This document shows, one piece after another, positions 1 to 64,000 of a DNA stretch of 64,000 nucleotides. This DNA is from Candidatus Jorgensenbacteria bacterium. GTDB taxonomy: Bacteria; Patescibacteriota; Minisyncoccia; UBA6257; GWB1-50-10. The notes below the pieces were generated by a model, which did not search any database, was not told where the DNA came from, and saw only the letters and a program-made list of their open reading frames with translations. The position numbers and the translations under genes are program-made. How positions within the stretch are numbered: position 1 is the stretch's first letter; each line of letters opens with the position of its first letter. The stretch lies in assembly GCA_011050075.1 (NCBI GenBank), contig DRGK01000017.1, positions 39,838 through 103,837 on the forward strand. Reading direction: 5' to 3'.

Positions 1-63
1 TGTACTGACGGATATTGCTCAGACGTACCAGTTAGTGCTCGAGCGGAGTCCGCAATACCTTAA
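1..63 (+). CDS. 3' end of an upstream CDS that runs off the window edge; product unknown
   Basis: Frame open from position 1 to TAA at 61-63 (…SARAESAIP*); no start codon inside the window. Confidence 0.25.
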   Translation, partial: CTDGYCSDVPVSARAESAIP

Positions 64-72
64 CGTGAACCA

Positions 73-1674
73 ATGGGTTTCAGATTCTTCATATTAAGTT
101 CTATATTTTTTCTCCTGTACGGCGTGCTGGGTGTGAATCTGTATCAACTTCAGGTTGAGCAGGGAGATTACTATATTAAAAAGGTACGTGCGCGCACTGC
201 GTATCAGGAGGAGCTCTCGCTTAGGCGAGGGCAGATTTTTTTCACAGATCGTTATAAAAATAGCATTCCCGTCGCGCTCAATAAGGACTATCCAATTATT
301 TACGCAGTTCCAAAGGGAATGAATGACCCGGATACAGTCGCTGCGGCAATTGCTCCAATTGTTGAGCATAATATAGAACGTCTGCGGGAATTATTCAGCG
401 ATGATTCGCGACTATTTGTACCGCTCGCAGAAAAAGCGCGCGAAGAGCAGATTGCCAGTATTACTGAATTAAAACTCAGCGGGATATATATTAATAATAA
501 ACAGCACCGATTTTACCCATTTAAAAAACTCGCCGCGCAGGTCATAGGTTTTGTAGGTATTAATGAGAGTTTTGATGAACCAACGGGCCTGTACGGGTTA
601 GAGAAGCTATATAACGAAGATTTAACTAAAGGGGAAGACATATATCTCACGCTTGATCGTACACTGCAGGCTGAATCTGAAAAAATGCTGCGTGAATTAG
701 TGGAACGTTTTGATGCGTCCGGTGGCTCTATTATTATTCAGAACCCTCAAACCGGTGCGATTCTGACGATGGCTAACCACCCTGTTTTTGACCCCAATGA
801 ATACGGAGCATATCCGTTGAATGCATTTATAAACCCCGTTGTGCAGTACGTATATGAAGCCGGTTCGGTTTTTAAACCACTCACGATGTCTATCGGTATC
901 GATACGGGTGTACTTACGCCTAATACAACATATGTGGATGCGGGCAGCGTGACGTTGAATGGTAAAACTATTACGAACTGGGATAGTAAAGCGTACGGTA
1001 AAGTTACCATGACACGCGTTATTGAACGGTCCATAAACACCGGTGCCGTATTTGCGGTCCAACAAATAAACCGCAAACCTTTTATTCGTTATCTAAAAAA
1101 GTTTGGATTTGGCAGTAGAACGGATATTGCGTTGCCGGATGAGGTATTGGGAAGCTTAGCCAATTTAGAGAGGAAGTACGCGCGCGATATCGATTTTGCA
1201 ACCGCAGCGTTCGGCCAGGGTACTGCGGTAACACCGTTGCAACTCATTACTGCGTACGGAGTGCTCGCAAATGGTGGTGTGTTGATGCGGCCATATCTCA
1301 ATGAAGCAGAAGGTTCATACGTAGTAAGGAGGGTGCTGGACAGAGAATCCGCAGAGCAGGTGACACAAATGATGGAGTCTGCAGTTGAAAAAGCGGTTGT
1401 CGCTGCAATACCAGGATATCGAATTGCAGGTAAGACCGGTACAGCGCAAGTGCCTGATTTTGAACGCGGTGGGTACTCAGATACATATATACACACCTTC
1501 GTTGGTTTTGCGCCGGTGAGCAATCCACAGTTCATTATTCTTATTAAATTGGATAAACCTGGTGCGTCATTAGCAGGGCAGACGGTAGTACCCGCATTTC
1601 GTAATCTTGCTCAATTTACTCTCAACTACTATGGTATCCATCCTGATAATCTTCCTGAGGTGTCAATTGAATAA
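73..1674 (+). CDS. ftsI: Penicillin-binding protein 2 / FtsI-type peptidoglycan transpeptidase
   Basis: N-terminal TM anchor; SXXK (AGSVFKP), SXN (RSINTG) and KTG (AGKTGTAQ) transpeptidase motifs; sits in a division/cell-wall context with murF. Confidence 0.85.
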   Translation: MGFRFFILSSIFFLLYGVLGVNLYQLQVEQGDYYIKKVRARTAYQEELSLRRGQIFFTDRYKNSIPVALNKDYPIIYAVPKGMNDPDTVAAAIAPIVEHNIERLRELFSDDSRLFVPLAEKAREEQIASITELKLSGIYINNKQHRFYPFKKLAAQVIGFVGINESFDEPTGLYGLEKLYNEDLTKGEDIYLTLDRTLQAESEKMLRELVERFDASGGSIIIQNPQTGAILTMANHPVFDPNEYGAYPLNAFINPVVQYVYEAGSVFKPLTMSIGIDTGVLTPNTTYVDAGSVTLNGKTITNWDSKAYGKVTMTRVIERSINTGAVFAVQQINRKPFIRYLKKFGFGSRTDIALPDEVLGSLANLERKYARDIDFATAAFGQGTAVTPLQLITAYGVLANGGVLMRPYLNEAEGSYVVRRVLDRESAEQVTQMMESAVEKAVVAAIPGYRIAGKTGTAQVPDFERGGYSDTYIHTFVGFAPVSNPQFIILIKLDKPGASLAGQTVVPAFRNLAQFTLNYYGIHPDNLPEVSIE

Positions 1675-1676
1675 TT

Positions 1677-2978
1677 ATGAAAACCTTATTATTCACTATA
1701 CTGCGTTCAGTACTGCGATCACTCGCACGAGCTACGCTGTGGCGGTATAAGCCGACCGTTATTGGTGTTACGGGCAATGTTGGTAAAACGTCAACGAAAC
1801 TGGTGATAGAGACCGTATTAATACATGAGAAGCGCGTGAGAGCCTCATCAAGGAGTTTTAACAATGAACTTGGCCTGCCACTCACTATTCTTGGTTCATG
1901 GAAAACGACCGGTGGTGCACTTTTCTGGCTGCGAGTCATATTCTTCTCGTTTTTTCGGTTAATGATGAAGCGGTCGTCATATCCGGAGGTACTTGTGCTT
2001 GAGTATGGCGTTGATAAACCGGGTGATATGCAGTATCTACTGAGCATCGTTCGACCGCATATTGGTGTGGTTACTGCGATTGGAGATGTGCCGGTACATG
2101 TGGAGTTTTTCGCAGGGAAGGAGGCAATAGTGAAGGAGAAAGCAAAGTTGATACAACAATTGCCGGCGACGGGATTTGCATTACTGAATACAGATGATGT
2201 AGTTGTACAGAGTATGCGTGAGCAGACGCGGGCGCATGTGGTGACATTTGGGTTTGCGGAACAGGCTGATATGCACATTACGAACTTTGCCACATCGTTT
2301 GAAAATAAAATAGCGGCAGTAACGTTTAAACTACATTATGGTGGTAGCTTTATTCCTGTTCGTATTGAAGGTGTACTTGGCCGTCCACAAGGATACGCGG
2401 CTGCAGTAGCTGCGGCGATTGGACTTATCTTCGGCATGAACTTGGTGGACATTGCTGAAGCACTTGACGATTATCACGCACCGCCGGGGCGTTTAAGAGT
2501 GCTCCGCGGTGTTAAGGAAACTACGGTCATTGATGATACATATAATGCCTCGCCACTCGCAATGGAAGGAGCACTCGCGGCGCTTAAGGGAGTGAGAGCT
2601 AAGCGTAAAATTGCGGTGCTCGGTGATATGCTGGAGATAGGGAAGTACGCAATGGATGCGCACGAATCGTTAGGAAGAGTGGCAGCTAAATCAGCTCACA
2701 TACTGATTACGGTCGGTCGTCTCGGTAAGTTTATCGCGGAAGGAGCAAAGAAAGCAGGAATGCCTAAAAAGAACGTTGTGGAATTTGACAATATTCGTGA
2801 AGCCGGTTTATTCTTGCAGGGGAGACTTGAAAAGGGAGATGTTGTGCTGATTAAGGGTTCACAGGCCGTTCGTATGGAAAAGGTTGTGAAAGAAGTCATG
2901 GCAGAACCAAATCGAGCGGAACAACTACTGGTGCGGCAAGATAAGCGCTGGCTTGAAAAGAAGGGAAGTTATGAATAA
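1677..2978 (+). CDS. murF: UDP-N-acetylmuramoyl-tripeptide--D-alanyl-D-alanine ligase (Mur ligase, MurF type)
   Basis: Mur ligase P-loop GVTGNVGKTSTK; C-terminal DDTYNASP matches the MurF signature DDSYNAN rather than the MurE DYAHTP. Confidence 0.8.
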   Translation: MKTLLFTILRSVLRSLARATLWRYKPTVIGVTGNVGKTSTKLVIETVLIHEKRVRASSRSFNNELGLPLTILGSWKTTGGALFWLRVIFFSFFRLMMKRSSYPEVLVLEYGVDKPGDMQYLLSIVRPHIGVVTAIGDVPVHVEFFAGKEAIVKEKAKLIQQLPATGFALLNTDDVVVQSMREQTRAHVVTFGFAEQADMHITNFATSFENKIAAVTFKLHYGGSFIPVRIEGVLGRPQGYAAAVAAAIGLIFGMNLVDIAEALDDYHAPPGRLRVLRGVKETTVIDDTYNASPLAMEGALAALKGVRAKRKIAVLGDMLEIGKYAMDAHESLGRVAAKSAHILITVGRLGKFIAEGAKKAGMPKKNVVEFDNIREAGLFLQGRLEKGDVVLIKGSQAVRMEKVVKEVMAEPNRAEQLLVRQDKRWLEKKGSYE

Positions 2979-2980
2979 GA

Positions 2981-3053
2981 GGCCCCATCGTCTAGTGGCT
3001 TAGGACGCTGCCCTCTCACGGCAGAAACCGGGGTTCGACTCCCCGTGGGGTCA
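2981..3053 (+). tRNA. tRNA-Glu (anticodon CTC)
   Basis: Cloverleaf: acceptor GGCCCCA/TGGGGTC, anticodon loop CTCTCAC, T-loop GGTTCGACTCC; no encoded CCA. Confidence 0.85.
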
Positions 3054-3060
3054 CAGTCAT

Positions 3061-3091
3061 AAAAACAGCTCAATCTACTGAGCTGTTTTTT
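3061..3091 (+). terminator. Rho-independent terminator
   Basis: aaaaaCAGCTCAatctacTGAGCTGtttttt hairpin with a U-tract directly after tRNA-Glu. Confidence 0.7.
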
Positions 3092-3107
3092 GATTTTTGA
3101 GCGCTGA

Positions 3108-3464
3108 TTGAGGATAATGATAACTATGAGAGCTATACTACAAGACAGGACACTTCTTATATTTATTGGGCTCACATTCGCGTTTTTGCTGGCGAGTGTG
3201 ATACTGGTCTACGTATATATTAATAACTTGTCATATCCTCTGGTCTTACACTTCAATCCATACTATGGCGTTGATCTCATGGGCGCGTCAATTGATGTGT
3301 GGGGAATAATTATTATGGGAGCAGTTGTCATTGGTGTTAATATGGCGGTGGGTGCTATGCTCTTTTATCGTGAGCGTATCATGACACATATATTGGGAGC
3401 GGTAAGTGTTATGGTCGCGCTCTTAACCTTGATTAGCGTGGGGAACATTATTGCACTCAACTAA
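3108..3464 (+). CDS. Small integral membrane protein (3 predicted TM helices), hypothetical
   Basis: 118-aa ORF, hydrophobic segments, overlaps the rmuC start (operon-like). Confidence 0.5.
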   Translation: MRIMITMRAILQDRTLLIFIGLTFAFLLASVILVYVYINNLSYPLVLHFNPYYGVDLMGASIDVWGIIIMGAVVIGVNMAVGAMLFYRERIMTHILGAVSVMVALLTLISVGNIIALN

Positions 3465-4494
3465 TACTATGAATGTAGAAACATTGCTCATCATCGTACT
3501 TTCAGCAGTCATACTGGGTTTTGGTGGATTGTTTTACGTGCTTCTATATCGGCGCAATGAAAAACCAAAGGAAAACGAACAGCCATTTTTACTGTTACAG
3601 AATGAGATGCAGGACATTAGGAAGACGATGCGTGAGACACTTGAGACACAGTTTGGGGAATCAAAGAAGCTTATTAAAGATGTTACGAAGCAGCTTACCG
3701 AGGTGCAGGAAACAAACAAACAGGTATTTAATATTACTGACCAGCTGCGCAATCTTGAGCAGGTATTCAAGAATCAGAAGCAGCGGGGGAGTATTGGTGA
3801 AGCGGGACTGGAGCTTGTACTGAGCAACACATTATCTCCGGACGCATATGAGATGCAGCACACTTTTTCTAATGGTACGGTGGTTGATGCGGTTATCATA
3901 ACAAAAGAGGGTATGATCCCGGTTGATGCAAAGTTTTCTCTGGACAACTATATCCGTATTATGGAAGAGGAAGACGAGGAGAAGCGGAAGGTTCTTGAAA
4001 AGGAGTTCAGGAATGACCTCAAGAGACGGATTGACGAAACGGCAAAGTATATACAACCAAAGGAAGGAACGCTTCCGTTTGCATTTATGTATATACCGGC
4101 AGAGCCGATATACTATGATCTACTGGTCAATAAAATTGGTGCGATCAAGTCAAACACGAGGAGCTTGATCGATTACGCGTATATTGATAAGCATGTGATG
4201 GTCGTTTCACCTACGACTTTCTCAGCATATCTGCAGTCGGTGCTGTATGGTTTCCGCGCTTTTAAGATTGAGGAGTCAGCAAAAGAGATTGGGAAAAGTG
4301 TTGAAAAACTTGGACGGCATATCGGTGCGTATGAAGAGTACTATCGAAAACTTGGTAATTCATTAGGGACGACGGTAAGCCACTATAACGCTGCATACAA
4401 AGAATTGAAGAAGATCGATAAAGACGTGCTGCGTATCTCAAGTACGTCTGCAGAAATAGAACCATTGGAGCTGGAAAAACCACAAGAAGAATAA
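3451..4494 (+). CDS. rmuC: DNA recombination protein RmuC
   Basis: N-terminal TM, long coiled-coil (EMQDIRKTMRETLETQ…), C-terminal RmuC-like domain (…YIDKHVMVVSPTTFSAYLQSV…). Confidence 0.65.
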   Translation: MHSTNTMNVETLLIIVLSAVILGFGGLFYVLLYRRNEKPKENEQPFLLLQNEMQDIRKTMRETLETQFGESKKLIKDVTKQLTEVQETNKQVFNITDQLRNLEQVFKNQKQRGSIGEAGLELVLSNTLSPDAYEMQHTFSNGTVVDAVIITKEGMIPVDAKFSLDNYIRIMEEEDEEKRKVLEKEFRNDLKRRIDETAKYIQPKEGTLPFAFMYIPAEPIYYDLLVNKIGAIKSNTRSLIDYAYIDKHVMVVSPTTFSAYLQSVLYGFRAFKIEESAKEIGKSVEKLGRHIGAYEEYYRKLGNSLGTTVSHYNAAYKELKKIDKDVLRISSTSAEIEPLELEKPQEE

Positions 4495-4511
4495 CGGCAG
4501 CGTTTTAAAGT

Positions 4512-5177
4512 ATGCGCAGTCGAGAAGATATACTACAAAAGAAGTGGCAGCGATTGTTACAGCACCGGAGATTTTTTCACCTCATTCCATTTATTGATTT
4601 TGTACTTGTTTCCGGTTCTATGGCACTCGGCACAGCTCGTGAAGAGTCGGACTTTGATGTCATTGTGGGTGCCCGCACAGGCAGAATATTTACGGTCCGG
4701 TTCTTTTGCGTGGTTGTGTTTGAGCTCGCCGGCGTGCGACGCGCTCGCGCTGATCATCGTGGGAACGTCAAGGATAAAGTATGCTTTAATCATTTCGTGG
4801 CACCCGGCGGTTACGTACTGGCATCACCGCGCAACGAGTACTCGGAAGTGATGTACCGGAACCTCGTGCCGCTGTACGGCGATAAGCAAAAGATCAGCAA
4901 GTTCGTAAAGGCGAACGTGTGGGTGCGACGCAGTAGGAAGGTCGACTACGCACGGCATCTGATCGGGAGACTAAATCTCGTCAGTCGTGTGCTGATGATA
5001 GCGCTCGGCGGCAGGGCGGGCGACGCCATTGAGCGAACACTTAAGCGGTATCAGATACACCGTATCGCGAAATATAAGAGGCGTCTTGGAGATTCACTGC
5101 ACATCATTTGCACCGATGACGTCATTCAGTTCCACCCGATGCACAAACACATTAGCACGGGCAGCGTTTCTGATTAG
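4512..5177 (+). CDS. Nucleotidyltransferase-domain protein (Pol-beta-like NTase fold), GC-rich, likely horizontally acquired
   Basis: GS…DxD motif (VSGSMALGTAREESDFDVIV); local GC ~52% versus ~40% in flanking genes. Confidence 0.55.
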   Translation: MRSREDILQKKWQRLLQHRRFFHLIPFIDFVLVSGSMALGTAREESDFDVIVGARTGRIFTVRFFCVVVFELAGVRRARADHRGNVKDKVCFNHFVAPGGYVLASPRNEYSEVMYRNLVPLYGDKQKISKFVKANVWVRRSRKVDYARHLIGRLNLVSRVLMIALGGRAGDAIERTLKRYQIHRIAKYKRRLGDSLHIICTDDVIQFHPMHKHISTGSVSD

Positions 5178-6229
5178 AGCCAGTCATTTTTCTTGAAAAG
5201 AGCGAGGAGAATAATGATGATTGTAACGGTCACCGTTACGATACCTGCGAATGCCCACGAGACATCTTGGTAAGGGAGGCGCACGTTCATTCCATACAAA
5301 CTCGCAATGATCGTTGGGACGGTCAGAATAATGGTGAGTGCAGTCAAGAGCTTGATAGTTCGGTTCAGATTATGCGTCATAATCGTGGAATATGAATTGC
5401 GAATATTCACAATATTTTTCATATTGTGTTTACAAAGTTCAATCAATTCACCCGTTCCGAGCATAAGGTCTTCTACTAAGTCTTTATCTTCTTCATAGAG
5501 CCTAAGGTAGGCACCAGCGAGCATTTTTTGCAAGGCAGCATTCGTGGGAATAAGTGCAGAAAGAAAATCATTCAGAATCTCTTCTTGGTTTACGAACTCA
5601 ACAATATCATGACTCTTGATCTTTGAGAGATGTGCTTTCGTTGTGCGGACCTGCCGGTTGATCTTGGTAAGTAGGCTGCTATACCGTTTGTTAATGGCAG
5701 AGAATATATGTATGAGAAATTTCGTTTTTTGTGTGGTATAGAACTCGACAGTACCATCTATAAACGGTTCTAAAAACGCGAGTTTCTTACGTGACAGGGT
5801 AAGGGTAAACTTGTCTCCAATAGCAATAAGAAGCGGCACGGTTATAATACCCCCATCTTCTTTATCGGGTACTCGCGTATAAATGTAGGTGATTCCATCT
5901 TCTCGTTCCATACGAGGCACCTCGTATGGGTCAAGAGCGTCGGTGAGAAGTCCTTTGTCTAACTTGAGATCTTTTGCAAGAATGTCTATCTCATCCGTGG
6001 TGGGGTTTTCAGCATATATCCAGGAACCCACCTTAAACTGTCGCTCATATATTTTGAGTTCCTTATCTTTTAGGTTGCGGTAAAGTATTTTAATCATTGA
6101 TTCTGTTACCAGTTTATCTGAGGTATTGTAACAACGCAATGTAGTATGTATCGCTTTGTTATCACAGGAAAATAGGATATCATGAAGTAGCAAAGGTCGC
6201 TTGCTTAATACCTTAAAATTTAGCACCAT
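5174..6229 (-). CDS. corA: Magnesium/cobalt transporter CorA
   Basis: C-terminal two TM helices with the YGMN signature (ASLYGMNVRLP). The annotated start at 6229 overlaps a divergent small ORF; Met45 (start ~6097) is the more plausible start. Confidence 0.85.
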   Translation of the reverse strand: MVLNFKVLSKRPLLLHDILFSCDNKAIHTTLRCYNTSDKLVTESMIKILYRNLKDKELKIYERQFKVGSWIYAENPTTDEIDILAKDLKLDKGLLTDALDPYEVPRMEREDGITYIYTRVPDKEDGGIITVPLLIAIGDKFTLTLSRKKLAFLEPFIDGTVEFYTTQKTKFLIHIFSAINKRYSSLLTKINRQVRTTKAHLSKIKSHDIVEFVNQEEILNDFLSALIPTNAALQKMLAGAYLRLYEEDKDLVEDLMLGTGELIELCKHNMKNIVNIRNSYSTIMTHNLNRTIKLLTALTIILTVPTIIASLYGMNVRLPYQDVSWAFAGIVTVTVTIIIILLALFKKNDWL

Positions 6230-6383
6230 GACTCATTACACATGTTCAGGAGAATGTAAGAGTGTTTCTGATGTTTCGGGTACATGCCAGTCAGACGGTT
6301 GTAAGATGAACGGACAACCGCTTGCTGAGTGCAGCTGCGATGATAGTAGTCACGCTAATGCATCGGAGAATTCTCAGGAATAG
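6228..6383 (+). CDS. Small cysteine/histidine-rich peptide (51 aa), possible metal-binding (metallothionein-like)
   Basis: MTHYTCSGECKSVSDVSGTCQSDGCKMNGQPLAECSCDDSSH…; 6 Cys in 51 aa; followed by hairpin AGGGGTG…CACCCCT at 6399-6426. Confidence 0.3.
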   Translation: MTHYTCSGECKSVSDVSGTCQSDGCKMNGQPLAECSCDDSSHANASENSQE

Positions 6384-6433
6384 TATAAAAATATAGATAG
6401 GGGTGTGTTACTGAATATGCACCCCTTTAGTGT

Positions 6434-7615
6434 ATGCGCTTACTGCACCATCAATACTACTTTCACTTATTTACGCTGCGTAATAAGGAGATAGACGCGC
6501 TCTATATTGCATTAGCGCTTATTAACTTCGCAGTCGGACTTATTAGCATCTTTGTACCCGTGTATTTTTGGGAACTTGGTATTCCGCTGTGGCAGATCAT
6601 CTTCTTCTATTTTCTGCGGGCAGTTTATTATGTCGCTCTGACATTTTTATTGCTCCCGATTATTAAACGGCTGAGCGATAAGATCATGATGTTTTTGGGA
6701 ATTCCGTTCTTAGTTTTGTACTTCATTGGTCTCGGTTTTATGGATGGTACCACATGGTTGTTTTATGTACTGCCGGCAGCGCTTGCGCTCTACGCGCTGT
6801 TTTTTAATGTTGGATACCACATGGACTTTTCTCTGTCGGCTGATGATGGGCGTATTGGAGAAGAGGTTGGCTTAGGTATGGCCATTATCGGTATTTTAAA
6901 GTTTGCCACCCCGTTTTTGGGTGGATTACTGATACTTTTTGTAGGCTTTTCAGGTACTTTTGTAGTCGCGAGTAGTATTCTGCTGCTTGCAGTGATCCCG
7001 TTCTTTTTCATAAAAGGGCGTAAGTTTTCGCCCGATATCAGTGTATCTTCTGTTATAGATACACTGCGTGATAAAACATTTAAATATTTTCATATCGCAA
7101 TGGTTGGGTATGTTATTAATGCCGTTGGTACGGGAGTACTATGGCCACTGTTTCTATTTTTCATCATCGGCAGTATAGAAGGTCTGGGAGGATTGATCTC
7201 ATTGGGCTTACTCCTTGGTGTAGCAACCACGTTCGTGGTTGGTAAACTGGCAGATAAGCATATGGGAAGGGGGATTATGTCAGCGGCTGCTATCGGTGAG
7301 GCTGTGGTATGGTTCGTGCGAGCGGTAACGCAGCAGTTTCCGGTGGTTGTCGGCAGCCACATTGCCAGCGCAATGTTTAAGGATGCACTGTTGCCGATAT
7401 GGACGCGAACATACTACACACTACTGCGCACAAAAAAGAAGTTGGGTATGTACGTACTCGGGCAGGAGGCATCATACAACATTATTCGAATGGTGGTACA
7501 TCCCATTCTGATGTTGATGGCGTATATATTGCCGTTGGACCAGTTCTTTACCGTTTCGTTTTTACTCATAGGTGCTGCATCATTTCTCTTTATGGCGATA
7601 AATCACAGCTCGTAG
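6434..7615 (+). CDS. Polytopic membrane protein, MFS-like transporter
   Basis: 393 aa with ~10-12 hydrophobic helices; no catalytic motifs. Confidence 0.5.
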   Translation: MRLLHHQYYFHLFTLRNKEIDALYIALALINFAVGLISIFVPVYFWELGIPLWQIIFFYFLRAVYYVALTFLLLPIIKRLSDKIMMFLGIPFLVLYFIGLGFMDGTTWLFYVLPAALALYALFFNVGYHMDFSLSADDGRIGEEVGLGMAIIGILKFATPFLGGLLILFVGFSGTFVVASSILLLAVIPFFFIKGRKFSPDISVSSVIDTLRDKTFKYFHIAMVGYVINAVGTGVLWPLFLFFIIGSIEGLGGLISLGLLLGVATTFVVGKLADKHMGRGIMSAAAIGEAVVWFVRAVTQQFPVVVGSHIASAMFKDALLPIWTRTYYTLLRTKKKLGMYVLGQEASYNIIRMVVHPILMLMAYILPLDQFFTVSFLLIGAASFLFMAINHSS

Positions 7616-7945
7616 CGTAGTATTGTATAGTAAAAACCTGTTCTCAGAGTGTCAAATATTAGAGCACTGAGATATTGGTAGCTTAGCGGTTACTATTTAT
7701 GATATAATACGGTTCTCACTTGGTTCTTTTACAAAAAAGTAGCATAGGGAGTTGTGTATGATACCATGGAGTGTGCGTTGTATACTCGCGGGCCTTGAGC
7801 CGCAATTACAAATGGTTTTACCCGCCCGCAGGTTTCAACTGGTAAACTGCGATATCGGCATAATAATGATTAGCGAGAGGATGAGAAATCATCACGACAG
7901 ACGTCCAAAGGCGATAGGTAAGAAGCGCCGCATCTAACAAAATTT

Positions 7946-7975
7946 TGCCCGAGAGTATAGCACTCTCGGGCTTTT
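7946..7975. terminator. Intrinsic terminator hairpin (bidirectional context)
   Basis: GCCCGAGAGTatagcACTCTCGGGCttttt, with an A/T run on the other side; lies at the 3' end of rarA. Confidence 0.6.
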
Positions 7976-7981
7976 TATATA

Positions 7982-9115
7982 TTATTCAGATTTTAGATAC
8001 TTTTTGTCTTTGAGCTTTTTTGGCAATAAACTTTCCTTCGTGTATTTTTCATATCCCTTTCCATACCCGATATCTTTCATAAGTTTGGTGGGTGCATTTC
8101 GCACTTCCATTGGAATAGGTAGGTTCTTATACTGTTTGACGTCTTTTGCTGCTAACTGGTATGCCTCGTACGCACCTCTGTTCTTTTTGCACTTGGAAAG
8201 ATAAACCGTGCCGTGTGCGAGATTGATAGCACACTCCGGAAGTCCAATGATCTCAACTGCGCGGAATACATCGTTTGCAATCACGAGCGCCGCTGGATTG
8301 GTCAAACTTACATCCTCGCTCGCGAAGATAACCATCCGGCGGGCGATAAACTTTGGGTCTTCTCCGGCATCAATCATGCGTGCCAGATAGTAGAGTGCCG
8401 CGTCGGGCTGGCTTGCTCGCATGCTCTTAATGTATGCACTAATCGTATTGTAGTGTTCATCTCCCTTCTTGTCGTAACGGATGTGTTCGGACTGCACTGC
8501 TTCGCGCAGGATTTCAATTGTTACCGTATCATGCAGTTGTGATGTGTGGTCGAGTACAGTAAGTGCCTGCCGAGCATCACCGTTCGCAACGCGGATAAGC
8601 CAGTCGCGTGCATCCGTGTTAAGTTTAATACCCGACCGGTCAATAATCTTACCCATTGCCTCTTCGGACAGTTCGTGTAGGACGAATACACGACATCGAG
8701 ACAAAAGCGGTGCGATGACTTCAAAGCTTGGATTTTCAGTGGTAGCTCCGATAAGGGTTAGTTCTCCGTTCTCAACATACGGCAGGAGAAAGTCCTGCTG
8801 TGCTTTATTAAACCGGTGAATTTCATCCAAAAAGAGTACTTTCGGACGGTCGCCGATATTCTCCTGTAAGATTTTCCGTATATCCGCCTTGCCGGCCGAG
8901 ACGGCAGAGTGTTCGTAGAACTTCGCATCAAGCGCGTTCGCATAGATACGGGCAAGCGTTGTTTTTCCCACACCCGGAGGACCCCATAAAATAAATGAGA
9001 ACAGATGTTTTTGTTCTGTAGCATTCCGGAGTGGCTTTCCTTTTCCTACCAGGTGTTCCTGACCAATGAGTTCATTTAGAGTTTTTGGTCTAATACGAGA
9101 CGCGAGTGGTTCCAT
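7982..9115 (-). CDS. rarA: Replication-associated recombination protein A (AAA+ ATPase RarA/MgsA)
   Basis: N-terminus MEPLASRIRPKTLNELIGQEHL; Walker A GPPGVGKTT; RarA/WRNIP-like C-terminal domain. Confidence 0.85.
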   Translation of the reverse strand: MEPLASRIRPKTLNELIGQEHLVGKGKPLRNATEQKHLFSFILWGPPGVGKTTLARIYANALDAKFYEHSAVSAGKADIRKILQENIGDRPKVLFLDEIHRFNKAQQDFLLPYVENGELTLIGATTENPSFEVIAPLLSRCRVFVLHELSEEAMGKIIDRSGIKLNTDARDWLIRVANGDARQALTVLDHTSQLHDTVTIEILREAVQSEHIRYDKKGDEHYNTISAYIKSMRASQPDAALYYLARMIDAGEDPKFIARRMVIFASEDVSLTNPAALVIANDVFRAVEIIGLPECAINLAHGTVYLSKCKKNRGAYEAYQLAAKDVKQYKNLPIPMEVRNAPTKLMKDIGYGKGYEKYTKESLLPKKLKDKKYLKSE

Positions 9116-9412
9116 GTTTATAGTATGTATCTAAAACAAAACCAGCTCAAATAAAATCTAACGGCTCAGCTCAGGTGAGCCGATAAAAGTCAAAGCAAGC
9201 CCCTAACTTGTGGTTAGGGGCTTAGTTTGGGAGGACTACTCCCACCGGCAAGCAAGCTGGTTATTGGCGATGTTCCGGGTGACGTGAACGATAGGTACGA
9301 GAACTTGGAGGTGATCTCATAAGACGTTCTCCTATCAGGTTATCAGGGTTTATCGGTTGTCAACGTACATAGTACAAGGAGGTACTGTGTATGTTCATTA
9401 TAGCATATATTT

Positions 9413-10027
9413 TTATTGCGGTAGCAAAATTTTGATACTCTTAATCACCACCTCATCAATTGGTCTGTCCGGACCTTCGGTAGGGGAGTTTTCAATTGCT
9501 GCAACAACGTCTGTTCCTGCTATTACCTTTCCGAATACGGTGTGTTTAGTATCAAGAAAGCTGTTATCAGCGGTGTTGATGAAGAATTGGCTGCCGTTCG
9601 TGTTCGGTCCGGAGTTTGCCATCGCAATGGTACCGGCAATGTTACGGTTGTTTGCGTGAATCTCATCGGCGAACTGGTAGCCGGGACCGCCCGTACCCCA
9701 TATACCTTTCTGTGAATCGTCCTTGCTTAACGGATCACCGCTCTGAATCATAAATCCCTTAATTACGCGGTGGAACTTTACGCCGTCATAGAAGCCCTCG
9801 TTAGCAAGTTTTACGAAGTTTTCCACTGTTTTTGGAGCGTCGGACGCAAAAAGTTCCAGTTCAATATCACCAAAGTTTGTTTTCATTATCGCAACCGCAC
9901 TCACACCCGCGCCGGATATATCTAATGAGACGCTTACGTCGGGCACTGCTACTTTGTCTTGTATGAGCATAAAGAAAGCTCCCAGTAGTGCAATTGCGAC
10001 GATTAATAGAATGTATGTTTTGTTCAT
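9413..10027 (-). CDS. ppiB: Peptidyl-prolyl cis-trans isomerase, cyclophilin type, with N-terminal signal/anchor
   Basis: Cyclophilin signatures FHRVIKGFMIQSGDP and GTGGPGYQFADE. Confidence 0.85.
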   Translation of the reverse strand: MNKTYILLIVAIALLGAFFMLIQDKVAVPDVSVSLDISGAGVSAVAIMKTNFGDIELELFASDAPKTVENFVKLANEGFYDGVKFHRVIKGFMIQSGDPLSKDDSQKGIWGTGGPGYQFADEIHANNRNIAGTIAMANSGPNTNGSQFFINTADNSFLDTKHTVFGKVIAGTDVVAAIENSPTEGPDRPIDEVVIKSIKILLPQ

Positions 10028-10050
10028 GGTATTTGTTTTAAACGTTACGC

Positions 10051-10689
10051 TTATTTAAATATGTCCTTGTTATTTTTTAACATATTTTCATACTCGTTGA
10101 CAATGTCGTTATCCAGTCCTTGTTTCAAGACAAGTAGAAGTTCTTCATAATACAGCAACTTCTTATCCTTCGGTTGGTGGAACTTTTTCCACATAGCGTC
10201 TCCTTCAATCTTGTGATAATCAATCAACGATTGGATGTTGTGTATCTTGTCTGCCGCTGCAACAAAAAACGAGCCTTCTTCAGCTCGCCTTAGATTTTCA
10301 ATATATTGTTTTAAGCTATCGGTTATTGTGACTCCTTCTACAATGTTCGTTACTCGCTGTCCAAACTCCTTTACCATTTTTTCTTTTGTGTACTCTGGGA
10401 CATCTTCCAGTATATCGTGTAAAAGACCTGCAATGATAATGTCTTCGTCATCCGTGTAGTTGGATAATATGACTGCGACAGAAAATGGATGCACAACATA
10501 TGGATAACCACCATTTCTTCTCTCCTGATTCTTATGTAAAACAGCGGATGTATTTATAGCTTTCTGTATTTCAGGCGTTAGTTTAAACATTCTGTAGTTT
10601 AGTATATCAAATTTGGTGCGCGATGCTACTTGTGAGTTATAATAAAAACAATGCAGAGCGAGATAAAACGGTGTCAGAACTGTAAACAA
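10051..10689 (-). CDS. HD-domain hydrolase of the RelA/SpoT (RSH) family, small alarmone hydrolase-like
   Basis: HPFSVAVIL…LLHDILEDV matches the SpoT HD motif (HPLEVA…LLHDxVED); no synthetase domain. The start is probably the internal Met (MFKLTPEIQKA…, ~10590), because the long ORF start overlaps the divergent gene at 10651. Confidence 0.7.
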   Translation of the reverse strand: MFTVLTPFYLALHCFYYNSQVASRTKFDILNYRMFKLTPEIQKAINTSAVLHKNQERRNGGYPYVVHPFSVAVILSNYTDDEDIIIAGLLHDILEDVPEYTKEKMVKEFGQRVTNIVEGVTITDSLKQYIENLRRAEEGSFFVAAADKIHNIQSLIDYHKIEGDAMWKKFHQPKDKKLLYYEELLLVLKQGLDNDIVNEYENMLKNNKDIFK

Positions 10690-12438
10690 GAGTTCACTAT
10701 TGAACCTGACGACTTTGTATTTTACGAGAAAATAGACGTTCCGCCTCCAACATGGTGTCCGGAGTGTAGGCTCATCAGGCGACTTTGTTTTAATAACCAG
10801 CGAAGCTTATACAAGCGGGAATGTAACCTCTGTAAGAACGCCACTATCTCTATGTACTCATCAGATGCACCGTTTCCCGTGTACTGTCCACGGTGCTGGT
10901 GGTCCGATGATTGGGACCCAATGGAGTACGGTAGAGAATACGATTTTTCAAAATCACTCCTTGAGCAGATACGAGAACTCCAACTGGTAACACCAGTTCC
11001 AGCACTCTCAACTCGTCACCAGACACTCACCAACAGTGAGTACGTCAACATGGCGCACAATTTGAAGAACTGCTATTTGCTATTCAACTCTGACTATGAC
11101 GAAGGGTGTGCATACGGTTCTGAGGTAGAGAACTCGGAGGATTCATTTGACATGATGATGGCAGAATCGTGTCACCTGTCTTATGAGAGTATAAACTGTA
11201 TTAAGTGTTACAGAACCTTCTTTTCTGTGGACTGCAAGGACAGCCAAGATATCTGGTTTTCAAGAAACTTAGTGAACTGCACGAACTGCTTTGGGTGTAC
11301 TAACCTACGTAACAAGAAGTACTACATATTCAATGAGCCACACACAGAAGAGGAGTATCTCGAGAAATTGAAGGAGTTTAATCTTGGCTCTAAGAAGAGC
11401 ATACAAACTGCAAAAGAAAAAGCTCTTGAACTCCACATGAAGTTCCCACGCAAGTTTATGCATGGGAGCCATAATGTTGACGTATCTGGTGACTACGTAC
11501 ATAACTCAAAGGACGTCCACAACACTTTTATTGGAACGGGGTCCGAGCACTGCAGGTATTGTATGTGGTTAATCATTAAAGGAAACAAGGACTGCTACGA
11601 CTTCACCCAGTTTGGAGAAAATACGCAGAATGTGTATGAAACGGTGGGTAGCGGTATTAACCTAAACAATGTTAAGTTCAGTGCCATCTGTGTGGGGGAC
11701 GTACACAACGTTGAGTACACACAGCACTGTTTCGGAGGAGCATATCTCCTCGCCTGCATCGGCTTACGCAACAAACAACACTGCATCCTCAATAAACAGT
11801 ACAGTAAGGAATCCTTCGACAAGCTCAGGGCAGGTGTAATCGAACATATGAACACTATACCGTACACAGATAATAGTGGAAGAACGTACAGGTACGGAGA
11901 GTTCTTTCCCTCAGAACTTTCACCCTTCGCGTACAACGAGACCATCGCTCAGGAATACTTCCCGCTAACAAAGAAAGAAGCAGAAGAACAAGGATACCTG
12001 TGGCGCGAACCAGACACTAAGGATCACAAAATCACAAAGAATGTAGATAGTCTTCCAGACCACATCAGCGACATAGACGACGGCATTCTCAAGGAAACTA
12101 TTGGTTGTGAACACGAAGGAAAGTGTAACGAGCAGTGCACGACTGCTTTCAAGGTAATTTCCTCAGAACTCCAGTTCTACAAGAAAATGAACCTCCCGCT
12201 CCCAAGACTATGTCCAAACTGCAGGCATTACCAACGTCTCAAGCAGCGGAATCCACTGCAGCTCTGTCACCGGAAGTGCACGTGCGATGGTGTGAAATCG
12301 GAGAACGGTGCGTACAAGAACACAGCTGAGCACTTCCACGGCACTGACCACTGTCCCAATGAGTTTGAAACTCCATACGCACCAGAGCGAAAGGAAATAG
12401 TTTACTGCGAGCAGTGTTATCAGACAGAAGTGGTTTAA
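10651..12438 (+). CDS. Large cysteine-rich protein (595 aa) with paired zinc-ribbon motifs at both termini; function unknown
   Basis: N-terminal CQNCKQ…CPECR and CNLCKN…CPRCW; C-terminal CPNCRHY…CHRKCTC and CPNEF…CEQCY; internal repeated NCxxC units; no signal peptide; TATAAT 8 nt upstream of the ATG. Confidence 0.6.
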   Translation: MQSEIKRCQNCKQEFTIEPDDFVFYEKIDVPPPTWCPECRLIRRLCFNNQRSLYKRECNLCKNATISMYSSDAPFPVYCPRCWWSDDWDPMEYGREYDFSKSLLEQIRELQLVTPVPALSTRHQTLTNSEYVNMAHNLKNCYLLFNSDYDEGCAYGSEVENSEDSFDMMMAESCHLSYESINCIKCYRTFFSVDCKDSQDIWFSRNLVNCTNCFGCTNLRNKKYYIFNEPHTEEEYLEKLKEFNLGSKKSIQTAKEKALELHMKFPRKFMHGSHNVDVSGDYVHNSKDVHNTFIGTGSEHCRYCMWLIIKGNKDCYDFTQFGENTQNVYETVGSGINLNNVKFSAICVGDVHNVEYTQHCFGGAYLLACIGLRNKQHCILNKQYSKESFDKLRAGVIEHMNTIPYTDNSGRTYRYGEFFPSELSPFAYNETIAQEYFPLTKKEAEEQGYLWREPDTKDHKITKNVDSLPDHISDIDDGILKETIGCEHEGKCNEQCTTAFKVISSELQFYKKMNLPLPRLCPNCRHYQRLKQRNPLQLCHRKCTCDGVKSENGAYKNTAEHFHGTDHCPNEFETPYAPERKEIVYCEQCYQTEVV

Positions 12439-13037
12439 GAAAGCTTCTTTATGTTCTCCAGTAGTTCAGGAAATTCTTCCTGATTGAAATGCTCTCTGTC
12501 TTTGAATACGTACAGCTTTGCCCTAGGCAGCTGTTCTTTATATTTTTTGGCATCAATAAATGTAACAACAGGGTCGTCCTCACTGTGGTAGATAAAAACG
12601 TTACCACCTTGTGTGCTAAGTTTTTTAAGGTTTTTGGGCAATACAAAATCATTCAGTGAGTACTCTGAGTTTTTATCATCATACGGAGGCGCGATAAGAT
12701 ATGTTGCCCGTATCTTTTTAGGAAAATCGTTTTCAGATAAGTACTTTACTAAGAAAATGCCTCCCAATGAGTGTCCTATGAGCACGATGTTATCTCGTAG
12801 GAAGGGGAGGAGCTTTTCAAACCATATCTTCCACTCGTTGTACTTGGCGTTATTGGGATTCGGCATCTTTGGGATAATAATATCAAACGTTTCTTCAAGT
12901 TCGGTTTTGAGCCAGCTCTTCCAACCCTTACGTCCCAGGCGTTCAAAATCAAGCTCAAGATTTTTGAGATCGCTAAGATACTCATCATACGTATCAAACG
13001 TGCTTCCTCCGTTAATGATTAGTATTTGTTGCTTCAT
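12435..13037 (-). CDS. Alpha/beta-fold serine hydrolase (YdeN/RBBP9-like esterase)
   Basis: Nucleophile elbow GHSLGG; ~200 aa. Start taken at the internal Met (MKQQILIINGG), which abuts the upstream gene. Confidence 0.6.
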   Translation of the reverse strand: MKQQILIINGGSTFDTYDEYLSDLKNLELDFERLGRKGWKSWLKTELEETFDIIIPKMPNPNNAKYNEWKIWFEKLLPFLRDNIVLIGHSLGGIFLVKYLSENDFPKKIRATYLIAPPYDDKNSEYSLNDFVLPKNLKKLSTQGGNVFIYHSEDDPVVTFIDAKKYKEQLPRAKLYVFKDREHFNQEEFPELLENIKKLS

Positions 13038-13038
13038 G

Positions 13039-13380
13039 TTACCGCAGCTTATCTCCGATATTGACCGAATTTTTCGCCGTTGTTGCGAGAATCCAACCAC
13101 TCCCTTCTGTGTTTTTAAATCCGAGCGTGAGTACTTCTGAAGTAAATTTACCGATACGCTTCGGTGGAAAGTTTACCACACAAAGCACAAGCATACCTAC
13201 CAATTCTTCTTTGGTGTGTGCTCCAACCAGTTGCACGCTTGACGTTTTCGTACCGATTTCTGGACCGAATTCAATCTTCAATTTGAAAGCGGGCTTGTGT
13301 GCCTCAGGAAAATCCTGTACATCAACAATTTTTCCGAGCCGGATATCTACTTTCTCAAAATCTTCATAAGTAATTTGCAT
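13039..13380 (-). CDS. csaA: tRNA-binding domain protein (CsaA/Trbp111/EMAP-like)
   Basis: GKIVDVQDFPEAHKPAFKLKIEFG…VLCVVNFPPKRIG, OB-fold tRNA-binding signature; start chosen at MQITYEDFEKVDIRLGKIV. Confidence 0.65.
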   Translation of the reverse strand: MQITYEDFEKVDIRLGKIVDVQDFPEAHKPAFKLKIEFGPEIGTKTSSVQLVGAHTKEELVGMLVLCVVNFPPKRIGKFTSEVLTLGFKNTEGSGWILATTAKNSVNIGDKLR

Positions 13381-13387
13381 GTTTTTA

Positions 13388-14152
13388 TTATAGATACTCA
13401 AGCAGGCGATCATAGTTAATAAAATCAAGCCACTGATAGCCATACTGAATGACAAGTCCGAAATTGTCGGTTGCAAGAAGGATTCCTAAGAAGATTAAGA
13501 ATATACCTCCTACAACAGAAACCGTTTTGAGATACTTTGAAATCTTTTCAATATACACTGTAGCTTTTGAAAAGAGGGCTGCGATAGCAAGAAACGGCAG
13601 TGCAAGTCCTGCAGAGAATACAGTGAGCATAAAACCTCCTTCAAGTGCCGTACCTGATGTTCCCGCGAGAAAAAGAACGGATCCTAAAATAGGACCTACG
13701 CATGGCGTCCAACCAAGAGCGAAGGTTCCACCGATAAAAAGGGAACTAAATGGCTTGCCGAGCGTAAGCCATTTAGGAATTGGTATGCGTTTGTCACCTT
13801 GAAAAAAGGGAAGCTTGAAAAAACCGAGCATAAAAAGACCGAAAAGGATGACAAAAATACCGCCTAATCGAGCAAACCAAATACGGTATGGCGCGAGCAC
13901 GGCTCCTGCAAATCCTGCCATTACGCCAAAGAAAATAAATACTGCAGAAAAACCACCTATAAACGCTAGACCGTTCAAAAATATTTTACGGCGGGCACCC
14001 CGAGCGGTCTTTGGATTTTTAAGCGCTTCACTATCAACACCACTAATAAAACCCAGATATGCCGGCAAAATGGGAAGTGTGCAGGGGGCAAGGAAGGTAA
14101 GAATTCCCGCAAAAAAAGCTGCTGCAATAAATCCAACACTTATCTCAATCAT
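13388..14152 (-). CDS. ccdA: Cytochrome c-type biogenesis protein CcdA (DsbD-family thiol-disulfide membrane transporter)
   Basis: 6 TM; conserved Cys pair motifs (FLAPCTLPILPAYLGF and WTPCVGPILGSVL). Confidence 0.8.
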   Translation of the reverse strand: MIEISVGFIAAAFFAGILTFLAPCTLPILPAYLGFISGVDSEALKNPKTARGARRKIFLNGLAFIGGFSAVFIFFGVMAGFAGAVLAPYRIWFARLGGIFVILFGLFMLGFFKLPFFQGDKRIPIPKWLTLGKPFSSLFIGGTFALGWTPCVGPILGSVLFLAGTSGTALEGGFMLTVFSAGLALPFLAIAALFSKATVYIEKISKYLKTVSVVGGIFLIFLGILLATDNFGLVIQYGYQWLDFINYDRLLEYL

Positions 14153-14685
14153 AATGAAGCCTCGTTAATGCTTATAATCTTTTCTGTATGTTCTCGCATT
14201 TCATTTAAGTCCATAGGCCCACGCTTGTGCACAACAATATCTCCATCTTCATTCACAAAAATAGTTTCTGGCATTGAGAATCCGCCTATCGATTTATAAA
14301 ACGAATCAGATGGATCGAGAAGAAATACCATATCGTTGGTAATATCTAACTCGTCCGTATACCCTTTTACTTTTTCTAAGGGTTCTTGTCGGTCAATTGC
14401 GATAACAGTGATGCGGTCTCCAAATTCTTTTTGGAGTCCTGAAAAATCAGAAAGTTCTTCTCGACAGAAGGGACACCACACCGCCCAACTGTTTATGACA
14501 ACCGGTCTTCCTTTAAACTCTGCAAGTGAAACAGTATTCCCTTCATAGGAGATTAAAGAAATATGAGTGAGTCGTTCAAAGTCACTTTGAATTGTGTCTG
14601 TCTCAATATTGCGATTTGGTAGTACGAAAAATAATACTCCTGCGATAATAATGACGCCTATGCCAATAATAATATTTCGCTGCAT
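14149..14685 (-). CDS. Thioredoxin-fold thiol-disulfide oxidoreductase (TlpA/ResA family), membrane-anchored
   Basis: N-terminal anchor; active site WCPFC inside a thioredoxin fold; translationally coupled to ccdA. Confidence 0.8.
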   Translation of the reverse strand: MQRNIIIGIGVIIIAGVLFFVLPNRNIETDTIQSDFERLTHISLISYEGNTVSLAEFKGRPVVINSWAVWCPFCREELSDFSGLQKEFGDRITVIAIDRQEPLEKVKGYTDELDITNDMVFLLDPSDSFYKSIGGFSMPETIFVNEDGDIVVHKRGPMDLNEMREHTEKIISINEASL

Positions 14686-14708
14686 ATCACACTAATTATT
14701 ACAAACAA

Positions 14709-15329
14709 CTAGAAACCTCCAGGGTCCGTTTGTACGCCACGAACTTTTTCCGGCCCACGATTATCATACCGACGAATAAAATCTTCGATGCGCTGTTCAT
14801 CAACTGCGCCGTTTTCAATATTGAACGTATCAACACGACCCCACGCAACAAGTGAAATATCTCCTTCGTTTTCTGAGCGCGGAGACACAATAACATATCG
14901 CCCCGAAAACTTTTTAAGTACAGACTTTGATGTATCACTTATTCGTGGATGATACGCAATCCATATATCTCCGTGTTCAAGATTATGAATAACTGTCTCA
15001 TCAGAAATGGATTCATTATAAAAACCTCCGTTGGCAGGTTGTGCGTAATGCCAACCCGAAGACGATGGGTTGGAGTTGTATGGGGAATGTGAAGAACCAC
15101 TGGCAATATGCACTGCTTCTTGAGGGGTATATGCAGTGCTAAAATCTTCTCCTTGTGGAGCAGTTGAACGCATAAAAAGTGATCCACCGTATCCAATAAG
15201 AACAAGAATCACAACCCATATACTGAAGCGTAGTAACGATTTTATTTTTTTTCTAACCAATGCACGTTTACGCTGCTCATTACGTATACGTTCGCGTTCC
15301 TGTTTTTTAATTTCGTAATCGTTTTTCAT
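14709..15329 (-). CDS. Membrane-anchored hypothetical protein (basic N-terminal tail, one TM, extracytoplasmic domain)
   Basis: MKNDYEIKKQERERIRNEQRKR…TM…; the start at 15329 avoids overlap with the upstream gene. Confidence 0.45.
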   Translation of the reverse strand: MKNDYEIKKQERERIRNEQRKRALVRKKIKSLLRFSIWVVILVLIGYGGSLFMRSTAPQGEDFSTAYTPQEAVHIASGSSHSPYNSNPSSSGWHYAQPANGGFYNESISDETVIHNLEHGDIWIAYHPRISDTSKSVLKKFSGRYVIVSPRSENEGDISLVAWGRVDTFNIENGAVDEQRIEDFIRRYDNRGPEKVRGVQTDPGGF

Positions 15330-15340
15330 ATGCCCGATTA

Positions 15341-16354
15341 TTATTGTAATAGTTCTGTTTCCGGGTGCACTGCGAGCCACGAAAACCAGAAACCAGGAAT
15401 GGAGGATAGTGGTTTCTGGTCAGCTTCAAAACGAATTTCACCCGAGTCTGTACGTGTAATAACAATATTTTTTCCGGCGAAGACATCCTCAATCTCTCCT
15501 GCTGTCGTTTTTAACACTTCAGCGGTATAAGCCTTATATTGCCCGTCTATTTCAATACCATGTACAAGCGCCTTGGGATGAAGCCGTGTGTCATCGAATG
15601 TTGCACCGAATGACACCGATTCACTCGTGTAATAATCACCGTATGGATCACGACCATAATTACGTGCTGCTCCCGTGTCTTGCGATAGTACTTTCGTGTC
15701 GGGATGCGCATTTTTCCAGTCACCCCAGCGCACAACATCTGAACGAATGATTGCGAGTTTGTTGCCGGTATACACACCAAGCACTGCCTCTCCTAAAACT
15801 TGCGACCAGAGCGACTCATTTTCTTCACTCTCTGCACGGTTATACATCAATAGATTTGATTGCCACAATCTACCGGATACACCAAACTCCTGCGGTACAC
15901 CATCAACGATAGGGTCAAACACAATTCCCGTAGCACAGAGTGGGCAGTAAGTTACCAGTATAGGTTGTCCTTGGATTGTATCGTTGACAATCTCGTGCCA
16001 GACAAGAATACGGTATGGGTAGAAGCGGCTTTCTTCTCCCACGGTAAGACCGAGTCCCGGGTTAGAGTCTTCAAGAAACGTTGCCTCTTTTACACTGATG
16101 AATTTTGGATTATCAATGGAAGGAATACCGTCCTTTCCGGGTCCTCCTGAGAGAATTTCGTTCAGCGGAATTGAGTGCTTGGTTCCGTCTGTTATAAGAA
16201 TTTCTCTTTGTGATGTCATGGCTTGTATTTCAAAACTCTCATGCTGTTCCTTCAGTCCTGTTGGCAGCGGGAACTGTTTGTTCTGAAAATACCACACTGT
16301 TCCCAGCACACTGATAATTATTAGAATAAAAATAATAATGGTTAGGGGCTTCAT
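15341..16354 (-). CDS. Secreted hypothetical protein with CPLC motif (DUF3179-like)
   Basis: Signal peptide MKPLTIIIFILIIISVLG; …ILVTYCPLCATGIVFD…; same strand as the ccdA/tlpA cluster. Confidence 0.45.
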   Translation of the reverse strand: MKPLTIIIFILIIISVLGTVWYFQNKQFPLPTGLKEQHESFEIQAMTSQREILITDGTKHSIPLNEILSGGPGKDGIPSIDNPKFISVKEATFLEDSNPGLGLTVGEESRFYPYRILVWHEIVNDTIQGQPILVTYCPLCATGIVFDPIVDGVPQEFGVSGRLWQSNLLMYNRAESEENESLWSQVLGEAVLGVYTGNKLAIIRSDVVRWGDWKNAHPDTKVLSQDTGAARNYGRDPYGDYYTSESVSFGATFDDTRLHPKALVHGIEIDGQYKAYTAEVLKTTAGEIEDVFAGKNIVITRTDSGEIRFEADQKPLSSIPGFWFSWLAVHPETELLQ

Positions 16355-16376
16355 GTTGGTTGCAGTATACCAGAAT

Positions 16377-16415
16377 CATACTCCTCAGTCTCATGCACGC
16401 AGACTGAGGAGTATG
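16377..16415. promoter_or_regulatory. Perfect 15-bp inverted repeat (CATACTCCTCAGTCT-N9-AGACTGAGGAGTATG), candidate operator or insulator next to the zur promoter
   Basis: Read directly from the sequence; sits immediately 5' of the -35 box. Confidence 0.45.
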
Positions 16416-16417
16416 TA

Positions 16418-16447
16418 TTGACAAATGCAACTCGGTTGCGTTAAAAT
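16418..16447 (+). promoter_or_regulatory. Sigma70-type promoter for zur-znuACB
   Basis: TTGACA-N17/18-TAAAAT, ending ~7 nt before the zur ATG at 16454. Confidence 0.55.
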
Positions 16448-16453
16448 AATAAT

Positions 16454-16894
16454 ATGAGTTACGCTATTGCCATCATTGATCAACTCCGTAATAAAAAGTT
16501 TCGAATCACTCGATTACGAAAAGCTTTAATTGAAGAACTTGGAATCTCAAAAAAACCACTCTCTGTTGAAGAAATAATTAAACATCTCAGAAAAAGAAAG
16601 GTTATTGTTCATAAAACTTCTGTTTATCGACAACTCATCTTTCTCATGGAGCAAGATGAAGTGAGAAAGGTGACTTTTGGAGAAAAGGGAGATAGATTTG
16701 AGCTTACCGTCATGCATCACCACCATGCTGTATGCCAGAAGTGTGGAGAGGTTGAAGACCTTTTATACTTAGAGAGTAATATAAAACAAATGGAGCAGAC
16801 GTTTTTGAAAAAACGATTTAAAGTCGAACGTCACCTTGTAGAATTTTTGGGACTTTGTAAAAAATGTCAAAAAGAAAAAACTAAAACAATATGA
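16454..16894 (+). CDS. zur: Fur-family transcriptional regulator (zinc uptake regulator Zur-like)
   Basis: wHTH N-terminus; HHHAVCQKCGEVED and CKKCQKE metal-site motifs; first gene of a znu operon. Confidence 0.75.
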   Translation: MSYAIAIIDQLRNKKFRITRLRKALIEELGISKKPLSVEEIIKHLRKRKVIVHKTSVYRQLIFLMEQDEVRKVTFGEKGDRFELTVMHHHHAVCQKCGEVEDLLYLESNIKQMEQTFLKKRFKVERHLVEFLGLCKKCQKEKTKTI

Positions 16895-17793
16895 AAAAGA
16901 TATTCATTGTCATTTTCTTGGTTATCATTTCTGTTGGCTCTGCTGTTACGTATAAAATAGTTATAACGGAACCTACAGAAACAGAAAAACTTAAAATCAC
17001 AACGAGCTTTTATCCACTCGCTGAGTTTGCTCGGCAGGTTGGAGGAAAAAATGTGGAAGTCATAAACATAACACCACCCGGTTCTGAACCGCATGATTAT
17101 GAGCCAACGCCACAAGATATTGTACATGTGAACTCATCTGAAATTTTCATTTTCAATGGAAGCAGTTTTGATCCATGGGCAGAGAAAATTGCGCCGAAGC
17201 TTGAGGAGGAGGGGATTAAAGTATTACGCATGACCGAGTATTTTGATTTGATTGGAACTGATGATGGTTCAGACCCACATATTTGGTTGAATCCGATATT
17301 AGCTAAGCAAGAAGTTGAGATTATTCGTGATACCCTTCAAAAAATTGACCCGACGAACAGTAGTATGTATAACGATAATGCTCAACAGTATCTTGGAAAA
17401 CTATCAGAGCTTGACCAAAAATTTCGAACAGGGCTGGCTTCTTGTGAACTTAGGGAAGCAATCGTTTCCCATGCAGCATTTGGCTACCTCGCAGAGCGGT
17501 ATGATATAGATATAATTTCAATTGCTGGAATATCTCCGGAGGAAGAACCATCACTGCGCCGACTGGGAGAAATAGCCAAACTTGCTCAAGAAAAAAACAT
17601 CAACTACATTTTCTTTGAAACACTGATAAGCCCAAAGTTGGCAGAAACCATAGCTCAAGAAATAGGAGCAGAGACACTCGTACTTAATCCTGTTGAGGGC
17701 CTTACTGACGAAGAAATTGAATCTGGTAAAAGTTATATATCGGAAATGGAAAAAAATCTCAGTAATTTACAACGCGCACTGGTATGCACATAA
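16891..17793 (+). CDS. znuA: Metal ABC transporter substrate-binding protein (ZnuA/TroA family)
   Basis: Signal peptide; cluster 9 solute-binding protein fold with conserved His/Asp (EPHDYEPT, DPHIWLNP); start overlaps the zur stop. Confidence 0.8.
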   Translation: MKKIFIVIFLVIISVGSAVTYKIVITEPTETEKLKITTSFYPLAEFARQVGGKNVEVINITPPGSEPHDYEPTPQDIVHVNSSEIFIFNGSSFDPWAEKIAPKLEEEGIKVLRMTEYFDLIGTDDGSDPHIWLNPILAKQEVEIIRDTLQKIDPTNSSMYNDNAQQYLGKLSELDQKFRTGLASCELREAIVSHAAFGYLAERYDIDIISIAGISPEEEPSLRRLGEIAKLAQEKNINYIFFETLISPKLAETIAQEIGAETLVLNPVEGLTDEEIESGKSYISEMEKNLSNLQRALVCT

Positions 17794-18548
17794 CAGACAA
17801 GAATACATGTATAGAGGTTGAAAATGTAAGCTTTCGATATGACGGCGATTCCGTTTTAGAGAATGTTACTTTTTCAGTTAATGCGGGTGAATACATGGGC
17901 ATTATTGGACCCAACGGTGGCGGGAAAACCACGCTGCTCAAAATAATTCTTGGATTGCTTGAGCCAACGACTGGTACGGTAAAGATTTTTGGGAATGAGG
18001 TGGGAAAATCCAAGAAAGCACTTCTTCAAATTGGTTATGTTCCCCAGAGGATATCTCGGGGAGATTTTCATTTTCCTGCGACTGTTGAAGAAATTGTTGC
18101 TAGCGGAAGAACTGCACGTAGGGGACTGCTCAAATGGTTTAATAAAGAAGATAAGACGGCAATAGAAGAAGCAATGGAAACTACCGAGATAACAGGATAC
18201 AGAAATCGGTCTATGAACAAACTATCCGGAGGAGAACAGCAGAAGGTTTTTATTGCGAGAGCCCTTGCAGGAGAACCTAAAATCTTGATTCTTGATGAAC
18301 CGGTGGTCGGTGTAGATATTACTTCTCAAGAAAAATTTTATGCATTCTTACAAAAAATAAATCAGCAATTCGGACTTACCATTATCTTCGTGTCGCACGA
18401 TATTGATGTTATTGCTCATCAAGTAAAATCTGTCTTATGTATCAATCGTGAACTCGTGTGCCACGGATCGCCAAAAGAATTTATTAAAGAAGAATTTATG
18501 GAAAAACTGTATGGTAAAAAGGTTAAATTTATCTTGCACGGACACTAA
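17784..18548 (+). CDS. znuC: Metal ABC transporter ATP-binding protein
   Basis: Walker A GPNGGGKTT, ABC signature LSGGEQQ, Walker B ILILDEP. Confidence 0.85.
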   Translation: MHITDKNTCIEVENVSFRYDGDSVLENVTFSVNAGEYMGIIGPNGGGKTTLLKIILGLLEPTTGTVKIFGNEVGKSKKALLQIGYVPQRISRGDFHFPATVEEIVASGRTARRGLLKWFNKEDKTAIEEAMETTEITGYRNRSMNKLSGGEQQKVFIARALAGEPKILILDEPVVGVDITSQEKFYAFLQKINQQFGLTIIFVSHDIDVIAHQVKSVLCINRELVCHGSPKEFIKEEFMEKLYGKKVKFILHGH

Positions 18549-18552
18549 ATAT

Positions 18553-19353
18553 ATGTTGGAAATTTTTCAGTTTGATTTTATGATACGGGCGTTCACGGCA
18601 GGGATAACTATCGCCGTCATTGCTCCACTCATAGGGTCGTTCTTGATTGTTCGGCGTTATTCTTTGATGGCAGACACCCTTGCACATGTATCGCTGCTTG
18701 GTATATCTGTTGGGCTTATTACAAAAGTTAATCCTATTGGAACTGCAATTATCGCTTCGGTATTGGGTGCGATTGGAATAGAAAAATTAAGAGGTGGAAA
18801 AAAGATATCCGGTGAATCTGCGTTGGCACTTTTTCTTTCAGGAAGCCTTGCTATTGCCACCGTAGTAATAGGACTGGCAAAAGGTTTCAGCGTTAATCTT
18901 TTCAGTTTTCTTTTTGGAAGTATTTCTACGGTTTCTCTCATTGATTTATATCTTATTATTGGGCTCGGCATTATTGTTTTAGCAACCATAATTTTATTCT
19001 ATAAAGAACTGTTTCTTGTTTCGTTTGATGAAGATTTGGCTCAAGCGAACGGTGTTCCCGCGAAGGCCCTTAATTTTATACTTGTTATTTTAGCGGCAAT
19101 CACTGTATCGCTCTCTATACGGACAATCGGGGTTTTGCTCATCGGTGCACTGACGGTAATTCCTGTCCTCGCCGCATTCCAGTATGGACGCAGTTTTCGG
19201 CAAACAATACTCTTATCGGTGATATTTTCACTGATATCTGTTATATCAGGGCTTTTTCTCTCGTTCTATTTTGCACTGCCAAGCGGTGGTATTATCGTAG
19301 TTGTTGCTCTTGTGATTTTCTTACTTAGTCTCGCAATCAAAAAAACGGGGTAA
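18553..19353 (+). CDS. znuB: Metal ABC transporter permease
   Basis: 8 TM, ZnuB/TroC-like; start taken at MLEIFQFDF, immediately after the znuC stop. Confidence 0.8.
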   Translation: MLEIFQFDFMIRAFTAGITIAVIAPLIGSFLIVRRYSLMADTLAHVSLLGISVGLITKVNPIGTAIIASVLGAIGIEKLRGGKKISGESALALFLSGSLAIATVVIGLAKGFSVNLFSFLFGSISTVSLIDLYLIIGLGIIVLATIILFYKELFLVSFDEDLAQANGVPAKALNFILVILAAITVSLSIRTIGVLLIGALTVIPVLAAFQYGRSFRQTILLSVIFSLISVISGLFLSFYFALPSGGIIVVVALVIFLLSLAIKKTG

Positions 19354-19363
19354 TTCGGTCGGG

Positions 19364-19813
19364 TTATATTTCTTCAAATTTAAAAGGGATACTGATCCCT
19401 TTTTTATCTTTGATCTTGAAAACATTGAAGTGTAAATGTGGTAAATCCATCACACCAGAATACCCTGTATAACCCAGTAAATCACCTGTTTCTACTTTAT
19501 CACCTTTCTGTACCTCCACCTTACCTTTTCCAAGATGCAAATACTCAGCGTATGTTCCATCTTTATGATTAATGACAACAAAATTGGTATTATCCACAAG
19601 ATTTTTATCCAGTCCCCATTCATCCGAATCCGATTTAATTCCAACGACCACCCCCATTTTTGCTGCTATAACCTTGGTACCAATTTCAACCAAAAAATCT
19701 ACAGCATACTTTGATTCAGGAAAATTCTCGTGCGCATACTCTCCAGTGGGATAAGCTATATTTATTTTTATATTCTTTGGAAATGGAAACCTGTATTTCA
19801 TATCACGATACAT
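19364..19813 (-). CDS. M23-family metallopeptidase (LytM-like), small
   Basis: M23 motifs …GIKSD… and GYTGYSGVMDLPHLHF (HxH). Confidence 0.65.
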   Translation of the reverse strand: MYRDMKYRFPFPKNIKINIAYPTGEYAHENFPESKYAVDFLVEIGTKVIAAKMGVVVGIKSDSDEWGLDKNLVDNTNFVVINHKDGTYAEYLHLGKGKVEVQKGDKVETGDLLGYTGYSGVMDLPHLHFNVFKIKDKKGISIPFKFEEI

Positions 19814-19826
19814 CTATCTAATTGAC

Positions 19827-19964
19827 TTATATCCTCCTTTTACCTCGACTCAGAACACAGCTGTAGAGTTTTTCATTGTGTACCTGAATATCCCACGGGC
19901 GCCCGCCATTTATCTCAATACCGGCTTGAGATAAGATTTTTTCCACTATGTGTTTAGATGACAT
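19827..19964 (-). pseudogene. cfa: Remnant of a cyclopropane-fatty-acyl-phospholipid synthase gene (N-terminal 45 codons only)
   Basis: MSSKHIVEKILSQAGIEINGGRPWDIQVHNEKLYSCVLSRG… aligns with the E. coli Cfa N-terminus (…LSRAGIAINGSAPADIRVKNPDFFKRVLQEGS…) and then terminates; no methyltransferase domain follows. Confidence 0.5.
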
Positions 19965-19990
19965 GTTTCTATAAATACTGACCTCTCAGT

Positions 19991-20467
19991 TTATTTATGA
20001 TAACGTTTGGTGATTTTAGAAATGAGACGGCTGGTAGAATTGATATTACCTCGCGGAATAATCTTCAATTTAACATTAAGAGATTCAACATTTTTACGAA
20101 AAGGCACCCACTTTTTATCAATCGTAATAAAGATATCAGGCTTAAGAATCGCAAGGATCCTCATGGTAGGAACAGGCTTATTCTTTGCAGGGTTCGGGGC
20201 TAGTAGAGCATAGTCAACATATTTAATTGAATCTACTATAACAAGTCTATCTTTCTCTGATAGAATTGGCCGATTCAACCCCTTTCTTTCCTGAACTCTT
20301 TTGTCAGAAGAGACACCAATAACAACTACGTCTCCAAATCTTCTAAGATTTTTGAAAGACTCAATGTGACCCCTGTGGAACAAATCAAACGTGCCGCCTG
20401 CAAATACAACTTTTTTATTACGTAGGGATTTACGAAGTTGAGGTAATTGTGAAAATTTTATTATCAT
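19991..20467 (-). CDS. Cytidylyltransferase-like nucleotidyltransferase (TagD/RfaE domain II-like)
   Basis: HxGH motif (GGTFDLFHRGH); ~158 aa. Confidence 0.6.
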   Translation of the reverse strand: MIIKFSQLPQLRKSLRNKKVVFAGGTFDLFHRGHIESFKNLRRFGDVVVIGVSSDKRVQERKGLNRPILSEKDRLVIVDSIKYVDYALLAPNPAKNKPVPTMRILAILKPDIFITIDKKWVPFRKNVESLNVKLKIIPRGNINSTSRLISKITKRYHK

Positions 20468-20476
20468 ACTATTTTG

Positions 20477-21694
20477 TTAGCGCTCAACTTTTATACGATT
20501 CAATGCAAATAAACTTAAGATAAGTATACCTGTCATTGCAAGGAATGCGGTTTGGTATCCTCGTGCTCCTTCACCCATTACAATGAGAGCGATACTCCAA
20601 ATTGCGGGGCCAATAAATGTTGCAAATCGTTCCGCGACAACATAATAACTATATGATGATGCAACAGACCCTTTTGGAGCAAGCTGTCCAACCAGTGATC
20701 GGCTTATTGCCCAAATGGGGCCAAATAGAATACCGGCAAGAAGAAACACGGGAACAAGCAAATTAAAGCTCGGAATAAATGCCACGGTAGGGAAAATGAT
20801 GCAGCAACCAATAAGGATACCTTTGAGTGTCTTAAGTTCTCCTTTTTTGCTTGCGATTTTTCCAAATATGACTGCCCCTATTGCAGCAAGACCAAGAATG
20901 CTCATGGTGAGTACTGACTTCACGGTATCAGACACTCCATGTATCGTTTCTAAATATAATGGGAAGTTGTTTGCGAATGTAAGCATTGCGTCACTGAATA
21001 AAAAGTATGCGAGCAAAAGAAAGGCCAATGGCTTGTATGAAAAGACTTTTTTAAACAAAGCAAAAAGGGAAGTAGAAGTGTTTTCTAACGAAGCAGTGTC
21101 CGTAGAAAGTTTTTCTTTGTAGAGAAAGAACATTGGCAAGGAGAAAAGCCCAAAAAGAAGTGTTGCGGGAAGCAATGCCTGCGCTCGTCCCGGGTCTCCA
21201 AAGAGAGTTATTACACCAATTGCAAATGGCAGGGTGACTATAAGGCCTATTACTTGCCCAAATGAATTAGCACCTTGTCCTATCCCAGATATATAAGAAC
21301 GATTTTCTCTAGTGGAAAGATCATTCAGCATAGGCGTAAAGTAGAGAAAGCATACAAGATACGCATACATTGCAAGTGTATAGAGTATTGTTGCAAACAT
21401 ATCCAAACTGTCTGAGAGTGTTGCAATGAGCGATACCAGAATAAATGCAATAAAAGAAAGGACAGTCCACATACGAAGTCCTGCAATTTTTCTTCCGGTC
21501 ATATCAATTCTCTTGCTTAGTATCGGAGCGGTAAGGATGAATAGGGCTGAAGATACAATCAACGCGCTGTTGTACCACCATACCGGATGTCCCTGATCAA
21601 TGACCAACCATTGAGAAAAATAAAAAAGAAAGGCCATTAAGACCAGAGAGTTTGCGAAGTCGTATAATGCCCAATAGGTTATGTTCTTTTTCAT
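20477..21694 (-). CDS. MFS transporter
   Basis: 405 aa, 12 predicted TM helices arranged as two 6-TM halves. Confidence 0.6.
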   Translation of the reverse strand: MKKNITYWALYDFANSLVLMAFLFYFSQWLVIDQGHPVWWYNSALIVSSALFILTAPILSKRIDMTGRKIAGLRMWTVLSFIAFILVSLIATLSDSLDMFATILYTLAMYAYLVCFLYFTPMLNDLSTRENRSYISGIGQGANSFGQVIGLIVTLPFAIGVITLFGDPGRAQALLPATLLFGLFSLPMFFLYKEKLSTDTASLENTSTSLFALFKKVFSYKPLAFLLLAYFLFSDAMLTFANNFPLYLETIHGVSDTVKSVLTMSILGLAAIGAVIFGKIASKKGELKTLKGILIGCCIIFPTVAFIPSFNLLVPVFLLAGILFGPIWAISRSLVGQLAPKGSVASSYSYYVVAERFATFIGPAIWSIALIVMGEGARGYQTAFLAMTGILILSLFALNRIKVER

Positions 21695-21697
21695 ACC

Positions 21698-22285
21698 TTA
21701 GAGTTTATTGTACTTGAAACATCCCTCTCTATGATCGTTTACTATTCCTATCGTTTGCATGATTGCATAGATGATTGTAGAGCCCACAAAGTTCATGCCA
21801 CGGCGCTTGAGGTCTTTACTGATAGTGTCTGATAATTCTGTGTGTGCGGGAAGATCGGACATGCGTTTCCATTTATTTTGTATGGGCTTGCCGCTAACGA
21901 ACTTCCATATATATACGTCAAATGATCCAAATTCTTTTTGTATGTCCATAAACACCTTTGCGTTTCTCACGGCCGAAGCAATCTTCAGTTTATTCCGCAC
22001 AATGCCCTTGTCGTGCAGCAAGGCTTGTGTTTTCTTTACACCATACGCGGCGACTTTTTTCACGTCAAAATCATCAAACGCCTTGCGATAATTCTCGCGT
22101 TTGTTCAGGATAGTCCTCCATGAAAGCCCCGCTTGTGCGCCATCTAATATAAGCACCTCAAATAAACGACGGTCATCGTGTAGGGGAATACCCCATTCAT
22201 TGTCATGATACTCAGTCATGAGCGTATCACTTTCTTCCAACCACCAGCATCGCTTCAATCGGTCTAAAGATTTTTCTGGCTGCAT
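21698..22285 (-). CDS. tag: DNA-3-methyladenine glycosylase I
   Basis: CWWLEESDTLMTEYHDNEWGIP…FEVLILDGAQAGLSW, Tag signature. Confidence 0.85.
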   Translation of the reverse strand: MQPEKSLDRLKRCWWLEESDTLMTEYHDNEWGIPLHDDRRLFEVLILDGAQAGLSWRTILNKRENYRKAFDDFDVKKVAAYGVKKTQALLHDKGIVRNKLKIASAVRNAKVFMDIQKEFGSFDVYIWKFVSGKPIQNKWKRMSDLPAHTELSDTISKDLKRRGMNFVGSTIIYAIMQTIGIVNDHREGCFKYNKL

Positions 22286-22287
22286 AA

Positions 22288-23277
22288 TTAAGTTTTAACC
22301 TTCTTTTTTAATGAATTAAGGATTTTTCCTACCTTTTTTAGATCCTTATCATCATAAATGGTAAGTGGCATGATGGATGTTATTGTTGAGTTTTTTTGAC
22401 TTGCAATTTTTTCCAGACTTGCAATTTTTTCCTTTATTTCTGCTTTTGTAATCATATCGCTCTTACTTAAGAACACATACTCTGGCTTTTTCAGTATTTC
22501 TTTATTATGTGCACCAAGCTCCTTACGAATAGCTCTATAATCCTTTACAGGGTCTTGAGACTCGGCACTCACAAGATGAAAAAGCACTTTTGTACGTTCA
22601 ATGTGCCGAAGAAATTTAATTCCCAGTCCTTTTCCTTGAGAAGCACCTTCGATAAGTCCGGGAATATCCGTAAGAATGAGTTCGTAGTAAACGCCAAGGT
22701 GGGGTTCAAGAGTCGTAAAAGGGTAGTTTGCCACCTTGCTGTCTGCGTTCGTAAGCTCATTGAGCAGGCTTGATTTTCCAACATTCGGATATCCAATGAG
22801 CCCAACATCAGCAATAAATTTCAACTCAAGCCGTAGATGCGCTGTTTTTCCCGGAAGACCTGGCTGGAACCGTTTTGGTGTTGTATTGCGAGATGAACGG
22901 AACAGGAAATTTCCCTTACCTCCATTTCCTCCTTGCGCCACAACAACGCGCTCATCCACATTGATGATTTCTTGTGTTTCACCGGTATCCAAATTATGAA
23001 TGACTGTGCCAAGAGGTACATTGAGAACTAAGTCATTGCCGATGCGCCCGTCACGAAACTGTGATCGTCCATCTCTGCCATTTTCGGCAAGCAGTTCTTT
23101 TCTGTTCCGAAACTGATTTAACGCGGTTAAATCAGAAATACCATTTACGATAATGTTGCCACCATTGCCTCCGCTGCCTCCGGTAGGCCCGAGTGACTGC
23201 TTTATTCTCTGGAATGCTACTGTTCCCTTGCCCCCATGACCTGCGACAACGGTTATGTTGATATCATCAATAATCAT
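22288..23277 (-). CDS. obg: GTPase Obg/CgtA
   Basis: N-terminal Obg fold with Gly-rich repeats (GGKGTVAF…GGNGG); G-domain GYPNVGKSSLL, DIPGLIEGAS. Confidence 0.9.
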   Translation of the reverse strand: MIIDDINITVVAGHGGKGTVAFQRIKQSLGPTGGSGGNGGNIIVNGISDLTALNQFRNRKELLAENGRDGRSQFRDGRIGNDLVLNVPLGTVIHNLDTGETQEIINVDERVVVAQGGNGGKGNFLFRSSRNTTPKRFQPGLPGKTAHLRLELKFIADVGLIGYPNVGKSSLLNELTNADSKVANYPFTTLEPHLGVYYELILTDIPGLIEGASQGKGLGIKFLRHIERTKVLFHLVSAESQDPVKDYRAIRKELGAHNKEILKKPEYVFLSKSDMITKAEIKEKIASLEKIASQKNSTITSIMPLTIYDDKDLKKVGKILNSLKKKVKT

Positions 23278-23320
23278 TATTGCTACTATACCGTTTTACC
23301 GGTCACAATAATATCTGTAA

Positions 23321-23467
23321 CTACTCCTTCACAGCGTGTTCAATAATCTCAAGATTACAACTATGAGTTCTCTCGCACCATTCCTGACATTTATCACGCC
23401 ATTCACGCTCTTCGTATTTTAGGCCACACGCTTCGCATGTGTAATATGTTTTTTCTTCGTTTTGCAT
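23321..23467 (-). CDS. Small zinc-ribbon protein (48 aa), hypothetical
   Basis: MQNEEKTYYTCEACGLKYEEREWRDKCQEWCERTHSCN…; two Cys pairs; below the ORF-track size cutoff. Confidence 0.3.
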   Translation of the reverse strand: MQNEEKTYYTCEACGLKYEEREWRDKCQEWCERTHSCNLEIIEHAVKE

Positions 23468-23482
23468 ACTATCCCTTAGCTT

Positions 23483-23620
23483 TTATTTCCGCCCTCCTTT
23501 TTGGCCGTGCTTTTGCTGCTGAGAACTAAGACGGGCAGGCCTTCGCAGATGAGTTAACTGTTTAGCCAATCGTTTGGCATTTATCTTTTTATTGGATGAT
23601 TTTTTCCTTTGGCGAAGCAT
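23483..23620 (-). CDS. Small highly basic protein (45 aa), hypothetical (ribosomal-protein-like composition)
   Basis: MLRQRKKSSNKKINAKRLAKQLTHLRRPARLSSQQQKHGQKGGRK; upstream of obg on the same strand. Confidence 0.25.
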   Translation of the reverse strand: MLRQRKKSSNKKINAKRLAKQLTHLRRPARLSSQQQKHGQKGGRK

Positions 23621-23709
23621 ATTAAAATTAGACCACGATTGACGTTACCTTTTCAAGATGGGAGTGGGGGAGCGACTGACCGGTTTTGGTTGTGGGCTCA
23701 ATATACACT

Positions 23710-24036
23710 TCAGAACGTGTCAATTAATTGGTACTGCCAGTTCGTAAACGCCTTCGTAACCCATATCATAAGTGCTATTGCAAGGATTGTTAATATGATA
23801 ACGGTAATACCTATCCTCCGCGCCTTAGGGTTCGATTGTTTGAGATATTTGAACGCGTAGATAAGACCGAGTGGTGCAAAGATGAAACTGATAAGGTAAA
23901 TAAATATTTGCCTTGCCGTAGAGGTCGAGAGTGGCGGTTCTTTGAGTTTTGTTCCGCACTGCGAGCAAAAGTTCTCTGTTACGGATGTGGATGCATGGCA
24001 TGTCGGGCATGCCGTTTCAGATGAAATATTTTCCAT
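23710..24036 (-). CDS. Zinc-ribbon plus 2-TM small membrane protein, hypothetical
   Basis: CPTCH…CSQCG followed by two hydrophobic helices. Confidence 0.5.
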   Translation of the reverse strand: MENISSETACPTCHASTSVTENFCSQCGTKLKEPPLSTSTARQIFIYLISFIFAPLGLIYAFKYLKQSNPKARRIGITVIILTILAIALMIWVTKAFTNWQYQLIDTF

Positions 24037-24067
24037 ACTTTTATAATATCACGATAATATGAAAATA

Positions 24068-24092
24068 AACGGCTCAGGGGAGTTGAGCCGTT
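24068..24092. terminator. Repeated intrinsic-terminator hairpin (AACGGCTCA-ggggagt-TGAGCCGTT), copy 1
   Basis: Identical 25-mer also at 24839-24863; a T-tract on the minus strand follows the hairpin. Confidence 0.6.
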
Positions 24093-24125
24093 AAAGAGAG
24101 CGCACTGAAAGGTTTTTTAACACTT

Positions 24126-24524
24126 CTAAAAACCTGCGAGCACATAGAAACCAGGACCGGTTATGAACAACATAAGTGCAATTGCAAGCAAGAGCAGATC
24201 ATATGACCAATCGGTAAATGGTTTTTCTGTTTTTGTTATCTTCCAGATGGTTCCCATTATCATTTCAAAACCAAATAGTGCCACCGCAAGCCACATATAC
24301 ATGCCGATGATTACGGCGATACCGCCAAAGAACTCGACAAACGCAACGATTGTGCCCCAGAATATACCCGGTTTAAAACCCATCTTCACAAAATCTTCAG
24401 CGTTTGACTTGAGGTTTATAATCTTGGGATACCCATAATAAATCATGATAACACCCATGATTATTCTTACGATGAGAATTACTATGTCACTAAAAGGAGC
24501 TAATGGAGTAAGTATGCTTAACAT
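24126..24524 (-). CDS. DoxX-family membrane protein
   Basis: 132 aa, 4 TM, DoxX-like arrangement. Confidence 0.5.
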   Translation of the reverse strand: MLSILTPLAPFSDIVILIVRIIMGVIMIYYGYPKIINLKSNAEDFVKMGFKPGIFWGTIVAFVEFFGGIAVIIGMYMWLAVALFGFEMIMGTIWKITKTEKPFTDWSYDLLLLAIALMLFITGPGFYVLAGF

Positions 24525-24526
24525 AA

Positions 24527-24808
24527 TTATTTGATTACTTGTACATTTTTCCAGAAAGCAAAGTAACCTTTGATTTGTTTCGCTGCGTCAGAAGGTTCTG
24601 GATAAACCCAAGCAGCATCTTCTGATACTTCGCCATCAACCGTGACATTGTAATAGTGAGCAAGACCTTTCCATGCACACGTGTAGTCATTGCCGCTTTT
24701 TTGTAGATATTCCATCTTGACCGAATCGGCAGGAAAATAATGATTGTTTTCAACCACTACGGTTTTATCACTTTCGGCAATAATTTTATCTTTGTATATA
24801 GCTTTCAT
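24527..24808 (-). CDS. DUF427-family protein
   Basis: MKAIYKDKIIAESDKTVVVENNHYFP…WKGLAHYYNV; the longer ORF-track start appears to use TTG, so the ATG at MKAIYK is preferred. Confidence 0.55.
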   Translation of the reverse strand: MKAIYKDKIIAESDKTVVVENNHYFPADSVKMEYLQKSGNDYTCAWKGLAHYYNVTVDGEVSEDAAWVYPEPSDAAKQIKGYFAFWKNVQVIK

Positions 24809-24838
24809 ATTCTTATGATACCACAATAATATAAAAAC

Positions 24839-24863
24839 AAACGGCTCAGGGGAGTTGAGCCGT
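24839..24863. terminator. Repeated intrinsic-terminator hairpin (AACGGCTCA-ggggagt-TGAGCCGTT), copy 2
   Basis: Identical to 24068-24092, with ~50 nt of similar flanking sequence that includes a TATTAT -10-like box. Confidence 0.6.
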
Positions 24864-24887
24864 TACGTTTATGGTGGTTTTCTTGCT

Positions 24888-25418
24888 TTATATCTCTTTA
24901 TTTTGAGACATATTGGTTACGTCTTTGATTAATCCATTGGATATATAGTACGTTTTCCCTTCGTCATTCTTTAATACGGTTGAGCGCATGGTAATTCTTA
25001 CGACTCGTCCTTCAAAACTACCTATCTTTACTTTGTCGCCAATTCCATATTGATTCTCAACTAAAATAAAAAGGCCTGAAACAAAATCTTTTACCAGCGA
25101 CTGAGCTCCAAAGCCAATTGCCAAACCTATCACACCTGCACCCGCCAAAATTGGTCTTATATCGATACCGAATAAACTCAGAATCATAAGTAATATTACG
25201 ACATAAATAACAATATTTCCTGTTGTTACAATTATGTGTCCTAGAGTCTCCGCTCGTTTTTCTTTTTGAGAAACGTGTGTATCGTCCCCGTCATCCACTA
25301 TCCGAGCAAGGCGTCTAACCACTGCTTTCAATAGCATTCTGCCCAAAAAGAATAGAGCAAGAATCCCAACAACATCTACTGCGTTTTGCTTAATAATATT
25401 AATTATAAATTCCTGCAT
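24888..25418 (-). CDS. Small-conductance mechanosensitive channel family protein (truncated MscS-like)
   Basis: TM helices plus MscS signature AIGFGAQSLVKDFVSGLFILVENQYGIGDKV. Confidence 0.6.
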   Translation of the reverse strand: MQEFIINIIKQNAVDVVGILALFFLGRMLLKAVVRRLARIVDDGDDTHVSQKEKRAETLGHIIVTTGNIVIYVVILLMILSLFGIDIRPILAGAGVIGLAIGFGAQSLVKDFVSGLFILVENQYGIGDKVKIGSFEGRVVRITMRSTVLKNDEGKTYYISNGLIKDVTNMSQNKEI

Positions 25419-25431
25419 AGTGTTTAACGTA

Positions 25432-25695
25432 TTACTGATTGATCAATTTTAATTTTTCCTCTCGATTCCAACTTTTTATCTCTGCCTCCCGCTTCCTTGC
25501 ATCTTTTAATGTATCAAAGGTTTCTGAATGTACCAGTATAACCGGTCTGCGAATCTTCGTATAGTGCGCGCCCCACTTTGAATCGTTATGCTGTTTTAGT
25601 CGTTTATCAAGATTGTTTGTACATCCGATATACAGAGATGTGTCTGCGCATTCCAGAATATAAACTTTATGTTTCACAGATTGATAATTAGGCAA
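25432..25695 (-). CDS. GIY-YIG nuclease-domain protein
   Basis: VYILECADTSLYIGCTNNLDKRLKQHN. Confidence 0.75.
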   Translation of the reverse strand: MPNYQSVKHKVYILECADTSLYIGCTNNLDKRLKQHNDSKWGAHYTKIRRPVILVHSETFDTLKDARKREAEIKSWNREEKLKLINQ

Positions 25696-25839
25696 TGCGT
25701 TTTGTTCCCATAACGTACTCAGTAATCATAATTACTGAACGATGCGTTTGCAGCAAAATTGCACTGTAGCCCCTCGCTTTGCTCGGGATGATTGAAATTC
25801 TATGCTTTGCCCTTGGGCTCAGCATGAATTTCTAATCAG

Positions 25840-25910
25840 CTGCCGGGGAAGGAATCGAACCCTCATTACCGCCTCCAAAGGGCGATGTCCTACCATTAGA
25901 CGACCCGGCA
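25840..25910 (-). tRNA. tRNA-Gln (anticodon TTG)
   Basis: Reverse complement reads TGCCGGGTCGTCTAATGGTAGGACATCGCCCTTTGGAGGCGGTAATGAGGGTTCGATTCCTTCCCCGGCAG; anticodon loop CTTTGGA. Confidence 0.8.
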
Positions 25911-25991
25911 ATACAATTTAATCGATACCATTAGACCCGTCTCGACTCATTCAAGACAGAGTCGAGGACGAGGCGGGCGACCCGGCATTTT

Positions 25992-27272
25992 ATGCGGGCG
26001 TACAACCCGACATTTGGTGTTCGTTCCTATGTTATAATACACTCAATGCGAAACATCAAATCGCTGAAACTGGCTGTTGAACGACAAATCGCCAACCCGC
26101 CCGGTGAAGTTTCTATTATTGAACTCGTTGATTTATTTGTGGAGTACGCATACAGCTCGCGTGCATCGGATATTCATATTGAACCGGGTGACGATAACGT
26201 AATAGTACGCCTGCGTATTGACGGTATCCTGCAGGATATTTTCACTTTACCCAAGGAACTGCAGTCAGAAGTGATCAGCCGCATCAAAGTACTTTCGGGA
26301 CTAAAAACGGATATTCATCACGTACCGCAGGATGGTAGGTTCAAAGCGAAGATAGGGGATGTGGAGGAGATTGATGTTCGTGTTTCCATTGCACCTACAT
26401 ACTCCGGTGAAAATGCAGTGATGCGTATCTTGGCGGAGACATCGCAGAAGTTCAAATTGGAAGACATTGGGTTTGATAAAAAGCAGTATCGTATGATAAT
26501 ACGCGCGATACACAAGCCGTATGGTATGATCCTCGCGAATGGTCCGACCGGCTCTGGAAAAACCACAACGCTTTACACGATTATCAAGGAGCTCAGTACC
26601 CGTGCGGTATCAATTATCACCATTGAGGACCCTATTGAATATTCTATTGAAGGCATTACTCAGATTCCCGTCAATGTACAGGCGGGGTTGAATTTTGCGA
26701 ACGGACTGCGTTCTATCTTACGGCAGGACCCGAACATTATCATGGTAGGGGAGATTCGCGACACCGAGACGGCGAGTATCGCGGTTAATGCGGCACTGAC
26801 CGGCCATCTCATGCTCTCAACGCTGCACACCAATGATGCGGCAACCACATTTCCGCGTCTTCTGGATATGGGTGTTCCTCCGTTTCTCGTCGCCTCAACA
26901 GTTAATATTGTTATTGCACAGCGTCTGATGCGAAAGGTATGCCAGAGTTGCCGGCAGCAGAAGTTCCTTTCTATTGCTGATATTGAACATCTTGGTCCGC
27001 TCGCCGAGGTATATATAGAAAAGAAAGTGTATACCGTAGGTGCCGGATGTGATGATTGTGACGGACTGGGTTATCGGGGCAGAGTTGGCATCTTTGAAGT
27101 ACTGTCGGTTAATGAGGAAATTCGTTCACTGATTGCTAACCGCTCAAGCGCTTCACAGATCAAGCAGGCGGCCGTAAAAAATGGTATGCATACCATGACT
27201 CAGGGAGCATTTGAAAAAGCAATACAGGGTGAAACGACCATTGAAGAAGTACTCCGTATGATATATGAGTAA
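25992..27272 (+). CDS. pilB: Type IV pilus assembly ATPase (PilB/GspE family)
   Basis: Walker A GPTGSGKTT; Asp/His boxes; tetracysteine CQSC…CDDC; GYRGRVGIFEVL; short form lacking the long N-domain. Confidence 0.85.
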   Translation: MRAYNPTFGVRSYVIIHSMRNIKSLKLAVERQIANPPGEVSIIELVDLFVEYAYSSRASDIHIEPGDDNVIVRLRIDGILQDIFTLPKELQSEVISRIKVLSGLKTDIHHVPQDGRFKAKIGDVEEIDVRVSIAPTYSGENAVMRILAETSQKFKLEDIGFDKKQYRMIIRAIHKPYGMILANGPTGSGKTTTLYTIIKELSTRAVSIITIEDPIEYSIEGITQIPVNVQAGLNFANGLRSILRQDPNIIMVGEIRDTETASIAVNAALTGHLMLSTLHTNDAATTFPRLLDMGVPPFLVASTVNIVIAQRLMRKVCQSCRQQKFLSIADIEHLGPLAEVYIEKKVYTVGAGCDDCDGLGYRGRVGIFEVLSVNEEIRSLIANRSSASQIKQAAVKNGMHTMTQGAFEKAIQGETTIEEVLRMIYE

Positions 27273-28368
27273 AAAACCGCGTAAGAATATACAAGTATCA
27301 CTCTTGCATTTTTTCAATGTTACGTTGATACCGTTACAGGAAAAGGTTAACTTTGCGCGCCATCTCTCAATAGGCATCAAAAGCGGCTTGTCTTTGCTCG
27401 ATACGTTGGATTTGATCAAACAGCAGACGTCGTCCAAGCGTTTTTCTGCGATGGTATCTCGTATCATGGAGGATATTAATAACGGCCAGTCATTAGCAGA
27501 TAGTCTGGAACGGTTTAATTATGTGTTCGGCCACCTGTTTATTAGCATGGTTCGCGTCGGAGAAGTTGGCGGGAACTTATCGGGAACGCTCGCGTATCTT
27601 TCTAACGAACTAAAAAAACAGAGAGAGCTTCATAATCGTGTGAAGTCGGCAATGATATACCCCGCGATTATTTTGATAGTGACGATAGGCATCACCGTGT
27701 TTCTCACTCTCTTTATTTTTCCTAAAATTCTCCCTATATTTCAAAGCTTGGGCGTACAGCTGCCGGCCAGCACACGGCTGATCATACAGACACTTTCATT
27801 TCTTGATAATTTTGGATTCTTGTTATTAGTCAGTATGGCGGTTTTTGCTATTGCGGTACGGGCGCTTCTATTTATACAGAAAGTTCGATACGGTATGCAC
27901 GCAGTGTCTTTGCGAATTCCATTTGTCTCGACGTTAATCATTAATGTAACCATTACGAGCTTTAGTCGTGTGCTCGCGGCGCTCCTCAAGAGTGGTATGA
28001 CACTACTGGACGCGCTCGTAGTTGTAAAAACAACTATCTCAAATTTGGTGTATCAGAAGCACGTCGAACAAATGATAGATGTTGTTCGACGTGGTGAAGA
28101 GATGACCAAGTACCTCAAGAAATATCCAAAACTATTCCCGCCGATGCTTGTCGGAATGATCAAGGTAGGTGAGGGAACCGGTAATTTAGAAGACAACCTG
28201 CTCTATCTTGCCGAGTACTACGAAAGCGAAGTTGATGAGACCGTCAATAACCTAACCACCATTCTTGAGCCGCTTCTCCTGCTCTTTATGGGTGTCATCG
28301 TTGGATTCATAGCGCTTTCCATTATCACACCGATTTATAAAGTAACGCAGGGACTAAACATTCGCTAA
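27265..28368 (+). CDS. pilC: Type IV pilus / type II secretion platform protein (PilC/GspF family)
   Basis: Two GspF repeats, 3 TM, ~367 aa; overlaps the pilB stop. Confidence 0.85.
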   Translation: MSKKPRKNIQVSLLHFFNVTLIPLQEKVNFARHLSIGIKSGLSLLDTLDLIKQQTSSKRFSAMVSRIMEDINNGQSLADSLERFNYVFGHLFISMVRVGEVGGNLSGTLAYLSNELKKQRELHNRVKSAMIYPAIILIVTIGITVFLTLFIFPKILPIFQSLGVQLPASTRLIIQTLSFLDNFGFLLLVSMAVFAIAVRALLFIQKVRYGMHAVSLRIPFVSTLIINVTITSFSRVLAALLKSGMTLLDALVVVKTTISNLVYQKHVEQMIDVVRRGEEMTKYLKKYPKLFPPMLVGMIKVGEGTGNLEDNLLYLAEYYESEVDETVNNLTTILEPLLLLFMGVIVGFIALSIITPIYKVTQGLNIR

Positions 28369-28853
28369 TGCTGTCCCTCAAACGTAAAACCTATAAACCC
28401 CTACCTACCGGCAGGCAGGTAAAATCTCAAAAAGGGTTCACTCTCCTTGAGATAATGATCGTTATTGGCCTCTTTGCTTTGCTCGTAGGCATTAGTATAC
28501 CGTTTGGACTTGATGTATACCGCAGCTACGTACTAATTTCCGAAACACGAAATATGGTTAGTTTCCTGCGACGCGCGGAGACGTTGTCTTTCACCAATAC
28601 CAGGAATGATTCGTATGGAGTTATGGTCATGAACGATCGATTCGTTGTGTTTCGTGGTGCGTCGTTTGCAACGCGTGATACTGCATTTGATGAAGAGTAT
28701 CTACGCTCGCCATTAGTAATCGTGTCGGGTATCGCGCATATTGTGTTTGCTGCGGTGACGGGAAGACCAGACATAATGGGTACCACAACATTCAGCAACG
28801 GCGTAAATGAACAAACAGTATTTATTAATGAACATGGCACACTTTTCTGGTGA
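28368..28853 (+). CDS. Prepilin-type (class III signal) pseudopilin with long basic leader
   Basis: …KPLPTGRQVKSQKG|FTLLEIMIVIGLFALLVG: Gly(-1), Phe(+1), Glu(+5) then a hydrophobic helix. Confidence 0.75.
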   Translation: MLSLKRKTYKPLPTGRQVKSQKGFTLLEIMIVIGLFALLVGISIPFGLDVYRSYVLISETRNMVSFLRRAETLSFTNTRNDSYGVMVMNDRFVVFRGASFATRDTAFDEEYLRSPLVIVSGIAHIVFAAVTGRPDIMGTTTFSNGVNEQTVFINEHGTLFW

Positions 28854-30249
28854 AAAGGGACAATCTCTCATAGAAATTCTTATTGCGTTCACACTCATCG
28901 TGCTTGGTATCGGGTCGGCGACGATACTGGTGTTTGGTGGACAAGGGCTGCTTATTGACAGGGGAAATACGGTACAAGCTCGTTCTCGTGCACAGGAAGG
29001 GTTACTTGCGGTAGAGCAGATGATACAGAACGATTGGGATTCGGTGTCAAATGGTACGTATGGCATTGTGTTCACCAACGGTACCTGGCAGCTATCCGGC
29101 GAAAGTACTATTGATGACCGATATACACGGTATGTCTCGGTAACCAGTATTGATGATAATCGGAAGGAGATTACAAGCAGTGTTGTATGGGAAACGGGTG
29201 GAGAAGGTTCCCGGATTGTTGAGTTTGTAACACTGGTTACCAACTGGCAAAATGTTGCACCGCCGTCACCGGATCCGGGAGATACGGGAGGTGGCGGAGT
29301 GAGCGGTAACTGGCAAAACCCGAGAACACTGGGTTCTGTTGATCTGGGTCCGGGAAATGAAGCATCAGACATTGATGTGATCAATAAGATCGTTTATATG
29401 TCTGCCACCGCGTCTTCTAAGAACAAGCCTGACTTCTTTATTATTGATGCAACCGATGGGGAAAATCCGGTAATGATATCTGAGCTTAATACCGGTCCGT
29501 CACTCAATTCCATTGATGCCAGCGGCAACTATGCATATGTGGCAAACGATGATGCGCAGGCACAGTTGCAGGTTATTGATGTGAGTGACATTAATAATCC
29601 TTCTATTACTGCGTCCCTTGAAGTTGCTGCTGACGCTGGAGGTACTGCTATATTCTTTACTAACGCAAAAATATATCTGGGCACCTACCAAAACGGTGCG
29701 GCTGAGTTTTATATCATTGATGTTTCGGACCCCTTAAACCCCAGCGTACTAGGCTCGTATGAAATGAACGGAACGGTGCGTGATATATATGTACGTAATA
29801 GTCGTGCATATATCACCGTTGAACGGGAAGTGGATACGGTAGCTATACTAAACGTTTCAACTCCTTCATCAATCGTATCGGAAGGAGGCGAATATATTGA
29901 TGAAGCATACGGTATCATGAGCATACGACCAGCACTCACCTTTATCGGCATTGATACTGATTTGGTTATTGCGGATACTGCGAATGCAGCCGCAGTGGCT
30001 ACAATTGGCTCTATCGGAATTGGCGGGAACGTCAATGATATTGCGGTGAGGGATTATCTCGTCTTTATTGCAACATCAAATAACAACAAAGAGTTCCAGA
30101 CAATTAACGTATCTGATCCAAGTAACCCATCAGTTCATTCTTCTTTTAATTTTTCGCAGGTTGGAACCGGTATTGATTACGAGGATAATATTGTCTACAT
30201 CTCAGTGAGAAGCAATGACGCTTTACGTATCATCACATCATCTCCATGA
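28807..30249 (+). CDS. Pilin-like protein fused to an LVIVD-repeat beta-propeller domain (candidate pilus tip/adhesin)
   Basis: N-terminus …GEKGQSLIEILIAFTLIVLG (prepilin-like); at least 4 LVIVD-type repeats (AYVANDDAQAQLQVIDVSDINNPS; IYLGTYQNGAAEFYIIDVSDPLNPS; AYITVEREVDTVAILNVSTPSS; VFIATSNNNKEFQTINVSDPSNPS). Confidence 0.65.
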   Translation: MNKQYLLMNMAHFSGEKGQSLIEILIAFTLIVLGIGSATILVFGGQGLLIDRGNTVQARSRAQEGLLAVEQMIQNDWDSVSNGTYGIVFTNGTWQLSGESTIDDRYTRYVSVTSIDDNRKEITSSVVWETGGEGSRIVEFVTLVTNWQNVAPPSPDPGDTGGGGVSGNWQNPRTLGSVDLGPGNEASDIDVINKIVYMSATASSKNKPDFFIIDATDGENPVMISELNTGPSLNSIDASGNYAYVANDDAQAQLQVIDVSDINNPSITASLEVAADAGGTAIFFTNAKIYLGTYQNGAAEFYIIDVSDPLNPSVLGSYEMNGTVRDIYVRNSRAYITVEREVDTVAILNVSTPSSIVSEGGEYIDEAYGIMSIRPALTFIGIDTDLVIADTANAAAVATIGSIGIGGNVNDIAVRDYLVFIATSNNNKEFQTINVSDPSNPSVHSSFNFSQVGTGIDYEDNIVYISVRSNDALRIITSSP

Positions 30250-30764
30250 AGACTCATAAACCCCTACCTACCGGCAAGCAAGTAAAATCTCAAAAAGGAT
30301 TCACGCTTATTGAAGCGCTTATCTATGCCACGCTATTAGGTATCTTTTTAGGCAGTGTCATTATTGTAGTTGGGAACATTCTTGCCTCTACCGATAGCAC
30401 ACTGGTGCGTAATGAGGTACTTGCCAATCAAGAGTTCGTTGAACAGAAACTTTCATGGCTTGCAGAACAGGCGACCGCGGTTACAGAACCACTCTCAGGA
30501 AGTTCCTCAACGCGAGTAGTTTTCACTGAACCGATATCCGGCACTAATCCGGCAATTTTTGAACTGCAGGACGGGAAAATTATGCTAACCCTCGGTTCCG
30601 GTGAAAGCGCTGCGCTGACCAATAATCGCGTGCGCGCGTCCGATTTCACCATTACCCACTACACATTAAACGGTGCATCACTGATACGAGTCTTATTTGG
30701 ACTTGAGCACATTGTCTACAGTCAAGTAACGAGCACGACCACACTCACCTTTATTATTCCGTAG
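30246..30764 (+). CDS. Prepilin-type pseudopilin with long basic leader (paralog of 28368..28853 at the N-terminus)
   Basis: MKTHKPLPTGKQVKSQKG|FTLIEALIYATLLGIF. Confidence 0.75.
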   Translation: MKTHKPLPTGKQVKSQKGFTLIEALIYATLLGIFLGSVIIVVGNILASTDSTLVRNEVLANQEFVEQKLSWLAEQATAVTEPLSGSSSTRVVFTEPISGTNPAIFELQDGKIMLTLGSGESAALTNNRVRASDFTITHYTLNGASLIRVLFGLEHIVYSQVTSTTTLTFIIP

Positions 30765-30767
30765 CAT

Positions 30768-31163
30768 ATGCAACACGATACATATCAACAGGGGTACGTA
30801 GCGGTTATGAGCGCTATTATCATTACCGCTATTCTGCTTGTCGTCGCATTGACCTTTAGTTCCAGTAGTTTTATGGGTAGGTTTGATACACAAGCAGTGG
30901 AATTCAAGATACTGACACGGAACTTAGCGCAGGGATGTATCGCGCATGCACAGTTAATGCTCGCGCTGGGAAGCTATACTGGCAATGAGGATGTGGTAGT
31001 GGGTGCATATACCTGCCGCGTCGTCTCCGTTACGCAGGGGAGCGGTATCATAACAGTGCAGGTAACTGCAATCATAGAGGACCACACTACAAATCTTGAA
31101 GCAGTCTTGGATAGCGCTACACTCGCTATTAATTCAGTTATAGAGATAAGTACGTTTGAGTAA
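30768..31163 (+). CDS. Membrane-anchored hypothetical protein in the pilus operon (PilX/minor-pilin-like?)
   Basis: N-terminal hydrophobic helix (VAVMSAIIITAILLVVAL) without a canonical G-F-x-x-x-E; operon position. Confidence 0.4.
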   Translation: MQHDTYQQGYVAVMSAIIITAILLVVALTFSSSSFMGRFDTQAVEFKILTRNLAQGCIAHAQLMLALGSYTGNEDVVVGAYTCRVVSVTQGSGIITVQVTAIIEDHTTNLEAVLDSATLAINSVIEISTFE

Positions 31164-31230
31164 ATATGGTATACTATCAATAGATAAGCTTTTTTAAGAA
31201 AAGGTCGTGTTTTTTTCAACATTATAGTAA

Positions 31231-31701
31231 ATGTCTAAAAATAGAGTGCAAAAAGTTAAAACAGAAGGTGGTTTTACATTAATTGAACTTTTGGTTGTTA
31301 TCGGCATCATCGCCATCCTTGCGGGTGTGGTGATTGTTGCCCTAAACCCGGCGCGACAGTTCGCGCAGGCACGCAACAGCCAACGTTGGTCAAATGTAAA
31401 TGCGATTTTGAATGCTGTAGGTCAGAACTTAGCTGATAACCGTGGGATATTCACCTGTGCTGCAGGAGTTATTCCAACGTCTGCGACAAATATGTCATCC
31501 TCTACATATGATATAGCGACATGTATTGTACCAACATACATGCCGACTATGCCATTTGACCCAAGTGATGCGAGCGCATACTACACCGATACGGCTGATT
31601 ACAACACGGTGTACAGTATTGTACGCAGTGCGACGACCAGCCGAATTACTGTCTCTTCACCATCAGCAGAATTAGAAGAAGCAATTGCAGTAACGAGATA
31701 G
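31231..31701 (+). CDS. pilA: Type IV major pilin (PilA-like) with prepilin leader
   Basis: MSKNRVQKVKTEG|GFTLIELLVVIGIIAILAGVVIV; own promoter and strong terminator; C-terminal Cys pair (FTCAAG…IATC). Confidence 0.8.
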   Translation: MSKNRVQKVKTEGGFTLIELLVVIGIIAILAGVVIVALNPARQFAQARNSQRWSNVNAILNAVGQNLADNRGIFTCAAGVIPTSATNMSSSTYDIATCIVPTYMPTMPFDPSDASAYYTDTADYNTVYSIVRSATTSRITVSSPSAELEEAIAVTR

Positions 31702-31721
31702 TCATTATACGTGTACTAACT

Positions 31722-31749
31722 AAAACCCCGGGATATGTCCCGGGGTTTT
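31722..31749 (+). terminator. Strong rho-independent terminator after the major pilin gene
   Basis: AAAACCCCGGGAtatgTCCCGGGGTTTT. Confidence 0.75.
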
Positions 31750-31815
31750 GACTGATTGAAAGTTTACTACATAACAAGCCATTTTTAGAGAAAATAGTGT
31801 GTTATAATTAGGATA

Positions 31816-32088
31816 ATGAAATTGCCGGAGTTTTTTAAACCAATTTTGTGGTCTTATGACTTTCCTGCCATAGATTCTGAGAAGAACAAGAAAGTTATTA
31901 TTGTGAATACGATAAATTACGGTGATTTAAAGCATTGGCATTGGTTGATACAACATTATGGGAAAGAGGCAGTTAAAGATGTTTTAGAACAGATCCCTTC
32001 AAGTGAAATAAGACCGCGGGCGCTTCGTCTCGCGACAACTATTTTCTCTATTAAAAACTTCAATTATGCACCTCGAGGTATTAACTGA
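31816..32088 (+). CDS. Small protein partner of the downstream nucleotidyltransferase (possible antitoxin-like component)
   Basis: 90 aa; overlaps the next ORF by 23 nt (coupled); AT-rich segment. Confidence 0.35.
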   Translation: MKLPEFFKPILWSYDFPAIDSEKNKKVIIVNTINYGDLKHWHWLIQHYGKEAVKDVLEQIPSSEIRPRALRLATTIFSIKNFNYAPRGIN

Positions 32089-32683
32089 GAAGGGCAAAGA
32101 AATTTTTTCCAGGCTTGATCGTTTTAATAAATTTTACCTCGCTGGTGGGACAGCATTAGCTTTGCAAATCGGACATAGGGCTTCAATTGACTTTGACTTA
32201 TTTTCCAAAAAAGAAATCCAGAAGGACTTTCTGTCTGAGATTGAGGAAGCTTTTCCTGGAGAGAACATATCAGTAGTTGTAAATAATCCCGATGAGGTAA
32301 CTGTTTTCGTAAGTGAAACGAAAGTTACTTTTTTGAAATATCCTTTCCCGTTGATATATGACCTTGTTAATTATGAAAGCGTAAACTTAGCAACCATTAA
32401 AGAAATAGCCGGAATCAAGGCCTATACAATTGGCAGAAGAGGATCTTTTAAAGATTACGTAGATTTATACTTTATTCTTTCTGAGAAGTATTTTTCTCTG
32501 AATGAGATTATTGACGTAGCTGAAAAGAAATACGGAAGTGATTTTAACTCACGACTTTTTCTTGAACAGCTTCTTTATTTGGAAGATATTACCGATACTG
32601 AAATTGTATTTTTAAAAGACAGCGTAGATAAAAAAGAACTAAGAAAATTTTTTGAGGAAGAAATAAAAAAGATTAAGATATAA
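32066..32683 (+). CDS. AbiEii/DUF1814-like nucleotidyltransferase (toxin-like NTase of a two-gene module)
   Basis: FYLAGGTALALQIGHRASIDFDLF matches the AbiEii N-terminal GGTAL…S/EDxDF core. Confidence 0.5.
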   Translation: MHLEVLTEKGKEIFSRLDRFNKFYLAGGTALALQIGHRASIDFDLFSKKEIQKDFLSEIEEAFPGENISVVVNNPDEVTVFVSETKVTFLKYPFPLIYDLVNYESVNLATIKEIAGIKAYTIGRRGSFKDYVDLYFILSEKYFSLNEIIDVAEKKYGSDFNSRLFLEQLLYLEDITDTEIVFLKDSVDKKELRKFFEEEIKKIKI

Positions 32684-32689
32684 AAATAA

Positions 32690-33610
32690 ATGACATTTGA
32701 ATCACCAAAATTTGAAGGAAAGGAACTTTCTCCTCTTAATAGGTGGGCCGAAAGAGGGGTCAAAGAAGCCTTGTCGGTCGTGAAAGAAAGATTTGAAAAT
32801 AAGGACAACAAAATTGAGAACCTTGATTTTCACAATACTCAGCACACGCAGAACGTGATACAAAGAACCGAGAAAATTCTCCTAGCAATGAGGGAGGGAA
32901 GTGCTCCAATTACCGAAAAGGACATTGCCCTTGGAAAGCTGTCATCGGCCCACCATGATGTTGTGCAGAGATGGGAGGAAAATAGAGTTAAGGACGGAAA
33001 TTTTGAGAAAGTAATGCGAAGACGCTTTATTGGTGATAACGAGAAAGCAAGCGCTCGCGCCGCGTTAGAGTTTATGGAAAAAGCAAATCAAGAAGCAGGA
33101 GAAGAGATTTTTAAAGATGAAGATATGGAAACGGTAAAAGAGGCGATTGTGGTTACTATCCCAGAATTTGATACGGAAAGGAAAACGGTTATCCAGCCGC
33201 ACCTCAATAAAGAATCGTCTTTTGTCGCAAGGGCTTTAGCTCTTGCAGATATTGGAGTCGCAGGCATGGAAGGATATAACGAGTTCGGTCAGGAAGGAGA
33301 CGCTCTTTTTAGAGAAGAGAATCTTGATATTCTCAGTGCTTTGGAAAACCCGGAAGAGCTTACATTAGAGCAGAAGGAGTATTTTAGAAACCGGATGCTT
33401 ATATGGAGCAAGTTCCAATCAGAGTTTGCCTCCGGCCGTAAGGCATTACTTGAAGAAGAACTAAGCGGTTTAACGTCTTCAGTTCAAGATGAAGTCAAAG
33501 ATTTATTTGATAAGTTTGATGAATCCATCGTGGGTGCGAAGGAAACCGCAGCTAAGCGAGAAGAGATGACCTTTGAAGAGTTAGCAAAGGACATGGGTTA
33601 TCGTCTTTAG
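32690..33610 (+). CDS. Hypothetical protein with putative HD-type metal-dependent phosphohydrolase motifs
   Basis: H…H (DFHNTQHTQN) and HD (SSAHHDVVQ) spaced as in HD domains; acidic C-terminus; AT-rich. Confidence 0.35.
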   Translation: MTFESPKFEGKELSPLNRWAERGVKEALSVVKERFENKDNKIENLDFHNTQHTQNVIQRTEKILLAMREGSAPITEKDIALGKLSSAHHDVVQRWEENRVKDGNFEKVMRRRFIGDNEKASARAALEFMEKANQEAGEEIFKDEDMETVKEAIVVTIPEFDTERKTVIQPHLNKESSFVARALALADIGVAGMEGYNEFGQEGDALFREENLDILSALENPEELTLEQKEYFRNRMLIWSKFQSEFASGRKALLEEELSGLTSSVQDEVKDLFDKFDESIVGAKETAAKREEMTFEELAKDMGYRL

Positions 33611-33623
33611 AAATCTCTAATTT

Positions 33624-35117
33624 ATGACTAAGTTTAAAACATACTATCTTTACTTCACCGTCTTTGTAACGGGTGCAGTAGTATTGATAATTGAAATCCT
33701 GGGAACAAGAATTCTCGCACCATTTTATGGTACAACAATTTTTGTGTGGTCTTCACTTCTCAGTGTCGCGCTCGGTTTTCTCGCGCTCGGCTATTGGGTG
33801 GGTGGTATTTGGGTTGATAGGAAGCCAAGCTTCTCCAATTTTTATGGGATCGTTTTTCTTGCTGCCACCACACTAGTACTGGCTATTAAACTGAACCGAG
33901 TTGTTCTCGTTTTCTCAGACCAATTCGGTTTGAAGTTTGGTCCACTCATTGCTTCGGTTTTACTTTTTGCGATACCACTTTTCTTATTGGGCATGATAAC
34001 GCCTTTTGCTATACGTTTGCGTACTAAATTAATAGAAAATGTGGGAACACGATCTGGGGGTATTTTTGCTATAGCGACCATTGGATCATTGATAGGAGCT
34101 CTACTCTCGGGTTTCTTCCTCATACCCATTTTATCTATAACGAATATTTTTTATATCACCACCTTACTTCTTGTAGTAATATCTGTTCTTGGTCTTTTAA
34201 TTTCGGGAAAAGAACAAATTAGTGGGAACCGTTATAGATGTCTCTTACTTTTCTTGATTTTTCTTGCTGTACTCTCAATTCCTTTGTTTAATATTGAAGC
34301 ACATAAGAATTCAAGAATTCTTTTTCAAAAACAAGGTTTCTACGGTGACATAAAAGTAGTTGAAATCGGAGAATCACGTTGTCTTGTAGTTAATGGGATG
34401 ACACAGACCTGTGTAAAAATAGAAACATATGACGGAGGTCTGTCATACATAGAAGAAATAGGGAGGATTTTAGCACTACGGCCGCAAGACAAAGACATCT
34501 TGCTTTTAGGACTTGGTGGAGGAAGTATAATGTCTTTTTTTTCAGAAATTCAGGAAATAGACATAATTGAAATAGCCCCCAAAATTATACATATCGCAGA
34601 AAGATTTTTTAACTTTCATCCAGACTTAAATCAGCGCATTATAATAGATGATGCCCGCAGTTTTTTGAGGAGGACAGACAAAAAATACGACCTTATTATT
34701 GCCGACGTGTTTTCGGCTACTACAATCCCTCTCCATCTTTCCACAAAAGAGTATTTTGAACTTTTAAAGAGTCACTTACATTCGGAGGGTCTTGTTCTTT
34801 TTAATTTTATTGGTCGTACTGGGCCAGAGGATCGGTATACAACCTCCTTTGTACGGACGCTACGTTCCGTTTTTCCCTCGGTGATAATTACAAGTCCAGT
34901 ACCAGGACTACAAAGTATGGTTCTCCATGCCTCGGTTGATGAGTCATACGCTCCTCGTATAGGTGAGGAGTTTTACGAAGTACCGGTAGCTGACGATATG
35001 GGAATACTATTGACTGATAATAAAAACCCCCTGGAATTGCTCGCCTTACCTAACCTTGAAGTGTTGCGAAGGAATTTAAAGTCATCCGGTGGTTTTGATT
35101 TGTTTTTCACCAACTGA
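33624..35117 (+). CDS. Membrane-anchored spermidine synthase-like (polyamine aminopropyltransferase fold) protein
   Basis: ~7 TM N-terminal domain fused to LLLGLGGGSIM…IDIIEIAPKII…IIADVF (SpeE/AdoMet-MTase-like). Confidence 0.6.
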   Translation: MTKFKTYYLYFTVFVTGAVVLIIEILGTRILAPFYGTTIFVWSSLLSVALGFLALGYWVGGIWVDRKPSFSNFYGIVFLAATTLVLAIKLNRVVLVFSDQFGLKFGPLIASVLLFAIPLFLLGMITPFAIRLRTKLIENVGTRSGGIFAIATIGSLIGALLSGFFLIPILSITNIFYITTLLLVVISVLGLLISGKEQISGNRYRCLLLFLIFLAVLSIPLFNIEAHKNSRILFQKQGFYGDIKVVEIGESRCLVVNGMTQTCVKIETYDGGLSYIEEIGRILALRPQDKDILLLGLGGGSIMSFFSEIQEIDIIEIAPKIIHIAERFFNFHPDLNQRIIIDDARSFLRRTDKKYDLIIADVFSATTIPLHLSTKEYFELLKSHLHSEGLVLFNFIGRTGPEDRYTTSFVRTLRSVFPSVIITSPVPGLQSMVLHASVDESYAPRIGEEFYEVPVADDMGILLTDNKNPLELLALPNLEVLRRNLKSSGGFDLFFTN

Positions 35118-35131
35118 AACACTCATTATCT

Positions 35132-36547
35132 ATGCCCCGCTTTTTAAATAGAAATTCCTTAGTTTTCATAGCACTTGCTACACTTGCAACTTTGCTTGTC
35201 TTTACCGTTTTGCCCTCTATCACAAATGCAGGCGGTACGTTTACCACCAACCAAGACAGTTTTAGGTTTAAAGGCGATACAGGCGGAGAAACGGCAACAG
35301 ACTGGATTGATGCCGAAGACACGAATATTACTCAAGCAAAAAACAGCAACTTTCGCATACGTATTCACTTTCATGAATCAGGTAATGCAGCCGGCGATGT
35401 GACACCTCTTTTAGAGTACAAAACTGCCTCTGGTAATGCATGTGCTAATACGACAGGGTGGACAACTATTACAACTGCAACGACAAATGCATTTGCTCTT
35501 GTCGATTCGTCACAGTTTGTTGAAGCAGTTGCAACTACTGAACAGTTATCAAGCTTTGGCGGAATAGGTTTTGTTGCTGGAGAACTCTTGGACCAAACTA
35601 ATCCCGGTACAATCATTACCATCGGTGCAAAAAACGAAAGTGAGTATGTATGGAACATGAAAGCAACGGACAATGCGGTCGATGGCACGGCGTACATATT
35701 TCGGGTGAGTAATAACGGCACCAACTTAACAAACTATAATGCCTGCCCGCAGGTAACAGTTCCTGCGGGCAATGCACCGCCCGTTGTTTCAAACGTTGCG
35801 TTGGATGGAGGAACAGCAATCACGCTCACAGAAAACACAACTAAAGCTGTTAGCGCTACGGCAGATGTATCAGATCCGAACGGCGCTGACGATATTATTT
35901 CAGCGACCTCAACCATCTACCGTTCCGGTGTCGGTGCGGGATGTACCGCTGATGATGAGAATTGCTACAAAATAGCGAGCTGCACGTTTTCTGGTGCGAC
36001 GAGTACCGTGACCTGCACGGCGAATATACAGTTCTTTGCCGACCCGACCGATGCAAGCTCTACTGCTTATTCTGCTCAGGATTGGCAGGCAGAAATTACG
36101 GTAACCGACTCTGCCAGTGCAACCGGTGCATCGAGCACTCTATCCGGCGTAGAGCTCAATACACTCTGGGCTATCGATATAACCGCAACTATTAACTACG
36201 GGGCTGTTAGTCCAACCGCAGATACAGGGAGTACAAATCAAAGCGTTACGGTTACCAACACAGGTAATGCGGCGATCGATATAGAGGCATCGGGGACTGA
36301 TATAACGCTTGGCGGTAGTACGATAGGAGTTGCCAATCAAAAGTATGCGACCTCCACCTTTACGTACTCGAGCTGTACAATCTGTACGGCACTTTCCTCA
36401 ACCCCCGCTGCATATGAGGTTGATTTACTCAAGCCGACCTCGGCCACGCCGGTTACAGATTTAATCTACTGGGGACTTGCGGTGCCAAACGGCACTGCGC
36501 AAGGGGTGCACAGCGGAACCAATACCTTTACCGCAATAGGCGATTAG
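35132..36547 (+). CDS. Secreted Thr/Ala-rich surface protein, paralog A
   Basis: Signal peptide; conserved Cys-containing module (RSGVGAGCTADDENCY); C-terminal VTVTNTGN… CARDB/DUF11-like module; ends …GTNTFTAIGD. Confidence 0.55.
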   Translation: MPRFLNRNSLVFIALATLATLLVFTVLPSITNAGGTFTTNQDSFRFKGDTGGETATDWIDAEDTNITQAKNSNFRIRIHFHESGNAAGDVTPLLEYKTASGNACANTTGWTTITTATTNAFALVDSSQFVEAVATTEQLSSFGGIGFVAGELLDQTNPGTIITIGAKNESEYVWNMKATDNAVDGTAYIFRVSNNGTNLTNYNACPQVTVPAGNAPPVVSNVALDGGTAITLTENTTKAVSATADVSDPNGADDIISATSTIYRSGVGAGCTADDENCYKIASCTFSGATSTVTCTANIQFFADPTDASSTAYSAQDWQAEITVTDSASATGASSTLSGVELNTLWAIDITATINYGAVSPTADTGSTNQSVTVTNTGNAAIDIEASGTDITLGGSTIGVANQKYATSTFTYSSCTICTALSSTPAAYEVDLLKPTSATPVTDLIYWGLAVPNGTAQGVHSGTNTFTAIGD

Positions 36548-36593
36548 TACAGGGTTGAATATGATATAATATACATAAAGAGGATGTAATAAT

Positions 36594-37541
36594 ATGAGAA
36601 GTACACTTTCTCTTCTTTTAAAAGTTTATATTTTCGCGATTCCCCTCGCGCTGCTACTGGTCGGGGGACTTTTAATGCTCACAAACACTATTTTAGCAGG
36701 CACTTCAAGCACATCAGTAACCGTTCAAGGCGCTGTCCCCACAGTTACCGTTGTTAACATTTCTCCCGATCCAATTATCCCGACCGAAAATGCAACGACG
36801 AGCATTACCATTACTGCAACAATTTCCGATTCAAACGGATGCGATGATGTATTCACAAGCGGTACTATCGCGGTCGCACTCTATCGGTCAGGTGTTGGTG
36901 CCAGTTGCTCGGTCGATGACAACAACTGTTATCAGAACATCACTTGGGCGGAGGTTGGCAATACCTGCGGGGGCGGTGCAGATACAAGCGGGGATATGGT
37001 TGCCACGGCAACGATATGGTACTTTACCGAAGCAACCGATGCGAGTTCAACATACTCAGGGGAAACATGGCAGGCTCAGGTCAAGGCAGTTGATGAGTCT
37101 AATGCAAGCTCTACCGCTACCGACGCGTCGCCCCCTGAGCTCAATTCGGTATATGCTCTCACTGTTGACAGTGCCATTGCGTACGGTTCTATGTCAGCAG
37201 ATGCTACGAGTACCTTGTCTGAGATTGGACAGTCAACGACGACGGTAACCAACACGGGAAATTACAAGATTGATACCGAGGTATCGGGTACCGATATGAC
37301 GGGTTCAGGTACCATTATTGCAAGCAAACAAAAATATGCTACCTCATTGTTAGGATATGAATCACTTACATACACACTCTCAACGTCTGCTACTGCAAGA
37401 GATTTAAATATTGTGAAAGCGACCTCTTCTTCTACGCCGTCAACGCAAGATACCTACTGGGGTATTTCTATCCCTAGCGCTCAGGCGGAAGGAGGTTATA
37501 GCGGAACCAACACATTTACCGCTATCTATTCAGCCGATTAG
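36594..37541 (+). CDS. Secreted Thr/Ser-rich surface protein, paralog B of 35132..36547
   Basis: Signal peptide; same modules (RSGVGASCSVDDNNCY; TTVTNTGNYKID…; ends …GTNTFTAIYSAD). Confidence 0.55.
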   Translation: MRSTLSLLLKVYIFAIPLALLLVGGLLMLTNTILAGTSSTSVTVQGAVPTVTVVNISPDPIIPTENATTSITITATISDSNGCDDVFTSGTIAVALYRSGVGASCSVDDNNCYQNITWAEVGNTCGGGADTSGDMVATATIWYFTEATDASSTYSGETWQAQVKAVDESNASSTATDASPPELNSVYALTVDSAIAYGSMSADATSTLSEIGQSTTTVTNTGNYKIDTEVSGTDMTGSGTIIASKQKYATSLLGYESLTYTLSTSATARDLNIVKATSSSTPSTQDTYWGISIPSAQAEGGYSGTNTFTAIYSAD

Positions 37542-37576
37542 TGCAGAGTCTACCAATATAGTAGCTAACGCGGCAA

Positions 37577-38608
37577 TTGTCCGCGCTTTGTTTTCTTAGT
37601 ATGATTACAGATATGCATATACGTTCTCTAACGTTGATTGTCATTACGTTGTCCTTACTTGCACCATCGGTAGTGGGTGCGTTCGGGGTTTCACCTCCAT
37701 TTATCACAGTACATAAACTTGTGGCTGGCTCGCGTTATGAAACAACAATTACCCTCGTTCAGGGACAGCCGGATGTTGATTTGGAAGTTAAGGCAGTGTT
37801 TGATGTACCTGAAAAGATTAGAGAATGGTTCAGTGTTGATAAGGGATATCAGTTTATAATCCCCGCTGGCGTTCAGCAGTTCCCGATACAAGTTGTTATT
37901 CAGGTTCCGAAAGATACCGGTCTTGGTATTTATAACGGGCACTTACGGATTAACACTGTTCCACAACGGAAAGAAGGTGAACAGATCGCAATCTCCGTTG
38001 GCGCACGCATCGATATCAACATTACGGTAGGGGATGATATTGTCGTTGATTTTTCAGTTAAGAAAATTGACATCTCTGACATTAGAGAAAACGAGTCACC
38101 TCAGATCGTTGTCACTATAGAGAATACGGGGAATGTTCCCATTACACCGGACAGAGCAACATTTGACCTGCTTGATAAGTACGGGGAAGTACGGCTCGGC
38201 TTTGCACAAACGGAGGACTTGCCAGAGACGCCAGCCTTTGAAACTAAAACTTTTGTCGTAGCATTTCCCATAGACATTAAGCTCGGCGTGGGAGAGTACT
38301 GGGGTGAAGCACGATTATATAGAGGTGGGACAATAATTGGGGATGTAAAAACTATCTTCAATGTAACTCCAAGACCAAATTATATACTCTTTATTGGTAT
38401 TGGCTTACTTATTATTGGAGCCGGTGTTTCTATATTTATATTTAAAAAGAAAGCAAGTCGTAAGCCAACGAGTCGTAAGAGAACAGTAACAAAAAAGAAA
38501 GCTGTAAGGAAAACTGCCCGTAAACCAAAAAAACAAGTTAGTAGTAAGAAAAAATTGAATAAGAAAAAGACAGTAAAAACAAAGCAAAAGAAGAGCATTG
38601 GCTCATGA
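37577..38608 (+). CDS. Secreted CARDB-like surface protein with C-terminal TM anchor and poly-lysine cytoplasmic tail
   Basis: Signal peptide; …VVTIENTGNVPITPD…; TM (ILFIGIGLLIIGAGVSIFIF), then KKKASRKPTSRKRTVTKKKAVRK…. Confidence 0.5.
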   Translation: MSALCFLSMITDMHIRSLTLIVITLSLLAPSVVGAFGVSPPFITVHKLVAGSRYETTITLVQGQPDVDLEVKAVFDVPEKIREWFSVDKGYQFIIPAGVQQFPIQVVIQVPKDTGLGIYNGHLRINTVPQRKEGEQIAISVGARIDINITVGDDIVVDFSVKKIDISDIRENESPQIVVTIENTGNVPITPDRATFDLLDKYGEVRLGFAQTEDLPETPAFETKTFVVAFPIDIKLGVGEYWGEARLYRGGTIIGDVKTIFNVTPRPNYILFIGIGLLIIGAGVSIFIFKKKASRKPTSRKRTVTKKKAVRKTARKPKKQVSSKKKLNKKKTVKTKQKKSIGS

Positions 38609-40149
38609 AATGGTACGCGTTTACGGCAGTTTGTTTCGCAGTAATCGGACTCATGATAACGGTGGGCATTACAAATGCTGGAACAGCTTCCGTAACGGTA
38701 ACGGTAACGCTTGCCGAGTGCTCTGACAGTATTGACAACGACGGTGATTTTTTAACCGACTATCCCAATGACACGGAGTGCGATTCGGGTACCGATAACA
38801 GTGAAAACATTGCCGGCACCGAGACGCATGCAACATCTACTATTGAAACAAGCGGGGGCAGTTTTTCTTTTGATAATGCTGATAGTTTAGCCGTTGATTT
38901 TACGTTTCAGAACGGGTTTCATGGTAGTTCAGTACGGTTATTCGTGAACTCGTATGCAACTAGCTCTTTTGAATCGAGCAAGCCAGCACCTTCTGGGAAG
39001 AGCTTCGTTGGTAAAACATACGACATCATTCTGTACGAGAACGCATCACCGAATAATTCTATTGCAACAACTTCCAAAGCTATTACCATCGTGATGCAAT
39101 ATTTGGATAGTGATGTAAGCAGTATCGATGAAAGCAACGTTCTGCCGTATCGTTGGAGTACAAGCACATCGGCGTGGGCGATAATATCTGGCAGCTCACT
39201 TGATACATCAAACAATAAAGTAACTTTTTCTACCACCGATTTCAGTTCATTTAGCTTGCTCGGCACAAACCTTTCTGAATTCCAATGCAGTGACGGTATT
39301 GACAATGATGGGGATGGTAAGATTGACTATCCATCCGACCCTGGGTGTTCATCAACAACCGATGATAATGAAACAGACCCGCAGCAGGCACCAGGTGGCG
39401 GTGGAGGCGGCGGTGCTACGATAACAGCACCGCCTCAGGTTACATTCAGCGGGTTAGCATATCCCGGCAGTAAAGTAACAATACTGAAAGATGCTCAAGT
39501 AGCTGCGGTAACTATAGCCGGTCCCGATGCGAAATTTAAAGCGGGCCTGTCCAAACTCTCAACCGGAAACTACAATTTCGGCATTTGGGCTGCTGATACA
39601 TCCGGTCGAAGATCGGTTACACATACATTTGCACTGAGCGTTAAGCCCGGCTCTTCTGTTACGGTAAGCGGCATTTTCCTGCCTCCTACCATATCAATAG
39701 ACAAAAGTGAGGTAAGGAAAGGTGATGTATTGGGTATTGCGGGGCAGAGCGCTCCTGAGGCTAACGTTTCTCTTATTGTTCATTCACATTCTATTGTGAA
39801 GAAGGTGACCGTTGATAAGAGCGGGGCGTGGTTTTATAAACTGGACACCACCGAGCTTGAGTATGGTAAGCACTCCACACAGGCGAAGTCAGAAACGGAA
39901 AACGATATCAGTTCACTCTCGCAACTACTGCTTTTCAAAGTTGGTACAAAAAGCAAGAAAGCCATTCCCTTAGCAGTAGTAGAACTTAAGGGTGACGTGA
40001 ACAGCGATGAGAAAGTTAATTTGGTTGATTTCAGTATCGCAGCGTATTGGTATAAAAGACCGTCCCCCCCATCCGCCGTTGATTTAAACAACGATGGGAA
40101 AGTTGATTTAGTGGACTTCAGTATTATGGCATACTGGTGGACGGGATAG
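38605..40149 (+). CDS. Secreted protein with Ca-binding Asp-rich Cys-flanked motifs and a C-terminal dockerin domain
   Basis: Signal peptide; CSDSIDNDGDFLTDYPNDTEC and CSDGIDNDGDGKIDYPSDPGC; C-terminal GDVNSDEKVNLVDFSIAAYWY…DLNNDGKVDLVDFSIMAYWW, a dockerin type-I-like duplicated Ca-loop/helix. Confidence 0.65.
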   Translation: MKWYAFTAVCFAVIGLMITVGITNAGTASVTVTVTLAECSDSIDNDGDFLTDYPNDTECDSGTDNSENIAGTETHATSTIETSGGSFSFDNADSLAVDFTFQNGFHGSSVRLFVNSYATSSFESSKPAPSGKSFVGKTYDIILYENASPNNSIATTSKAITIVMQYLDSDVSSIDESNVLPYRWSTSTSAWAIISGSSLDTSNNKVTFSTTDFSSFSLLGTNLSEFQCSDGIDNDGDGKIDYPSDPGCSSTTDDNETDPQQAPGGGGGGGATITAPPQVTFSGLAYPGSKVTILKDAQVAAVTIAGPDAKFKAGLSKLSTGNYNFGIWAADTSGRRSVTHTFALSVKPGSSVTVSGIFLPPTISIDKSEVRKGDVLGIAGQSAPEANVSLIVHSHSIVKKVTVDKSGAWFYKLDTTELEYGKHSTQAKSETENDISSLSQLLLFKVGTKSKKAIPLAVVELKGDVNSDEKVNLVDFSIAAYWYKRPSPPSAVDLNNDGKVDLVDFSIMAYWWTG

Positions 40150-40168
40150 TGAAAACTAAACTGCAATT

Positions 40169-41068
40169 ATGAAACAATTCTTGATCAGTATTTGTCTCTT
40201 ATTCTTCGCATTCGGCATAAGTATGGTGAGTGCCGTTGAGCTATCTTTTGATTCTCCCGTATATAAAATAGGACTGGGGAAATTTATTGCTATTGATGTC
40301 TTAGTAGATTTCCAAGGTGAGGCAATCAATACATTAGAAGGAAGAATACACGTTCCCGAATCTTTTGATATTGTAAACACAAACACTGCGGGATCGGTGA
40401 TAAATCTCTGGATTCAGGAACCGAAAATAGAAGTTAATAGTGTCTATTTCTCCGGCATCATACCGGGTGGATTTGGTAGTCAGCTTAGTGACGGTACGGG
40501 CATCGGTAACGAGTTGGAGATATTAACTATTACATTAGAAGCCAAGAGAGAAGATGCAAACAGCATTACGGCAGGGGACACCAAAGCACTTTTGAACGAT
40601 GGATTTGGAACGGAAACCGATATAGCTACAAAGCCATGGTTTTATGAAATTTCTGAAAGCTATACCGGGGGAGGCGTTGAAGCAGTAATAGATAGCGAGC
40701 CGCCCGGGAATTTTAAGCCGGAAGTTACCAGAAGTGAAACCGTGTTTTCAGGGCAATACTTTGTAGTTTTCAGTACACAAGATAAAGAATCGGGAATGAA
40801 ACGCTATGAGGTTGCAGAACAGCGCGGAAGAAAAACTGAGAACTACTCAGTTTTGGACTGGAAAATTACAAAAAGCCCCTATATTTTGGAAGACCAGACA
40901 TTAAGGAGCTACATCTACGTAAAAGCAATTGACAATACGGGGAATGAGATAATTGCAGTAGTTCCGCCGCATAACCTATTAGTACGGTATTGGTATGTAC
41001 TCATTTTGTTTATAATAATAGTAGGAATTAGTTTCGCTTATACTAAAACAAAGCGAAAGAATTCATGA
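40169..41068 (+). CDS. Membrane-anchored cohesin-like domain protein 1
   Basis: Signal peptide; beta-rich domain alignable to type-I cohesin (…GRIHVPESFDIVNTNTAGSVINLWIQEP…); C-terminal TM (YVLILFIIIVGISFAY) plus KTKRKNS. Confidence 0.5.
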   Translation: MKQFLISICLLFFAFGISMVSAVELSFDSPVYKIGLGKFIAIDVLVDFQGEAINTLEGRIHVPESFDIVNTNTAGSVINLWIQEPKIEVNSVYFSGIIPGGFGSQLSDGTGIGNELEILTITLEAKREDANSITAGDTKALLNDGFGTETDIATKPWFYEISESYTGGGVEAVIDSEPPGNFKPEVTRSETVFSGQYFVVFSTQDKESGMKRYEVAEQRGRKTENYSVLDWKITKSPYILEDQTLRSYIYVKAIDNTGNEIIAVVPPHNLLVRYWYVLILFIIIVGISFAYTKTKRKNS

Positions 41069-42147
41069 AGAAAAAGACATTACTCTTAAGTACGATACTG
41101 ATTTTATTTGGCGTGGTTACAACTGCCCACGGGGCTAACTTGTATTTCTCTCCATCGGGAGGAAGTTTCTATAAAGGCGAGAATTTTACCATTGGTGTTT
41201 TCGTAAATACAGACAGGGCCACTAATGCCATCTCCGGCGTCTTAACGTTTCCCACTAGATACGTTGAGGCGGTGAGCGTGCGCAAGAGTAATTCCATAGT
41301 CAATCTTTGGGTTCAGGAACCCTCATTTTCCAATATAGGTGATTTCGGCAATATCAGGTTTGAAGGTGTTATTCTCAACCCAGGCTTTACTGGCACCAGA
41401 GGAAAAATACTTGATGTTGTTTTTCGAGTAAAGAACAATGGTTTTATGAATTTGGAATTCGTTGAGGTCGCTATTCTAGCTAACGATGGGTTAGGAACAA
41501 ATATAGCAGTTCCGGACGGTGAAGCTAGCTTTGTACTAAAATCAAAACCGGTATACTCACCGGAGTCTGTAGAAATAACTGGAGGAAAACAAGAATTATC
41601 TGCAACCTCAACGCCACCGATTATAATAGTCAGGGAAGTAAGACCAGAACCACCATCAGGTATACTTGGATTATGGGAAGTTTTACCGACCTGGATAAAA
41701 ACCATCACTTTGGCTCTTGTTGGTCTGGCAACAATTCTACTCGGACTTGTTATTATCAGTCTCGGTATAATTGTTTTGATTTGGCTTTGGAGTTATATAT
41801 GGCGTAGGAGGAATATAATTGAGGGTTGGCTTGTATCATTTCCGAGAGCTGTAAATCATTTTACACGCAGAGTCCTTGTGTTTATACGCGGAGCAGAAAA
41901 GGAAATAAAAGGAGATTTGAAATATAGCATTCCACGAGTGAAAGACATAGTTAAGGAAGCAGGGCGCGAGCCACCGTTAAAGCAGTTAGTGAAAGATTAC
42001 TTTAGCTCAATACGTAAAATCATAAAACGCTTTTTCACGAAAAATGAATCGTGGCAAGAGAGTGTACTAGATGACATATCAAATTCTAAAACACCTGATC
42101 CTAAAAGGTCTGAAGATATAATACAGGAAGAGGAAGAACAGCTATGA
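41065..42147 (+). CDS. Membrane-anchored cohesin-like domain protein 2 with conserved cytoplasmic tail
   Basis: …GENFTIGVFVNTDRATNAISGVLTFPTRYVEAVSV… / …GKILDVVFRVKNNGFMNLEFVEVAIL… resemble CipA cohesin strands; TM; ~100-aa basic tail. Confidence 0.5.
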   Translation: MKKKTLLLSTILILFGVVTTAHGANLYFSPSGGSFYKGENFTIGVFVNTDRATNAISGVLTFPTRYVEAVSVRKSNSIVNLWVQEPSFSNIGDFGNIRFEGVILNPGFTGTRGKILDVVFRVKNNGFMNLEFVEVAILANDGLGTNIAVPDGEASFVLKSKPVYSPESVEITGGKQELSATSTPPIIIVREVRPEPPSGILGLWEVLPTWIKTITLALVGLATILLGLVIISLGIIVLIWLWSYIWRRRNIIEGWLVSFPRAVNHFTRRVLVFIRGAEKEIKGDLKYSIPRVKDIVKEAGREPPLKQLVKDYFSSIRKIIKRFFTKNESWQESVLDDISNSKTPDPKRSEDIIQEEEEQL

Positions 42148-42461
42148 TAAAGGCGATATTTTTCTTTATTGTGGGAGTGGCAGCAGTAATTGTGTTACTG
42201 CTCGGTGTTGGTTTAGTGGTAGTTGTCTTGGTCTGGTTTTGGAACTACGGACGATACGAAGGTGGAAAACTTCTTAGGAAAGTCCTTGTCTCCGCAAGGG
42301 CAACGGAGGAAGAAATCGAGAGTGATGTGCAGTATAGCGTCCGGAGAGTAAAGAAAACCCTTGAAAAAACCAAGAAGAATCTATCATTGAAAGAAATGGT
42401 GAATGCTTACTGGAAATCGGTTGAAAAAATTGTAGAGCGCTTTCTTACGAAAAACAAGTAA
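42144..42461 (+). CDS. Small membrane protein, paralog of the TM plus cytoplasmic tail of 41065..42147
   Basis: WFWNYGRYEGGKLLRKVLVSARATEEEIESDVQYSVRRVKKTLEK… parallels WLWSYIWRRRNIIEGWLVSFPRAVNHFTRRVLVFIRGAEKEIKGDLKYSIPRVKDIVKE…. Confidence 0.5.
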   Translation: MIKAIFFFIVGVAAVIVLLLGVGLVVVVLVWFWNYGRYEGGKLLRKVLVSARATEEEIESDVQYSVRRVKKTLEKTKKNLSLKEMVNAYWKSVEKIVERFLTKNK

Positions 42462-42472
42462 CGGGGTGTCTA

Positions 42473-42506
42473 AAAAGATTAATGACATACGTGTCGTTAA
42501 TCTTTT
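42473..42506. terminator. Bidirectional terminator hairpin between convergent genes
   Basis: AAAAGATTAAtgacatacgtgtcgTTAATCTTTT. Confidence 0.55.
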
Positions 42507-43603
42507 AGGCTTTCAATAATAGCAACTTCTAGGGGGATAATAGGGAACTGGCTATAGCGCATCTGACTATACGCAGTAATGAGCGCTCTTAAGAGTTCAA
42601 GGTGTTTTTCTGTAAAAAGCTTTGCGTGATCACTAAGCTTTTTTAAGTGTTCGTTTATAAGTTCTTTTTCAAATTCTTTCTTCATGCTCGGACTAAAAGA
42701 AAGCACTGCGGTACGTCGGAGGTATTGAATAACATCCTTAGTAAACTGAACAAGGTTGTATCCCTTGTCATTAACTTCAGCTATATGCTTGAGTGCTTTA
42801 TCAATATCGCTAGTTAATAAATATCCGGAAAACTCAGAAAGAGCACTGAATCCAATTTTACCAACCATTTCTTCTACTTCATCAATAGTAATATCTTTAT
42901 CGCCCCCCGCGGTGAGCTGGTCTAAGAGCGACTCTGCATCACGAAAACTTCCCTCTGCTGCTGCTGCAATGAGCTCCAACGCTTCACTTGAGATTTTCAT
43001 TTTCTCCTTCTTGACGATTGATCTGAGTTTGATAATCAACTGCTGCAGCGATACACGTTTAAACTGAAACTGTTGGGTACGAGAGAGGATCGTGACAGGT
43101 ATCTTTTCGATTTCTGTGGTGGCGAGAATGAGAATAATATACTTCGGCGGCTCCTCCAGTGTTTTTAAAAGCGCATTGAAGGCATCCTTGGTCATCATGT
43201 GTACTTCATCAATAATGAATACCTTATAGCGCGTGTTAGACGGTGAAACACGGATGTTTTCCTTCAAACTGCGTATTTCATCAATACCACGATTCGATGC
43301 AGCATCAATTTCAATAACATTCAGATTACGCCCATCACTAATTTCCTGACATACCGAGCATTTGTTACACGGCTCTCCTTTCTTACTGAACACAGCATCT
43401 TTCTGTCGGGTAAGACAGTTTGCCACCTTTGCAATGAGCCGTGCGGTTGTTGTCTTTCCAGTTCCGCGCGGACCGGAGAAAAGATATGCATGTGCAATCT
43501 TGTCTTGTCGTACCGCTTCTTGAAGAATGCGGACAATGAGGTCTTGTCCGAGTATGTCGCTAAATGTTGACGGACGATATTTACGATATAGTGCAAGTGC
43601 CAT
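42497..43603 (-). CDS. dnaX: DNA polymerase III subunit gamma/tau (short form)
   Basis: MALALYRKYRPSTFSDILGQ…GPRGTGKTT…; Zn module CNKCSVCQ. Confidence 0.85.
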   Translation of the reverse strand: MALALYRKYRPSTFSDILGQDLIVRILQEAVRQDKIAHAYLFSGPRGTGKTTTARLIAKVANCLTRQKDAVFSKKGEPCNKCSVCQEISDGRNLNVIEIDAASNRGIDEIRSLKENIRVSPSNTRYKVFIIDEVHMMTKDAFNALLKTLEEPPKYIILILATTEIEKIPVTILSRTQQFQFKRVSLQQLIIKLRSIVKKEKMKISSEALELIAAAAEGSFRDAESLLDQLTAGGDKDITIDEVEEMVGKIGFSALSEFSGYLLTSDIDKALKHIAEVNDKGYNLVQFTKDVIQYLRRTAVLSFSPSMKKEFEKELINEHLKKLSDHAKLFTEKHLELLRALITAYSQMRYSQFPIIPLEVAIIESLKD

Positions 43604-43653
43604 ATAAGATATAGTTATGCTTCTTCTTTATTATTACTCTAAAACTTCGTATT

Positions 43654-44154
43654 ATGAAAGTGTATGAAAATATTCTGGATAACACAGAAACATCTATGGG
43701 TCAATTAGAACTCAAAACAGCAGTATTTAAGGAGGGGGAGTATATCCCAGAAAGATTTACCTGCGACGGAGATGATATAAACCCGCTCATTGAGATTCGC
43801 GGTGCGCCGGAAGGAACAAAGAGTTTAGCGCTCGTTGTAGATGATCCCGATGCGTCATCGGGCGGTGTTTGGGATCACTGGGTACTATGGAACATTGATC
43901 AGAAAACTCAATACATTCATGAAGATGCTATACCTGCGGGTGCTGTAGTAGGTACAACAAGCTGGGATAAGAATGTGTATGGCGGTCCATGTCCACCGAA
44001 AGGGGACAAAGCTCACCGATACCGGTTTAAACTTTATGCACTTGATACTCTGCTTAACCTACCCGAAACAGCACATAAGTCGGAATTGGAACAAGCAATG
44101 GAAGGACATATTATAGAACAAACCGTGCTGACTGGATTATATGGAAGAAAGTAG
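43654..44154 (+). CDS. YbhB/YbcL-family phosphatidylethanolamine-binding protein (PEBP)
   Basis: LALVVDDPDASSGGVWDHWVLWNI…HRYRFKLYALD. Confidence 0.8.
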   Translation: MKVYENILDNTETSMGQLELKTAVFKEGEYIPERFTCDGDDINPLIEIRGAPEGTKSLALVVDDPDASSGGVWDHWVLWNIDQKTQYIHEDAIPAGAVVGTTSWDKNVYGGPCPPKGDKAHRYRFKLYALDTLLNLPETAHKSELEQAMEGHIIEQTVLTGLYGRK

Positions 44155-44170
44155 TTCTTTACGTTAGCAT

Positions 44171-44503
44171 ATGATAAATCTTCCGCAGAATGATAAGCGG
44201 TATTCTTGGACATTTCACGCAAAGGAAAAGATGGAGTACTATGGTATTTCTCCAAGTCGAGTTCGGCGTATCGTACGCAAACCGACACGCGTTGAGGAGG
44301 GTATTGCATTGAATACCGTTGCAGCTATGCAGCCGGCCGGCACGAAGCGACACCAAGAGATCTGGGTAATGTACCGTACCGGAAGAGATAAAGATAATGC
44401 GAAGAAGATTCGCATTATTACCGCCTGGCGATATCCGGGTGAAAGTCCTGAACGTAACCCAGTACCGCTTGATATATTAGAAGATATAAAGAGCTTACTT
44501 TAA
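44171..44503 (+). CDS. Hypothetical protein (possible BrnT/DUF4258-like fold)
   Basis: 110 aa; C-terminal …IRIITAWRY resembles the BrnT/DUF4258 end motif (RIISAR); weak. Confidence 0.3.
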   Translation: MINLPQNDKRYSWTFHAKEKMEYYGISPSRVRRIVRKPTRVEEGIALNTVAAMQPAGTKRHQEIWVMYRTGRDKDNAKKIRIITAWRYPGESPERNPVPLDILEDIKSLL

Positions 44504-44507
44504 CTTA

Positions 44508-45524
44508 ATGAAAAAACTTTCTATTGGTATCGTTGGATTACCCAACGTGGGGAAATCCACGTTATTTAATATTCTCACCGGACAGTCGGTAACATCCGCG
44601 AACTACCCATTTGCCACGATTGACCCAAATGTTGGTATGGTACGCGTACCCGATGAACGCCTGGATAAGCTCGCAGAACTTTCAGATTCAAAGGAAAAGA
44701 TTCCCGCCGTTGTGGAATTTTATGACATTGCCGGACTCGTTAAAGGTGCACATAAGGGGGAGGGTCTGGGAAATAAATTTTTGAGCCATATCAAAAACAC
44801 ACACGCTATATTACACCTCGTCCGTGTTTTTGAGGGCAGGAACATTGTACACGTGGAGGGAGCAGCAGATCCCATGCGCGATATTCAGACTATTGAAGAT
44901 GAGTTGATTCTCACCGACCTGTTCACCATAGAGAACCATATTGAACGAGTGCGCGGAAAAACAAGAACGGGAGATAGAGAAGCAAAAAAAGAACTGGAGA
45001 CGTTAGAGAAGGTGAAGCAGGTACTGGAAAGTGGTACACCTCTTGCCGCAAGCGATATGTATACAGAGAATGATGTGCAACGTGCTGTACGGCATATACA
45101 TCTGCTCACCGCAAAACATCAGCTGTTCCTACTAAACGGTGAGGCGTCAGAGATATCCGACGAACTTAAACAGAAAATAACCAGTATGGGATTTGATTAC
45201 GTTGTCGCTGATCTTGCAGAACAGAACACGATACCAAACCTCATAACGAAAGCGTACGAAGTGCTAAACCTCATAAGCTTTTTTACAACAGGCGAAAAAG
45301 AAACGCGTGCATGGACAACAATGCGTGGCGTAAAAGCACCGGAAGCTGCCGGTGTTATTCACTCTGATTTTGAAGAGAAATTTATTCGACTGGAAACCAT
45401 TAATTGGGAAAAATTAATAGAGGCCGGTGGCTGGAATAAGGCACGTGACAAAGGCCTTATTCGTGTGGAAGGAAAAGAATATATTGTCAAAGACGGCGAT
45501 GTAGTTGTCGTACGGCACGGTTAA
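44508..45524 (+). CDS. ychF: Ribosome-binding ATPase YchF (Obg-family)
   Basis: MKKLSIGIVGLPNVGKSTLFN…NYPFATIDPNVG; C-terminal TGS-like domain; 338 aa (slightly short). Confidence 0.85.
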   Translation: MKKLSIGIVGLPNVGKSTLFNILTGQSVTSANYPFATIDPNVGMVRVPDERLDKLAELSDSKEKIPAVVEFYDIAGLVKGAHKGEGLGNKFLSHIKNTHAILHLVRVFEGRNIVHVEGAADPMRDIQTIEDELILTDLFTIENHIERVRGKTRTGDREAKKELETLEKVKQVLESGTPLAASDMYTENDVQRAVRHIHLLTAKHQLFLLNGEASEISDELKQKITSMGFDYVVADLAEQNTIPNLITKAYEVLNLISFFTTGEKETRAWTTMRGVKAPEAAGVIHSDFEEKFIRLETINWEKLIEAGGWNKARDKGLIRVEGKEYIVKDGDVVVVRHG

Positions 45525-45564
45525 TTCATTGATAAAGCTGTATGAAGCTTTATACTGAGCGTAT

Positions 45565-46128
45565 ATGAACACAACCACAATAGTAATAATAGTTGCGGCA
45601 GTTATCTTGGCTTGGATTATCCTTGCGTATAATGGTTTCATACGGCGTAAAAACAGGACCGATGAGGCATGGTCAGATATTGATGTACAGTTGAAAAGAC
45701 GATATAACCTTATTCCTAATATAATTGAAGCCGTAAAAGGATACGCTAAACACGAAAAGAGTGTATTGGAGGAGGTAACAAAAGCAAGAACAGAAGCAAT
45801 GAATGCAGAAGGCACCGGAAATGTTGGTGAAGTTGGGAAAACAGAAAACATGCTCTCCGGAGCCCTCAAAACATTATTTGCGGTAGCAGAAAACTATCCT
45901 GACCTGAAAGCGAACGCGAACTTCTTGGACCTACAGAGAGAACTTGCTGATACAGAAAATAAAATACAGGCAGCGAGACGTTTCTACAACACAAATGTGA
46001 GAGATCTTAATACGCTCATTGAGTCATTCCCGTACAACATTATCGCAAACCTGTTTCATTTCAGTAAAAGAGATTTCTTTGAACTCGAAAACGAAAAACA
46101 GAGAGAAGTAGTAAAGGTTAGTTTTTAA
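45565..46128 (+). CDS. lemA: LemA-family protein
   Basis: N-terminal TM plus AWSDIDVQLKRRYNLIPNIIEAVKGYAKHE…. Confidence 0.8.
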   Translation: MNTTTIVIIVAAVILAWIILAYNGFIRRKNRTDEAWSDIDVQLKRRYNLIPNIIEAVKGYAKHEKSVLEEVTKARTEAMNAEGTGNVGEVGKTENMLSGALKTLFAVAENYPDLKANANFLDLQRELADTENKIQAARRFYNTNVRDLNTLIESFPYNIIANLFHFSKRDFFELENEKQREVVKVSF

Positions 46129-46136
46129 CTAACAAC

Positions 46137-47033
46137 GTGGCTACGCTCTATACACATAAGGATTCAAATATCCGCAAGACTTGGTTTCTGTTCACTGTTT
46201 TTCTTATAGTTGTGGTTGGTATTGGTTTTGGATTCTCTTATTTTTATAGCAGTCCGGTCATACTATATATTGCCATCGCGTTCAGTCTTGTAATGAATAT
46301 TGCGGCGTACTGGCATTCCGATAAATTAGTCCTCAAGATGACAAAAGCAGTTCCGGTAGAAAAAAAGAATTATCGGGAACTTTATAATATTGTTGAAAAC
46401 TTATCTATAATCGCTGGTCTGCCAATTCCAAAGATTTACATCATAAAAGAATCACAGTTAAATGCCTTTGCAACCGGTCGTAATCCCGAACATGCAGTAG
46501 TTGCAGTAACCGAAGGGTTACTTGAACGGCTTGACCGCTCTGAGCTTGAGGGTGTGCTTGCACACGAACTATCACATATAGGCAACCGCGATATGCTTAT
46601 TTCAACGGCTGCAGTGGTGCTGGTTGGATTCATATCAATACTTGCGGATATATTAATGCGTTCATTTTTTTGGAGAACATTTGCCGGAGGAGGTAACAGG
46701 CGTGGGGGTTCAGGAGGTATGATGATCGCCGGAATCGTACTTGCCATACTCGCACCGCTCGGCGCAGTCATGATACAGCTTGCGATTTCAAGAAAGCGGG
46801 AGTATCTTGCTGATGCAAGCGGAGCACTCCTTACTCGCTATCCCGACGGACTTGCAAGCGCATTGAAAAAGATTTCTGCCGATAAGACACCAATGCGGGT
46901 TGCGAATAATACAACCGCACACCTCTGGATTTCTAGTCCATTTAAAGGTACAAAGATAAAAGCACTTTTTCAGACACACCCGCCCGTACAGGAACGTATT
47001 AGGCGACTCAACTCATTAGGAGAAACAGTATGA
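46137..47033 (+). CDS. htpX: M48-family zinc metalloprotease HtpX homolog
   Basis: 4 TM; HEXXH (LAHELSHIGNRD); usual lemA-htpX pairing. Confidence 0.85.
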   Translation: MATLYTHKDSNIRKTWFLFTVFLIVVVGIGFGFSYFYSSPVILYIAIAFSLVMNIAAYWHSDKLVLKMTKAVPVEKKNYRELYNIVENLSIIAGLPIPKIYIIKESQLNAFATGRNPEHAVVAVTEGLLERLDRSELEGVLAHELSHIGNRDMLISTAAVVLVGFISILADILMRSFFWRTFAGGGNRRGGSGGMMIAGIVLAILAPLGAVMIQLAISRKREYLADASGALLTRYPDGLASALKKISADKTPMRVANNTTAHLWISSPFKGTKIKALFQTHPPVQERIRRLNSLGETV

Positions 47034-47350
47034 GTATAGAACAACCAATACAGGAACCGTCACCAATGGATGCTTTCCGTCAAGAACTTGAAGAATTTCG
47101 TTCAGCAGAGCAAAAAGAAGGAACCGCAAAACATCTTTCAATGTCGAAAGACAGGGAGCCCGTTGATTTCAATCTGCTCACTGAGGAAGATATGGGCATC
47201 TGGGAAAGATGTAAAGCAGGTGAACTGACGCGCAATGATATCGAAATGTATAAAGATAGTATTCCGGAGGAAGAGGTTGATCGAAAAGAATTTGCGGCTT
47301 TTGTGGTCCACAAATGGATGGAGCAGATGTATAAGGAGGGTAAACTATAG
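47030..47350 (+). CDS. Acidic hypothetical protein
   Basis: 106 aa, overlaps the htpX stop; no recognisable motifs. Confidence 0.4.
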   Translation: MSIEQPIQEPSPMDAFRQELEEFRSAEQKEGTAKHLSMSKDREPVDFNLLTEEDMGIWERCKAGELTRNDIEMYKDSIPEEEVDRKEFAAFVVHKWMEQMYKEGKL

Positions 47351-47434
47351 GAAGGGTGCCAGAGTGGTCCAATGGAACAGCTTGGAAAGCTGTGGCTCGA
47401 AAGGGTCTCGTGGGTTCGAATCCCACCCCTTCCG
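47350..47434 (+). tRNA. tRNA-Ser (anticodon GGA), long variable arm
   Basis: GGAAGGGTGCCAGAGTGG…anticodon loop TTGGAAA…long variable arm…GTGGGTTCGAATCCCACCCCTTCCG. Confidence 0.8.
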
Positions 47435-47570
47435 CAGACTGCTTTCCGCCACATTATTTTATAGTGTGTTGGAAAGTGATCTATGGGGTGGAGTTCGAAC
47501 CAGTGAGAATCTTCCCTATTTGTCTAAGAGCGAAGCGATTAGTTACAAACAGCAATGCCGCTCGTAGCGG

Positions 47571-47630
47571 TCCCACCCCTTCCGCAAATCGCTTTCCGTC
47601 GCACCATTTTATGGTGTACTGGAAAAAGTT
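47571..47630 (+). repeat. Direct repeat of the tRNA-Ser 3' end plus ~40 nt of downstream sequence (att-site-like partial tRNA duplication)
   Basis: tcccaccccttccgca at 47421-47436 and 47571-47586, with ~80% identity continuing ~40 nt past each copy. Confidence 0.55.
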
Positions 47631-47713
47631 TCTGTTTTCATTTGACCTTTATTAGTGCTTGTGTTAATTTACTCACAGAAACCTGACAACTAAATATAGA
47701 AAGGTGGTTTCGT

Positions 47714-48343
47714 ATGAGAGGTACATTGTTCTTTGAGATTCCTGATGATCAGGAGATTATAGTGAAGCTCGTTGAAGCCGTGCCCCCGAACTGGTCATGG
47801 GTGGACGGCAGTCTCCATGCTCCCGAGATGCTCATTGCCTCTGGGCAAGTCGAAGAGCATACTGGATTCGCAGTAAGGCGTTCCCACGGAAATAACCCAA
47901 CCATCGTCGGAAGCTACAACCAAGACGAGCGTAAGCAAAGAAACCCCGATCTCTTCGCAATCATGGTGGATCAGAAGTTACCCGGTTTTATCTTCTTTGA
48001 TGAGGCAGGGTACAGGACTCCTATCATCAGCACTGAACTCGCCAAGCGCATCACTGTCGGTTTCCTTCAAAAAGGCTACCGTGGTGGCCTCCGATTTTTC
48101 AAGGACTGCTACGGCAACTGTAAATTCGACAATCCTGCACGGTGCGACATAGCCTCCAAACCGTGGCATGGAGGCCCGGCGTCTTATGAAGAAGGAGGAC
48201 CACAACCCGCCCGGATAAAGATAGAATGGGAAGGTAAATATGGCGGTGAGGAAGAGGACATCGCGCCCATCGTCACTGTGTGTCGCTCCCTTAATCTGCG
48301 CGAGTATACACTTGCGGAACCAGTAGAAGCTGCAGCTTCCTAA
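47714..48343 (+). CDS. Hypothetical protein, GC-rich (~50%), probably horizontally acquired
   Basis: 209 aa, no recognisable motifs; GC clearly above the local background; next to the tRNA-Ser repeat. Confidence 0.45.
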   Translation: MRGTLFFEIPDDQEIIVKLVEAVPPNWSWVDGSLHAPEMLIASGQVEEHTGFAVRRSHGNNPTIVGSYNQDERKQRNPDLFAIMVDQKLPGFIFFDEAGYRTPIISTELAKRITVGFLQKGYRGGLRFFKDCYGNCKFDNPARCDIASKPWHGGPASYEEGGPQPARIKIEWEGKYGGEEEDIAPIVTVCRSLNLREYTLAEPVEAAAS

Positions 48344-48363
48344 AATCGTATGAGATGTTTAAT

Positions 48364-48397
48364 GGCGCCAACATAATAGTTGGCGCCCTTTCTTTTT
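48364..48397 (+). terminator. Rho-independent terminator
   Basis: GGCGCCAACataataGTTGGCGCCctttcttttt. Confidence 0.65.
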
Positions 48398-48468
48398 AAG
48401 AATTTGCTGCCATAGAGTAAGATAGGTTATCATTATTAATACAAAGGTAAAATATAATATAAAAATAT

Positions 48469-49128
48469 ATGATAAAAATTAATCAAGAAGGTTTCGCGAA
48501 CATAGCTCTCATTGTTCTCGTTGTTGTGCTTGTCAGCGTAGTAAGTTATTTTGCGTTCGTCAAAAAATTACCTGATGTCATTGAACAGGCAACTACTCCT
48601 ACGTCTTCAGTAAGCAGTGAAACTATGCCATGGATTTCTTACACCTATTCATCCATAGAATCGGGGATTTTACCAAATATAACTTTCAAATATCCCTCTT
48701 TGTTCGGTGATAATCCCACCTTCATTTCATCTCGCAACACGAACCGGCCTGGAAATATCTCTGATGACTGGGGAGGTCTCATGGAATTTAATCCGACAGG
48801 AGCGTTTGAGGATCGCGGTCTCCGGATAGAATTCTTTAAAAGAGCAAACGCCAAGGATAATTTTGAAAGTTACGTGACTGAATCTGCTGCAGCTGGCGAT
48901 TGGACCTCTCCAAAATACTTTCAAACTGATAACTATCGGGTTGCTCGATTGAGACTTGCTTCAGATTCTCACTATGACGCAGATGTGAGCTGGTATTTTA
49001 TAGAACTTCCCAATAAAAGCATCTTGGCAATTTCAACAAGTGGAGATAAAAAATATCTCTTTGATGATGACCAAGATGGAAATTCCACAAGAGATAAGAT
49101 TATCTCGACGCTTACAATCGTTCAATAA
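48469..49128 (+). CDS. Membrane-anchored/secreted hypothetical protein
   Basis: N-terminal signal anchor (IALIVLVVVLVSVVSYFAF); 219 aa. Confidence 0.45.
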   Translation: MIKINQEGFANIALIVLVVVLVSVVSYFAFVKKLPDVIEQATTPTSSVSSETMPWISYTYSSIESGILPNITFKYPSLFGDNPTFISSRNTNRPGNISDDWGGLMEFNPTGAFEDRGLRIEFFKRANAKDNFESYVTESAAAGDWTSPKYFQTDNYRVARLRLASDSHYDADVSWYFIELPNKSILAISTSGDKKYLFDDDQDGNSTRDKIISTLTIVQ

Positions 49129-49177
49129 GGCAACTTGCCGCCAAAGAAAAAACCTGAAATCCGTTTAAATCAGACAT

Positions 49178-49212
49178 AAAAAACCCGCCATCAGTGATAA
49201 ATGGCGGGTTTT
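49178..49212. terminator. Bidirectional terminator between convergent genes
   Basis: AAAAACCCGCCATcagtgataaATGGCGGGTTTT. Confidence 0.7.
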
Positions 49213-49254
49213 AACGCAGTGTCAGGAGCGTAAGTTCTGGAGGATTCAGAATTT

Positions 49255-51999
49255 CTATCTCTCAAATATCTCGCCTAACCTTCTAATTTCTTCGCCATAC
49301 AAAGCCCAGTCGCCGCGGCGCTGGGCAGACATAGCCCGGTCAAAATGATCTTTTGCTTGTTTAATTAAATCTTGACCGATCGCCGGTCTGCTTGGAACTA
49401 TCGTAGTCGTTCCTTTATCCACTACAATCCGACCACTGAATATTCTTTCTAAAGCCAAATCCAGAGTTTCTTCCATAGCAATACGGTTTTCATAGGCCAC
49501 GATAACCCTCTTAAGTTCTGGAATCTTGCCACCTTCAGCCCGCAGATAAATAGGCTGAACATAAATAAGAGACTCTTCAATTGGAATTACCAAAAGACTT
49601 CCCCTAATCACTTCAGAACCTCTTTGATCCCATAGAGATATCTGTCGGGAAATGTCCGTATCTTGGTTGATGCGGTTGGTAATCTGCTTAGGTCCGAAGA
49701 CCAGTTTTTGCTTAGGGAAACGGTACACTACCAATTGACCGTAGAATTCCCCGTCATTGCGTGCCACCATCCAAGCTGAAAGATTATCTTTTCCGCGAGG
49801 CGTAAACGGGATCATTAAAATAAATTCTTCCTTTTCTTCACCCGGCAGCTTCATAATCATATGCCGCATCATTGGATCGGCCTGTCCTCCACCGGCAATG
49901 ATTGGAATTTGCCACTGATCTTCTTTGTTGTAGAAGATCTGCGCCTCATCCATATGATACACCGTGTAAAGTGCTGTCTGATAAATGAACAAGTCTTCAG
50001 GATATCTAATATGAGTCCTCAAATCCTCGTCCATTTGCTCAAGCGGCAAAAATGAATCCTTAAAAATCTTGGCATACGTTTTAATGATCGGGTCATCTTC
50101 ATCTGCGATATAAAATGTCATTCTGCCGTCATACGCGTCAATCACCACCTTCACTGAATTTCTTATATAGTTGAGGCGCTTGCCCGGTAGAGAACTAAAG
50201 GCGTCTCTCATCTGCTCAGCGTACGGATAACGATCTGAAGTTGTGTAGGCATCATACACCCATTTCAACTCACCATCCTTGGTAACAACCATATATGGAT
50301 CATTATCCAGACTCAAAAAAGGCAGTGCTCGCTTAACTCTCTCCTCAATATTGCGATAATACATTATCCTTGATTCACTTGTTATGTCGTCGGACAAAAG
50401 AATTTTTAATGACTTAAATCTTAATGCAAACAGTGCTTTTCTGAATATTGATTCAATCTGTACACCTCCCTGTCCTTCATAATCTGCAAAGACATTCTTC
50501 TCACCAGACGGATAATTGAATTCTTGTGCTTTGGTATTAACCACGACCCAATCACTCGCCAACTCTCCGTAGTATATTTCAGGCCTACTCACCGAAAGCG
50601 ATTCTATACTGGAGGAAGGCGGCAAGTCTTTCAAAAACAGAACCGGTAAACCTTCTGGCGTTACTTCATTAACTGGACTTAGGGTGAGCCCAAAGCCGTG
50701 CGTAAAGGTCAAGCGCTCGTTAATAAAAGTACGCTGGGGAAGGCTCGCGGTATTAAGCTCTCGGGGAGAAAGTAGAACCTGACGGTAGTCACCGTTTAGG
50801 GTATACCTGTCGTTATCAATGGAAACAAAATCATAGTACGTGCGGATTTCTTGAAGCTGGCCAAATGTGTCAAGTAGGGGTTCGCGGTCCCAGAGCCGTA
50901 CATTTTTAATAGTGGAGCGGTTGCGATTAATATCAGACATGGTGAGCGTACCCTCGCCGGTTATATCACGCTCTATTACCGTATCCAGAGCAAAAGCTTT
51001 TTGCGTGGCTGCAATATTGTGCTCTATATACGGAGTTTCCTTAACCAGTTCATTTGGCGAAACCACGAATTTTTGCAGGAAAAAAGGATACGCCTGGCCA
51101 CCCAAAATAGAAGTTATGACATAAATACCGATACCTAAAACAATAAATCGATTATTCGTTTTAAACATATTCATCACAGTCAGTACAGCTGCGATGATGG
51201 CAACAAAAATAAGTGTCTTCAAGAACGGCAACACAGCATTAATATCGGTAAAATTGGCGCCGGTAAACGGTCCTGTAGAACCATAGAGCAAAGAGGGAAT
51301 TTCTATAGCGTAAATCTTGAAACTTGTTAAAACAAATAGAAAAGCGATGAGTATTGATAGATGGATTTTGGCCGGCTTTTCCATGAATAAAGATTTCATA
51401 ACCGTGCCCGGCACCGGCTGTCTCAAGGTAATAGCGCCCCGCAAAACATAGCTCGCGGCAGTTCCTATAAGAGAAGCAATAATAAGCCAGAACCAAAGCC
51501 CGACCAAAAACTGTATAAACGGTAAATCAAAAAAATAAAAGCCAATATCGCGACCAAAAATTGGATCGAGTATATTAAAAGGTGTCGCGTTAAAATACTT
51601 TAGTACTGTCTCCCAACTGCTCACTCCGAATAGTCCGGTCAAAAATCCTAGCACAAGAGAGATGGGTAAGGTGCCTTTATTAATATATTTTTCCGCGTCT
51701 AATTCTTTAATCTTAATAGTCTCTCCACGTTCGCCTCCACGCACATTGATAGTAAACGGGACTGACGCAACAAGTCGCTTAGCCAACCAAAGATTACCGT
51801 AGATAATAAAAAAAGTCAGAGCACCCACACCTAATCCCAAGAAAATCTTAGAGTACAGTATAGTGGTAAAAATAGTACTAAAACCAACTTCTACAAACCA
51901 GTACCAGTCAGTTAATAGTTGAAAAAAACGTGGTGCAGCAAAAACAAACAGTGCTGCCAAACCGTATATAATATATGAGGTAACACGCTTTTGTATCAT
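49255..51999 (-). CDS. UPF0182-family large membrane protein
   Basis: 914 aa; N-terminal multi-TM region (…LLTDWYWFVEVGFSTIF…) followed by a large extracytoplasmic domain, as in UPF0182. Confidence 0.6.
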   Translation of the reverse strand: MIQKRVTSYIIYGLAALFVFAAPRFFQLLTDWYWFVEVGFSTIFTTILYSKIFLGLGVGALTFFIIYGNLWLAKRLVASVPFTINVRGGERGETIKIKELDAEKYINKGTLPISLVLGFLTGLFGVSSWETVLKYFNATPFNILDPIFGRDIGFYFFDLPFIQFLVGLWFWLIIASLIGTAASYVLRGAITLRQPVPGTVMKSLFMEKPAKIHLSILIAFLFVLTSFKIYAIEIPSLLYGSTGPFTGANFTDINAVLPFLKTLIFVAIIAAVLTVMNMFKTNNRFIVLGIGIYVITSILGGQAYPFFLQKFVVSPNELVKETPYIEHNIAATQKAFALDTVIERDITGEGTLTMSDINRNRSTIKNVRLWDREPLLDTFGQLQEIRTYYDFVSIDNDRYTLNGDYRQVLLSPRELNTASLPQRTFINERLTFTHGFGLTLSPVNEVTPEGLPVLFLKDLPPSSSIESLSVSRPEIYYGELASDWVVVNTKAQEFNYPSGEKNVFADYEGQGGVQIESIFRKALFALRFKSLKILLSDDITSESRIMYYRNIEERVKRALPFLSLDNDPYMVVTKDGELKWVYDAYTTSDRYPYAEQMRDAFSSLPGKRLNYIRNSVKVVIDAYDGRMTFYIADEDDPIIKTYAKIFKDSFLPLEQMDEDLRTHIRYPEDLFIYQTALYTVYHMDEAQIFYNKEDQWQIPIIAGGGQADPMMRHMIMKLPGEEKEEFILMIPFTPRGKDNLSAWMVARNDGEFYGQLVVYRFPKQKLVFGPKQITNRINQDTDISRQISLWDQRGSEVIRGSLLVIPIEESLIYVQPIYLRAEGGKIPELKRVIVAYENRIAMEETLDLALERIFSGRIVVDKGTTTIVPSRPAIGQDLIKQAKDHFDRAMSAQRRGDWALYGEEIRRLGEIFER

Positions 52000-52032
52000 A
52001 TATAGTACTATACCATGTACGTGGCGTATTGC

Positions 52033-52488
52033 TTAATTTGAGCGCACGAGTGAAACGGGCGGCTCAATCAACACCTCTATATCTGTTTGATGAATACCAA
52101 ACTCTTTTGCCAACTGCTTAGAAGGCATCCAGATATCAACGAAGTTCGTCTTCCGCCGATGCATACGATCTTTGACGACAAACACTTTATCACCAAATAA
52201 CTCGGGGATGCGCACCTCGGTGCCAAAGGGCAAAAAGTTCGCGGCGACAATACCATCACGCACCCGTTCACCCGATGCAGTAATGAATGGCGTATCGTCA
52301 GTTTCTTCAGGCGTACTTGAGTATGCCGTTATCCAAATATTGGTAAGCGTACGAGATATATCACTGGAAACCTCTTCTTCTTGTGATTGTTCGTTAGATA
52401 TGGGAGCGTTAGGAGTAGAAAACCCAAACATAAACACCATACTCGCTACCAATACCATATATGCGGTTTTTATATACATTAGTTCCAA
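52033..52488 (-). CDS. 3D-domain protein (MltA-like C-terminal domain) with signal anchor
   Basis: TAYSSTPEETDDTPFITASGERVRDGIVAAN…GTEVRIPEL…VVKDRMHRR…VDIWMP. Confidence 0.65.
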   Translation of the reverse strand: MELMYIKTAYMVLVASMVFMFGFSTPNAPISNEQSQEEEVSSDISRTLTNIWITAYSSTPEETDDTPFITASGERVRDGIVAANFLPFGTEVRIPELFGDKVFVVKDRMHRRKTNFVDIWMPSKQLAKEFGIHQTDIEVLIEPPVSLVRSN

Positions 52489-52564
52489 ACAAAAACCCCC
52501 TGACGGGGTATACTTAAGACGCGTTCGTAAAGTATCATATATCTACTCATAAGTCAAGACACAT

Positions 52565-53287
52565 ATGCATATACAAATCATATACGAAAATAAAAACTTT
52601 GCTGTGCTAAATAAACCAGCAGGAATACTTGTACATCAGATACAAATATCCAGTGTAAAACACGTGCCCAACAAAGAAGAGACGGTAGCAGACTGGCTCG
52701 TTGCACGATATCCCGAAGCGAGCAGCGTGGGCGACAAGCCAAGCATACGACCCGGTATTGTACACCGGTTAGACAAAGAAACATCGGGTGTTATGGTTAT
52801 CGCGCGCACGCAGGAATTCTTTGACTACTTTAAAAATTTACTCAAAGAACGGAAGGCGCAGAAAACATACATTGCACTCGTGTGGGGAAAGCTTCCAAAG
52901 CGGGGGCTCATTGATACTCCTATTGGATTGAAGCCGGGTACGATACGTCGAACTACTCGCGGCAAAAAAATGAAAATGGTGAAAGATGCAGTAACTGAGT
53001 ACCATTCGCTTGAATACTTTGAACAAGGTGGTGAAATATTTACACTTGCAGAACTCTTTCCAAAGACAGGCAGAACACATCAACTTCGCGTACACATGGC
53101 GAGTATTCACCATTCGGTGGTAGGGGACGTTATGTACGGTCGAAAAGAGAATCCTTTTAATATAGGACGCCATTTCTTACATGCTAAAACAATCGAGTTT
53201 GGTTTATTAAATAATAAGCTTATGAAATTTGAAGCTCCCATACCGGAAGATTTAAAAAAAATATTGCACTATCTGCAAAATATATAA
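52565..53287 (+). CDS. RluA-family pseudouridine synthase
   Basis: Catalytic motif HRLDKETSGVMVIA; ~240 aa. Confidence 0.8.
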   Translation: MHIQIIYENKNFAVLNKPAGILVHQIQISSVKHVPNKEETVADWLVARYPEASSVGDKPSIRPGIVHRLDKETSGVMVIARTQEFFDYFKNLLKERKAQKTYIALVWGKLPKRGLIDTPIGLKPGTIRRTTRGKKMKMVKDAVTEYHSLEYFEQGGEIFTLAELFPKTGRTHQLRVHMASIHHSVVGDVMYGRKENPFNIGRHFLHAKTIEFGLLNNKLMKFEAPIPEDLKKILHYLQNI

Positions 53288-53443
53288 AGAAAAGCCCCAT
53301 ACATTGTTGATAGAATATTCGAAGCTCACTGGAGAACTCCGCGCTTGCGTGGAGTTTTTCACGTCCTAAGGTTTATTTTCTCTAACCATAGAAAATTTAC
53401 AAAAGCACAAAATATATTTAGAATGAACGAAGGTATTCCTATT

Positions 53444-53527
53444 GCCCAGGTGTCGGAACTGGTAGACGAGCTGGCTTGAGGGGCCAGTGAGCGCAAGCTC
53501 GTGCGGGTTCGACTCCCGCCCTGGGCA
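53444..53527 (+). tRNA. tRNA-Leu (anticodon GAG)
   Basis: GCCCAGGTG…anticodon loop TTGAGGG…long variable arm…GCGGGTTCGACTCCCGCCCTGGGCA. Confidence 0.8.
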
Positions 53528-53533
53528 CAACTT

Positions 53534-53559
53534 AAAACACCCCGCAGCGGGGTGTTTTT
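53534..53559. terminator. Terminator hairpin shared by tRNA-Leu (+) and rplS (-)
   Basis: AAAACACCCCGCagcGGGGTGTTTTT. Confidence 0.65.
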
Positions 53560-53563
53560 AAAT

Positions 53564-53890
53564 TTACTTATAAAGCTTGCGAAGCTTTTCTCGAATCCTG
53601 CGTACCGGTAGATCTCTCAAATAATACAGCTTTGAGCGCTTTATACGTTTCGGTACTTCCAAAAACTCTATGCGTTTCAGCATTGGTGAGTGTATGGGAT
53701 ATACTTTTTCAACACCAATATTCTGTATACTGGCACGTACCGTAAAACTCGCACCCGGTTCAGTTCCGTGCTTCCGCGCGATAACGATACCCTCAAACGG
53801 GGTTTCACGTTCCTTTTCTCCGTCCTGTATGCGCTCCCAAACACGTACACGCGCACCCGGTTTTAATTTTCCAATTTCTTCTTTGTTCAT
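53564..53890 (-). CDS. rplS: 50S ribosomal protein L19
   Basis: …FEGIVIARKHGTEPGASFTVRASIQNIGVEKVYPIHSPMLKRIEFLEV… bL19 signature. Confidence 0.9.
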   Translation of the reverse strand: MNKEEIGKLKPGARVRVWERIQDGEKERETPFEGIVIARKHGTEPGASFTVRASIQNIGVEKVYPIHSPMLKRIEFLEVPKRIKRSKLYYLRDLPVRRIREKLRKLYK

Positions 53891-54006
53891 ATCTGTAGGG
53901 TAGGGATAGTATAGAAAAAAACAACAGATTAATCAATATCACTTGTATGCTGTGTCACATTTTCATACAATGATGAAGATCCATAACTTACTTGTTCTTC
54001 TCACTT

Positions 54007-54079
54007 GCCGGTGTAGCTCAGTTGGCAGAGCAGCTGTTTTGTAAACAGCAGGTCGTGGGTTCGAATCCCTCCGCCGGCT
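54007..54079 (+). tRNA. tRNA-Thr (anticodon TGT)
   Basis: GCCGGTGTAGCTCAGTTGGCAGAGC…anticodon loop TTTGTAA…GGTTCGAATCC…CGCCGGCT. Confidence 0.8.
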
Positions 54080-54150
54080 CATATACTTCTTTCAAAATTG
54101 ACGGTACACTACAACAACTGTCCATATATACCCACGTATCTCTCTCATTT

Positions 54151-54223
54151 GCCCACGTAGCTCAGTTGGCAGAGCATTTGCATGGTAAGCAAAAGGTCGT
54201 CGGTTCGATTCCGACCGTGGGCT
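54151..54223 (+). tRNA. tRNA-Thr (anticodon GGT)
   Basis: GCCCACGTAGCTCAGTTGGCAGAGC…anticodon loop ATGGTAA…GTCGGTTCGATTCCGACCGTGGGCT. Confidence 0.8.
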
Positions 54224-54265
54224 CACTAATTTTGTATTTCCATGAAAAGTTTGTAAGATAAGGAT

Positions 54266-54436
54266 ATGGCAAAAGGGATATTCACAAAAAACTTAGTAAA
54301 GATGAAATGTGACGGATGCAGCCGCATCAACTACCGTGCGCATAAGAATAAGAAGACGGTAGAGCGCAAGCTGGAACTCAAGAAGTTCTGCAGGTGGTGT
54401 AAAAAGCATACCGTTCACAAAGAAGTCAAAAAGTAG
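54266..54436 (+). CDS. rpmG: 50S ribosomal protein L33 (zinc-ribbon type)
   Basis: MAKGIFTKNLVKMKCDGCSRINYRAHKNKKTVERKLELKKFCRWCKKHTVHKEVKK; RBS AAGGA 5 nt upstream; below the ORF-track cutoff; classic rpmG-tRNA-Trp arrangement. Confidence 0.8.
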   Translation: MAKGIFTKNLVKMKCDGCSRINYRAHKNKKTVERKLELKKFCRWCKKHTVHKEVKK

Positions 54437-54446
54437 GCGATATGGT

Positions 54447-54518
54447 GGGGATATGGTGTAACCGGTAGCACGAGAGTCTCCAAAACTCTTAGTCTAGGTT
54501 CGAGTCCTAGTATCCCCG
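54447..54518 (+). tRNA. tRNA-Trp (anticodon CCA)
   Basis: GGGGATATGGTGTAACCGGTAGCAC…anticodon loop CTCCAAA…AGGTTCGAGTCCTAGTATCCCCG. Confidence 0.8.
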
Positions 54519-54526
54519 CATCAACT

Positions 54527-55210
54527 ATGCATAAAAATACTGTTGTGTTATCTGTTGGAGGATCACTGATTGCACCCGATGGTGTGAACGTTGATTTTTT
54601 AGAGGAACTTCGTGATTTTATTTTAGAACGTACACGGAATGGTGAACAATTCGTTATTGTGTGCGGTGGTGGGGGAATGGCACGCGCATATCAAAAAGCA
54701 GCACGCGCACTGAAAATATCAGACCAGTCGGAGCTTGACTGGATTGGTATCCATGCAACACGCCTAAACGCATATCTCATAAAAGCTCTCTTTAGTAATG
54801 ACGCATACCCAAACGTCATTACTGACCCGACACAGAAAATTGATTTCAAAGAATCAGTACTCATCGGCGCTGGCTGGAAACCAGGATGGAGCACGGACTA
54901 TATCGCCATACTGTTAGCAGAACAGCTGCACGCAAAACGAGTAATAAATCTTACAAACGTTGACTATGTGTATGATAAGAACCCGAACGAACATACCGAT
55001 GCACAGCCGCTTAAAGAACTCTCATGGAAACAGTTTCAAGAGCTATTCGGAACCGAGTGGCAACCGGGACTGCATGCTCCCTTTGATCCTATCGCCGGAA
55101 CAAAGGCACAAGCGCTCAATATGGAAGTTGCGATCATAAACGGAGCACACCTTGACCGTATAGCAACTTATCTGGACACAAAGACATGTGTCGGCACTCT
55201 AATTCAGTAA
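54527..55210 (+). CDS. pyrH: UMP kinase, archaeal-type (amino-acid-kinase family)
   Basis: VVLSVGGSLIAPDG…FVIVCGGGGMARAYQKAARAL…DWIGIHATRLNAYLIKAL aligns with the archaeal UMPK pattern (…VVVGGGKLAR…IGIxxTRxNA…). Confidence 0.65.
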   Translation: MHKNTVVLSVGGSLIAPDGVNVDFLEELRDFILERTRNGEQFVIVCGGGGMARAYQKAARALKISDQSELDWIGIHATRLNAYLIKALFSNDAYPNVITDPTQKIDFKESVLIGAGWKPGWSTDYIAILLAEQLHAKRVINLTNVDYVYDKNPNEHTDAQPLKELSWKQFQELFGTEWQPGLHAPFDPIAGTKAQALNMEVAIINGAHLDRIATYLDTKTCVGTLIQ

Positions 55211-55234
55211 TCATAGTATGCTATACTAACCTAT

Positions 55235-55600
55235 ATGAAACTGGGGTCACAAAAATCAAAAGAGGGTCGTTTCTGGGCATCGTTGTTTGATTTTTCATTC
55301 AAGCACTTTGTTACCATTCGTATCTTTGTCATTATCTACTGGGCAAATATTATACTCGCTGGCGCACTTGGTGTATTGACGATTATTGGGGGTTTTCGAG
55401 ATTCTACCGGCTTAGGAATCCTCGCAGTCATCGTTGCACCACTTCTCTTCCTGGCATACATTCTATTCCTGCGCATCATACTTGAAGCGATTGCGATGCT
55501 CTTTCATATAGGCGATCATGTAAAAGCTATTGCTGAGCACTTAGAGCCAGGAACGAAACGGATAGAAGAGTACGAAGTATCAGACGTTGAAGACAAATAA
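55235..55600 (+). CDS. Small membrane protein, hypothetical
   Basis: 121 aa, 2-3 TM, acidic C-terminus. Confidence 0.45.
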   Translation: MKLGSQKSKEGRFWASLFDFSFKHFVTIRIFVIIYWANIILAGALGVLTIIGGFRDSTGLGILAVIVAPLLFLAYILFLRIILEAIAMLFHIGDHVKAIAEHLEPGTKRIEEYEVSDVEDK

Positions 55601-55623
55601 ATAAAAAGGATAAGGACAAATCT

Positions 55624-55649
55624 GAAAACCGCCTTTGAAGGCGGTTTTC
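55624..55649. terminator. Bidirectional terminator between convergent genes
   Basis: GAAAACCGCCTTtgAAGGCGGTTTTC. Confidence 0.7.
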
Positions 55650-55674
55650 AGAATCTAAACAGAAGAAATTTATC

Positions 55675-56463
55675 TTACCTTCTACCGCGACTACGCTCAC
55701 TATTATCATCACATTCACCCAGAGTATCCCCGTGATTGAGGTGAGTGTTCACTGAAGAAGCATTGACTGTTATTGTCTGAGAAGCGGACTGATTTCCGGA
55801 CGGGATATGACAAATAGTAACCGTCTTTCCTCCGTGCGCCACGGTAAGGATTATGTAATCAACCGCGGTGTCGTCCTGCACGTAGACATCAAGAGCATTG
55901 TCTGCGTTCATGAAGGAGATAATATTCGTATCGCCTTGCCCATCAGGAGACAGATTCGCGAGATTCAAATTAAAGGTCTGGTCGCTTCCTCCGATCCACG
56001 GCTGTCCGAATAAGGCGGTAAGCCCTAAACCCCAGGAACTGAAAGCGTCATTGATCCCCGTAAGCTCAAGATGAATGGCGTCGTTTGATACTAAACTACT
56101 GCCACCCGCGAACATACGAATCTCGAGTGTTGCTGCTTGAATGTCTTCGGGCAGGCCGGTAAATGTATGACCAAAGACCCTGTTGACGGCCTTATCGTCA
56201 AACTGTCTGTGAGGGAACAAGGCCCTGTTACCGCCGCCATATGGATCCATCTTAAGCAGAAGGTCGGCACTTGGCGAGGTTGGCTCGAATGGCGGGACAA
56301 AGTTGTCATCTATCCCGGCCGTAAAGACAGTAACGGTTCCAGTGTGCTGTCCTGCCTGCACTGTACTGAAAGCCGCCGCCGACAATACTACTATAAGCAT
56401 TAATCCAACTATGGTAGCTACTCGGTAAGTAGTAGAGAAATCTCTTGTTTTTTGTATATGCAT
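55675..56463 (-). CDS. Secreted hypothetical protein, GC-rich (~52%), probably horizontally acquired
   Basis: Signal anchor (VATIVGLMLIVVLSAAAFS); no known motifs; GC clearly above background; next to a foreign tRNA-Leu fragment. Confidence 0.45.
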   Translation of the reverse strand: MHIQKTRDFSTTYRVATIVGLMLIVVLSAAAFSTVQAGQHTGTVTVFTAGIDDNFVPPFEPTSPSADLLLKMDPYGGGNRALFPHRQFDDKAVNRVFGHTFTGLPEDIQAATLEIRMFAGGSSLVSNDAIHLELTGINDAFSSWGLGLTALFGQPWIGGSDQTFNLNLANLSPDGQGDTNIISFMNADNALDVYVQDDTAVDYIILTVAHGGKTVTICHIPSGNQSASQTITVNASSVNTHLNHGDTLGECDDNSERSRGRR

Positions 56464-56607
56464 GTTCTTTTAAGTAAAAATGATTATTTATTACTTATCG
56501 ACCTTTGACATAGACCTTATCGCAAATATGATTTGGATGTCAATGGATTAAAAAAATAGCCAAAAAATATAATTCTTGAATTTCTGCTTGCTTGACTTTT
56601 CCTAACT

Positions 56608-56666
56608 GGTGCCCGGGGTGGGACTCAAACCCATATGAACTTACGTCCACAGCATTTTGAGTGCCG
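56608..56666 (-). other. 3' fragment of a foreign tRNA-Leu(CAA)-like gene (anticodon stem to CCA), putative integration-site remnant
   Basis: Reverse complement CGGCA-CTCAAAA-TGCTG…ATGGGTTTGAGTCCCA CCCGGGC A CCA: anticodon arm, long variable arm, T-arm, 3' acceptor and an encoded CCA, but no matching 5' acceptor or D-arm; every intact tRNA in the window lacks an encoded CCA. Confidence 0.4.
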
Positions 56667-56751
56667 CGCATCCGCGCTCTTTTTTGTTGACAAAAACGCA
56701 TCTGCCACTATGCTACCAACAGTACTTTCACAACACATAAAGGAAGATTGT

Positions 56752-57384
56752 ATGGGACGCGTGAAACTTATTCTCTTTGACTGGAATGGTACATTGCTTA
56801 ATGACACGATGGCGGTGACGTGGCCGTCAGTCAAGGCACTCTTCGCTGATTTCAGTATTCCGCCTCCGGATATGTTAACCTTCATGAAAGAGGTTCAGGA
56901 AGCGGACGGTAACTATGTGGTACCCTTACGCTCCCGGGGAGCTGAAGTGTCCACGGAAGAGTTTCGGGAACGGTATGCCGATTATTATACAGAGCGCATG
57001 GAACATGCCCGATTGTTCAATGATGTTATACCAACATTCAATGAACTGGTATCAAAGGATGTACAACTCGGACTGGTAACGGCGCAGAGGTCACATCTCA
57101 TTAATCCGTTCCTGAAAAAATATGGTTTGATGCGGTATTTCTCTTGTCTTGAAACCGAGCAGGTGGACAAAACAGGGGCCATAAACTGGATTGTGGGTAT
57201 GAGTCATTTCCGGGCAGAAGAATGTTGGTATGTGGGAGATCAACCATCCGATGTACGATATGCACAGAAAGCGCAGGTGGTTTCAATCGCTTTATTAACC
57301 GATGGTATAGACGAGCATCTATTTGATGCGACTGAACCCGACTTTATCATACGTAAACTCGGAGAACTAATAGAGCTCATATAA
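56752..57384 (+). CDS. HAD-superfamily hydrolase
   Basis: Motif I LILFDWNGTLL; HAD core; start taken at MGRVKLILFDW (the longer ORF-track start overlaps the tRNA fragment). Confidence 0.65.
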   Translation: MGRVKLILFDWNGTLLNDTMAVTWPSVKALFADFSIPPPDMLTFMKEVQEADGNYVVPLRSRGAEVSTEEFRERYADYYTERMEHARLFNDVIPTFNELVSKDVQLGLVTAQRSHLINPFLKKYGLMRYFSCLETEQVDKTGAINWIVGMSHFRAEECWYVGDQPSDVRYAQKAQVVSIALLTDGIDEHLFDATEPDFIIRKLGELIELI

Positions 57385-57416
57385 AAAGAGAGGGTTTAAA
57401 ACCCTCTCTTTTCTTT
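57383..57416 (+). terminator. Rho-independent terminator
   Basis: AAAAAGAGAGGGTTTaaaACCCTCTCTTTTCTTT. Confidence 0.7.
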
Positions 57417-57445
57417 ATAGTATGCATATGGCATCATCAAAAAGA

Positions 57446-57529
57446 GCCGAGGTGGCGGAACTGGCAGACGCGCTGGACTCAAAATCCAGTGATGGCAACA
57501 TCGTGAGGGTTCGAGTCCCTCCCTCGGCA
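57446..57529 (+). tRNA. tRNA-Leu (anticodon CAA)
   Basis: GCCGAGGTGGCGGAACTGGCAGACGCG CTGGA-CTCAAAA-TCCAG long variable arm GAGGGTTCGAGTCCCTCCCTCGGCA. Confidence 0.8.
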
Positions 57530-57538
57530 CACACCATT

Positions 57539-58342
57539 ATGGCACGCGTTATTACTATATTTAATCAAAAGGGTGGGGTAGGGAAGACCACAACAGCAAT
57601 GAACCTCGCTGCATACTTAGCATTCCTTGGCAAGAAGACGCTCCTGATCGATTTCGACCCACAGTTCAATGCAAGTGTCGGTTTTGGCATTACGTACGAC
57701 CCGCGTCATGAAACCGTGTATCAGGCGCTGTTTAACAAACAACCGGTGGAACAGGTTGTGAAGCAAACATACCTCTCTAATCTGGACATCATTCCATCAT
57801 CCGCAGACCTCTCGGGGGCGCTTGTTGAATTAGTAAATGTTCCGAACCGAGAACGATTCCTGCGCGGACTTGTTGATAAGATACGCTCGTACTATGACTT
57901 CATTTTAATAGACATGGGACCGAGTCTAAATTTGCTCACCATTAACGGACTCATCGCTGCCGATGAAGTACTCATACCAGTACAGTGTGAGTACTATAGC
58001 TTGGAAGGACTCAACCAACTGCTTAAGACCATTGACCTTATTAAGAACAATATGGGACATCCACTAAAAATTGCCGGTGCATTACTGACAATGTATGACG
58101 AGCGTGAAGAGCTCTCACGCAACGTCGCACAGAAAATTCACGAGCGGTTCCCGCACTACATATACCGCACACGCATACCGCGTTCTACCAGCCTAGCCGA
58201 AGCACCAAGCTTAAAGCGTCCCATTATTCTCTATGACCCACAGGGATTAGGCGCGCAGGCATATGAAGCGCTGGCACGGGAGCTCATTAGTCAGGAACAA
58301 GCTGTACCGTTGTCCACAGATATGGATGACGAACCTGTTTGA
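57539..58342 (+). CDS. parA: Chromosome partitioning ATPase ParA/Soj
   Basis: MARVITIFNQKGGVGKTTT (deviant Walker A); start trimmed to exclude the upstream tRNA. Confidence 0.85.
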   Translation: MARVITIFNQKGGVGKTTTAMNLAAYLAFLGKKTLLIDFDPQFNASVGFGITYDPRHETVYQALFNKQPVEQVVKQTYLSNLDIIPSSADLSGALVELVNVPNRERFLRGLVDKIRSYYDFILIDMGPSLNLLTINGLIAADEVLIPVQCEYYSLEGLNQLLKTIDLIKNNMGHPLKIAGALLTMYDEREELSRNVAQKIHERFPHYIYRTRIPRSTSLAEAPSLKRPIILYDPQGLGAQAYEALARELISQEQAVPLSTDMDDEPV

Positions 58343-58669
58343 CATATACAGACGACACCATACTATGGTGTATAGTTCACGTTTAGTTACTCTCTTTGTT
58401 ATGTGTGTGGTTTAGCGGCCGCTGGAGCGCGCGTGTGATGAAAGGGTAGTTTGAATGGCGAACTCGTACGTACGTAATAACTAAGACAGGGAATCGTTGT
58501 GAGTGTTAAGGGTATCACTCTGTTCGATGATTCGGGGAGTTCTTTGCAAGGTATTTTTTTACCATGGTGACCCGAATTATACGAACATAGTGCACACTTA
58601 AAATATTCACAAAGGACCCTGTTTTAGTTTGCTCTCATTTTTAACAGTAATATCTGATACTATGTAGGA

Positions 58670-59560
58670 ATGGCATTAGGAGACGGTTTAGCTTCATTGA
58701 TTCCCTCGCAAAAACCGGAACAAAAACCGGAAAAGAATTTGTCTGAGGTAAGGAGAGATGATAATCAAGATGCGTTGGTTATTTTCCAGATTGAGATAGA
58801 AAAAATAACGCCAAATCCCTATCAACCACGTCACGTGTATCAAGACGAAGGGTTAGAGGGACTCGCACAGTCAATCCGAGAATTCGGCATCTCACAGCCG
58901 CTCATTGCCTCAAAAATTGAGGAAGAAATATCGGAAGGGACTCGCGTTACGTACCAGTTAATCTCAGGAGAACGCCGGCTCCGTGCCGCAAAACGTGCCG
59001 GTTTGGAGCGAGTACCGGTCATTATCAGAAATGTTGCCGCTGACAGAGATAAGCTTTCCATCGCACTCATTGAGAACATACAGCGTGAAGATCTCAATCC
59101 AATTGAAGCAGCGCGCGCATATGCACGTTTACAAGATGAGTTTCAACTGACACAGCGAGAAATAGCATCACGAATAGGAAAGAGCAGAGAAACAGTTGCA
59201 AATACGCTCCGCCTACTTAATTTGCCAACCCACATACAAGAGGCAGTTACCTCCCGAACCATCACCGAATCACAGGCGCGGACACTGCTCGCTATAGAGA
59301 ATCTTGCCGAACAGGAGCAGAAATTCCAACACATGCTCCATGGACGGAAAAAACCGCGCACCGCACGTTCAGTTCAAAAACAAAAAGCTGCCAGAACCAG
59401 AGAAGATGTGTTCTGGGAACAACAACTCGAGGAACGGCTCGAAACACCTGTACGGATACAACGTAAGGGAGAAAAAGGAAAAATAACCATATCATTTGAT
59501 TCACACGAACGATGGCAATCCCTACTTAATAAACTTCTCGACGAAGAAAGTATTGGTTAG
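58670..59560 (+). CDS. parB: Chromosome partitioning protein ParB/Spo0J
   Basis: ParB box …LISGERRLRAAKRAG…; HTH; ~296 aa. Confidence 0.85.
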   Translation: MALGDGLASLIPSQKPEQKPEKNLSEVRRDDNQDALVIFQIEIEKITPNPYQPRHVYQDEGLEGLAQSIREFGISQPLIASKIEEEISEGTRVTYQLISGERRLRAAKRAGLERVPVIIRNVAADRDKLSIALIENIQREDLNPIEAARAYARLQDEFQLTQREIASRIGKSRETVANTLRLLNLPTHIQEAVTSRTITESQARTLLAIENLAEQEQKFQHMLHGRKKPRTARSVQKQKAARTREDVFWEQQLEERLETPVRIQRKGEKGKITISFDSHERWQSLLNKLLDEESIG

Positions 59561-61017
59561 CGAGGGGCTCTACCTCTTTCCTTGAGTAAATTAATTTTAG
59601 CGCGCTGTGCTGCTTTAATGCGGTCACGCGCCATAGAAGTCTTTACAAAACCCAACCATGCCTCTGATGGCTGTTTTCCGTTTTGGGTAAGTATCTTTAC
59701 CACATCACCGGACTTTAAAATATGGTCAAGTGAAACATTTTGTTGATTCACTTTTGCACCAACACAAGAATCACCGACTTCACTGTGAATTCGGTACGCA
59801 AAATCAACCGGTGTTGCATCAATGGGAAGGTCAACAACATCGTTTTTTGGAGTAATAACAAAAATTTGGTCAGTAAAGAAATTCCTTTTAACTGATTCTA
59901 AGAAGTCTTCATAAGACTTAAACTGTTCTTGCCAGTTACTCAACTGACGCACCCACAGTAACTCACGTTCGTCCGGACGCACCGACTTACGCAAGAAATA
60001 ATCTTTCGTGCCCTTTGACTGTTGATATATCCAGTGCGCTGCGGCACCAAGCTCAGCCTCTTCGTGCATCTCATTTGTACGAATCTGAATTTCGGTTATC
60101 CTATCGTCAATACACCGAACGGTGGTATGTAAACTGCGATACCCGTTCAATTTTGGTCTTGCAATGTAGTCCTTAATACGCCCGGGCAACGGTTCCCAAT
60201 GTTCATGTATCGTACCAAGAACACTGTAACAATCCTCTACGGTATCCACGATAATGCGAAGCGCTACGAGATCGTATATTTTATCCAGGTCCATATCATA
60301 CCGCTGCAACTTTTTGTACAAGCTGGCATACCGCTTTGCTCGTGCATCAATATGAGACGGCACGATACTTTCGCGTTTCAAAATATCCAGTATGTGCGGT
60401 GTTAAGCTTTCTACATACCGCTGACGTTCTGCAAATTGCTCACTGACGGTTTTTCTCAACCACGCATTTTCTTTTGGGTATAAGTAGGGAAACGCAAGGT
60501 CCTTAAAATCACCGCCCAGCTTTTGCATACCAAGACGGTAGGCAAGTGGCGCATAGAGATCAAACGCTTTCTGTGCAATACGCTGCTGTTCGCTATCAGA
60601 TAGTGAACTGAGCGTATACATATCCTGCAATTTGTCGGCGAGCTTAATAAAGATAACGCGCAGGTCCTGACTGAGTGCTATCAATAATTTCCTAAAGTAC
60701 TCAGCTTGCTCACGCCTACCGCTATACGTGAGAGCTTTTAGACGGTGGAGACGGTCAACGAGAAATGCAATCTCTTCATTAAAATGCTCCTCAATATATT
60801 CCTGAGAAAAGTCTTCATTCTCAATATTATGCAGCAGTGACACGGCGATTGTTGGCTCATCCAGCTTCCAGTCATGCAGCAGCTCGGCAACTTTCAGGCA
60901 GTGAGAAAAATAGTCCTCACCACTTACGCGTATCTTGCCGTCATATGCCGTACGTGCAAACGCATATGCTCTATGTACCACGCTCTCTGGCGGATAGTGT
61001 GTTAGTAGCTTATTCAT
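59557..61017 (-). CDS. rel: Bifunctional (p)ppGpp synthetase/hydrolase of the RelA/SpoT family, short form (HD + synthetase + TGS, no ACT)
   Basis: HD domain (HCLKVAELLHD); synthetase motif RIKDYIARPKLNGYRSLHTTV; TGS-like C-terminus; 486 aa. Confidence 0.8.
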   Translation of the reverse strand: MNKLLTHYPPESVVHRAYAFARTAYDGKIRVSGEDYFSHCLKVAELLHDWKLDEPTIAVSLLHNIENEDFSQEYIEEHFNEEIAFLVDRLHRLKALTYSGRREQAEYFRKLLIALSQDLRVIFIKLADKLQDMYTLSSLSDSEQQRIAQKAFDLYAPLAYRLGMQKLGGDFKDLAFPYLYPKENAWLRKTVSEQFAERQRYVESLTPHILDILKRESIVPSHIDARAKRYASLYKKLQRYDMDLDKIYDLVALRIIVDTVEDCYSVLGTIHEHWEPLPGRIKDYIARPKLNGYRSLHTTVRCIDDRITEIQIRTNEMHEEAELGAAAHWIYQQSKGTKDYFLRKSVRPDERELLWVRQLSNWQEQFKSYEDFLESVKRNFFTDQIFVITPKNDVVDLPIDATPVDFAYRIHSEVGDSCVGAKVNQQNVSLDHILKSGDVVKILTQNGKQPSEAWLGFVKTSMARDRIKAAQRAKINLLKERGRAPR

Positions 61018-61152
61018 AAAACGGCTCTATTGTACCTAAATTTCCCCAATATTGCAAAGCGTATGAGCTATAACGGGGTTGACAGCAACCACTTCATCCA
61101 TATACTTAAGTGGCAGTAGCAACAAAAGGTCGTAAGTGCTACAAATACAAAT

Positions 61153-63110
<1,958 letters not shown>

Positions 63111-63126
63111 GAATACGTAATCTGCA

Positions 63127-63165
63127 AACACAAGAACGGCTCACCTCAGGTGAGCCGTTCTTGTG
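63127..63165 (+). terminator. Terminator hairpin after groEL (variant of the recurring AACGGCTCA…TGAGCCGTT element)
   Basis: ACACAAGAACGGCTCAcctcaggTGAGCCGTTCTTGTGT, 16-bp perfect stem. Confidence 0.65.
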
Positions 63166-63230
63166 TTGACGGTATATTTGTCCATTGATGATATTGGTGG
63201 TAGATTTATTAACAATAGATAAAAGAAATT

Positions 63231-64000
63231 ATGAAAGAATACTTAGCGGTCTTACAAGACATTCTGGATAACGGTATTGATAGAGATAACCGAACCGGTA
63301 TTCCATCTCGTGCGTTGTTTGGTAAACATGTAACTGTCGATTTACAAGATGGTTTTCCGGCAGTAACCACCAAAAAACTTGCGTTCAAGGCGATGAGAGC
63401 AGAGCTGATCTGGTTCTTGAGTGGAAGCAGGGATGAACGATATCTGGAACGACTCGGCGCCAAGATATGGAGAGCTAATGCGGAAGCGCCGTACTGGAAA
63501 CCAAAAGCGGAGTTTGAAGGCGATGTCGGTCGTATATATGGCGTTCAGTGGCGTTCGTGGAGAACACCGAATGGTGAAGAAATAGACCAAGTCGCGCGGC
63601 TCATAGATGGACTGAAAAATGATCCTTTTGACCGCCGTCATATCATCACCGCCTGGAATCCTGGCGAACTTGACCAAATGGCACTGCCCCCATGTCACTT
63701 GCTGTACCAGTTTCACGTTGACGATGAAAACGGACTGCATTTGACCATGTATCAGCGGAGCTGTGATATGTTTCTCGGCGTGCCGTTCAACATTGCATCG
63801 TGTGGCTTGTTCACATATATCATTGCCCAGATAGTGGGAATGACACCGAGAACGGTACAGATAACACTTGCCGATGCTCATATCTATCACAACCACTTTG
63901 ATGCAGTCCGAGAACAGTTGAGTCGGGAACCATTTACCCGTCCGCGTCTCTCAATAAGCTCTGACATCACCGATACGTTCGTACGAGAACTGAAGGATCG
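63231..64000 (+). CDS. thyA: Thymidylate synthase (ThyA), 3'-truncated by the window edge
   Basis: MKEYLAVLQDILDNGIDRDNRTGIPSRALFG…HIITAWNPGELDQMALPPCHLLYQFHV…; frame open to the window end. Confidence 0.9.
   Translation, partial: MKEYLAVLQDILDNGIDRDNRTGIPSRALFGKHVTVDLQDGFPAVTTKKLAFKAMRAELIWFLSGSRDERYLERLGAKIWRANAEAPYWKPKAEFEGDVGRIYGVQWRSWRTPNGEEIDQVARLIDGLKNDPFDRRHIITAWNPGELDQMALPPCHLLYQFHVDDENGLHLTMYQRSCDMFLGVPFNIASCGLFTYIIAQIVGMTPRTVQITLADAHIYHNHFDAVREQLSREPFTRPRLSISSDITDTFVRELKD

Follow-up and report, generated by a model that had tools for sequence, protein, structure and literature searches.

The window, the whole 64-kb stretch of DNA that was analysed, encodes a genuine dockerin followed by two genes for membrane-anchored cohesin-fold proteins (CohA and CohB), a combination that most likely serves plug-and-socket surface display and not the digestion of cellulose. 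A non-cellulosomal cohesin-dockerin tether at the cell surface is, in our judgement, the probable explanation. An N-terminal signal sequence would export the dockerin carrier, the calcium-loaded dockerin would then plug into the cohesin of CohB, of CohA or of both, and the adhesin-like protein would be held non-covalently at the cell membrane of a Parcubacteria-type cell (Candidatus Jorgensenbacteria), with a WxLIP-like wall-associated membrane protein of the same cassette sitting alongside. It would serve to display the protein at the surface and to attach to a partner cell or a substrate, rather than to break down polysaccharide. We infer in this way the dockerin-cohesin contact, the choice of partner cohesin and the adhesive role. 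The features on which the argument draws are the following:

37577..38608 (+): WxLIP-like membrane protein, 343 aa, with signal peptide, beta-rich ectodomain, transmembrane (TM) helix at aa 267-291 and Lys-rich cytoplasmic tail
38605..40149 (+): gene for the dockerin-bearing, adhesin-like secreted protein, 514 aa (ORF, Pfam, AF2 model)
38605..38682 (+): its N-terminal hydrophobic signal sequence, aa 1-26, ending in ...GITNA before G (hydrophobic segment aa 1-28; model helix aa 2-23)
38719..38781 (+): acidic Cys-closed loop 1, CSDSIDNDGDFLTDYPNDTEC, aa 39-59 (motif location; low pLDDT)
38818..39270 (+): beta-sandwich domain, aa 72-222, ZU5-like by fold (pLDDT >90; Foldseek match 3f59 (ZU5-ANK), TM-score 0.65-0.67)
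39286..39348 (+): acidic Cys-closed loop 2, CSDGIDNDGDGKIDYPSDPGC, aa 228-248 (motif location)
39394..39414 (+): Gly7 linker after acidic loop 2
39436..39945 (+): pair of Ig-like domains in tandem, aa 278-358 and 367-447, forming the stalk that the family conserves (Pfam, AF2 model, Foldseek)
39988..40146 (+): dockerin module, aa 462-514 (profile, PDB sequence matches, AF2 model, Ca-ligand conservation)
39994..40059 (+): dockerin segment 1, DVNSDEKVNLVDFSIAAYWYKR, aa 464-485
40060..40080 (+): Pro-rich dockerin linker of 7 residues, PSPPSAV
40081..40146 (+): dockerin segment 2, DLNNDGKVDLVDFSIMAYWWTG, aa 493-514, the C-terminus of the protein
40169..41068 (+): CohA, 299 aa, with signal peptide, cohesin-like domain, second conserved domain, TM helix and short basic tail
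40241..40648 (+): CohA cohesin-like domain, about aa 25-160
40967..41053 (+): CohA C-terminal TM helix, aa 267-295 (hydrophobic segment prediction)
41065..42147 (+): CohB, 360 aa, with signal peptide, cohesin domain, disordered linker, TM segment and helical cytoplasmic tail
41134..41541 (+): CohB cohesin domain, aa 24-159
41680..41805 (+): CohB TM segment, aa 206-247
41806..42144 (+): conserved helical cytoplasmic tail of CohB
42144..42461 (+): 105-aa ORF with TM helix and helical tail, lacking a cohesin (BLASTP vs CohB)

Judged by its sequence, the C-terminal module is a true but compact dockerin, composed of two F-hand loop-helix segments that would bind calcium. The duplicated segments of ~22 residues, each consisting of a 12-residue loop followed by a helix, are identical at 14 of 22 residues and 46 of 66 nucleotides, and the stop codon (40147-40149) comes right after the module. 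A bona fide duplicated dockerin segment had been claimed for 39940..40149 by the original prediction; this range comprises the module plus the 16 residues before it, and the peptide then quoted was found exactly in the ORF. The claim is now supported by the profile score, the calcium ligands and two helices. Pfam Dockerin_1 (PF00404) was matched on aa 462-508 with 29.2 bits (E 1.1e-6), above its gathering score of 22.9, and the top PDB sequence matches were dockerins only, those of cellulosomal proteins (2y3n_B, E 0.0026; CelS 1daq/2mte). The ligand positions 1/3/5/9/12 read D-N-D-N-D in segment 1 and D-N-D-D-D in segment 2, and each of them is Asp or Asn in 57-62 of 62 homologues (92-100%). 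In the AF2 model the loop-helix pair places its helices at aa 473-481 and 502-513 (pLDDT ~93). Weak matches to EF-hand_7 and EF-hand_1 could suggest a chance EF-hand-like repeat devoid of dockerin identity; however, these models score merely 11.8-14.6 bits on the same protein, Dockerin_1 scores twice as high and above its threshold, and thousands of proteins have kept the module (3305 cluster representatives at E <= 0.001), so this explanation is already contradicted and keeps practically no probability. Nor is the repeat a generic EF-hand outside any cohesin context, the outcome named beforehand as fatal to the prediction, because two cohesin-fold proteins are encoded directly downstream. When the 1132 six-frame ORFs of the window were searched with the dockerin family HMM, the 514-aa ORF was the sole match. 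Among the top matches listed, this subtype (60-80% identity) occupies no other place than the C-terminus of proteins of 200-650 aa, in keeping with a single dedicated family.

Among the closest known systems are the cellulosomal type I dockerins of CelS (1daq/2mte, Clostridium thermocellum) and Pseudobacteroides Cel48 (2y3n_B), with the cohesins 1ohz, 1aoh and 2vn5. The duplicated 22-residue F-hand segments and the ligand pattern D-x-N-x-D-x-x-x-N/D-x-x-D are common to both, as are the near-symmetric halves, on which the dual binding mode named in the PDB title of 2vn5 depends. Dockerins typically consist of three helices with a linker of 9-18 residues, a layout that is usual and not strictly defining. 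This layout is absent here, as the AF2 model contains two helices only and a linker of 7 residues is too short to accommodate the usual middle helix; longer linkers are present in some homologues. In further contrast with the cellulosomal type I modules, the present one ends exactly at the C-terminus, with a conserved YWTG. The segments terminate in W-Y-K-R and Y-W-T-G, respectively, and each pattern is kept across the family. In the classical type I dockerins of C. thermocellum the specificity positions 10/11 are Ser-Thr, whereas here they are Leu-Val/Ile, with Ala-Tyr-Trp/Tyr-Tyr/Trp at positions 17-20; the contact chemistry is therefore not canonical.

The sequences of CohA and CohB suggest type I membrane proteins that each carry a single cohesin on the outer face, cross the membrane with one TM helix and turn a basic side to the cytoplasm; the basic tails after the TM helices would place the cohesins outside the cell. 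The two proteins are related to one another (BLASTP E 4e-9; family profiles, hhalign 99.9%, E 1.9e-36), and the 105-aa ORF is a paralogue of CohB in its TM and tail portion (BLASTP, 35% identity, E 4e-21). Their cohesin identity has two sources, fold comparison and the Pfam matches of relatives. CohB was found by fold comparison to adopt the cohesin-type beta-sandwich (jelly-roll), and the top structural matches include Archaeoglobus fulgidus 2xdh and Clostridium perfringens 2vo8, as well as cellulosomal proteins. Pfam Cohesin (PF00963) was matched at E <= 0.01 by 17 of 59 members of the CohB family (best 7.2e-7) and 7 of 51 members of the CohA family (best 5.8e-6), and some CohA-family members bear the NCBI label "cohesin domain-containing protein". 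The copies in the window gave no Pfam Cohesin score themselves, searches of PDB sequences with CohA, CohB and the CohB-family profile returned noise only and no PDB cohesin, and in NCBIfam neither the two cohesin proteins nor the upstream proteins had a match. Of the three modules, the dockerin varies least, with a mean pairwise identity of 63%, followed by CohB (51%) and CohA (35%). The pairwise-identity correlations of the dockerin with each cohesin were 0.32 and 0.40, and that between CohA and CohB was 0.45; these values reflect shared phylogeny and therefore do not single out the partner cohesin.

The carrier of the dockerin belongs to a family of more than 1200 homologues, with PF00404 on about 85 of the 120 listed, and its AF2 model has a pLDDT of 84.2. 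It had been described as a secreted Asp-rich protein; the sequence agrees with secretion and acidity (net charge -24), and the Asp enrichment is modest (8.0%). Signal-peptide cleavage would take place after ...GITNA, and the N-terminal hydrophobic segment could instead be an uncleaved anchor. The Ig-like tandem is the part conserved across all homologues; it scores 26.0 bits with Pfam Big_6, under the cut-off of 27.6, and Foldseek matches it to the Ig tandems of Bap, SiiE and an ice-binding adhesin. On the strength of the model, the ZU5-like beta-sandwich is a candidate ligand-binding head and, taken together with the two-Ig stalk and the acidic Ca-type loops, it makes the protein look like an adhesin. 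Pfam, the AF2 model and Foldseek revealed no catalytic or CBM domain in it. As for the two Cys-flanked DNDGDG motifs, the original prediction was right in that they are real acidic loops of calcium type, and its comparison with thrombospondin type-3 or EF-hand sites found no counterpart in Pfam: at E <= 1 there was no match on aa 39-59 or 228-248, TSP3 and EF-hand included. The nearest profile is NCBIfam NF033662 (acid_disulf_rpt, the acidic double-disulfide repeat), which covers two stretches with 37.2 bits and does not reach its cut-off of 41; each loop has two Cys only. The motif recurs in 47 of the 120 homologues listed.

The arrangement of the genes extends well beyond this contig. In 65 of the 67 loci with at least 3 kb of downstream sequence, two cohesins lie directly downstream of the dockerin gene on the same strand, the other two loci having one and none of them zero; three independent contigs agree on the order dockerin-CohA-CohB. 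In the 64-kb window there are exactly one dockerin and two cohesin modules, mutually adjacent. The genes of the cassette overlap by 4 nt or are separated by gaps of no more than 19 nt, which fits one operon. Scanning 31500..43000 for promoters and terminators gave counts like those of shuffled sequence (20 promoter-like signals vs 22.6 expected; 12 terminator-like vs 9.7), and therefore the boundaries of the transcription unit are claimed from gene spacing only. Relatives occur in at least 563 species genomes, nearly all of Patescibacteria. The dockerin had been called unexpected in a low-GC genome, which is supported on neither count: the GC content of the window is 43%, and with this many homologues and genomes the dockerin is not unexpected for the lineage, members of the family already being labelled dockerin or cohesin proteins by NCBI.

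The gene upstream of the dockerin gene, whose start it overlaps by 4 nt, adds a fourth member. An iterated family HMM detected a relative of the 343-aa protein in 59 of 85 related loci, and most of these genes end where the dockerin gene begins. Three members of the family exceed the gathering score of Pfam PF06030 (WxLIP_PGBD; 30.9-33.3 bits against 27.3), and a C-terminal LysM is found on three members; the copy in the window has no significant Pfam match, PF06030 included. By comparison with the WxLIP family, two Ig-like domains may be expected in its ectodomain. A WxL cluster is defined by a WxLIP protein (PGBD, HBD and TM) occurring together with WxL-domain proteins. In Firmicutes, WxL surface-protein clusters with WxLIP (DUF916-DUF3324-TM) proteins have been described (Hassan et al., 2023, PMC10599100). 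The present cassette resembles these clusters in its co-directional secreted surface proteins, including one of putative WxLIP type whose family has the layout of ectodomain, C-terminal TM helix and basic tail, but the window contains no WxL domain (Pfam, E <= 10) and the partner module is a cohesin-dockerin pair. A WxL domain had been considered for two upstream paralogues on account of a C-terminal YWG[LI] motif, and was discarded, as no Pfam match was obtained even at E <= 10.

Non-cellulosomal cohesin-dockerin pairs are an established category, and those of A. fulgidus (2xdh) and the glycoside hydrolase and toxin complexes of C. perfringens (2vo8, 2w1n, 2jh2, 2o4e) are likewise among the closest known systems. 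In C. perfringens, the modules reside on secreted glycoside hydrolases (PDB descriptions), whereas the dockerin carrier described here is a non-enzymatic Ig-stalk protein; moreover, both partners belong to a fixed lineage-wide cassette and each cohesin protein has a TM helix of its own as anchor. Cohesin and dockerin are also the defining modules of the cellulosome, and cellulosomal proteins are among its best matches in sequence and fold here, so a minimal true cellulosome organising polysaccharide-degrading enzymes was considered. This is highly improbable: the carrier has neither a catalytic nor a CBM domain, the 64 kb contain a single dockerin, as does each related locus, Pfam finds no glycoside hydrolase among the 26 neighbouring ORFs, and the ORFs scanned in the window contain no GH or CBM. 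Each anchor bears one cohesin, and therefore there is no scaffoldin.

It is less easy to set aside, although rather unlikely, that the module is a calcium-binding domain of dockerin fold that does not engage the neighbouring cohesins, binding host-cell glycans or another ligand or merely stabilising the protein, while the cohesin-like proteins have a separate role. The hydrophobic and aromatic recognition positions, in place of the classical Ser-Thr, would agree with this, and an essential dockerin-domain protein of a Saccharibacterium has been speculated to target host glycans (Wang et al., 2023, PMC10633639). That protein, SEML1_0315 of Southlakia, has no adjacent cohesin genes, which means that dockerins of Patescibacteria can exist without a neighbouring partner; with its 927 aa, it was rejected as an instance of the same system. 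Against such independence stands the conserved order of dockerin, CohA and CohB, kept in all but two loci over deep divergence and hard to explain without a functional tie, and the dockerin being the most conserved module is what would be expected of an interface. Action between cells, in which the dockerin protein would dock on the cohesins of a sibling or host cell and lead to aggregation or episymbiotic attachment, is very unlikely. Both partners are predicted to be extracellular and a type IV pilus cluster lies ~7 kb upstream, yet one operon of one genome encodes both, which makes assembly in cis the simpler expectation, and the data fit cis and trans equally.

The surface tether, for its part, could have a more elaborate form. 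A dockerin whose two faces are similar but consistently different might bind CohA and CohB simultaneously, giving a heterotrimeric anchor that couples the external adhesin to the cytoplasmic helical tail of CohB and making the cassette an envelope machine specific to Patescibacteria. We regard this as quite unlikely; if true, the cassette would be at the core of host attachment or signalling in Parcubacteria-type episymbionts, beyond a simple tether.

The kind of pair is known, and searches of the literature on dockerins or cohesins in CPR bacteria, Patescibacteria, Parcubacteria and Saccharibacteria yielded no description of the cassette. Parcubacteria-type CPR bacteria are uncultivated and their means of holding on to partners are largely unknown, and a four-gene surface cassette as widespread as this one, with a well-understood type of module pair at its centre, is a concrete candidate for their surface architecture. 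It also carries a warning, in that metagenome counts of cohesins and dockerins, which have been taken as evidence of cellulolysis for biogas MAGs (PMC7038595), should be read in this way with caution. For cellulosome research, it offers a very compact dockerin with a hydrophobic and aromatic recognition surface together with TM-anchored single cohesins, which could serve designer assemblies as an orthogonal pair. The modules are small (53 residues for the dockerin and ~140 for the cohesin), easy to express and suited to standard cohesin-dockerin assays.

The last 53 residues of the dockerin protein, the 514-aa product of 38605..40149 (+), read KGDVNSDEKVNLVDFSIAAYWYKRPSPPSAVDLNNDGKVDLVDFSIMAYWWTG, are followed by the stop codon and comprise two 22-residue dockerin halves, segment 1 (aa 464-485) and segment 2 (aa 493-514), which share 14/22 residues and 46/66 nucleotides. 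The original prediction of a dockerin pair at the C-terminus, within 39940..40149, was borne out: that range contains the actual module (39988..40146), and a Pfam scan matched Dockerin_1 on aa 462-508 with 29.2 bits (E 1.1e-6), above the gathering score of 22.9. In a phmmer search, the sole meaningful PDB matches were cellulosomal dockerins (2y3n_B, E 0.0026; CelS, 1daq/2mte; 4fl4_A). When the dockerin family HMM was run against 1132 six-frame ORFs of the window, the ORF of this protein was the single match. The dockerin repeat is no chance pattern, and the observation is confirmed. The module and its neighbours are laid out as follows.

Features of the cassette and of the dockerin protein (window positions; aa, residues of the dockerin protein)
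37577..38608 (+), WxLIP-like protein, 343 aa: signal peptide, beta-rich ectodomain, TM helix, Lys-rich tail
aa 1-28 (+), hydrophobic N-terminal segment ending ...ITNA/G (hydrophobicity)
aa 39-59 (+), acidic Cys-closed loop 1 (sequence)
38818..39270 (+), aa 72-222, confident beta-sandwich (AlphaFold2 model)
aa 228-248 (+), acidic Cys-closed loop 2, then a Gly7 linker (sequence)
aa 278-358 and 367-447 (+), two Ig-like domains (Pfam Big_6, model, Foldseek)
39988..40146 (+), aa 462-514, dockerin (Pfam, PDB matches, model)
40169..41068 (+), CohA, cohesin-like membrane protein, 299 aa: ORF starting 19 nt past the dockerin gene stop
41065..42147 (+), CohB, cohesin-like membrane protein, 360 aa: ORF overlapping the CohA end by 4 nt

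In a dockerin F-hand loop, calcium is coordinated by positions 1, 3, 5, 9 and 12. These are D, N, D, N, D in segment 1 and D, N, D, D, D in segment 2, and in alignment A2 Asp or Asn stands at each of them in 57-62 of the 62 homologues, so that the predicted ligand pattern is kept in both halves. AlphaFold2, with a pLDDT of 84.2 over the full chain, models two dockerin helices (aa 473-481; aa 502-513), and the pLDDT of this block is ~93. In comparison with textbook type I dockerins, the linker (PSPPSAV) has only seven residues and, for this reason, the middle helix is absent; the C-terminus falls exactly on position 22 of segment 2, whose closing Y-W-T-G is nearly invariant; Leu-Val/Ile replaces Ser-Thr at positions 10/11; and positions 17-20 are Ala-Tyr-Trp/Tyr-Tyr/Trp. 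The module is therefore a compact dockerin whose surface is hydrophobic or aromatic, and no type I, II or III label is given to it. The two faces are identical at positions 10-15 and 17-18, a likeness that recalls the symmetry by which classical dockerins bind in two modes (2vn5). At positions 9, 16 and 19-22 they differ, and these differences are conserved across the family. Such faces would be compatible with alternative binding of the dockerin to either cohesin as well as with binding of both at once. Near the module (39940..40146), the database protein P0121, listed as 100% identical, differs from the window translation at a few residues (KNKK versus KSKK, LNDDGK versus LNNDGK; 98% identity over the 60-residue module); the window thus carries a close variant of what was deposited rather than that sequence itself.

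The remainder of the protein is adhesin-like. Pfam, model and structure comparison revealed neither a catalytic nor a carbohydrate-binding domain in it. The Ig-like domains match Big_6 with 26.0 bits, slightly below its cut-off, and Foldseek relates the pair to Ig tandems of Bap, SiiE and an ice-binding adhesin. The best single-domain structural match of aa 72-222 is ankyrin ZU5 (3f59; TM-score 0.65-0.67); UNC5b and NLRP1 FIIND are also among the matches, so that this CPR surface protein carries a domain with the fold of eukaryotic ZU5. Each acidic loop holds only two Cys, and NCBIfam NF033662 (‘acidic double-disulfide repeat’) matches the two stretches with 37.2 bits in total against a cut-off of 41. 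These loops occur in 47 of the 120 homologues listed (of >1200) and are therefore accessory, and Ig-Ig-dockerin is the core that the family conserves. The protein is acidic (net charge -24, Asp 8.0%).

A generic EF-hand outside any cohesin context is not what was found, since CohA and CohB lie directly downstream and are cohesin-like proteins by family matches and by the CohB fold. Searched alone, neither has a Pfam match; Pfam Cohesin matches 17/59 CohB-family and 7/51 CohA-family members individually, and the name that NCBI gives to some members is ‘cohesin domain-containing protein’. The two are paralogous over their N-terminal ~150 residues (BLASTP E 4e-9), and their family profiles align in hhalign at 99.9% (E 1.9e-36). 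The AlphaFold2 model of CohB comprises a beta-sandwich (aa 24-159, pLDDT >90), a disordered linker, a TM helix and long helices. Both proteins have a predicted N-terminal signal sequence, and basic residues follow the TM segment (CohA ...YTKTKRKNS; CohB ...WRRRN, then a 110-residue helical tail), which predicts an extracellular cohesin and a cytoplasmic tail. The cohesin and WxLIP-like proteins of the window are recognised through their families or folds only, not by direct profile matches. A 105-aa ORF (42144..42461, +) overlaps the CohB stop by 4 nt and is a duplicate of the CohB TM helix and of its conserved helical cytoplasmic tail (35% identity, E 4e-21), without the cohesin.

The surprise expressed at a dockerin in a low-GC genome without cellulases is unwarranted for this lineage: the protein has >1200 homologues, and relatives are encoded in at least 563 genomes in a scan of one genome per species. 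The GC content of the window, 43%, is not low either. A 100% match, P0001 (locus tag ENH86_02560), assigns the window to a Candidatus Jorgensenbacteria MAG. By record title, almost all of these genomes belong to Patescibacteria lineages (Jorgensen-, Taylor-, Sung-, Portnoy-, Lipton-, Colwell-, Wolfe-, Kaiser- and Torokbacteria, Paceibacterota, Minisyncoccota). Dockerin and cohesin module HMMs were applied to 83 distinct loci, all of which hold exactly one dockerin; where at least 3 kb follow it, two cohesin modules lie directly downstream on the same strand in 65/67 loci, one in 2/67 and zero in 0/67. CohA starts 60-600 nt and CohB 900-1600 nt downstream of the dockerin, an arrangement confirmed by gene calls on three independent contigs. 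In 74 complete triplets, mean pairwise identity is highest for the dockerin (63%), followed by CohB (51%) and CohA (35%). The family of the 343-aa protein is present in 59/85 loci, mostly abutting the dockerin gene; some of its members match PF06030 (WxLIP_PGBD) with 30.9-33.3 bits (gathering score 27.3), three carry LysM, and its architecture is that described for Firmicutes WxL-interacting proteins (PMC10599100). With this recurrent neighbour, the core that is conserved comprises four genes, for the WxLIP-like protein, the dockerin protein, CohA and CohB.

When 1.84 billion representatives were searched by phmmer with the 60-residue module, 3305 matched at E <= 0.001, of which 654 reached E <= 1e-10. 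Within the best 150 of the 3305, matches at ~60-80% identity nearly always bear the module once, at the C-terminus of a protein of 200-650 aa, which points to one dedicated family; one exception has 1031 aa, and several shorter entries seem to be fragments. A second class of database proteins (P0361-P0364, P0370, P0373 and others) carries 5-14 weaker dockerin-like stretches per protein (32-53% identity to the module) in 800-1100 aa, or ~2300-2560 aa in two cases; here dockerin or F-hand repeats stand in tandem, an architecture unlike that of the dedicated family.

A non-cellulosomal cohesin-dockerin tether is the best-supported reading and probably the correct one, on the basis of module identities, topology predictions and gene linkage; Ca binding, dockerin-cohesin contact, partner choice and an adhesive role are what we infer for it. 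The exported adhesin-like protein would fold its dockerin around two Ca ions and dock on CohB and/or CohA through the cohesin in their ectodomains; being fixed in the membrane, these would hold it there, with the WxLIP-like protein as an additional envelope component. That the dockerin-fold module binds something other than the neighbouring cohesins is unlikely; glycan targeting was speculated for a different dockerin protein, one without adjacent cohesins (Wang et al., PMC10633639). Trans-cellular docking is more improbable still, and a true enzyme-organising cellulosome is very hard to credit, since neither enzymes nor CBMs turned up among the 26 neighbouring ORFs scanned against Pfam, there is no scaffoldin in the cassette, and the 64-kb window has no second dockerin. 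The probability of a chance EF-hand, for which EF-hand models reached only 11.8-14.6 bits on the protein, is practically negligible.

Of the known systems, this tether comes closest to the non-cellulosomal cohesin-dockerin pairs of A. fulgidus and C. perfringens, whose cohesins are among the best structural matches to CohB. In contrast to these pairs, the cassette is a fixed operon of one minimal dockerin and two single-cohesin TM anchors, with a non-enzymatic cargo and a linked WxLIP-like gene. The domain identification itself is not new, since database pipelines already label family members as ‘dockerin type I repeat-containing protein’ and ‘cohesin domain-containing protein’; literature searches, for their part, turned up no account of the cassette, nor any of cohesin-dockerin biology for CPR of the Parcubacteria type. 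Public MAG records with this Parcubacteria-type cassette are in some cases titled ‘uncultured Gammaproteobacteria’ or ‘Candidatus Saccharibacteria’ (loci L011, L024, L042, L066, L074, L077 and many Saccharibacteria-titled ones), titles that seem to be placeholders or wrong taxonomic assignments.

Immediately upstream of the cassette, 35132..36547 (471 aa) and 36594..37541 (315 aa), both +, encode paralogous secreted proteins (40% identity, E 2e-47) with an N-terminal signal ending ...TNA/G-like, as in the dockerin protein. Near the WxLIP-like gene, they share a W-x-L-like C-terminal end, YWG[LI]..P...G.[YH]SGTNTFTAI, with no Pfam WxL match at E <= 10, and the pair is present in just 4/85 related loci. 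Between the 315-aa and WxLIP-like genes, a GC-rich hairpin with a T-run (CGCGGCAATTGTCCGCG CTTTGTTTTC; 37569..37585, +), in a scan that was overall no better than shuffles, could set these variable genes apart from the four conserved ones; the TTG listed as start codon of the WxLIP-like gene is overlapped by the hairpin, which suggests that the 343-aa ORF truly begins at a downstream ATG. At 25992..31701 (+), some 7 kb upstream of the cassette, lies a type IV pilus or T2SS-like cluster with a T2SSE ATPase, a T2SSF platform, an LVIVD-repeat beta-propeller protein and two N-methyl pilin-like proteins, and between it and the cassette an AbiEii-type nucleotidyltransferase toxin gene is found at 32066..32683 (+; Pfam E 6.8e-14).

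Follow-up and report, generated by a model that had tools for sequence, protein, structure and literature searches.

We propose that protein A, protein B and a tail-only paralog of B (protein C), encoded at 40169-42461 of the 64,000-nt stretch of DNA analysed here (the window), lie at the distal end of a cell-surface operon of Candidatus Jorgensenbacteria (Patescibacteria/CPR), and that this operon specifies a dedicated cohesin-dockerin anchoring module in which C packs with B. Taken as a whole, we hold this explanation, operon end included, to be somewhat better than evenly probable. As to the organism, protein B shares 100% identity with a protein of a Candidatus Jorgensenbacteria MAG. The module would be a non-cellulosomal surface-anchoring one, because no enzymes or CBMs are involved. 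The genes and elements concerned are the following.

35132-36547, + strand: P1 (471 aa), secreted, beta-rich
36594-37541, + strand: P2 (315 aa), secreted, beta-rich
37577-38608, + strand: P3 (343 aa), with a signal peptide, two Ig-like domains, a C-terminal TM and a Lys-rich tail
38605-40149, + strand: dockerin-bearing surface protein (514 aa; Pfam, NCBIfam, synteny), with an N-terminal signal or anchor, two acidic double-disulfide repeats and Ig-like (Big_6) domains
39991-40146, + strand: C-terminal type I dockerin of that protein (residues 463-514), ending in ...FSIMAYWWTG
40169-41068, + strand: protein A (299 aa; AF2, Foldseek, hydropathy)
41065-42147, + strand: protein B (360 aa; AF2, Foldseek, family alignment)
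42144-42461, + strand: protein C (105 aa; BLASTP, shuffles), without an ectodomain
42464-42514, no strand assigned: AT-rich hairpin, flanked by the stop codons of C and of the convergent dnaX-like gene
42497-43603, - strand: dnaX-like gene, convergent with C

The co-directional cluster begins with P1 and P2, and its A-B-C end is tightly packed. Both junctions there are ATGA overlaps (ttcATGAag at 41065-41068 for A/B, and ctATGAtaa at 42144-42147 for B/C), in agreement with the 4-nt overlaps described in an earlier, sequence-only reading of this DNA. The hairpin downstream of C has a predicted RNA folding energy of -21.3 kcal/mol (z = -6.06), a stability reached by 0/200 shuffles, and is likely a bidirectional terminator marking the end of the operon. 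A promoter scan returned sites that were no more numerous than in shuffles.

The domains of A, B and C, all on the + strand, were assigned as follows.

A, residues 1-23: signal peptide
A, residues about 20-164, nt 40226-40660: cohesin
A, residues about 172-269, nt 40682-40975: Fn3/Ig-like domain
A, residues about 272-294, nt 40982-41050: TM helix, followed by a short basic C-terminal tail of 7-8 residues (TKTKRKNS)
B, residues 1-23: signal peptide
B, residues 23-161, nt 41131-41547: cohesin
B, residues 162-205: linker, modelled at low confidence, followed by a juxtamembrane LPxWxK motif
B, residues about 209-247, nt 41689-41805: long TM helix
B, residues 248-332, nt 41806-42060: conserved, basic, helical cytoplasmic tail with the motifs AEKExxGDxxY and IIKRFFTxN
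B, residues 333-360: acidic C-terminal extension
C, residues 2-34, nt 42147-42245: TM helix
C, residues 35-105, nt 42246-42458: cytoplasmic tail

Judging from their AF2 models, the N-terminal domains of A and B almost certainly have cohesin folds. Model confidence was high for A (mean pLDDT 90.8) and for the cohesin of B (pLDDT >90 over residues 24-160), and moderate for the tail of B (50-85), and the models of both N-domains form a nine-stranded beta-sandwich (jelly-roll) superposable on solved cohesins. In Foldseek comparisons with the PDB, the best 50 matches of B were all cohesins (probability 1.00, E = 5 × 10⁻⁸ to 1 × 10⁻⁴, target TM-score up to 0.81), and the best match of A was 2w1n, the cohesin+FN3 of C. 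perfringens GH84C (E = 9 × 10⁻¹⁰), followed mainly by further cohesins (target TM-score about 0.6-0.7). The cohesin-like character proposed in the sequence-only reading is thus upheld, and the invasin/Big fold that it had named as the alternative was rejected, the best PDB matches being cohesins. The homology of the two N-domains, likewise proposed there, was recovered by BLASTP (27% identity over 158 aa, E = 4 × 10⁻⁹) and by Smith-Waterman alignment (z = 11.8 vs. 1000 shuffles); the shared NLW[IV]QEP segment is real, and its W and P are invariant or nearly so in both families.

Neither A nor B matched Pfam Cohesin (PF00963) even at E ≤ 1, so neither reaches the gathering score of that family; Pfam and NCBIfam searches returned nothing for A, B or the tail of B, and a sequence search of the PDB with A and B returned only noise. 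Among the relatives of A and of B, Pfam Cohesin was the commonest family, with sub-threshold matches in 10/51 relatives of A (best 3.9 × 10⁻⁵) and 10/49 relatives of B (best 1.5 × 10⁻⁴). Some more distant long-form relatives carry precomputed PF00963 matches, and some of the about 350 members of the A-type family are named ‘cohesin domain-containing protein’ by NCBI. Because A and B themselves have no Pfam or PDB sequence match, their membership among the cohesins rests on predicted structure together with the weak matches in relatives.

Hydropathy marks hydrophobic segments at residues 1-28 and 267-295 of A, 5-24 and 206-247 of B, and 1-37 of C. A C-terminal TM anchor had been claimed for both A and B; this is accurate for A, in which 7-8 residues follow the TM helix, and inaccurate for B, in which about 113 do. 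We infer that A and B are type I membrane proteins, with the ectodomain outside, one TM helix and the C-terminus inside. For B and C, a simple single-span topology is an assumption, because the hydrophobic segment is unusually long (34-42 residues).

The cohesin reading is functionally meaningful because a dockerin-bearing protein is encoded immediately upstream of A. Residues 462-508 of this protein match Dockerin_1 (PF00404) as a type I dockerin with 29.2 bits (cutoff 22.9, E = 1.1 × 10⁻⁶), and they comprise two near-identical Ca-loop/helix repeats, DVNSDEKVNLVD-FSIAAYWY and DLNNDGKVDLVD-FSIMAYWW, with D/N at loop positions 1, 3, 5, 9 and 12. Elsewhere in the protein, Big_6 was matched at E = 1.1 × 10⁻⁵ and the NCBIfam acid_disulf_rpt model at 1.7 × 10⁻⁹, below its cutoff. 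About 70 loci conserve the N-terminal part of the protein as well as its dockerin. This presumptive cognate gene had been missed in the sequence-only reading.

We compared the arrangement across 87 Patescibacteria loci (the window and 86 others), which together amount to 1.07 Mb. An A-type gene lies directly upstream of B in 70/73 loci, a dockerin-ending protein directly upstream of A in 61/62, and 68 of the 69 dockerin ORFs within the 1.07 Mb belong to the same family at the same position; in one case A and B are fused (P0247, 644 aa). Across Patescibacteria loci, therefore, a dockerin protein, an A-type cohesin and a B-type cohesin follow one another in a nearly invariant order. A link to the type IV pilus genes of the window (25992-31701) was rejected: PilB was found near the cassette in 1 other locus, and PilC and pilins in none.

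We consider the neighbouring dockerin to be the probable partner of the cohesins. The dockerin-ended Ig-like protein would be exported and held on the cell via Ca²⁺-dependent docking to the single cohesins of A and/or B. Alternatively, A and B might be adhesins or carbohydrate- or host-binding Ig-like proteins that do not bind the dockerin, in which case the adjacency of the genes would reflect shared regulation only. Consistent with such a role are the missing Pfam Cohesin matches, the low identity of A and B to solved cohesins (only 9-19%) and the presence among the Foldseek matches of A of the CLIPPER adhesin domain (9ifr), a related beta-sandwich. However, the gene order hardly varies (61/62 loci), conservation of the dockerin C-terminus is extreme even between divergent lineages, the 1.07 Mb of flanking sequence contains virtually no further dockerin ORFs, surface-loop motifs are invariant in both cohesins, and the best structural matches are all true cohesins, whose structures were in many cases determined with a dockerin bound. 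We therefore regard the absence of binding as improbable.

On its presumed cytoplasmic side, B carries a tail that had been described as basic and ~100 aa long; this holds for its conserved part (residues 243-330, net +12) and fails for the last 30 residues, which are acidic (net -7). A profile search of 1.84 × 10⁹ proteins with the tail of B retrieved only 42 representatives, almost all of which were the C-termini of B-type proteins. Homology between this short-form tail and the charged helical tail of long-form B (about 580 aa) was rejected: the cytoplasmic parts are not detectably related, and the alignment obtained with hhalign was confined to the TM region (33 columns, 9% identity). The cytoplasmic domain of B, probably two-helical, has E-x3-D-x2-Y as a conserved face and RFFTxN in an amphipathic helix; it most likely serves in oligomerisation, membrane-surface association or the binding of a cytoplasmic partner.

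That C is a paralog of the TM and tail of B (B residues 209-328), as had been claimed, is borne out by significant pairwise alignments: identity is 35% over 118 aa with the TM included and 42% over 62 aa without it (BLASTP, E = 4 × 10⁻¹⁷ in both cases), and the alignment score of 139 compares with 25.4 ± 4.8 in 2000 shuffles (z = 23.7). The TM segments alone reach z = 7.7 against shuffles. All conserved residues of the tail family are retained in C (E57, D61, Y64, R99, F100 and N104), and an SD-like sequence, GGAAGAGGAAG, lies 7-17 nt 5' of its ATG. Weak Vpu, DUF3810 and LiaS matches on C and the tails were set aside as effects of TM plus amphipathic-helix composition.

C was found only in the subclade of the window, in five genomes (the window, L005, L006, L087 and L088); these are the only C-bearing genomes known, and three of them are short contigs. 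In 5/5 genomes C lies directly downstream of B, with overlaps or with gaps of ≤8 nt. The C clade is monophyletic and separate from the B tails (99% bootstrap, NJ), and its dN/dS is about 0.25 over 105 codons, vs. 0.34 for the B tail. In most genomes that encode a short-form B, C is absent (L001, L002, L004 and L007-L014), and it is therefore dispensable for the core system. Near other B genes, no tail-only paralogs were found outside the clade of the window; a full HMMER search retrieved short proteins, most of them truncated forms of B (P0245, P0252 and P0258), and P0266, on a 1.1-kb contig, is uninformative on this point. By sequence, then, C is a partial duplicate of B that has been retained, and the tail-only paralog is a trait of one narrow subclade rather than general to the system.

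In this subclade, C would have arisen when the 3' end of B, starting at the juxtamembrane WIK motif, was duplicated in tandem, and would have been kept as a cohesin-less anchor copy translated along with B. Its likeliest arrangement would be an N-out/C-in insertion, with the TM and tail helices packed against B; C would then either add anchor subunits without a cohesin or compete for the binding target of the tail. The regulatory or assembly role that the sequence-only reading suggested for C is plausible, given that C keeps the conserved tail residues, is under purifying selection and always lies beside B; that it actually co-assembles with B is a tentative proposal, which we put at rather less than an even chance.

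C could instead act independently of B, as a free small membrane protein that binds the ligand of the B tail as a decoy or buffer and makes no contact with B. The E-x3-D-x2-Y polar face and the RFFTxN motif that C keeps speak for a specific binding site and against a generic coiled coil; the connection from the TM to the first tail helix is shorter in C than in B by 10-25 residues, and Gly residues occupy different positions in the two TMs. We nevertheless consider independence unlikely, given that C and B are neighbours in the same orientation in 5/5 genomes, that the TM segment is conserved between them (z = 7.7), as fits helix-helix packing, and that no candidate ligand is known. A functionless C, left over from a tandem duplication of B and decaying after the loss of its ectodomain, would fit the confinement to one narrow subclade, the absence from most genomes with the same form of B, and the somewhat faster evolution of C than of the co-resident B tail (48-57% vs. 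61-63% identity for the same genome pairs). Decay is hard to reconcile, however, with a dN/dS of 0.25 over 105 codons, with a reading frame left unbroken in five genomes between which B identity falls to 53%, with the retention of every family-invariant residue, with the SD-like sequence before the start, or with a monophyly (99% bootstrap) that points to one old duplication, since retained; we judge it very unlikely. More ambitiously, the cassette may be a Patescibacteria-wide envelope-spanning device in which B is receptor-like and couples the surface to the cytoplasm via its tail, with C tuning the coupling. The surface events might be, for example, the loading of the dockerin-bearing Ig-stalk or a pull on it when the cell meets a host or particle, and C would act through mixed oligomers or by competition for a cytoplasmic partner. 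If so, the B tail would be a new signalling or assembly domain; we think this a long shot. The anchoring module in which C packs with B remains the explanation that we prefer.

Upstream of the dockerin gene, which it overlaps by 4 nt, P3 has related genes in 29 loci (jackhmmer), mostly at position -1 to the dockerin gene. Of 28 aligned members of this family, 17 match PF06030 (WxLIP_PGBD; best E = 3 × 10⁻⁷). The P3 of the window has no PF06030 match, and three P3 relatives scored individually fell below the 27.3-bit cutoff (best 24.2 bits). The P3 family thus appears WxLIP-like (DUF916-type) from its alignment matches. P1 and P2 are paralogous, with about 290 C-terminal residues in common (BLASTP, 40% identity over 290 aa, E = 2 × 10⁻⁴⁷); the pair is also present in L001, and an analogous two-copy family occupies positions -2 and -3 in 37 loci. 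Neither protein matched a Pfam family, and no WxL domain was detected in P1, P2 or their relatives.

Most CPR/Patescibacteria are uncultured; their cells are very small and probably host-attached, and their surface biology is largely obscure. A dockerin/cohesin/cohesin cassette whose order is nearly fixed in many CPR lineages may encode a core surface-attachment structure, a concrete possibility open to testing that extends to the WxLIP-like genes often adjoining it, and all parts of the cassette could be expressed recombinantly. Cohesin-dockerin biology would be extended to a form anchored by a TM helix and bearing a conserved cytoplasmic domain, unlike cellulosomal anchors, and the tail-only paralog C offers a small natural experiment on the role of the tail. 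Should none of this hold, the locus would be one more set of hypothetical surface proteins.

The upstream genes resemble the WxL clusters of Firmicutes, which encode a small WxL protein, a large WxL protein and a WxLIP (DUF916+DUF3324+TM) (PMC10599100). P1 and P2 look analogous to the WxL proteins as large and small secreted paralogs with a common C-terminal domain, and P3, which follows them, looks analogous to the WxLIP in its two Ig-like domains and C-terminal TM. In contrast to WxL clusters, no WxL domain was detected in P1 or P2 and no PF06030 match in the P3 of the window, and cohesin or dockerin genes are not described in WxL clusters. The sole Patescibacteria mention found was of an essential dockerin-domain protein in a Saccharibacterium (PMC10633639). 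The literature library searched contained no paper tying cohesin or dockerin to Parcubacteria/CPR in such a role, and none tying WxL to CPR.

In the anchoring scaffoldins of cellulosomes, which have one or a few cohesins (OlpA, OlpC and SdbA of C. thermocellum, and ScaE of R. flavefaciens), a cell-bound cohesin likewise tethers a dockerin-bearing component, and structures of C. thermocellum anchoring scaffoldins (4dh2 and 3ul4) are among the best structural matches of A and B. Those proteins are attached to the Gram-positive wall by SLH modules or sortase and tether enzyme-loaded scaffoldins, whereas here there is no SLH, LPXTG, enzyme or CBM, only a TM helix, and the operon encodes two paralogous single-cohesin anchors instead of one multi-cohesin protein. 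As cellulosome scaffoldins, A and B fall short: each has one cohesin, is anchored by a TM helix and matches no CBM, SLH or LPXTG, and the only dockerin protein of the window lacks a catalytic domain. The word ‘scaffold’, used in the sequence-only reading, is therefore misleading for a fixed three-gene set with a single cohesin in each anchor and a nearby dockerin protein without an enzyme domain. The dockerin also departs from classical type I dockerins, which have Ser-Thr at residues 10 and 11 of the Ca-loops; both loops here have Leu-Val.

Further parallels are the non-cellulosomal modules, and Peer et al. are said to have described in 2009 cohesin and dockerin modules outside cellulosomes in all three domains of life. 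Those of Archaeoglobus fulgidus (2xdh, which ranked second among the Foldseek matches of A and 17th among those of B) and C. perfringens (2w1n), and the cohesin-like 2jh2 and 2vo8, are likewise single cohesins without cellulases or CBMs, and the dockerin here likewise has the usual two duplicated Ca-loop/helix segments. The present system differs from them in that the cohesins sit on their own TM helix, one with a conserved cytoplasmic domain, that the carrier of the dockerin is a fixed orthologous Ig-domain protein and not an enzyme or toxin, and that a near-invariant three-gene cassette extends over an entire bacterial radiation.

The three genes A, B and C are ORFs in the same direction that overlap consecutively by 4 nt, as the sequence-only reading had placed them, and both junctions (A/B and B/C) are ATGA start/stop overlaps. 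The start of C is preceded by an SD-like GGAAGAGGAAG. The genes, with the flanking features, are as follows.

38605-40149, + strand: dockerin protein, 514 aa, directly upstream of A, with a C-terminal type I dockerin
40169-41068, + strand: A, ORF of 299 aa; signal peptide, cohesin, Fn3, TM
41065-42147, + strand: B, ORF of 360 aa; signal peptide, cohesin, disordered linker, LPxWxK motif, TM, helical tail
42144-42461, + strand: C, ORF of 105 aa; paralog of the B TM and tail only
42464-42514, 3' of C: strong AT-rich hairpin, -21.3 kcal/mol, z = -6.06

The hairpin precedes the stop codon of a dnaX-like gene in convergent orientation, and C is therefore predicted to be the last gene of its transcription unit. 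A protein from a Candidatus Jorgensenbacteria MAG matches B with 100% identity, which places the window in a CPR/Patescibacteria genome. In the public annotation, A (P0124, 281 aa) starts 18 codons further in, at the Met of …GISMVSAVEL (window 40169-40225), and would lose its signal peptide; the longer ORF from 40169 is backed by an ortholog (P0125, 298 aa, 73% identical, 99% coverage).

The proposed relationship between the N-domains of A and B is borne out by BLASTP (27% identity over 158 aa, E = 4e-9) and by a shuffle test (z = 11.8). Neither protein has a match in any Pfam or NCBIfam model or among PDB sequences; among their relatives, the commonest Pfam family, below threshold, is Cohesin (10/51 for A and 10/49 for B), and some family members are already named 'cohesin domain-containing protein' by NCBI. 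We built AlphaFold2 models of both proteins with family alignments. Residues 24-160 of B form a confident beta-sandwich (pLDDT > 90), for which the best 50 Foldseek matches in the PDB are all cohesins (E from 5e-8, probability 1.00), many of them solved with bound dockerins (5nrm, 4dh2, 6kge, 2vn6 and others). The A model (pLDDT 90.8) is best matched by the C. perfringens GH84C structure 2w1n (E = 9e-10), a double module of cohesin and FN3; next come 2xdh, a cohesin of A. fulgidus, and cohesins from cellulosomes. The sequence-only reading had called these domains cohesin-like and named an invasin/Big fold as the alternative; because the structural matches are cohesins, the invasin/Big fold is rejected.

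Hydropathy and charge (a signal peptide, a single TM and basic residues past it) fit a type I topology for A and B, and likewise an N-out/C-in topology for C. The conserved tail of B (243-330) has a net charge of +12, the final 30 residues of B are acidic (net -7), and the C tail has a net charge of +8. The hydrophobic anchors of B (41689-41805, residues ~209-247) and C (42147-42245, ~2-34) are rich in Gly and small residues and, at 34-42 residues, unusually long for one membrane span; in B, G220, G227 and G234 are at heptad spacing. Such anchors could form a tilted or oligomeric helix, or could be other than a simple single span.

The dockerin module of the protein encoded 5' of A, a putative binding partner of the cohesins, scores 29.2 bits vs. 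the Pfam cutoff of 22.9 and consists of two almost identical repeats, each a Ca-loop plus a helix. The remainder comprises Ig-like Big_6 domains and acidic double-disulfide repeats, with no enzyme domain among the domain matches. The two Cys-/Asp-rich repeats (residues ~40-70 and ~224-251, CSDSIDNDGDFLTDYPNDTEC and CSDGIDNDGDGKIDYPSDPGC) fall slightly under the cutoff of NF033662 (E = 1.7e-9) and are apparently absent from the shorter (~350 aa) orthologs in most other loci. We fetched 86 related loci and mapped domains with HMMs made from our own family alignments. An A-type gene (cohesin+Fn3) is immediately 5' of the B-type gene in 70 of the 73 loci with enough upstream sequence, and a protein ending in a dockerin is immediately 5' of A in 61 of 62. 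Its N-terminal part is a conserved family as well (71 loci), and its C-terminus is strikingly uniform (...DFSIMAYYWTG, always the final residues). Across ~1.07 Mb of loci, 68 of the 69 dockerin ORFs are this gene in this position. The description of A and B as a 'scaffold' thus gives way to a fixed three-gene cassette of dockerin protein, A and B, which is not a multi-enzyme scaffold. In one protein from the representative-protein search (P0247, 644 aa), an A-type part with cohesin, Fn3 and TM runs within a single ORF into a B-type part with signal peptide, cohesin, TM and tail. Its three TM segments would leave both cohesins outside, a consistent topology; whether a true fusion or the result of a lost stop codon, it links A and B.

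B occurs in two forms. In most loci it is long (~580 aa), combining a cohesin with Fn3-like and Ig domains outside the TM and a helical, charged tail, whereas in fifteen loci, including the window, it is short, with a linker in place of the extra ectodomains and a different type of tail; the tails of the two forms have no homology detectable by hhalign beyond the TM. The short-form tail conserves the motifs AEKExxGDxxY and IIKRFFTxN, with E and D invariant and W, W, Y, R, F and N nearly so. With a spacing of i, i+4, i+7, E, D and Y fall on the same helical face, and the last helix is strongly amphipathic. When 1.84 billion representative proteins were searched with a tail profile, only 42 matched, in nearly every case through the C-terminus of a B-type protein, which indicates that the tail is a small, unnamed domain family specific to B. 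Judged by its shape, it may serve to oligomerise, to lie on the inner membrane surface or to bind a cytoplasmic partner.

The further proposal that C copies the B TM and tail holds with the TM excluded (42% identity over 62 aa, E = 4e-17; shuffle score 139 vs. 25.4 +/- 4.8, z = 23.7) and for the TM segments alone (z = 7.7). The boundary of the duplication is sharp, C-family proteins beginning at WIK(T), the juxtamembrane motif found in B just ahead of the TM helix. C-like genes were found only in the subclade of the window: in the window, L005 (108 aa), L006 (101 aa), L087 (P0122) and L088 (P0253). In every one of these genomes C is directly 3' of B (4-nt overlap or gap of at most 8 nt); no C follows B in L001, L002, L004 or L007-L014, and no tail-only paralog stands beside any long-form B among the loci examined. 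By neighbour joining, all C proteins group in a single clade (99% bootstrap) apart from the co-resident B tails, which indicates one old duplication without later gene conversion. Between the same genome pairs, identity is 48-57% for C vs. 61-63% for the B tail, so that C diverges slightly faster; despite this, C is under purifying selection (window vs. L087: dN/dS of 0.25, with 0.34 in the B tail), and it keeps all family-conserved tail residues. On these grounds the reading of C as an artefact or relic is rejected, and C is best regarded as a retained, functional partial duplicate. A role as co-anchor or decoy partner of B, as proposed by the sequence-only reading, would fit the adjacency, the likely translational coupling of B and C and the conserved TM.

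In C-bearing genomes, B C-termini (window 42061-42144 and the equivalents in L005, L006 and P0002) have in common the motif NE(S/K/R)W and, past RFFTKN, an acidic extension (net charge of -7 in the window); where no C gene is present, most B proteins of the short form stop soon after RFFTKN. This extension may complement the basic C tail in charge, a weak correlation in a very small sample. In L087 (1-593), a 1.1-kb metagenome contig from a close relative, B has an in-frame stop within the linker (…TEGNQ*LSSTSTPP…), and only a 145-aa TM+tail ORF (P0245) and then C are called; the stop may reflect a sequencing error or a pseudogene, or B may be naturally split here.

The cassette ends a co-directional cluster that begins at 35132 with P1, P2 and P3, listed here after nearby genes that lie upstream of the cluster.

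25992-27272: PilB-like ATPase
27265-28368: PilC-like platform protein
33624-35117, same strand as P1: fused MFS/spermidine synthase-like membrane protein (NF037959, E = 4.7e-57)
35132-36547, + strand: P1, secreted, paralog of P2
36594-37541, + strand: P2, secreted, paralog of P1
37577-38608, + strand: P3, two Ig-like domains, TM, Lys-rich tail

P1 (large) and P2 (small) share a C-terminal region (40% identity, 290 aa). The order from P1 to the cassette recurs in L001 (P1-P3 region at 1495-5069), and in 23-37 further loci analogous families are found at positions -1 to -3. Of the 28 P3-family members, 17 match Pfam WxLIP_PGBD (PF06030; best E = 3e-7). Firmicutes clusters encode two WxL proteins, one small and one large, together with WxLIP as their TM-anchored partner (PMC10599100). 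The order here, large and small secreted paralogs and then an Ig-like/TM protein, is suggestive of such a cluster; unlike there, neither P1 nor P2 gave a WxL domain match. The MFS/spermidine synthase-like gene lies 15 nt upstream of P1 and is also a neighbour in L001 and two more loci (four in all). A type IV pilus-like set (25992-31701), which also includes five pilin/pseudopilin-like genes with GFTL(I/L)E motifs, lies 4-9 kb upstream; in other loci type IV pilus genes have no linkage to the cohesin cassette.

Compared with known systems, a cellulosome is rejected on its defining tests: unlike one, the cassette is without a multi-cohesin scaffoldin, a CBM, dockerin-bearing enzymes in the loci surveyed and an SLH or sortase anchor. 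The literature searched (one library) contains no description of the TM anchor, tail, cassette or tail-only paralog, an absence that falls short of proving novelty. The dockerin protein, A and B would work like a cohesin-dockerin anchoring pair. Their nearest counterparts are cohesins from outside cellulosomes (2xdh, 2w1n) and anchoring scaffoldins with a single cohesin (OlpA, OlpC); what sets them apart from described systems is anchoring by a TM, a cytoplasmic tail that is conserved, a three-gene cassette fixed across Patescibacteria and the tail-only paralog.

Follow-up and report, generated by a model that had tools for sequence, protein, structure and literature searches.

How did the 3' end of a tRNA-Ser gene come to be repeated, in degenerate form, just downstream of the gene itself, and did the genes that follow arrive by the same event? 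The window in which this locus lies is a 64-kb stretch of DNA from a Candidatus Jorgensenbacteria metagenome-assembled genome from marine sediment. An earlier note had read the repeat as the signature of integrase-mediated insertion and the next two genes as part of a probable decayed island. The tRNA gene and the two copies of its end are placed as follows.

47350..47435, plus strand: intact tRNA-Ser (anticodon GGA), found by ARAGORN and matched by Rfam RF00005 (56.9 bits, E 8e-11)
47421..47475, plus strand: direct-repeat copy 1, comprising the final 16 nt of the tRNA region and, after them, the 3' flank that holds hairpin H1 (repeat search; 16-mer search)
47571..47625, plus strand: direct-repeat copy 2, an exact 16-nt core (47571-47586), hairpin H2 (47593-47625) and then a T-rich tract (repeat search; 16-mer search)

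The repeat 150 nt downstream is confirmed as the earlier note described it: two same-strand copies of 55 nt share 82% identity at a spacing of 150, and their first 16 nt match exactly. The duplicated segment consists of the last 16 nt of the tRNA and a 39-nt hairpin flank. In copy 1, these 16 nt are the 3' strand of the T-stem, the 3' strand of the acceptor and CA; from the T-stem the core extends to the second nucleotide after the discriminator, with 16/16 positions identical. The gene encodes its CCA incompletely, ending in ...CCG-CA, and the mature tRNA has the same sequence in the window and in the relatives L008 and L009, both of which encode CCA. When a small gap is allowed, the direct copy reaches about 10 nt further upstream (CTCGT...), with an alignment score of 71 (0/500 shuffles). 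The search for further copies that the earlier note had recommended finds the 16-mer at these two sites in 64 kb and at no third, and 0/100 shuffles gave two matches. Beyond the core the copies are only 74% identical, and the chance of 16/16 matches at such divergence is 0.008.

Judged from its sequence, a duplicated tRNA 3' end running from the T-stem through the acceptor 3' strand is of att-duplication shape. A displaced tRNA 3' fragment is a criterion of island finders such as Islander, and here one lies in direct orientation beside an intact tRNA. Likewise, the att-like direct repeats flank DNA that holds no recombinase gene, as in a non-autonomous att-flanked element. Simple tandem duplication was considered and rejected, with only 55 of the 150 nt of the period repeated and the other ~95 nt dissimilar by eye. 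Nor is the locus an assembly artefact, because five independent assemblies of the population agree on this sequence; a diverged copy is also present in the relative L007.

The stretch after the tRNA, 47436-47625, is gene-less and about 190 nt long. It consists, in order, of H1, which is terminator-like, an inverted T-arm copy, a 57-nt spacer, the 16-nt direct core and a diverged H2, and on its 3' side come a promoter region and then a gene for a 209-aa protein. The direct copies stand 135 nt apart (about 95-135 nt between the two cores). The internal parts are these.

47441..47477, plus strand: hairpin H1, an imperfect palindrome of 16 base pairs (fold -17.5 kcal/mol, z = -5.46, 0/200 shuffles)
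47485..47513, minus strand: inverted degenerate copy of tRNA positions 47401-47429, 29 nt, 76% complementary
47514..47570, plus strand: spacer of 57 nt, with a small GC hairpin (47557-47571) just before copy 2

The inverted T-arm copy at 47485-47513 and the stable hairpin in each direct copy had been missed by the earlier note. The inverted copy holds the end of the variable arm, the T-arm and the start of the acceptor 3' strand, and its local alignment score of 30 was reached in 1/500 shuffles. H1 forms the symmetry centre between the 3' part of the tRNA and the inverted fragment, the offset between the arms being only 4 nt. For H2 the fold energy is -13.7 kcal/mol (z = -3.62), and comparison of the two predicted hairpins finds one compensatory change on both sides of the stem (U-A to C-G) and two changes on one side only that keep wobble pairing. 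H1 has no U-tract, and the sequence after H2 reads AAAAAG before it becomes T-rich; both hairpins are stable, and an intrinsic-terminator scan called neither. Other stand-alone tRNAs in the window have terminator hairpins after them, so an attP that brought its own hairpin would restore a normal gene end.

Several other identities for the stretch were tried. A minus-strand pseudo-tRNA between the hairpins gives no ARAGORN or Rfam match, and its T-stem would not pair. A small protein was also dismissed, because a deletion in L007 frameshifts the 43-aa ORF at 47555-47686 and leaves no conserved ORF between the copies. Nowhere else in the 64 kb does the stretch recur, and H1 and H2 are the sole matches there to the CTTTCC...GGAAA hairpin pattern; a MITE or other small repeated element (REP, Correia-like) was rejected on this lack of multiple copies and on a duplication of 55 nt rather than a few nt.

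The arrangement of three tRNA pieces as direct, inverted and direct, with H1 as the symmetry axis between the first two, could also stem from a local replication error. A template switch at the palindromic H1 would have copied the tRNA 3' region backwards and then forwards, as in a tandem inversion duplication, followed by divergence and small deletions and with no need of foreign DNA or a recombinase. Outside the 16-nt core, the inverted (76%) and direct (74%) copies are equally diverged, which fits one event, and no mobile-element gene or related element was found in the searches reported below. This origin, the main rival to the one favoured below, is nevertheless rather unlikely. A perfect 16-nt core amid 74% identity is left unexplained, and the expected second junction is occupied by the 57-nt spacer, which resembles neither the tRNA nor local sequence. 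Alignments of the spacer to tRNA-Ser, in both orientations, and to the other tRNAs of the window score at shuffle level, and among the loci compared it matches this population and L007 only (5 substitutions in 57 nt). A spacer of neither local nor tRNA origin is as expected for foreign DNA and counts for integration.

The reading we favour, tentatively and with somewhat less than even confidence, is that the insert is the attL/attR remnant of a site-specific integration, or else a miniature non-autonomous element. An incoming element, with a tRNA-Ser 3' end and terminator of its own (attP), would have integrated into the 3' end of the tRNA gene, producing attL as tRNA plus H1 and attR as the 16-nt core plus H2. 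Nearly the whole element would later have been deleted, unless it was miniature and non-autonomous from the outset. The exact core would represent the crossover and identity segment, and the 74%-identical hairpins an older homology between the attP and attB flanks. Two features count against integration: the repeat reaches 39 nt past the tRNA here, and 74 nt in a second case (L013) treated below, which is beyond the textbook attP/attB identity block, and the inverted tRNA fragment is left unexplained by the att model.

Whether the downstream genes belong to such an event depends on what they are and where they lie.

47714..48343, plus strand: gene for a conserved Patescibacteria protein of 209 aa, GC-rich (35 homologues; 334 clusters)
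48364..48387, plus strand: intrinsic terminator of the 209-aa gene, a 9-bp GC-rich stem followed by CTTTCTTTTT
48469..49128, plus strand: gene for a 219-aa protein with an N-terminal hydrophobic segment (23 homologues)
49180..49212, no strand assigned: bidirectional terminator hairpin between the convergent 219-aa and UPF0182 genes

The earlier note had described the first gene as lacking recognisable homologs and the second as an orphan, and neither description survives. One search returns 35 homologues of the 209-aa protein at 37-85% identity, and a profile search places its family at 334 clusters at 50% identity; the 219-aa protein has 23 homologues at 50-86% identity. Atypical composition, claimed for both genes, applies to the first alone (GC 51.7%, GC3 53.8%, against 43% for the window), while the second, at 39.7% GC, is ordinary. 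Even for the 209-aa gene, GC3 lies +1.9 sd from the window's value and three other window genes are equally high. Its GC exceeds that of the surroundings in 10/10 loci from different genomes; because the trait is family-wide, it is no mark of recent import. The strong terminators reported earlier are present at 48364-48387 and 49180-49212, and the reported lack of an integrase also stands: none of the genes called within 10 kb to the left or right encodes an integrase, excisionase, recombinase or other mobile-element function, and a PHROGs search gives no match.

If an island had entered at the tRNA and decayed, leaving the genes at 47714-49128 as its cargo, this would account for the high GC of the first, for the variable gene content of the tRNA-to-UPF0182 segment among relatives, and for the replacement of the 209-aa allele between close lineages. 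The variation concerns an AhpC gene, which L008 and L007 carry at the position of the window's 49180-49212 hairpin, and the 219-aa gene, which is absent from L007. In 4 of 6 independent contexts, a homologue of the 209-aa gene also follows a tRNA on the same strand at a distance of no more than 1.1 kb; a conserved two-gene module beside tRNAs was rejected, the ORFs between the tRNAs and these homologues being mutually unrelated. By position, the two genes cannot be cargo: both lie downstream of both copies, with only 135 nt and no gene between the repeats and no third core copy in 64 kb. Both genes, furthermore, occupy the same position in L008 and L009, which lack the repeat. The 209-aa gene has a family-wide GC and is, on its substitution pattern, under purifying selection (dN/dS 0.12 against L008, at dS ~2); the 219-aa gene is 87% identical in protein to its L008 orthologue, with a backbone-like dS of 0.30; and an integrase is lacking. 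An island origin of the two genes is thus largely refuted and highly improbable; both are resident conserved Patescibacteria genes rather than cargo of the integration. The 209-aa protein has no match in Pfam, PHROG, NCBIfam or PADLOC; AF2 predicts its structure with a pLDDT of 91.9, and a fold comparison with the PDB yields no convincing match.

Comparison with relatives, another check that the earlier note had advised, cuts both ways: the supposed cargo genes are conserved, against an island, and the repeat occurs in some relatives only, against an ancestral fixed element. L007 carries the ~190-nt insert, minus H2, which a 43-nt deletion has removed; L008 and L009 have none of it. The scar claim of the earlier note is supported by the att-like shape and by a stretch missing from these two relatives, but its extension to the genes is not. 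Identity between the window and L008 or L009 stops exactly at the tRNA 3' end, which counts for integration. However, because both carry a different, deeply diverged haplotype across the tRNA-to-gene segment (dS ~2), without any hairpin, they do not represent a simple attB or clean empty site.

The step at the tRNA is steep. Against L008, dS upstream is 0-0.017 in YchF, LemA and HtpX, and downstream it is ~2.0 in the 209-aa gene and 0.30, 0.17 and 0.25 in the next three genes. On these sequence comparisons, tRNA-Ser(GGA) marks a sharp recombination boundary against L008. The insert tracks the 209-aa allele, which the window shares with L007, rather than the backbone tree, in which L008 is the partner of the window. 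Homologous recombination would have swapped deeply diverged 209-aa alleles between closely related Jorgensenbacteria lineages, with the conserved tRNA gene as its left anchor. Such a step suggests that conserved tRNA genes anchor the homologous recombination by which divergent Jorgensenbacteria lineages exchange DNA. A contig joining host HtpX to a phage Gp3-like gene (L145) was set aside as probably either a chimera or the product of illegitimate joining across 11-12 shared nt; the join is not at the tRNA.

Divergence within the insert complicates the picture. Between the window and L007, it has 10 substitutions in 150 nt, compared with a pS of 0.205 in the adjacent gene (P = 2e-6). This is about three times more conserved than synonymous sites next door, which is unexpected for a dead scar and counts against integration. 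The stretch may instead have been kept for a function as an RNA or DNA element, for example as a structured tRNA 3' trailer that ends at H2 and has segments pairing with the tRNA 3' end, or in the control of the 209-aa gene, as a portion of its regulatory region; either integration or a template switch could still have produced it. Both hairpins persist despite 26% sequence divergence and include one compensatory pair change, and a distant lineage carries a duplication of similar shape at this tRNA. The predicted fold of the entire 311-nt region is much more stable than those of shuffled sequences (z = -5.9), although strong folding is expected for any sequence with inverted tRNA-arm copies. 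Five of the seven window-L007 substitutions in 47480-47590 are unpaired in the predicted fold and one turns G-C into G-U, yet this placement is not significant (~0.17 by our own estimate, from two sequences only and hence no real covariation test), and one substitution breaks a long-range helix. In H1, the L007 substitution 47464 G>A converts a G-U pair to A-U.

Selection of this kind is unlikely. L007 lacks H2, and L008 and L009 lack the whole stretch, yet the tRNA and the 209-aa gene are kept. In Rfam 15 only the tRNA passes, and other matches are far under the gathering score (e.g. 23.8 vs 90 bits), at the level of noise. The low divergence could also reflect a more recent exchange of the segment in a mosaic locus.

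Comparable duplications exist elsewhere. In a distant Patescibacterium (L013, L014 and L015), the same architecture, built of unrelated sequence, stands at the organism's own tRNA-Ser(GGA). In L013, 13 nt of the tRNA 3' end and a 74-nt hairpin flank appear again 202 nt downstream at 96.5% identity. The intervening 115 nt have no match elsewhere among the loci compared, in either orientation, and in this younger duplication such a spacer again argues against template switching. Duplication at the same tRNA in so distant a genome hints, as far as sequence can tell, at a recurrent process. Similar small duplications occur in 2 of 120 unrelated genomes with the same tRNA 3' half, a background of mostly unrelated bacteria matched by a generic query, the tRNA 3' 24-mer; this counts for integration, and one of the two starts at the anticodon loop, the classical att shape. 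Spacers in the four known examples measure 39-115 nt, with none between 160 and 3000 nt. Spacers this small in all four are not obviously expected from random decay of kb-sized islands and count against integration.

These small spacers, the recurrence in a distant lineage and a rate about three times slower than at synonymous sites fit a further option: the stretch may be no decayed remnant but a whole miniature unit of ~150-200 nt, either mobile or maintained by selection. Such a unit would combine a tRNA 3'-end copy, a hairpin and ~100 nt of its own sequence, and would have entered tRNA-Ser(GGA) of Patescibacteria repeatedly, each time duplicating the end of the gene. Constraint would then maintain it, perhaps because it acts as a tRNA-trailer RNA. 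We consider this quite improbable.

Searches for a parent of the integrated element relied on exact words, which could miss a diverged parent. They found no element with the spacer or the core-plus-hairpin in IMG/VR and no match to either in GenBank phages, and in JGI metagenomes they matched only the window's own contig. A spacer-derived pattern has no match in viral contigs, and the bare 16-mer has 12 viral matches, a chance-level number, of which 2 lie in a tRNA-like context.

Integrating elements typically leave partial tRNA copies beside tRNA genes as their footprint, which makes the finding as such ordinary; tRNA gene fragments arising from element integration have been described (PMC9897764; PMC7192596). 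Very small gene-less duplications of a tRNA 3' end recur at the same tRNA in distant Patescibacteria and also in other phyla, and they may form a distinct class worth a systematic survey. The tRNA also forms a razor-sharp boundary between near-identical DNA and a gene with synonymous-saturated alleles; both points are mildly useful for CPR genomics. The 209-aa protein represents a sizeable family (334 clusters) that is confidently folded in prediction and uncharacterised. Finally, the locus is a cautionary case, in which composition and a 'no homologs' label wrongly marked neighbouring genes as an island.

Among known systems, the attL/attR sites of tyrosine integrases (prophages, ICEs, islands) offer a close likeness: an intact tRNA followed by a displaced partial 3' copy in direct orientation, an identity block from the T-arm to just past the gene, and a gene end restored with a hairpin. 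Unlike those islands, the locus has no integrase or cargo, only 135 nt between the copies, a repeat reaching 39 nt into the flank and an inverted tRNA fragment, and its cognate element was not found in the databases searched. Tandem inversion duplications, which reportedly arise by snap-back or template switching at quasi-palindromes and come from work of the Roth laboratory in Salmonella, share the direct, inverted, direct order and a palindrome (H1) at the first junction. Those of Salmonella are large and unstable. The present pieces, by contrast, are old, diverged and 16-55 nt long, and a 57-nt spacer lacking homology fills the second junction. External transcribed spacer RNAs at tRNA 3' ends, such as 3'ETS-leuZ of E. 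coli, resemble the insert as a structured, relatively conserved stretch directly after a tRNA that ends in a hairpin and T-rich tract; the insert, in contrast, is known from DNA alone, has no known partner RNA and is missing in close relatives. CIMEs, described in Streptococcus thermophilus, are cis-mobilisable, integrase-less, att-flanked elements derived from ICEs by internal deletion. They span kilobases and have identified parent ICEs, unlike the ~150-nt stretch, which has no known parent. Both nevertheless place att-like direct repeats around recombinase-less DNA, and in principle the arrival of an element of the same att specificity could mobilise either.

The window is exactly identical in sequence to contigs of marine-sediment metagenomes, and one homologue entry bears the name Candidatus Jorgensenbacteria; the source is therefore an uncultured patescibacterium (CPR). 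Gene order runs from PBP through a 110-aa ORF, YchF, LemA, HtpX and a 106-aa ORF to tRNA-Ser(GGA), followed by a 209-aa ORF, a 219-aa ORF, a convergent UPF0182 gene, a 3D-domain protein gene and RluA. The 106-aa ORF ends in a stop codon that shares the first base of the tRNA (47348-47350), leaving no space for a separate tRNA promoter; the related locus L008 carries 45 additional nt at this junction. The window tRNA-Ser does not encode a full CCA end and reads GCA (47433-47436), as does the displaced copy, whereas L008 (5876-5879) and a second related locus, L009, encode CCA in an otherwise identical gene. A terminator hairpin follows each of the window's remaining stand-alone tRNAs, and none of these has a duplicated end. 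No recombinase family is recorded among genes within 10 kb of the locus, so the earlier note was right that no integrase remains. Its report that the tRNA 3' end and flank recur downstream also holds, and the gene-less insert behind the tRNA (47436-47625) proves more complex:

47350-47435, plus strand, tRNA-Ser(GGA), 56.9 bits
47421-47475 and 47571-47625, direct repeat (copies 1 and 2), 55 nt, 82% identity, first 16 nt exact (the core)
47441-47477, hairpin H1 in copy 1, stable fold, z = -5.5
47485-47513, inverted tRNA piece, inverse of tRNA 47401-47429, 76% matching, 1/500 shuffles
47593-47625, hairpin H2 in copy 2, stable fold, z = -3.6

The 16-nt core occurs at only two sites in the whole window, and no shuffle yields two matches; gapped alignment lengthens the direct copy slightly upstream (score 71, reached by 0/500 shuffles). 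H1 and H2 differ at 10 of 39 positions and both retain folding, the changes including one U-A to C-G pair and two that are wobble-compatible. The inverted piece is a third tRNA-derived segment that had escaped the earlier note, and the 57-nt spacer between it and copy 2 resembles neither tRNA-Ser nor, beyond this population and the one relative that carries the insert, any locus compared. An integration remnant is the leading, still tentative, reading of the insert, because the exact core stands amid 74% identity and begins in the T-stem, the spacer appears foreign, and a second lineage shows the same architecture at this tRNA, with classical-looking cases in other phyla. Against it, neither an integrase nor a parent element is found, the repeat continues into flanking sequence, this reading leaves the inverted fragment unexplained, the insert bears signs of constraint, and every known spacer is small. 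Template switching at the hairpin, a local rearrangement that is rather unlikely, accounts for copies arranged as direct, inverted and direct, though not for the spacers; H1 lies between tRNA segment 47401-47429 and the inverted piece, with an arm offset of only 4 nt.

Related loci show that the insert is variable. L008 and L009 share the window's gene order, and their 209-aa protein has 64% amino-acid identity, but neither hairpin nor second copy follows tRNA-Ser; the CCA-encoding tRNA directly abuts a T-rich tract and the 209-aa gene promoter region. A third relative, L007 (209-aa identity 85%), whose contig begins within H1, has the insert including copy 2, with H2 gone through a 43-nt deletion, and lacks the 219-aa gene. 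Remoter 209-aa homologues lie in unrelated gene neighbourhoods. An AhpC/peroxiredoxin gene separates the variable genes from UPF0182 in L008 (7470-8081) and L007 (989-1552); the window has instead 97 nt with a bidirectional terminator (49162-49258).

More informative than the repeat is the exchange of alleles at a conserved but uncharacterised gene, sharply delimited and anchored at the tRNA. Nucleotide identity of 98.3% between the window and L008 stops exactly at 47435. Divergence values are as follows:

Synonymous divergence, window versus L008
YchF, LemA, HtpX: dS 0-0.017, 100% amino-acid identity
209-aa gene: dS about 2.0 (pS 0.70; dN/dS 0.12)
219-aa gene: dS 0.30
UPF0182: dS 0.17
RluA: dS 0.25

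By 30-codon block, pS in the 209-aa gene is mostly 0.8-0.9. Compared with L007, the window's 209-aa gene (dS 0.31) diverges to the same degree as the backbone (0.27-0.34). By the backbone, the window pairs with L008; by the 209-aa allele and the insert, it pairs with L007; and about 48250-48470 (the 209-aa gene 3' end and next spacer) L007 pairs with L008. The locus is thus a mosaic: homologous recombination has combined DNA of diverged lineages, and its left anchor is the conserved tRNA. L008 and L009 therefore do not represent a clean empty site. The insert itself shows 10 differences in 150 aligned positions between the window and L007, against a synonymous difference of 0.205 in codons 1-170 of the 209-aa gene (P = 2e-6). 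Most of these changes affect bases left unpaired in the predicted fold, a pattern that, with two sequences, is not significant. A selected RNA or DNA element, compatible with either origin, is possible but improbable, and later exchange of that segment could also underlie the low divergence.

The earlier note wrongly implicated the neighbouring genes. An island composed of the 209-aa (47714-48343, plus strand) and 219-aa (48469-49128, plus strand) genes is largely refuted and highly improbable: both sit past the second repeat copy, which excludes them as attL-attR cargo, and both are present in L008 and L009. Nor are they orphans, with 35 homologues (37-85% identity) and 334 profile-search clusters at 50% identity for the 209-aa protein and 23 homologues for the 219-aa protein. 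Neither matches Pfam, NCBIfam, PHROGs or PADLOC; the 209-aa protein has a confident predicted fold (pLDDT 91.9) with no convincing match among solved structures, and its family is conserved, unannotated and uncharacterised. The supposed atypical composition applies to the 209-aa gene (GC 51.7%; GC3 53.8%, the window's upper edge at +1.9 sd, with three further genes similar) and not to the 219-aa gene (39.7% GC). GC3 at or above that of the 209-aa gene occurs in ORFs 4512-5177, 10651-12438 and 63342-63896 (0.54-0.59; window mean 0.41). In 10/10 loci from different genomes the 209-aa gene exceeds its surroundings in GC (0.47-0.55 versus 0.37-0.47), a family trait that gives no indication of recent arrival; the family was examined at the window, L007, L008, L011, L013 and L136-L141. 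In four of six independent contexts, a same-strand tRNA precedes the 209-aa homologue by no more than 1.1 kb (L011 4850-6624; L138 846-2413; L141 5061-6606; window 47350-48343; rough binomial probability 4e-4). The tRNAs are Ser, Leu-CAG, Leu plus His, and Arg, with unrelated intervening small ORFs, and the gene may travel with tRNA-adjacent variable DNA.

Searches for a parent of the putative integration remnant, using patterns from the core plus hairpin, inverted piece, spacer and the repeat of L013 (a distant Patescibacterium), gave no match in IMG/VR. Scanning JGI metagenomes recovered only the window's own contig, and GenBank phages yielded no match; bare 16-mer matches in viruses are at chance level. 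The sediment sample also yielded a contig of 2.3 kb (L145; LAZR01022049.1, 1-2274) that is 100% identical to the window through LemA and HtpX (window region 45560-47038). It leaves host sequence at a shared 11-12 nt (GTATGAGTATA), 5 nt past the HtpX stop, and continues into a phage Gp3-like recombination directionality factor gene (PF18897, E 6e-48); its phage portion shares 91% identity with a phage contig that bears DnaB, HNH, methyltransferase and PD-(D/E)XK nuclease genes (L146). Either L145 was assembled as a chimera, or it records a genuine illegitimate host-phage join.

Similar duplications occur elsewhere. In the distant Patescibacterium (L013-L015), the last 13 nt of tRNA-Ser(GGA) and a 74-nt hairpin-forming flank are duplicated (L013 3960-4345, minus strand), the second copy, 96.5% identical, lying 202 nt downstream. 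The 115-nt inter-copy sequence of L013 matches none of the other loci compared; a 209-aa homologue (57% identity) lies 1.7 kb off on the opposite strand, with AhpC also nearby. Among 120 unrelated genomes chosen by a shared tRNA 3' 24-mer, none has a copy 160-3000 nt away, and two have a second tRNA-Ser 3' copy within 3 kb, both small duplications without genes: a Casimicrobiaceae MAG (L019), where the copy extends from the anticodon loop onwards and the spacer measures about 85 nt, and a Lysobacteraceae MAG (L033), with a 131-nt repeat and 39-nt spacer. L033 also carries inverted tRNA-arm-like fragments beyond the terminator. The repeat in the window is real, and it is a known kind of footprint at a tRNA gene.
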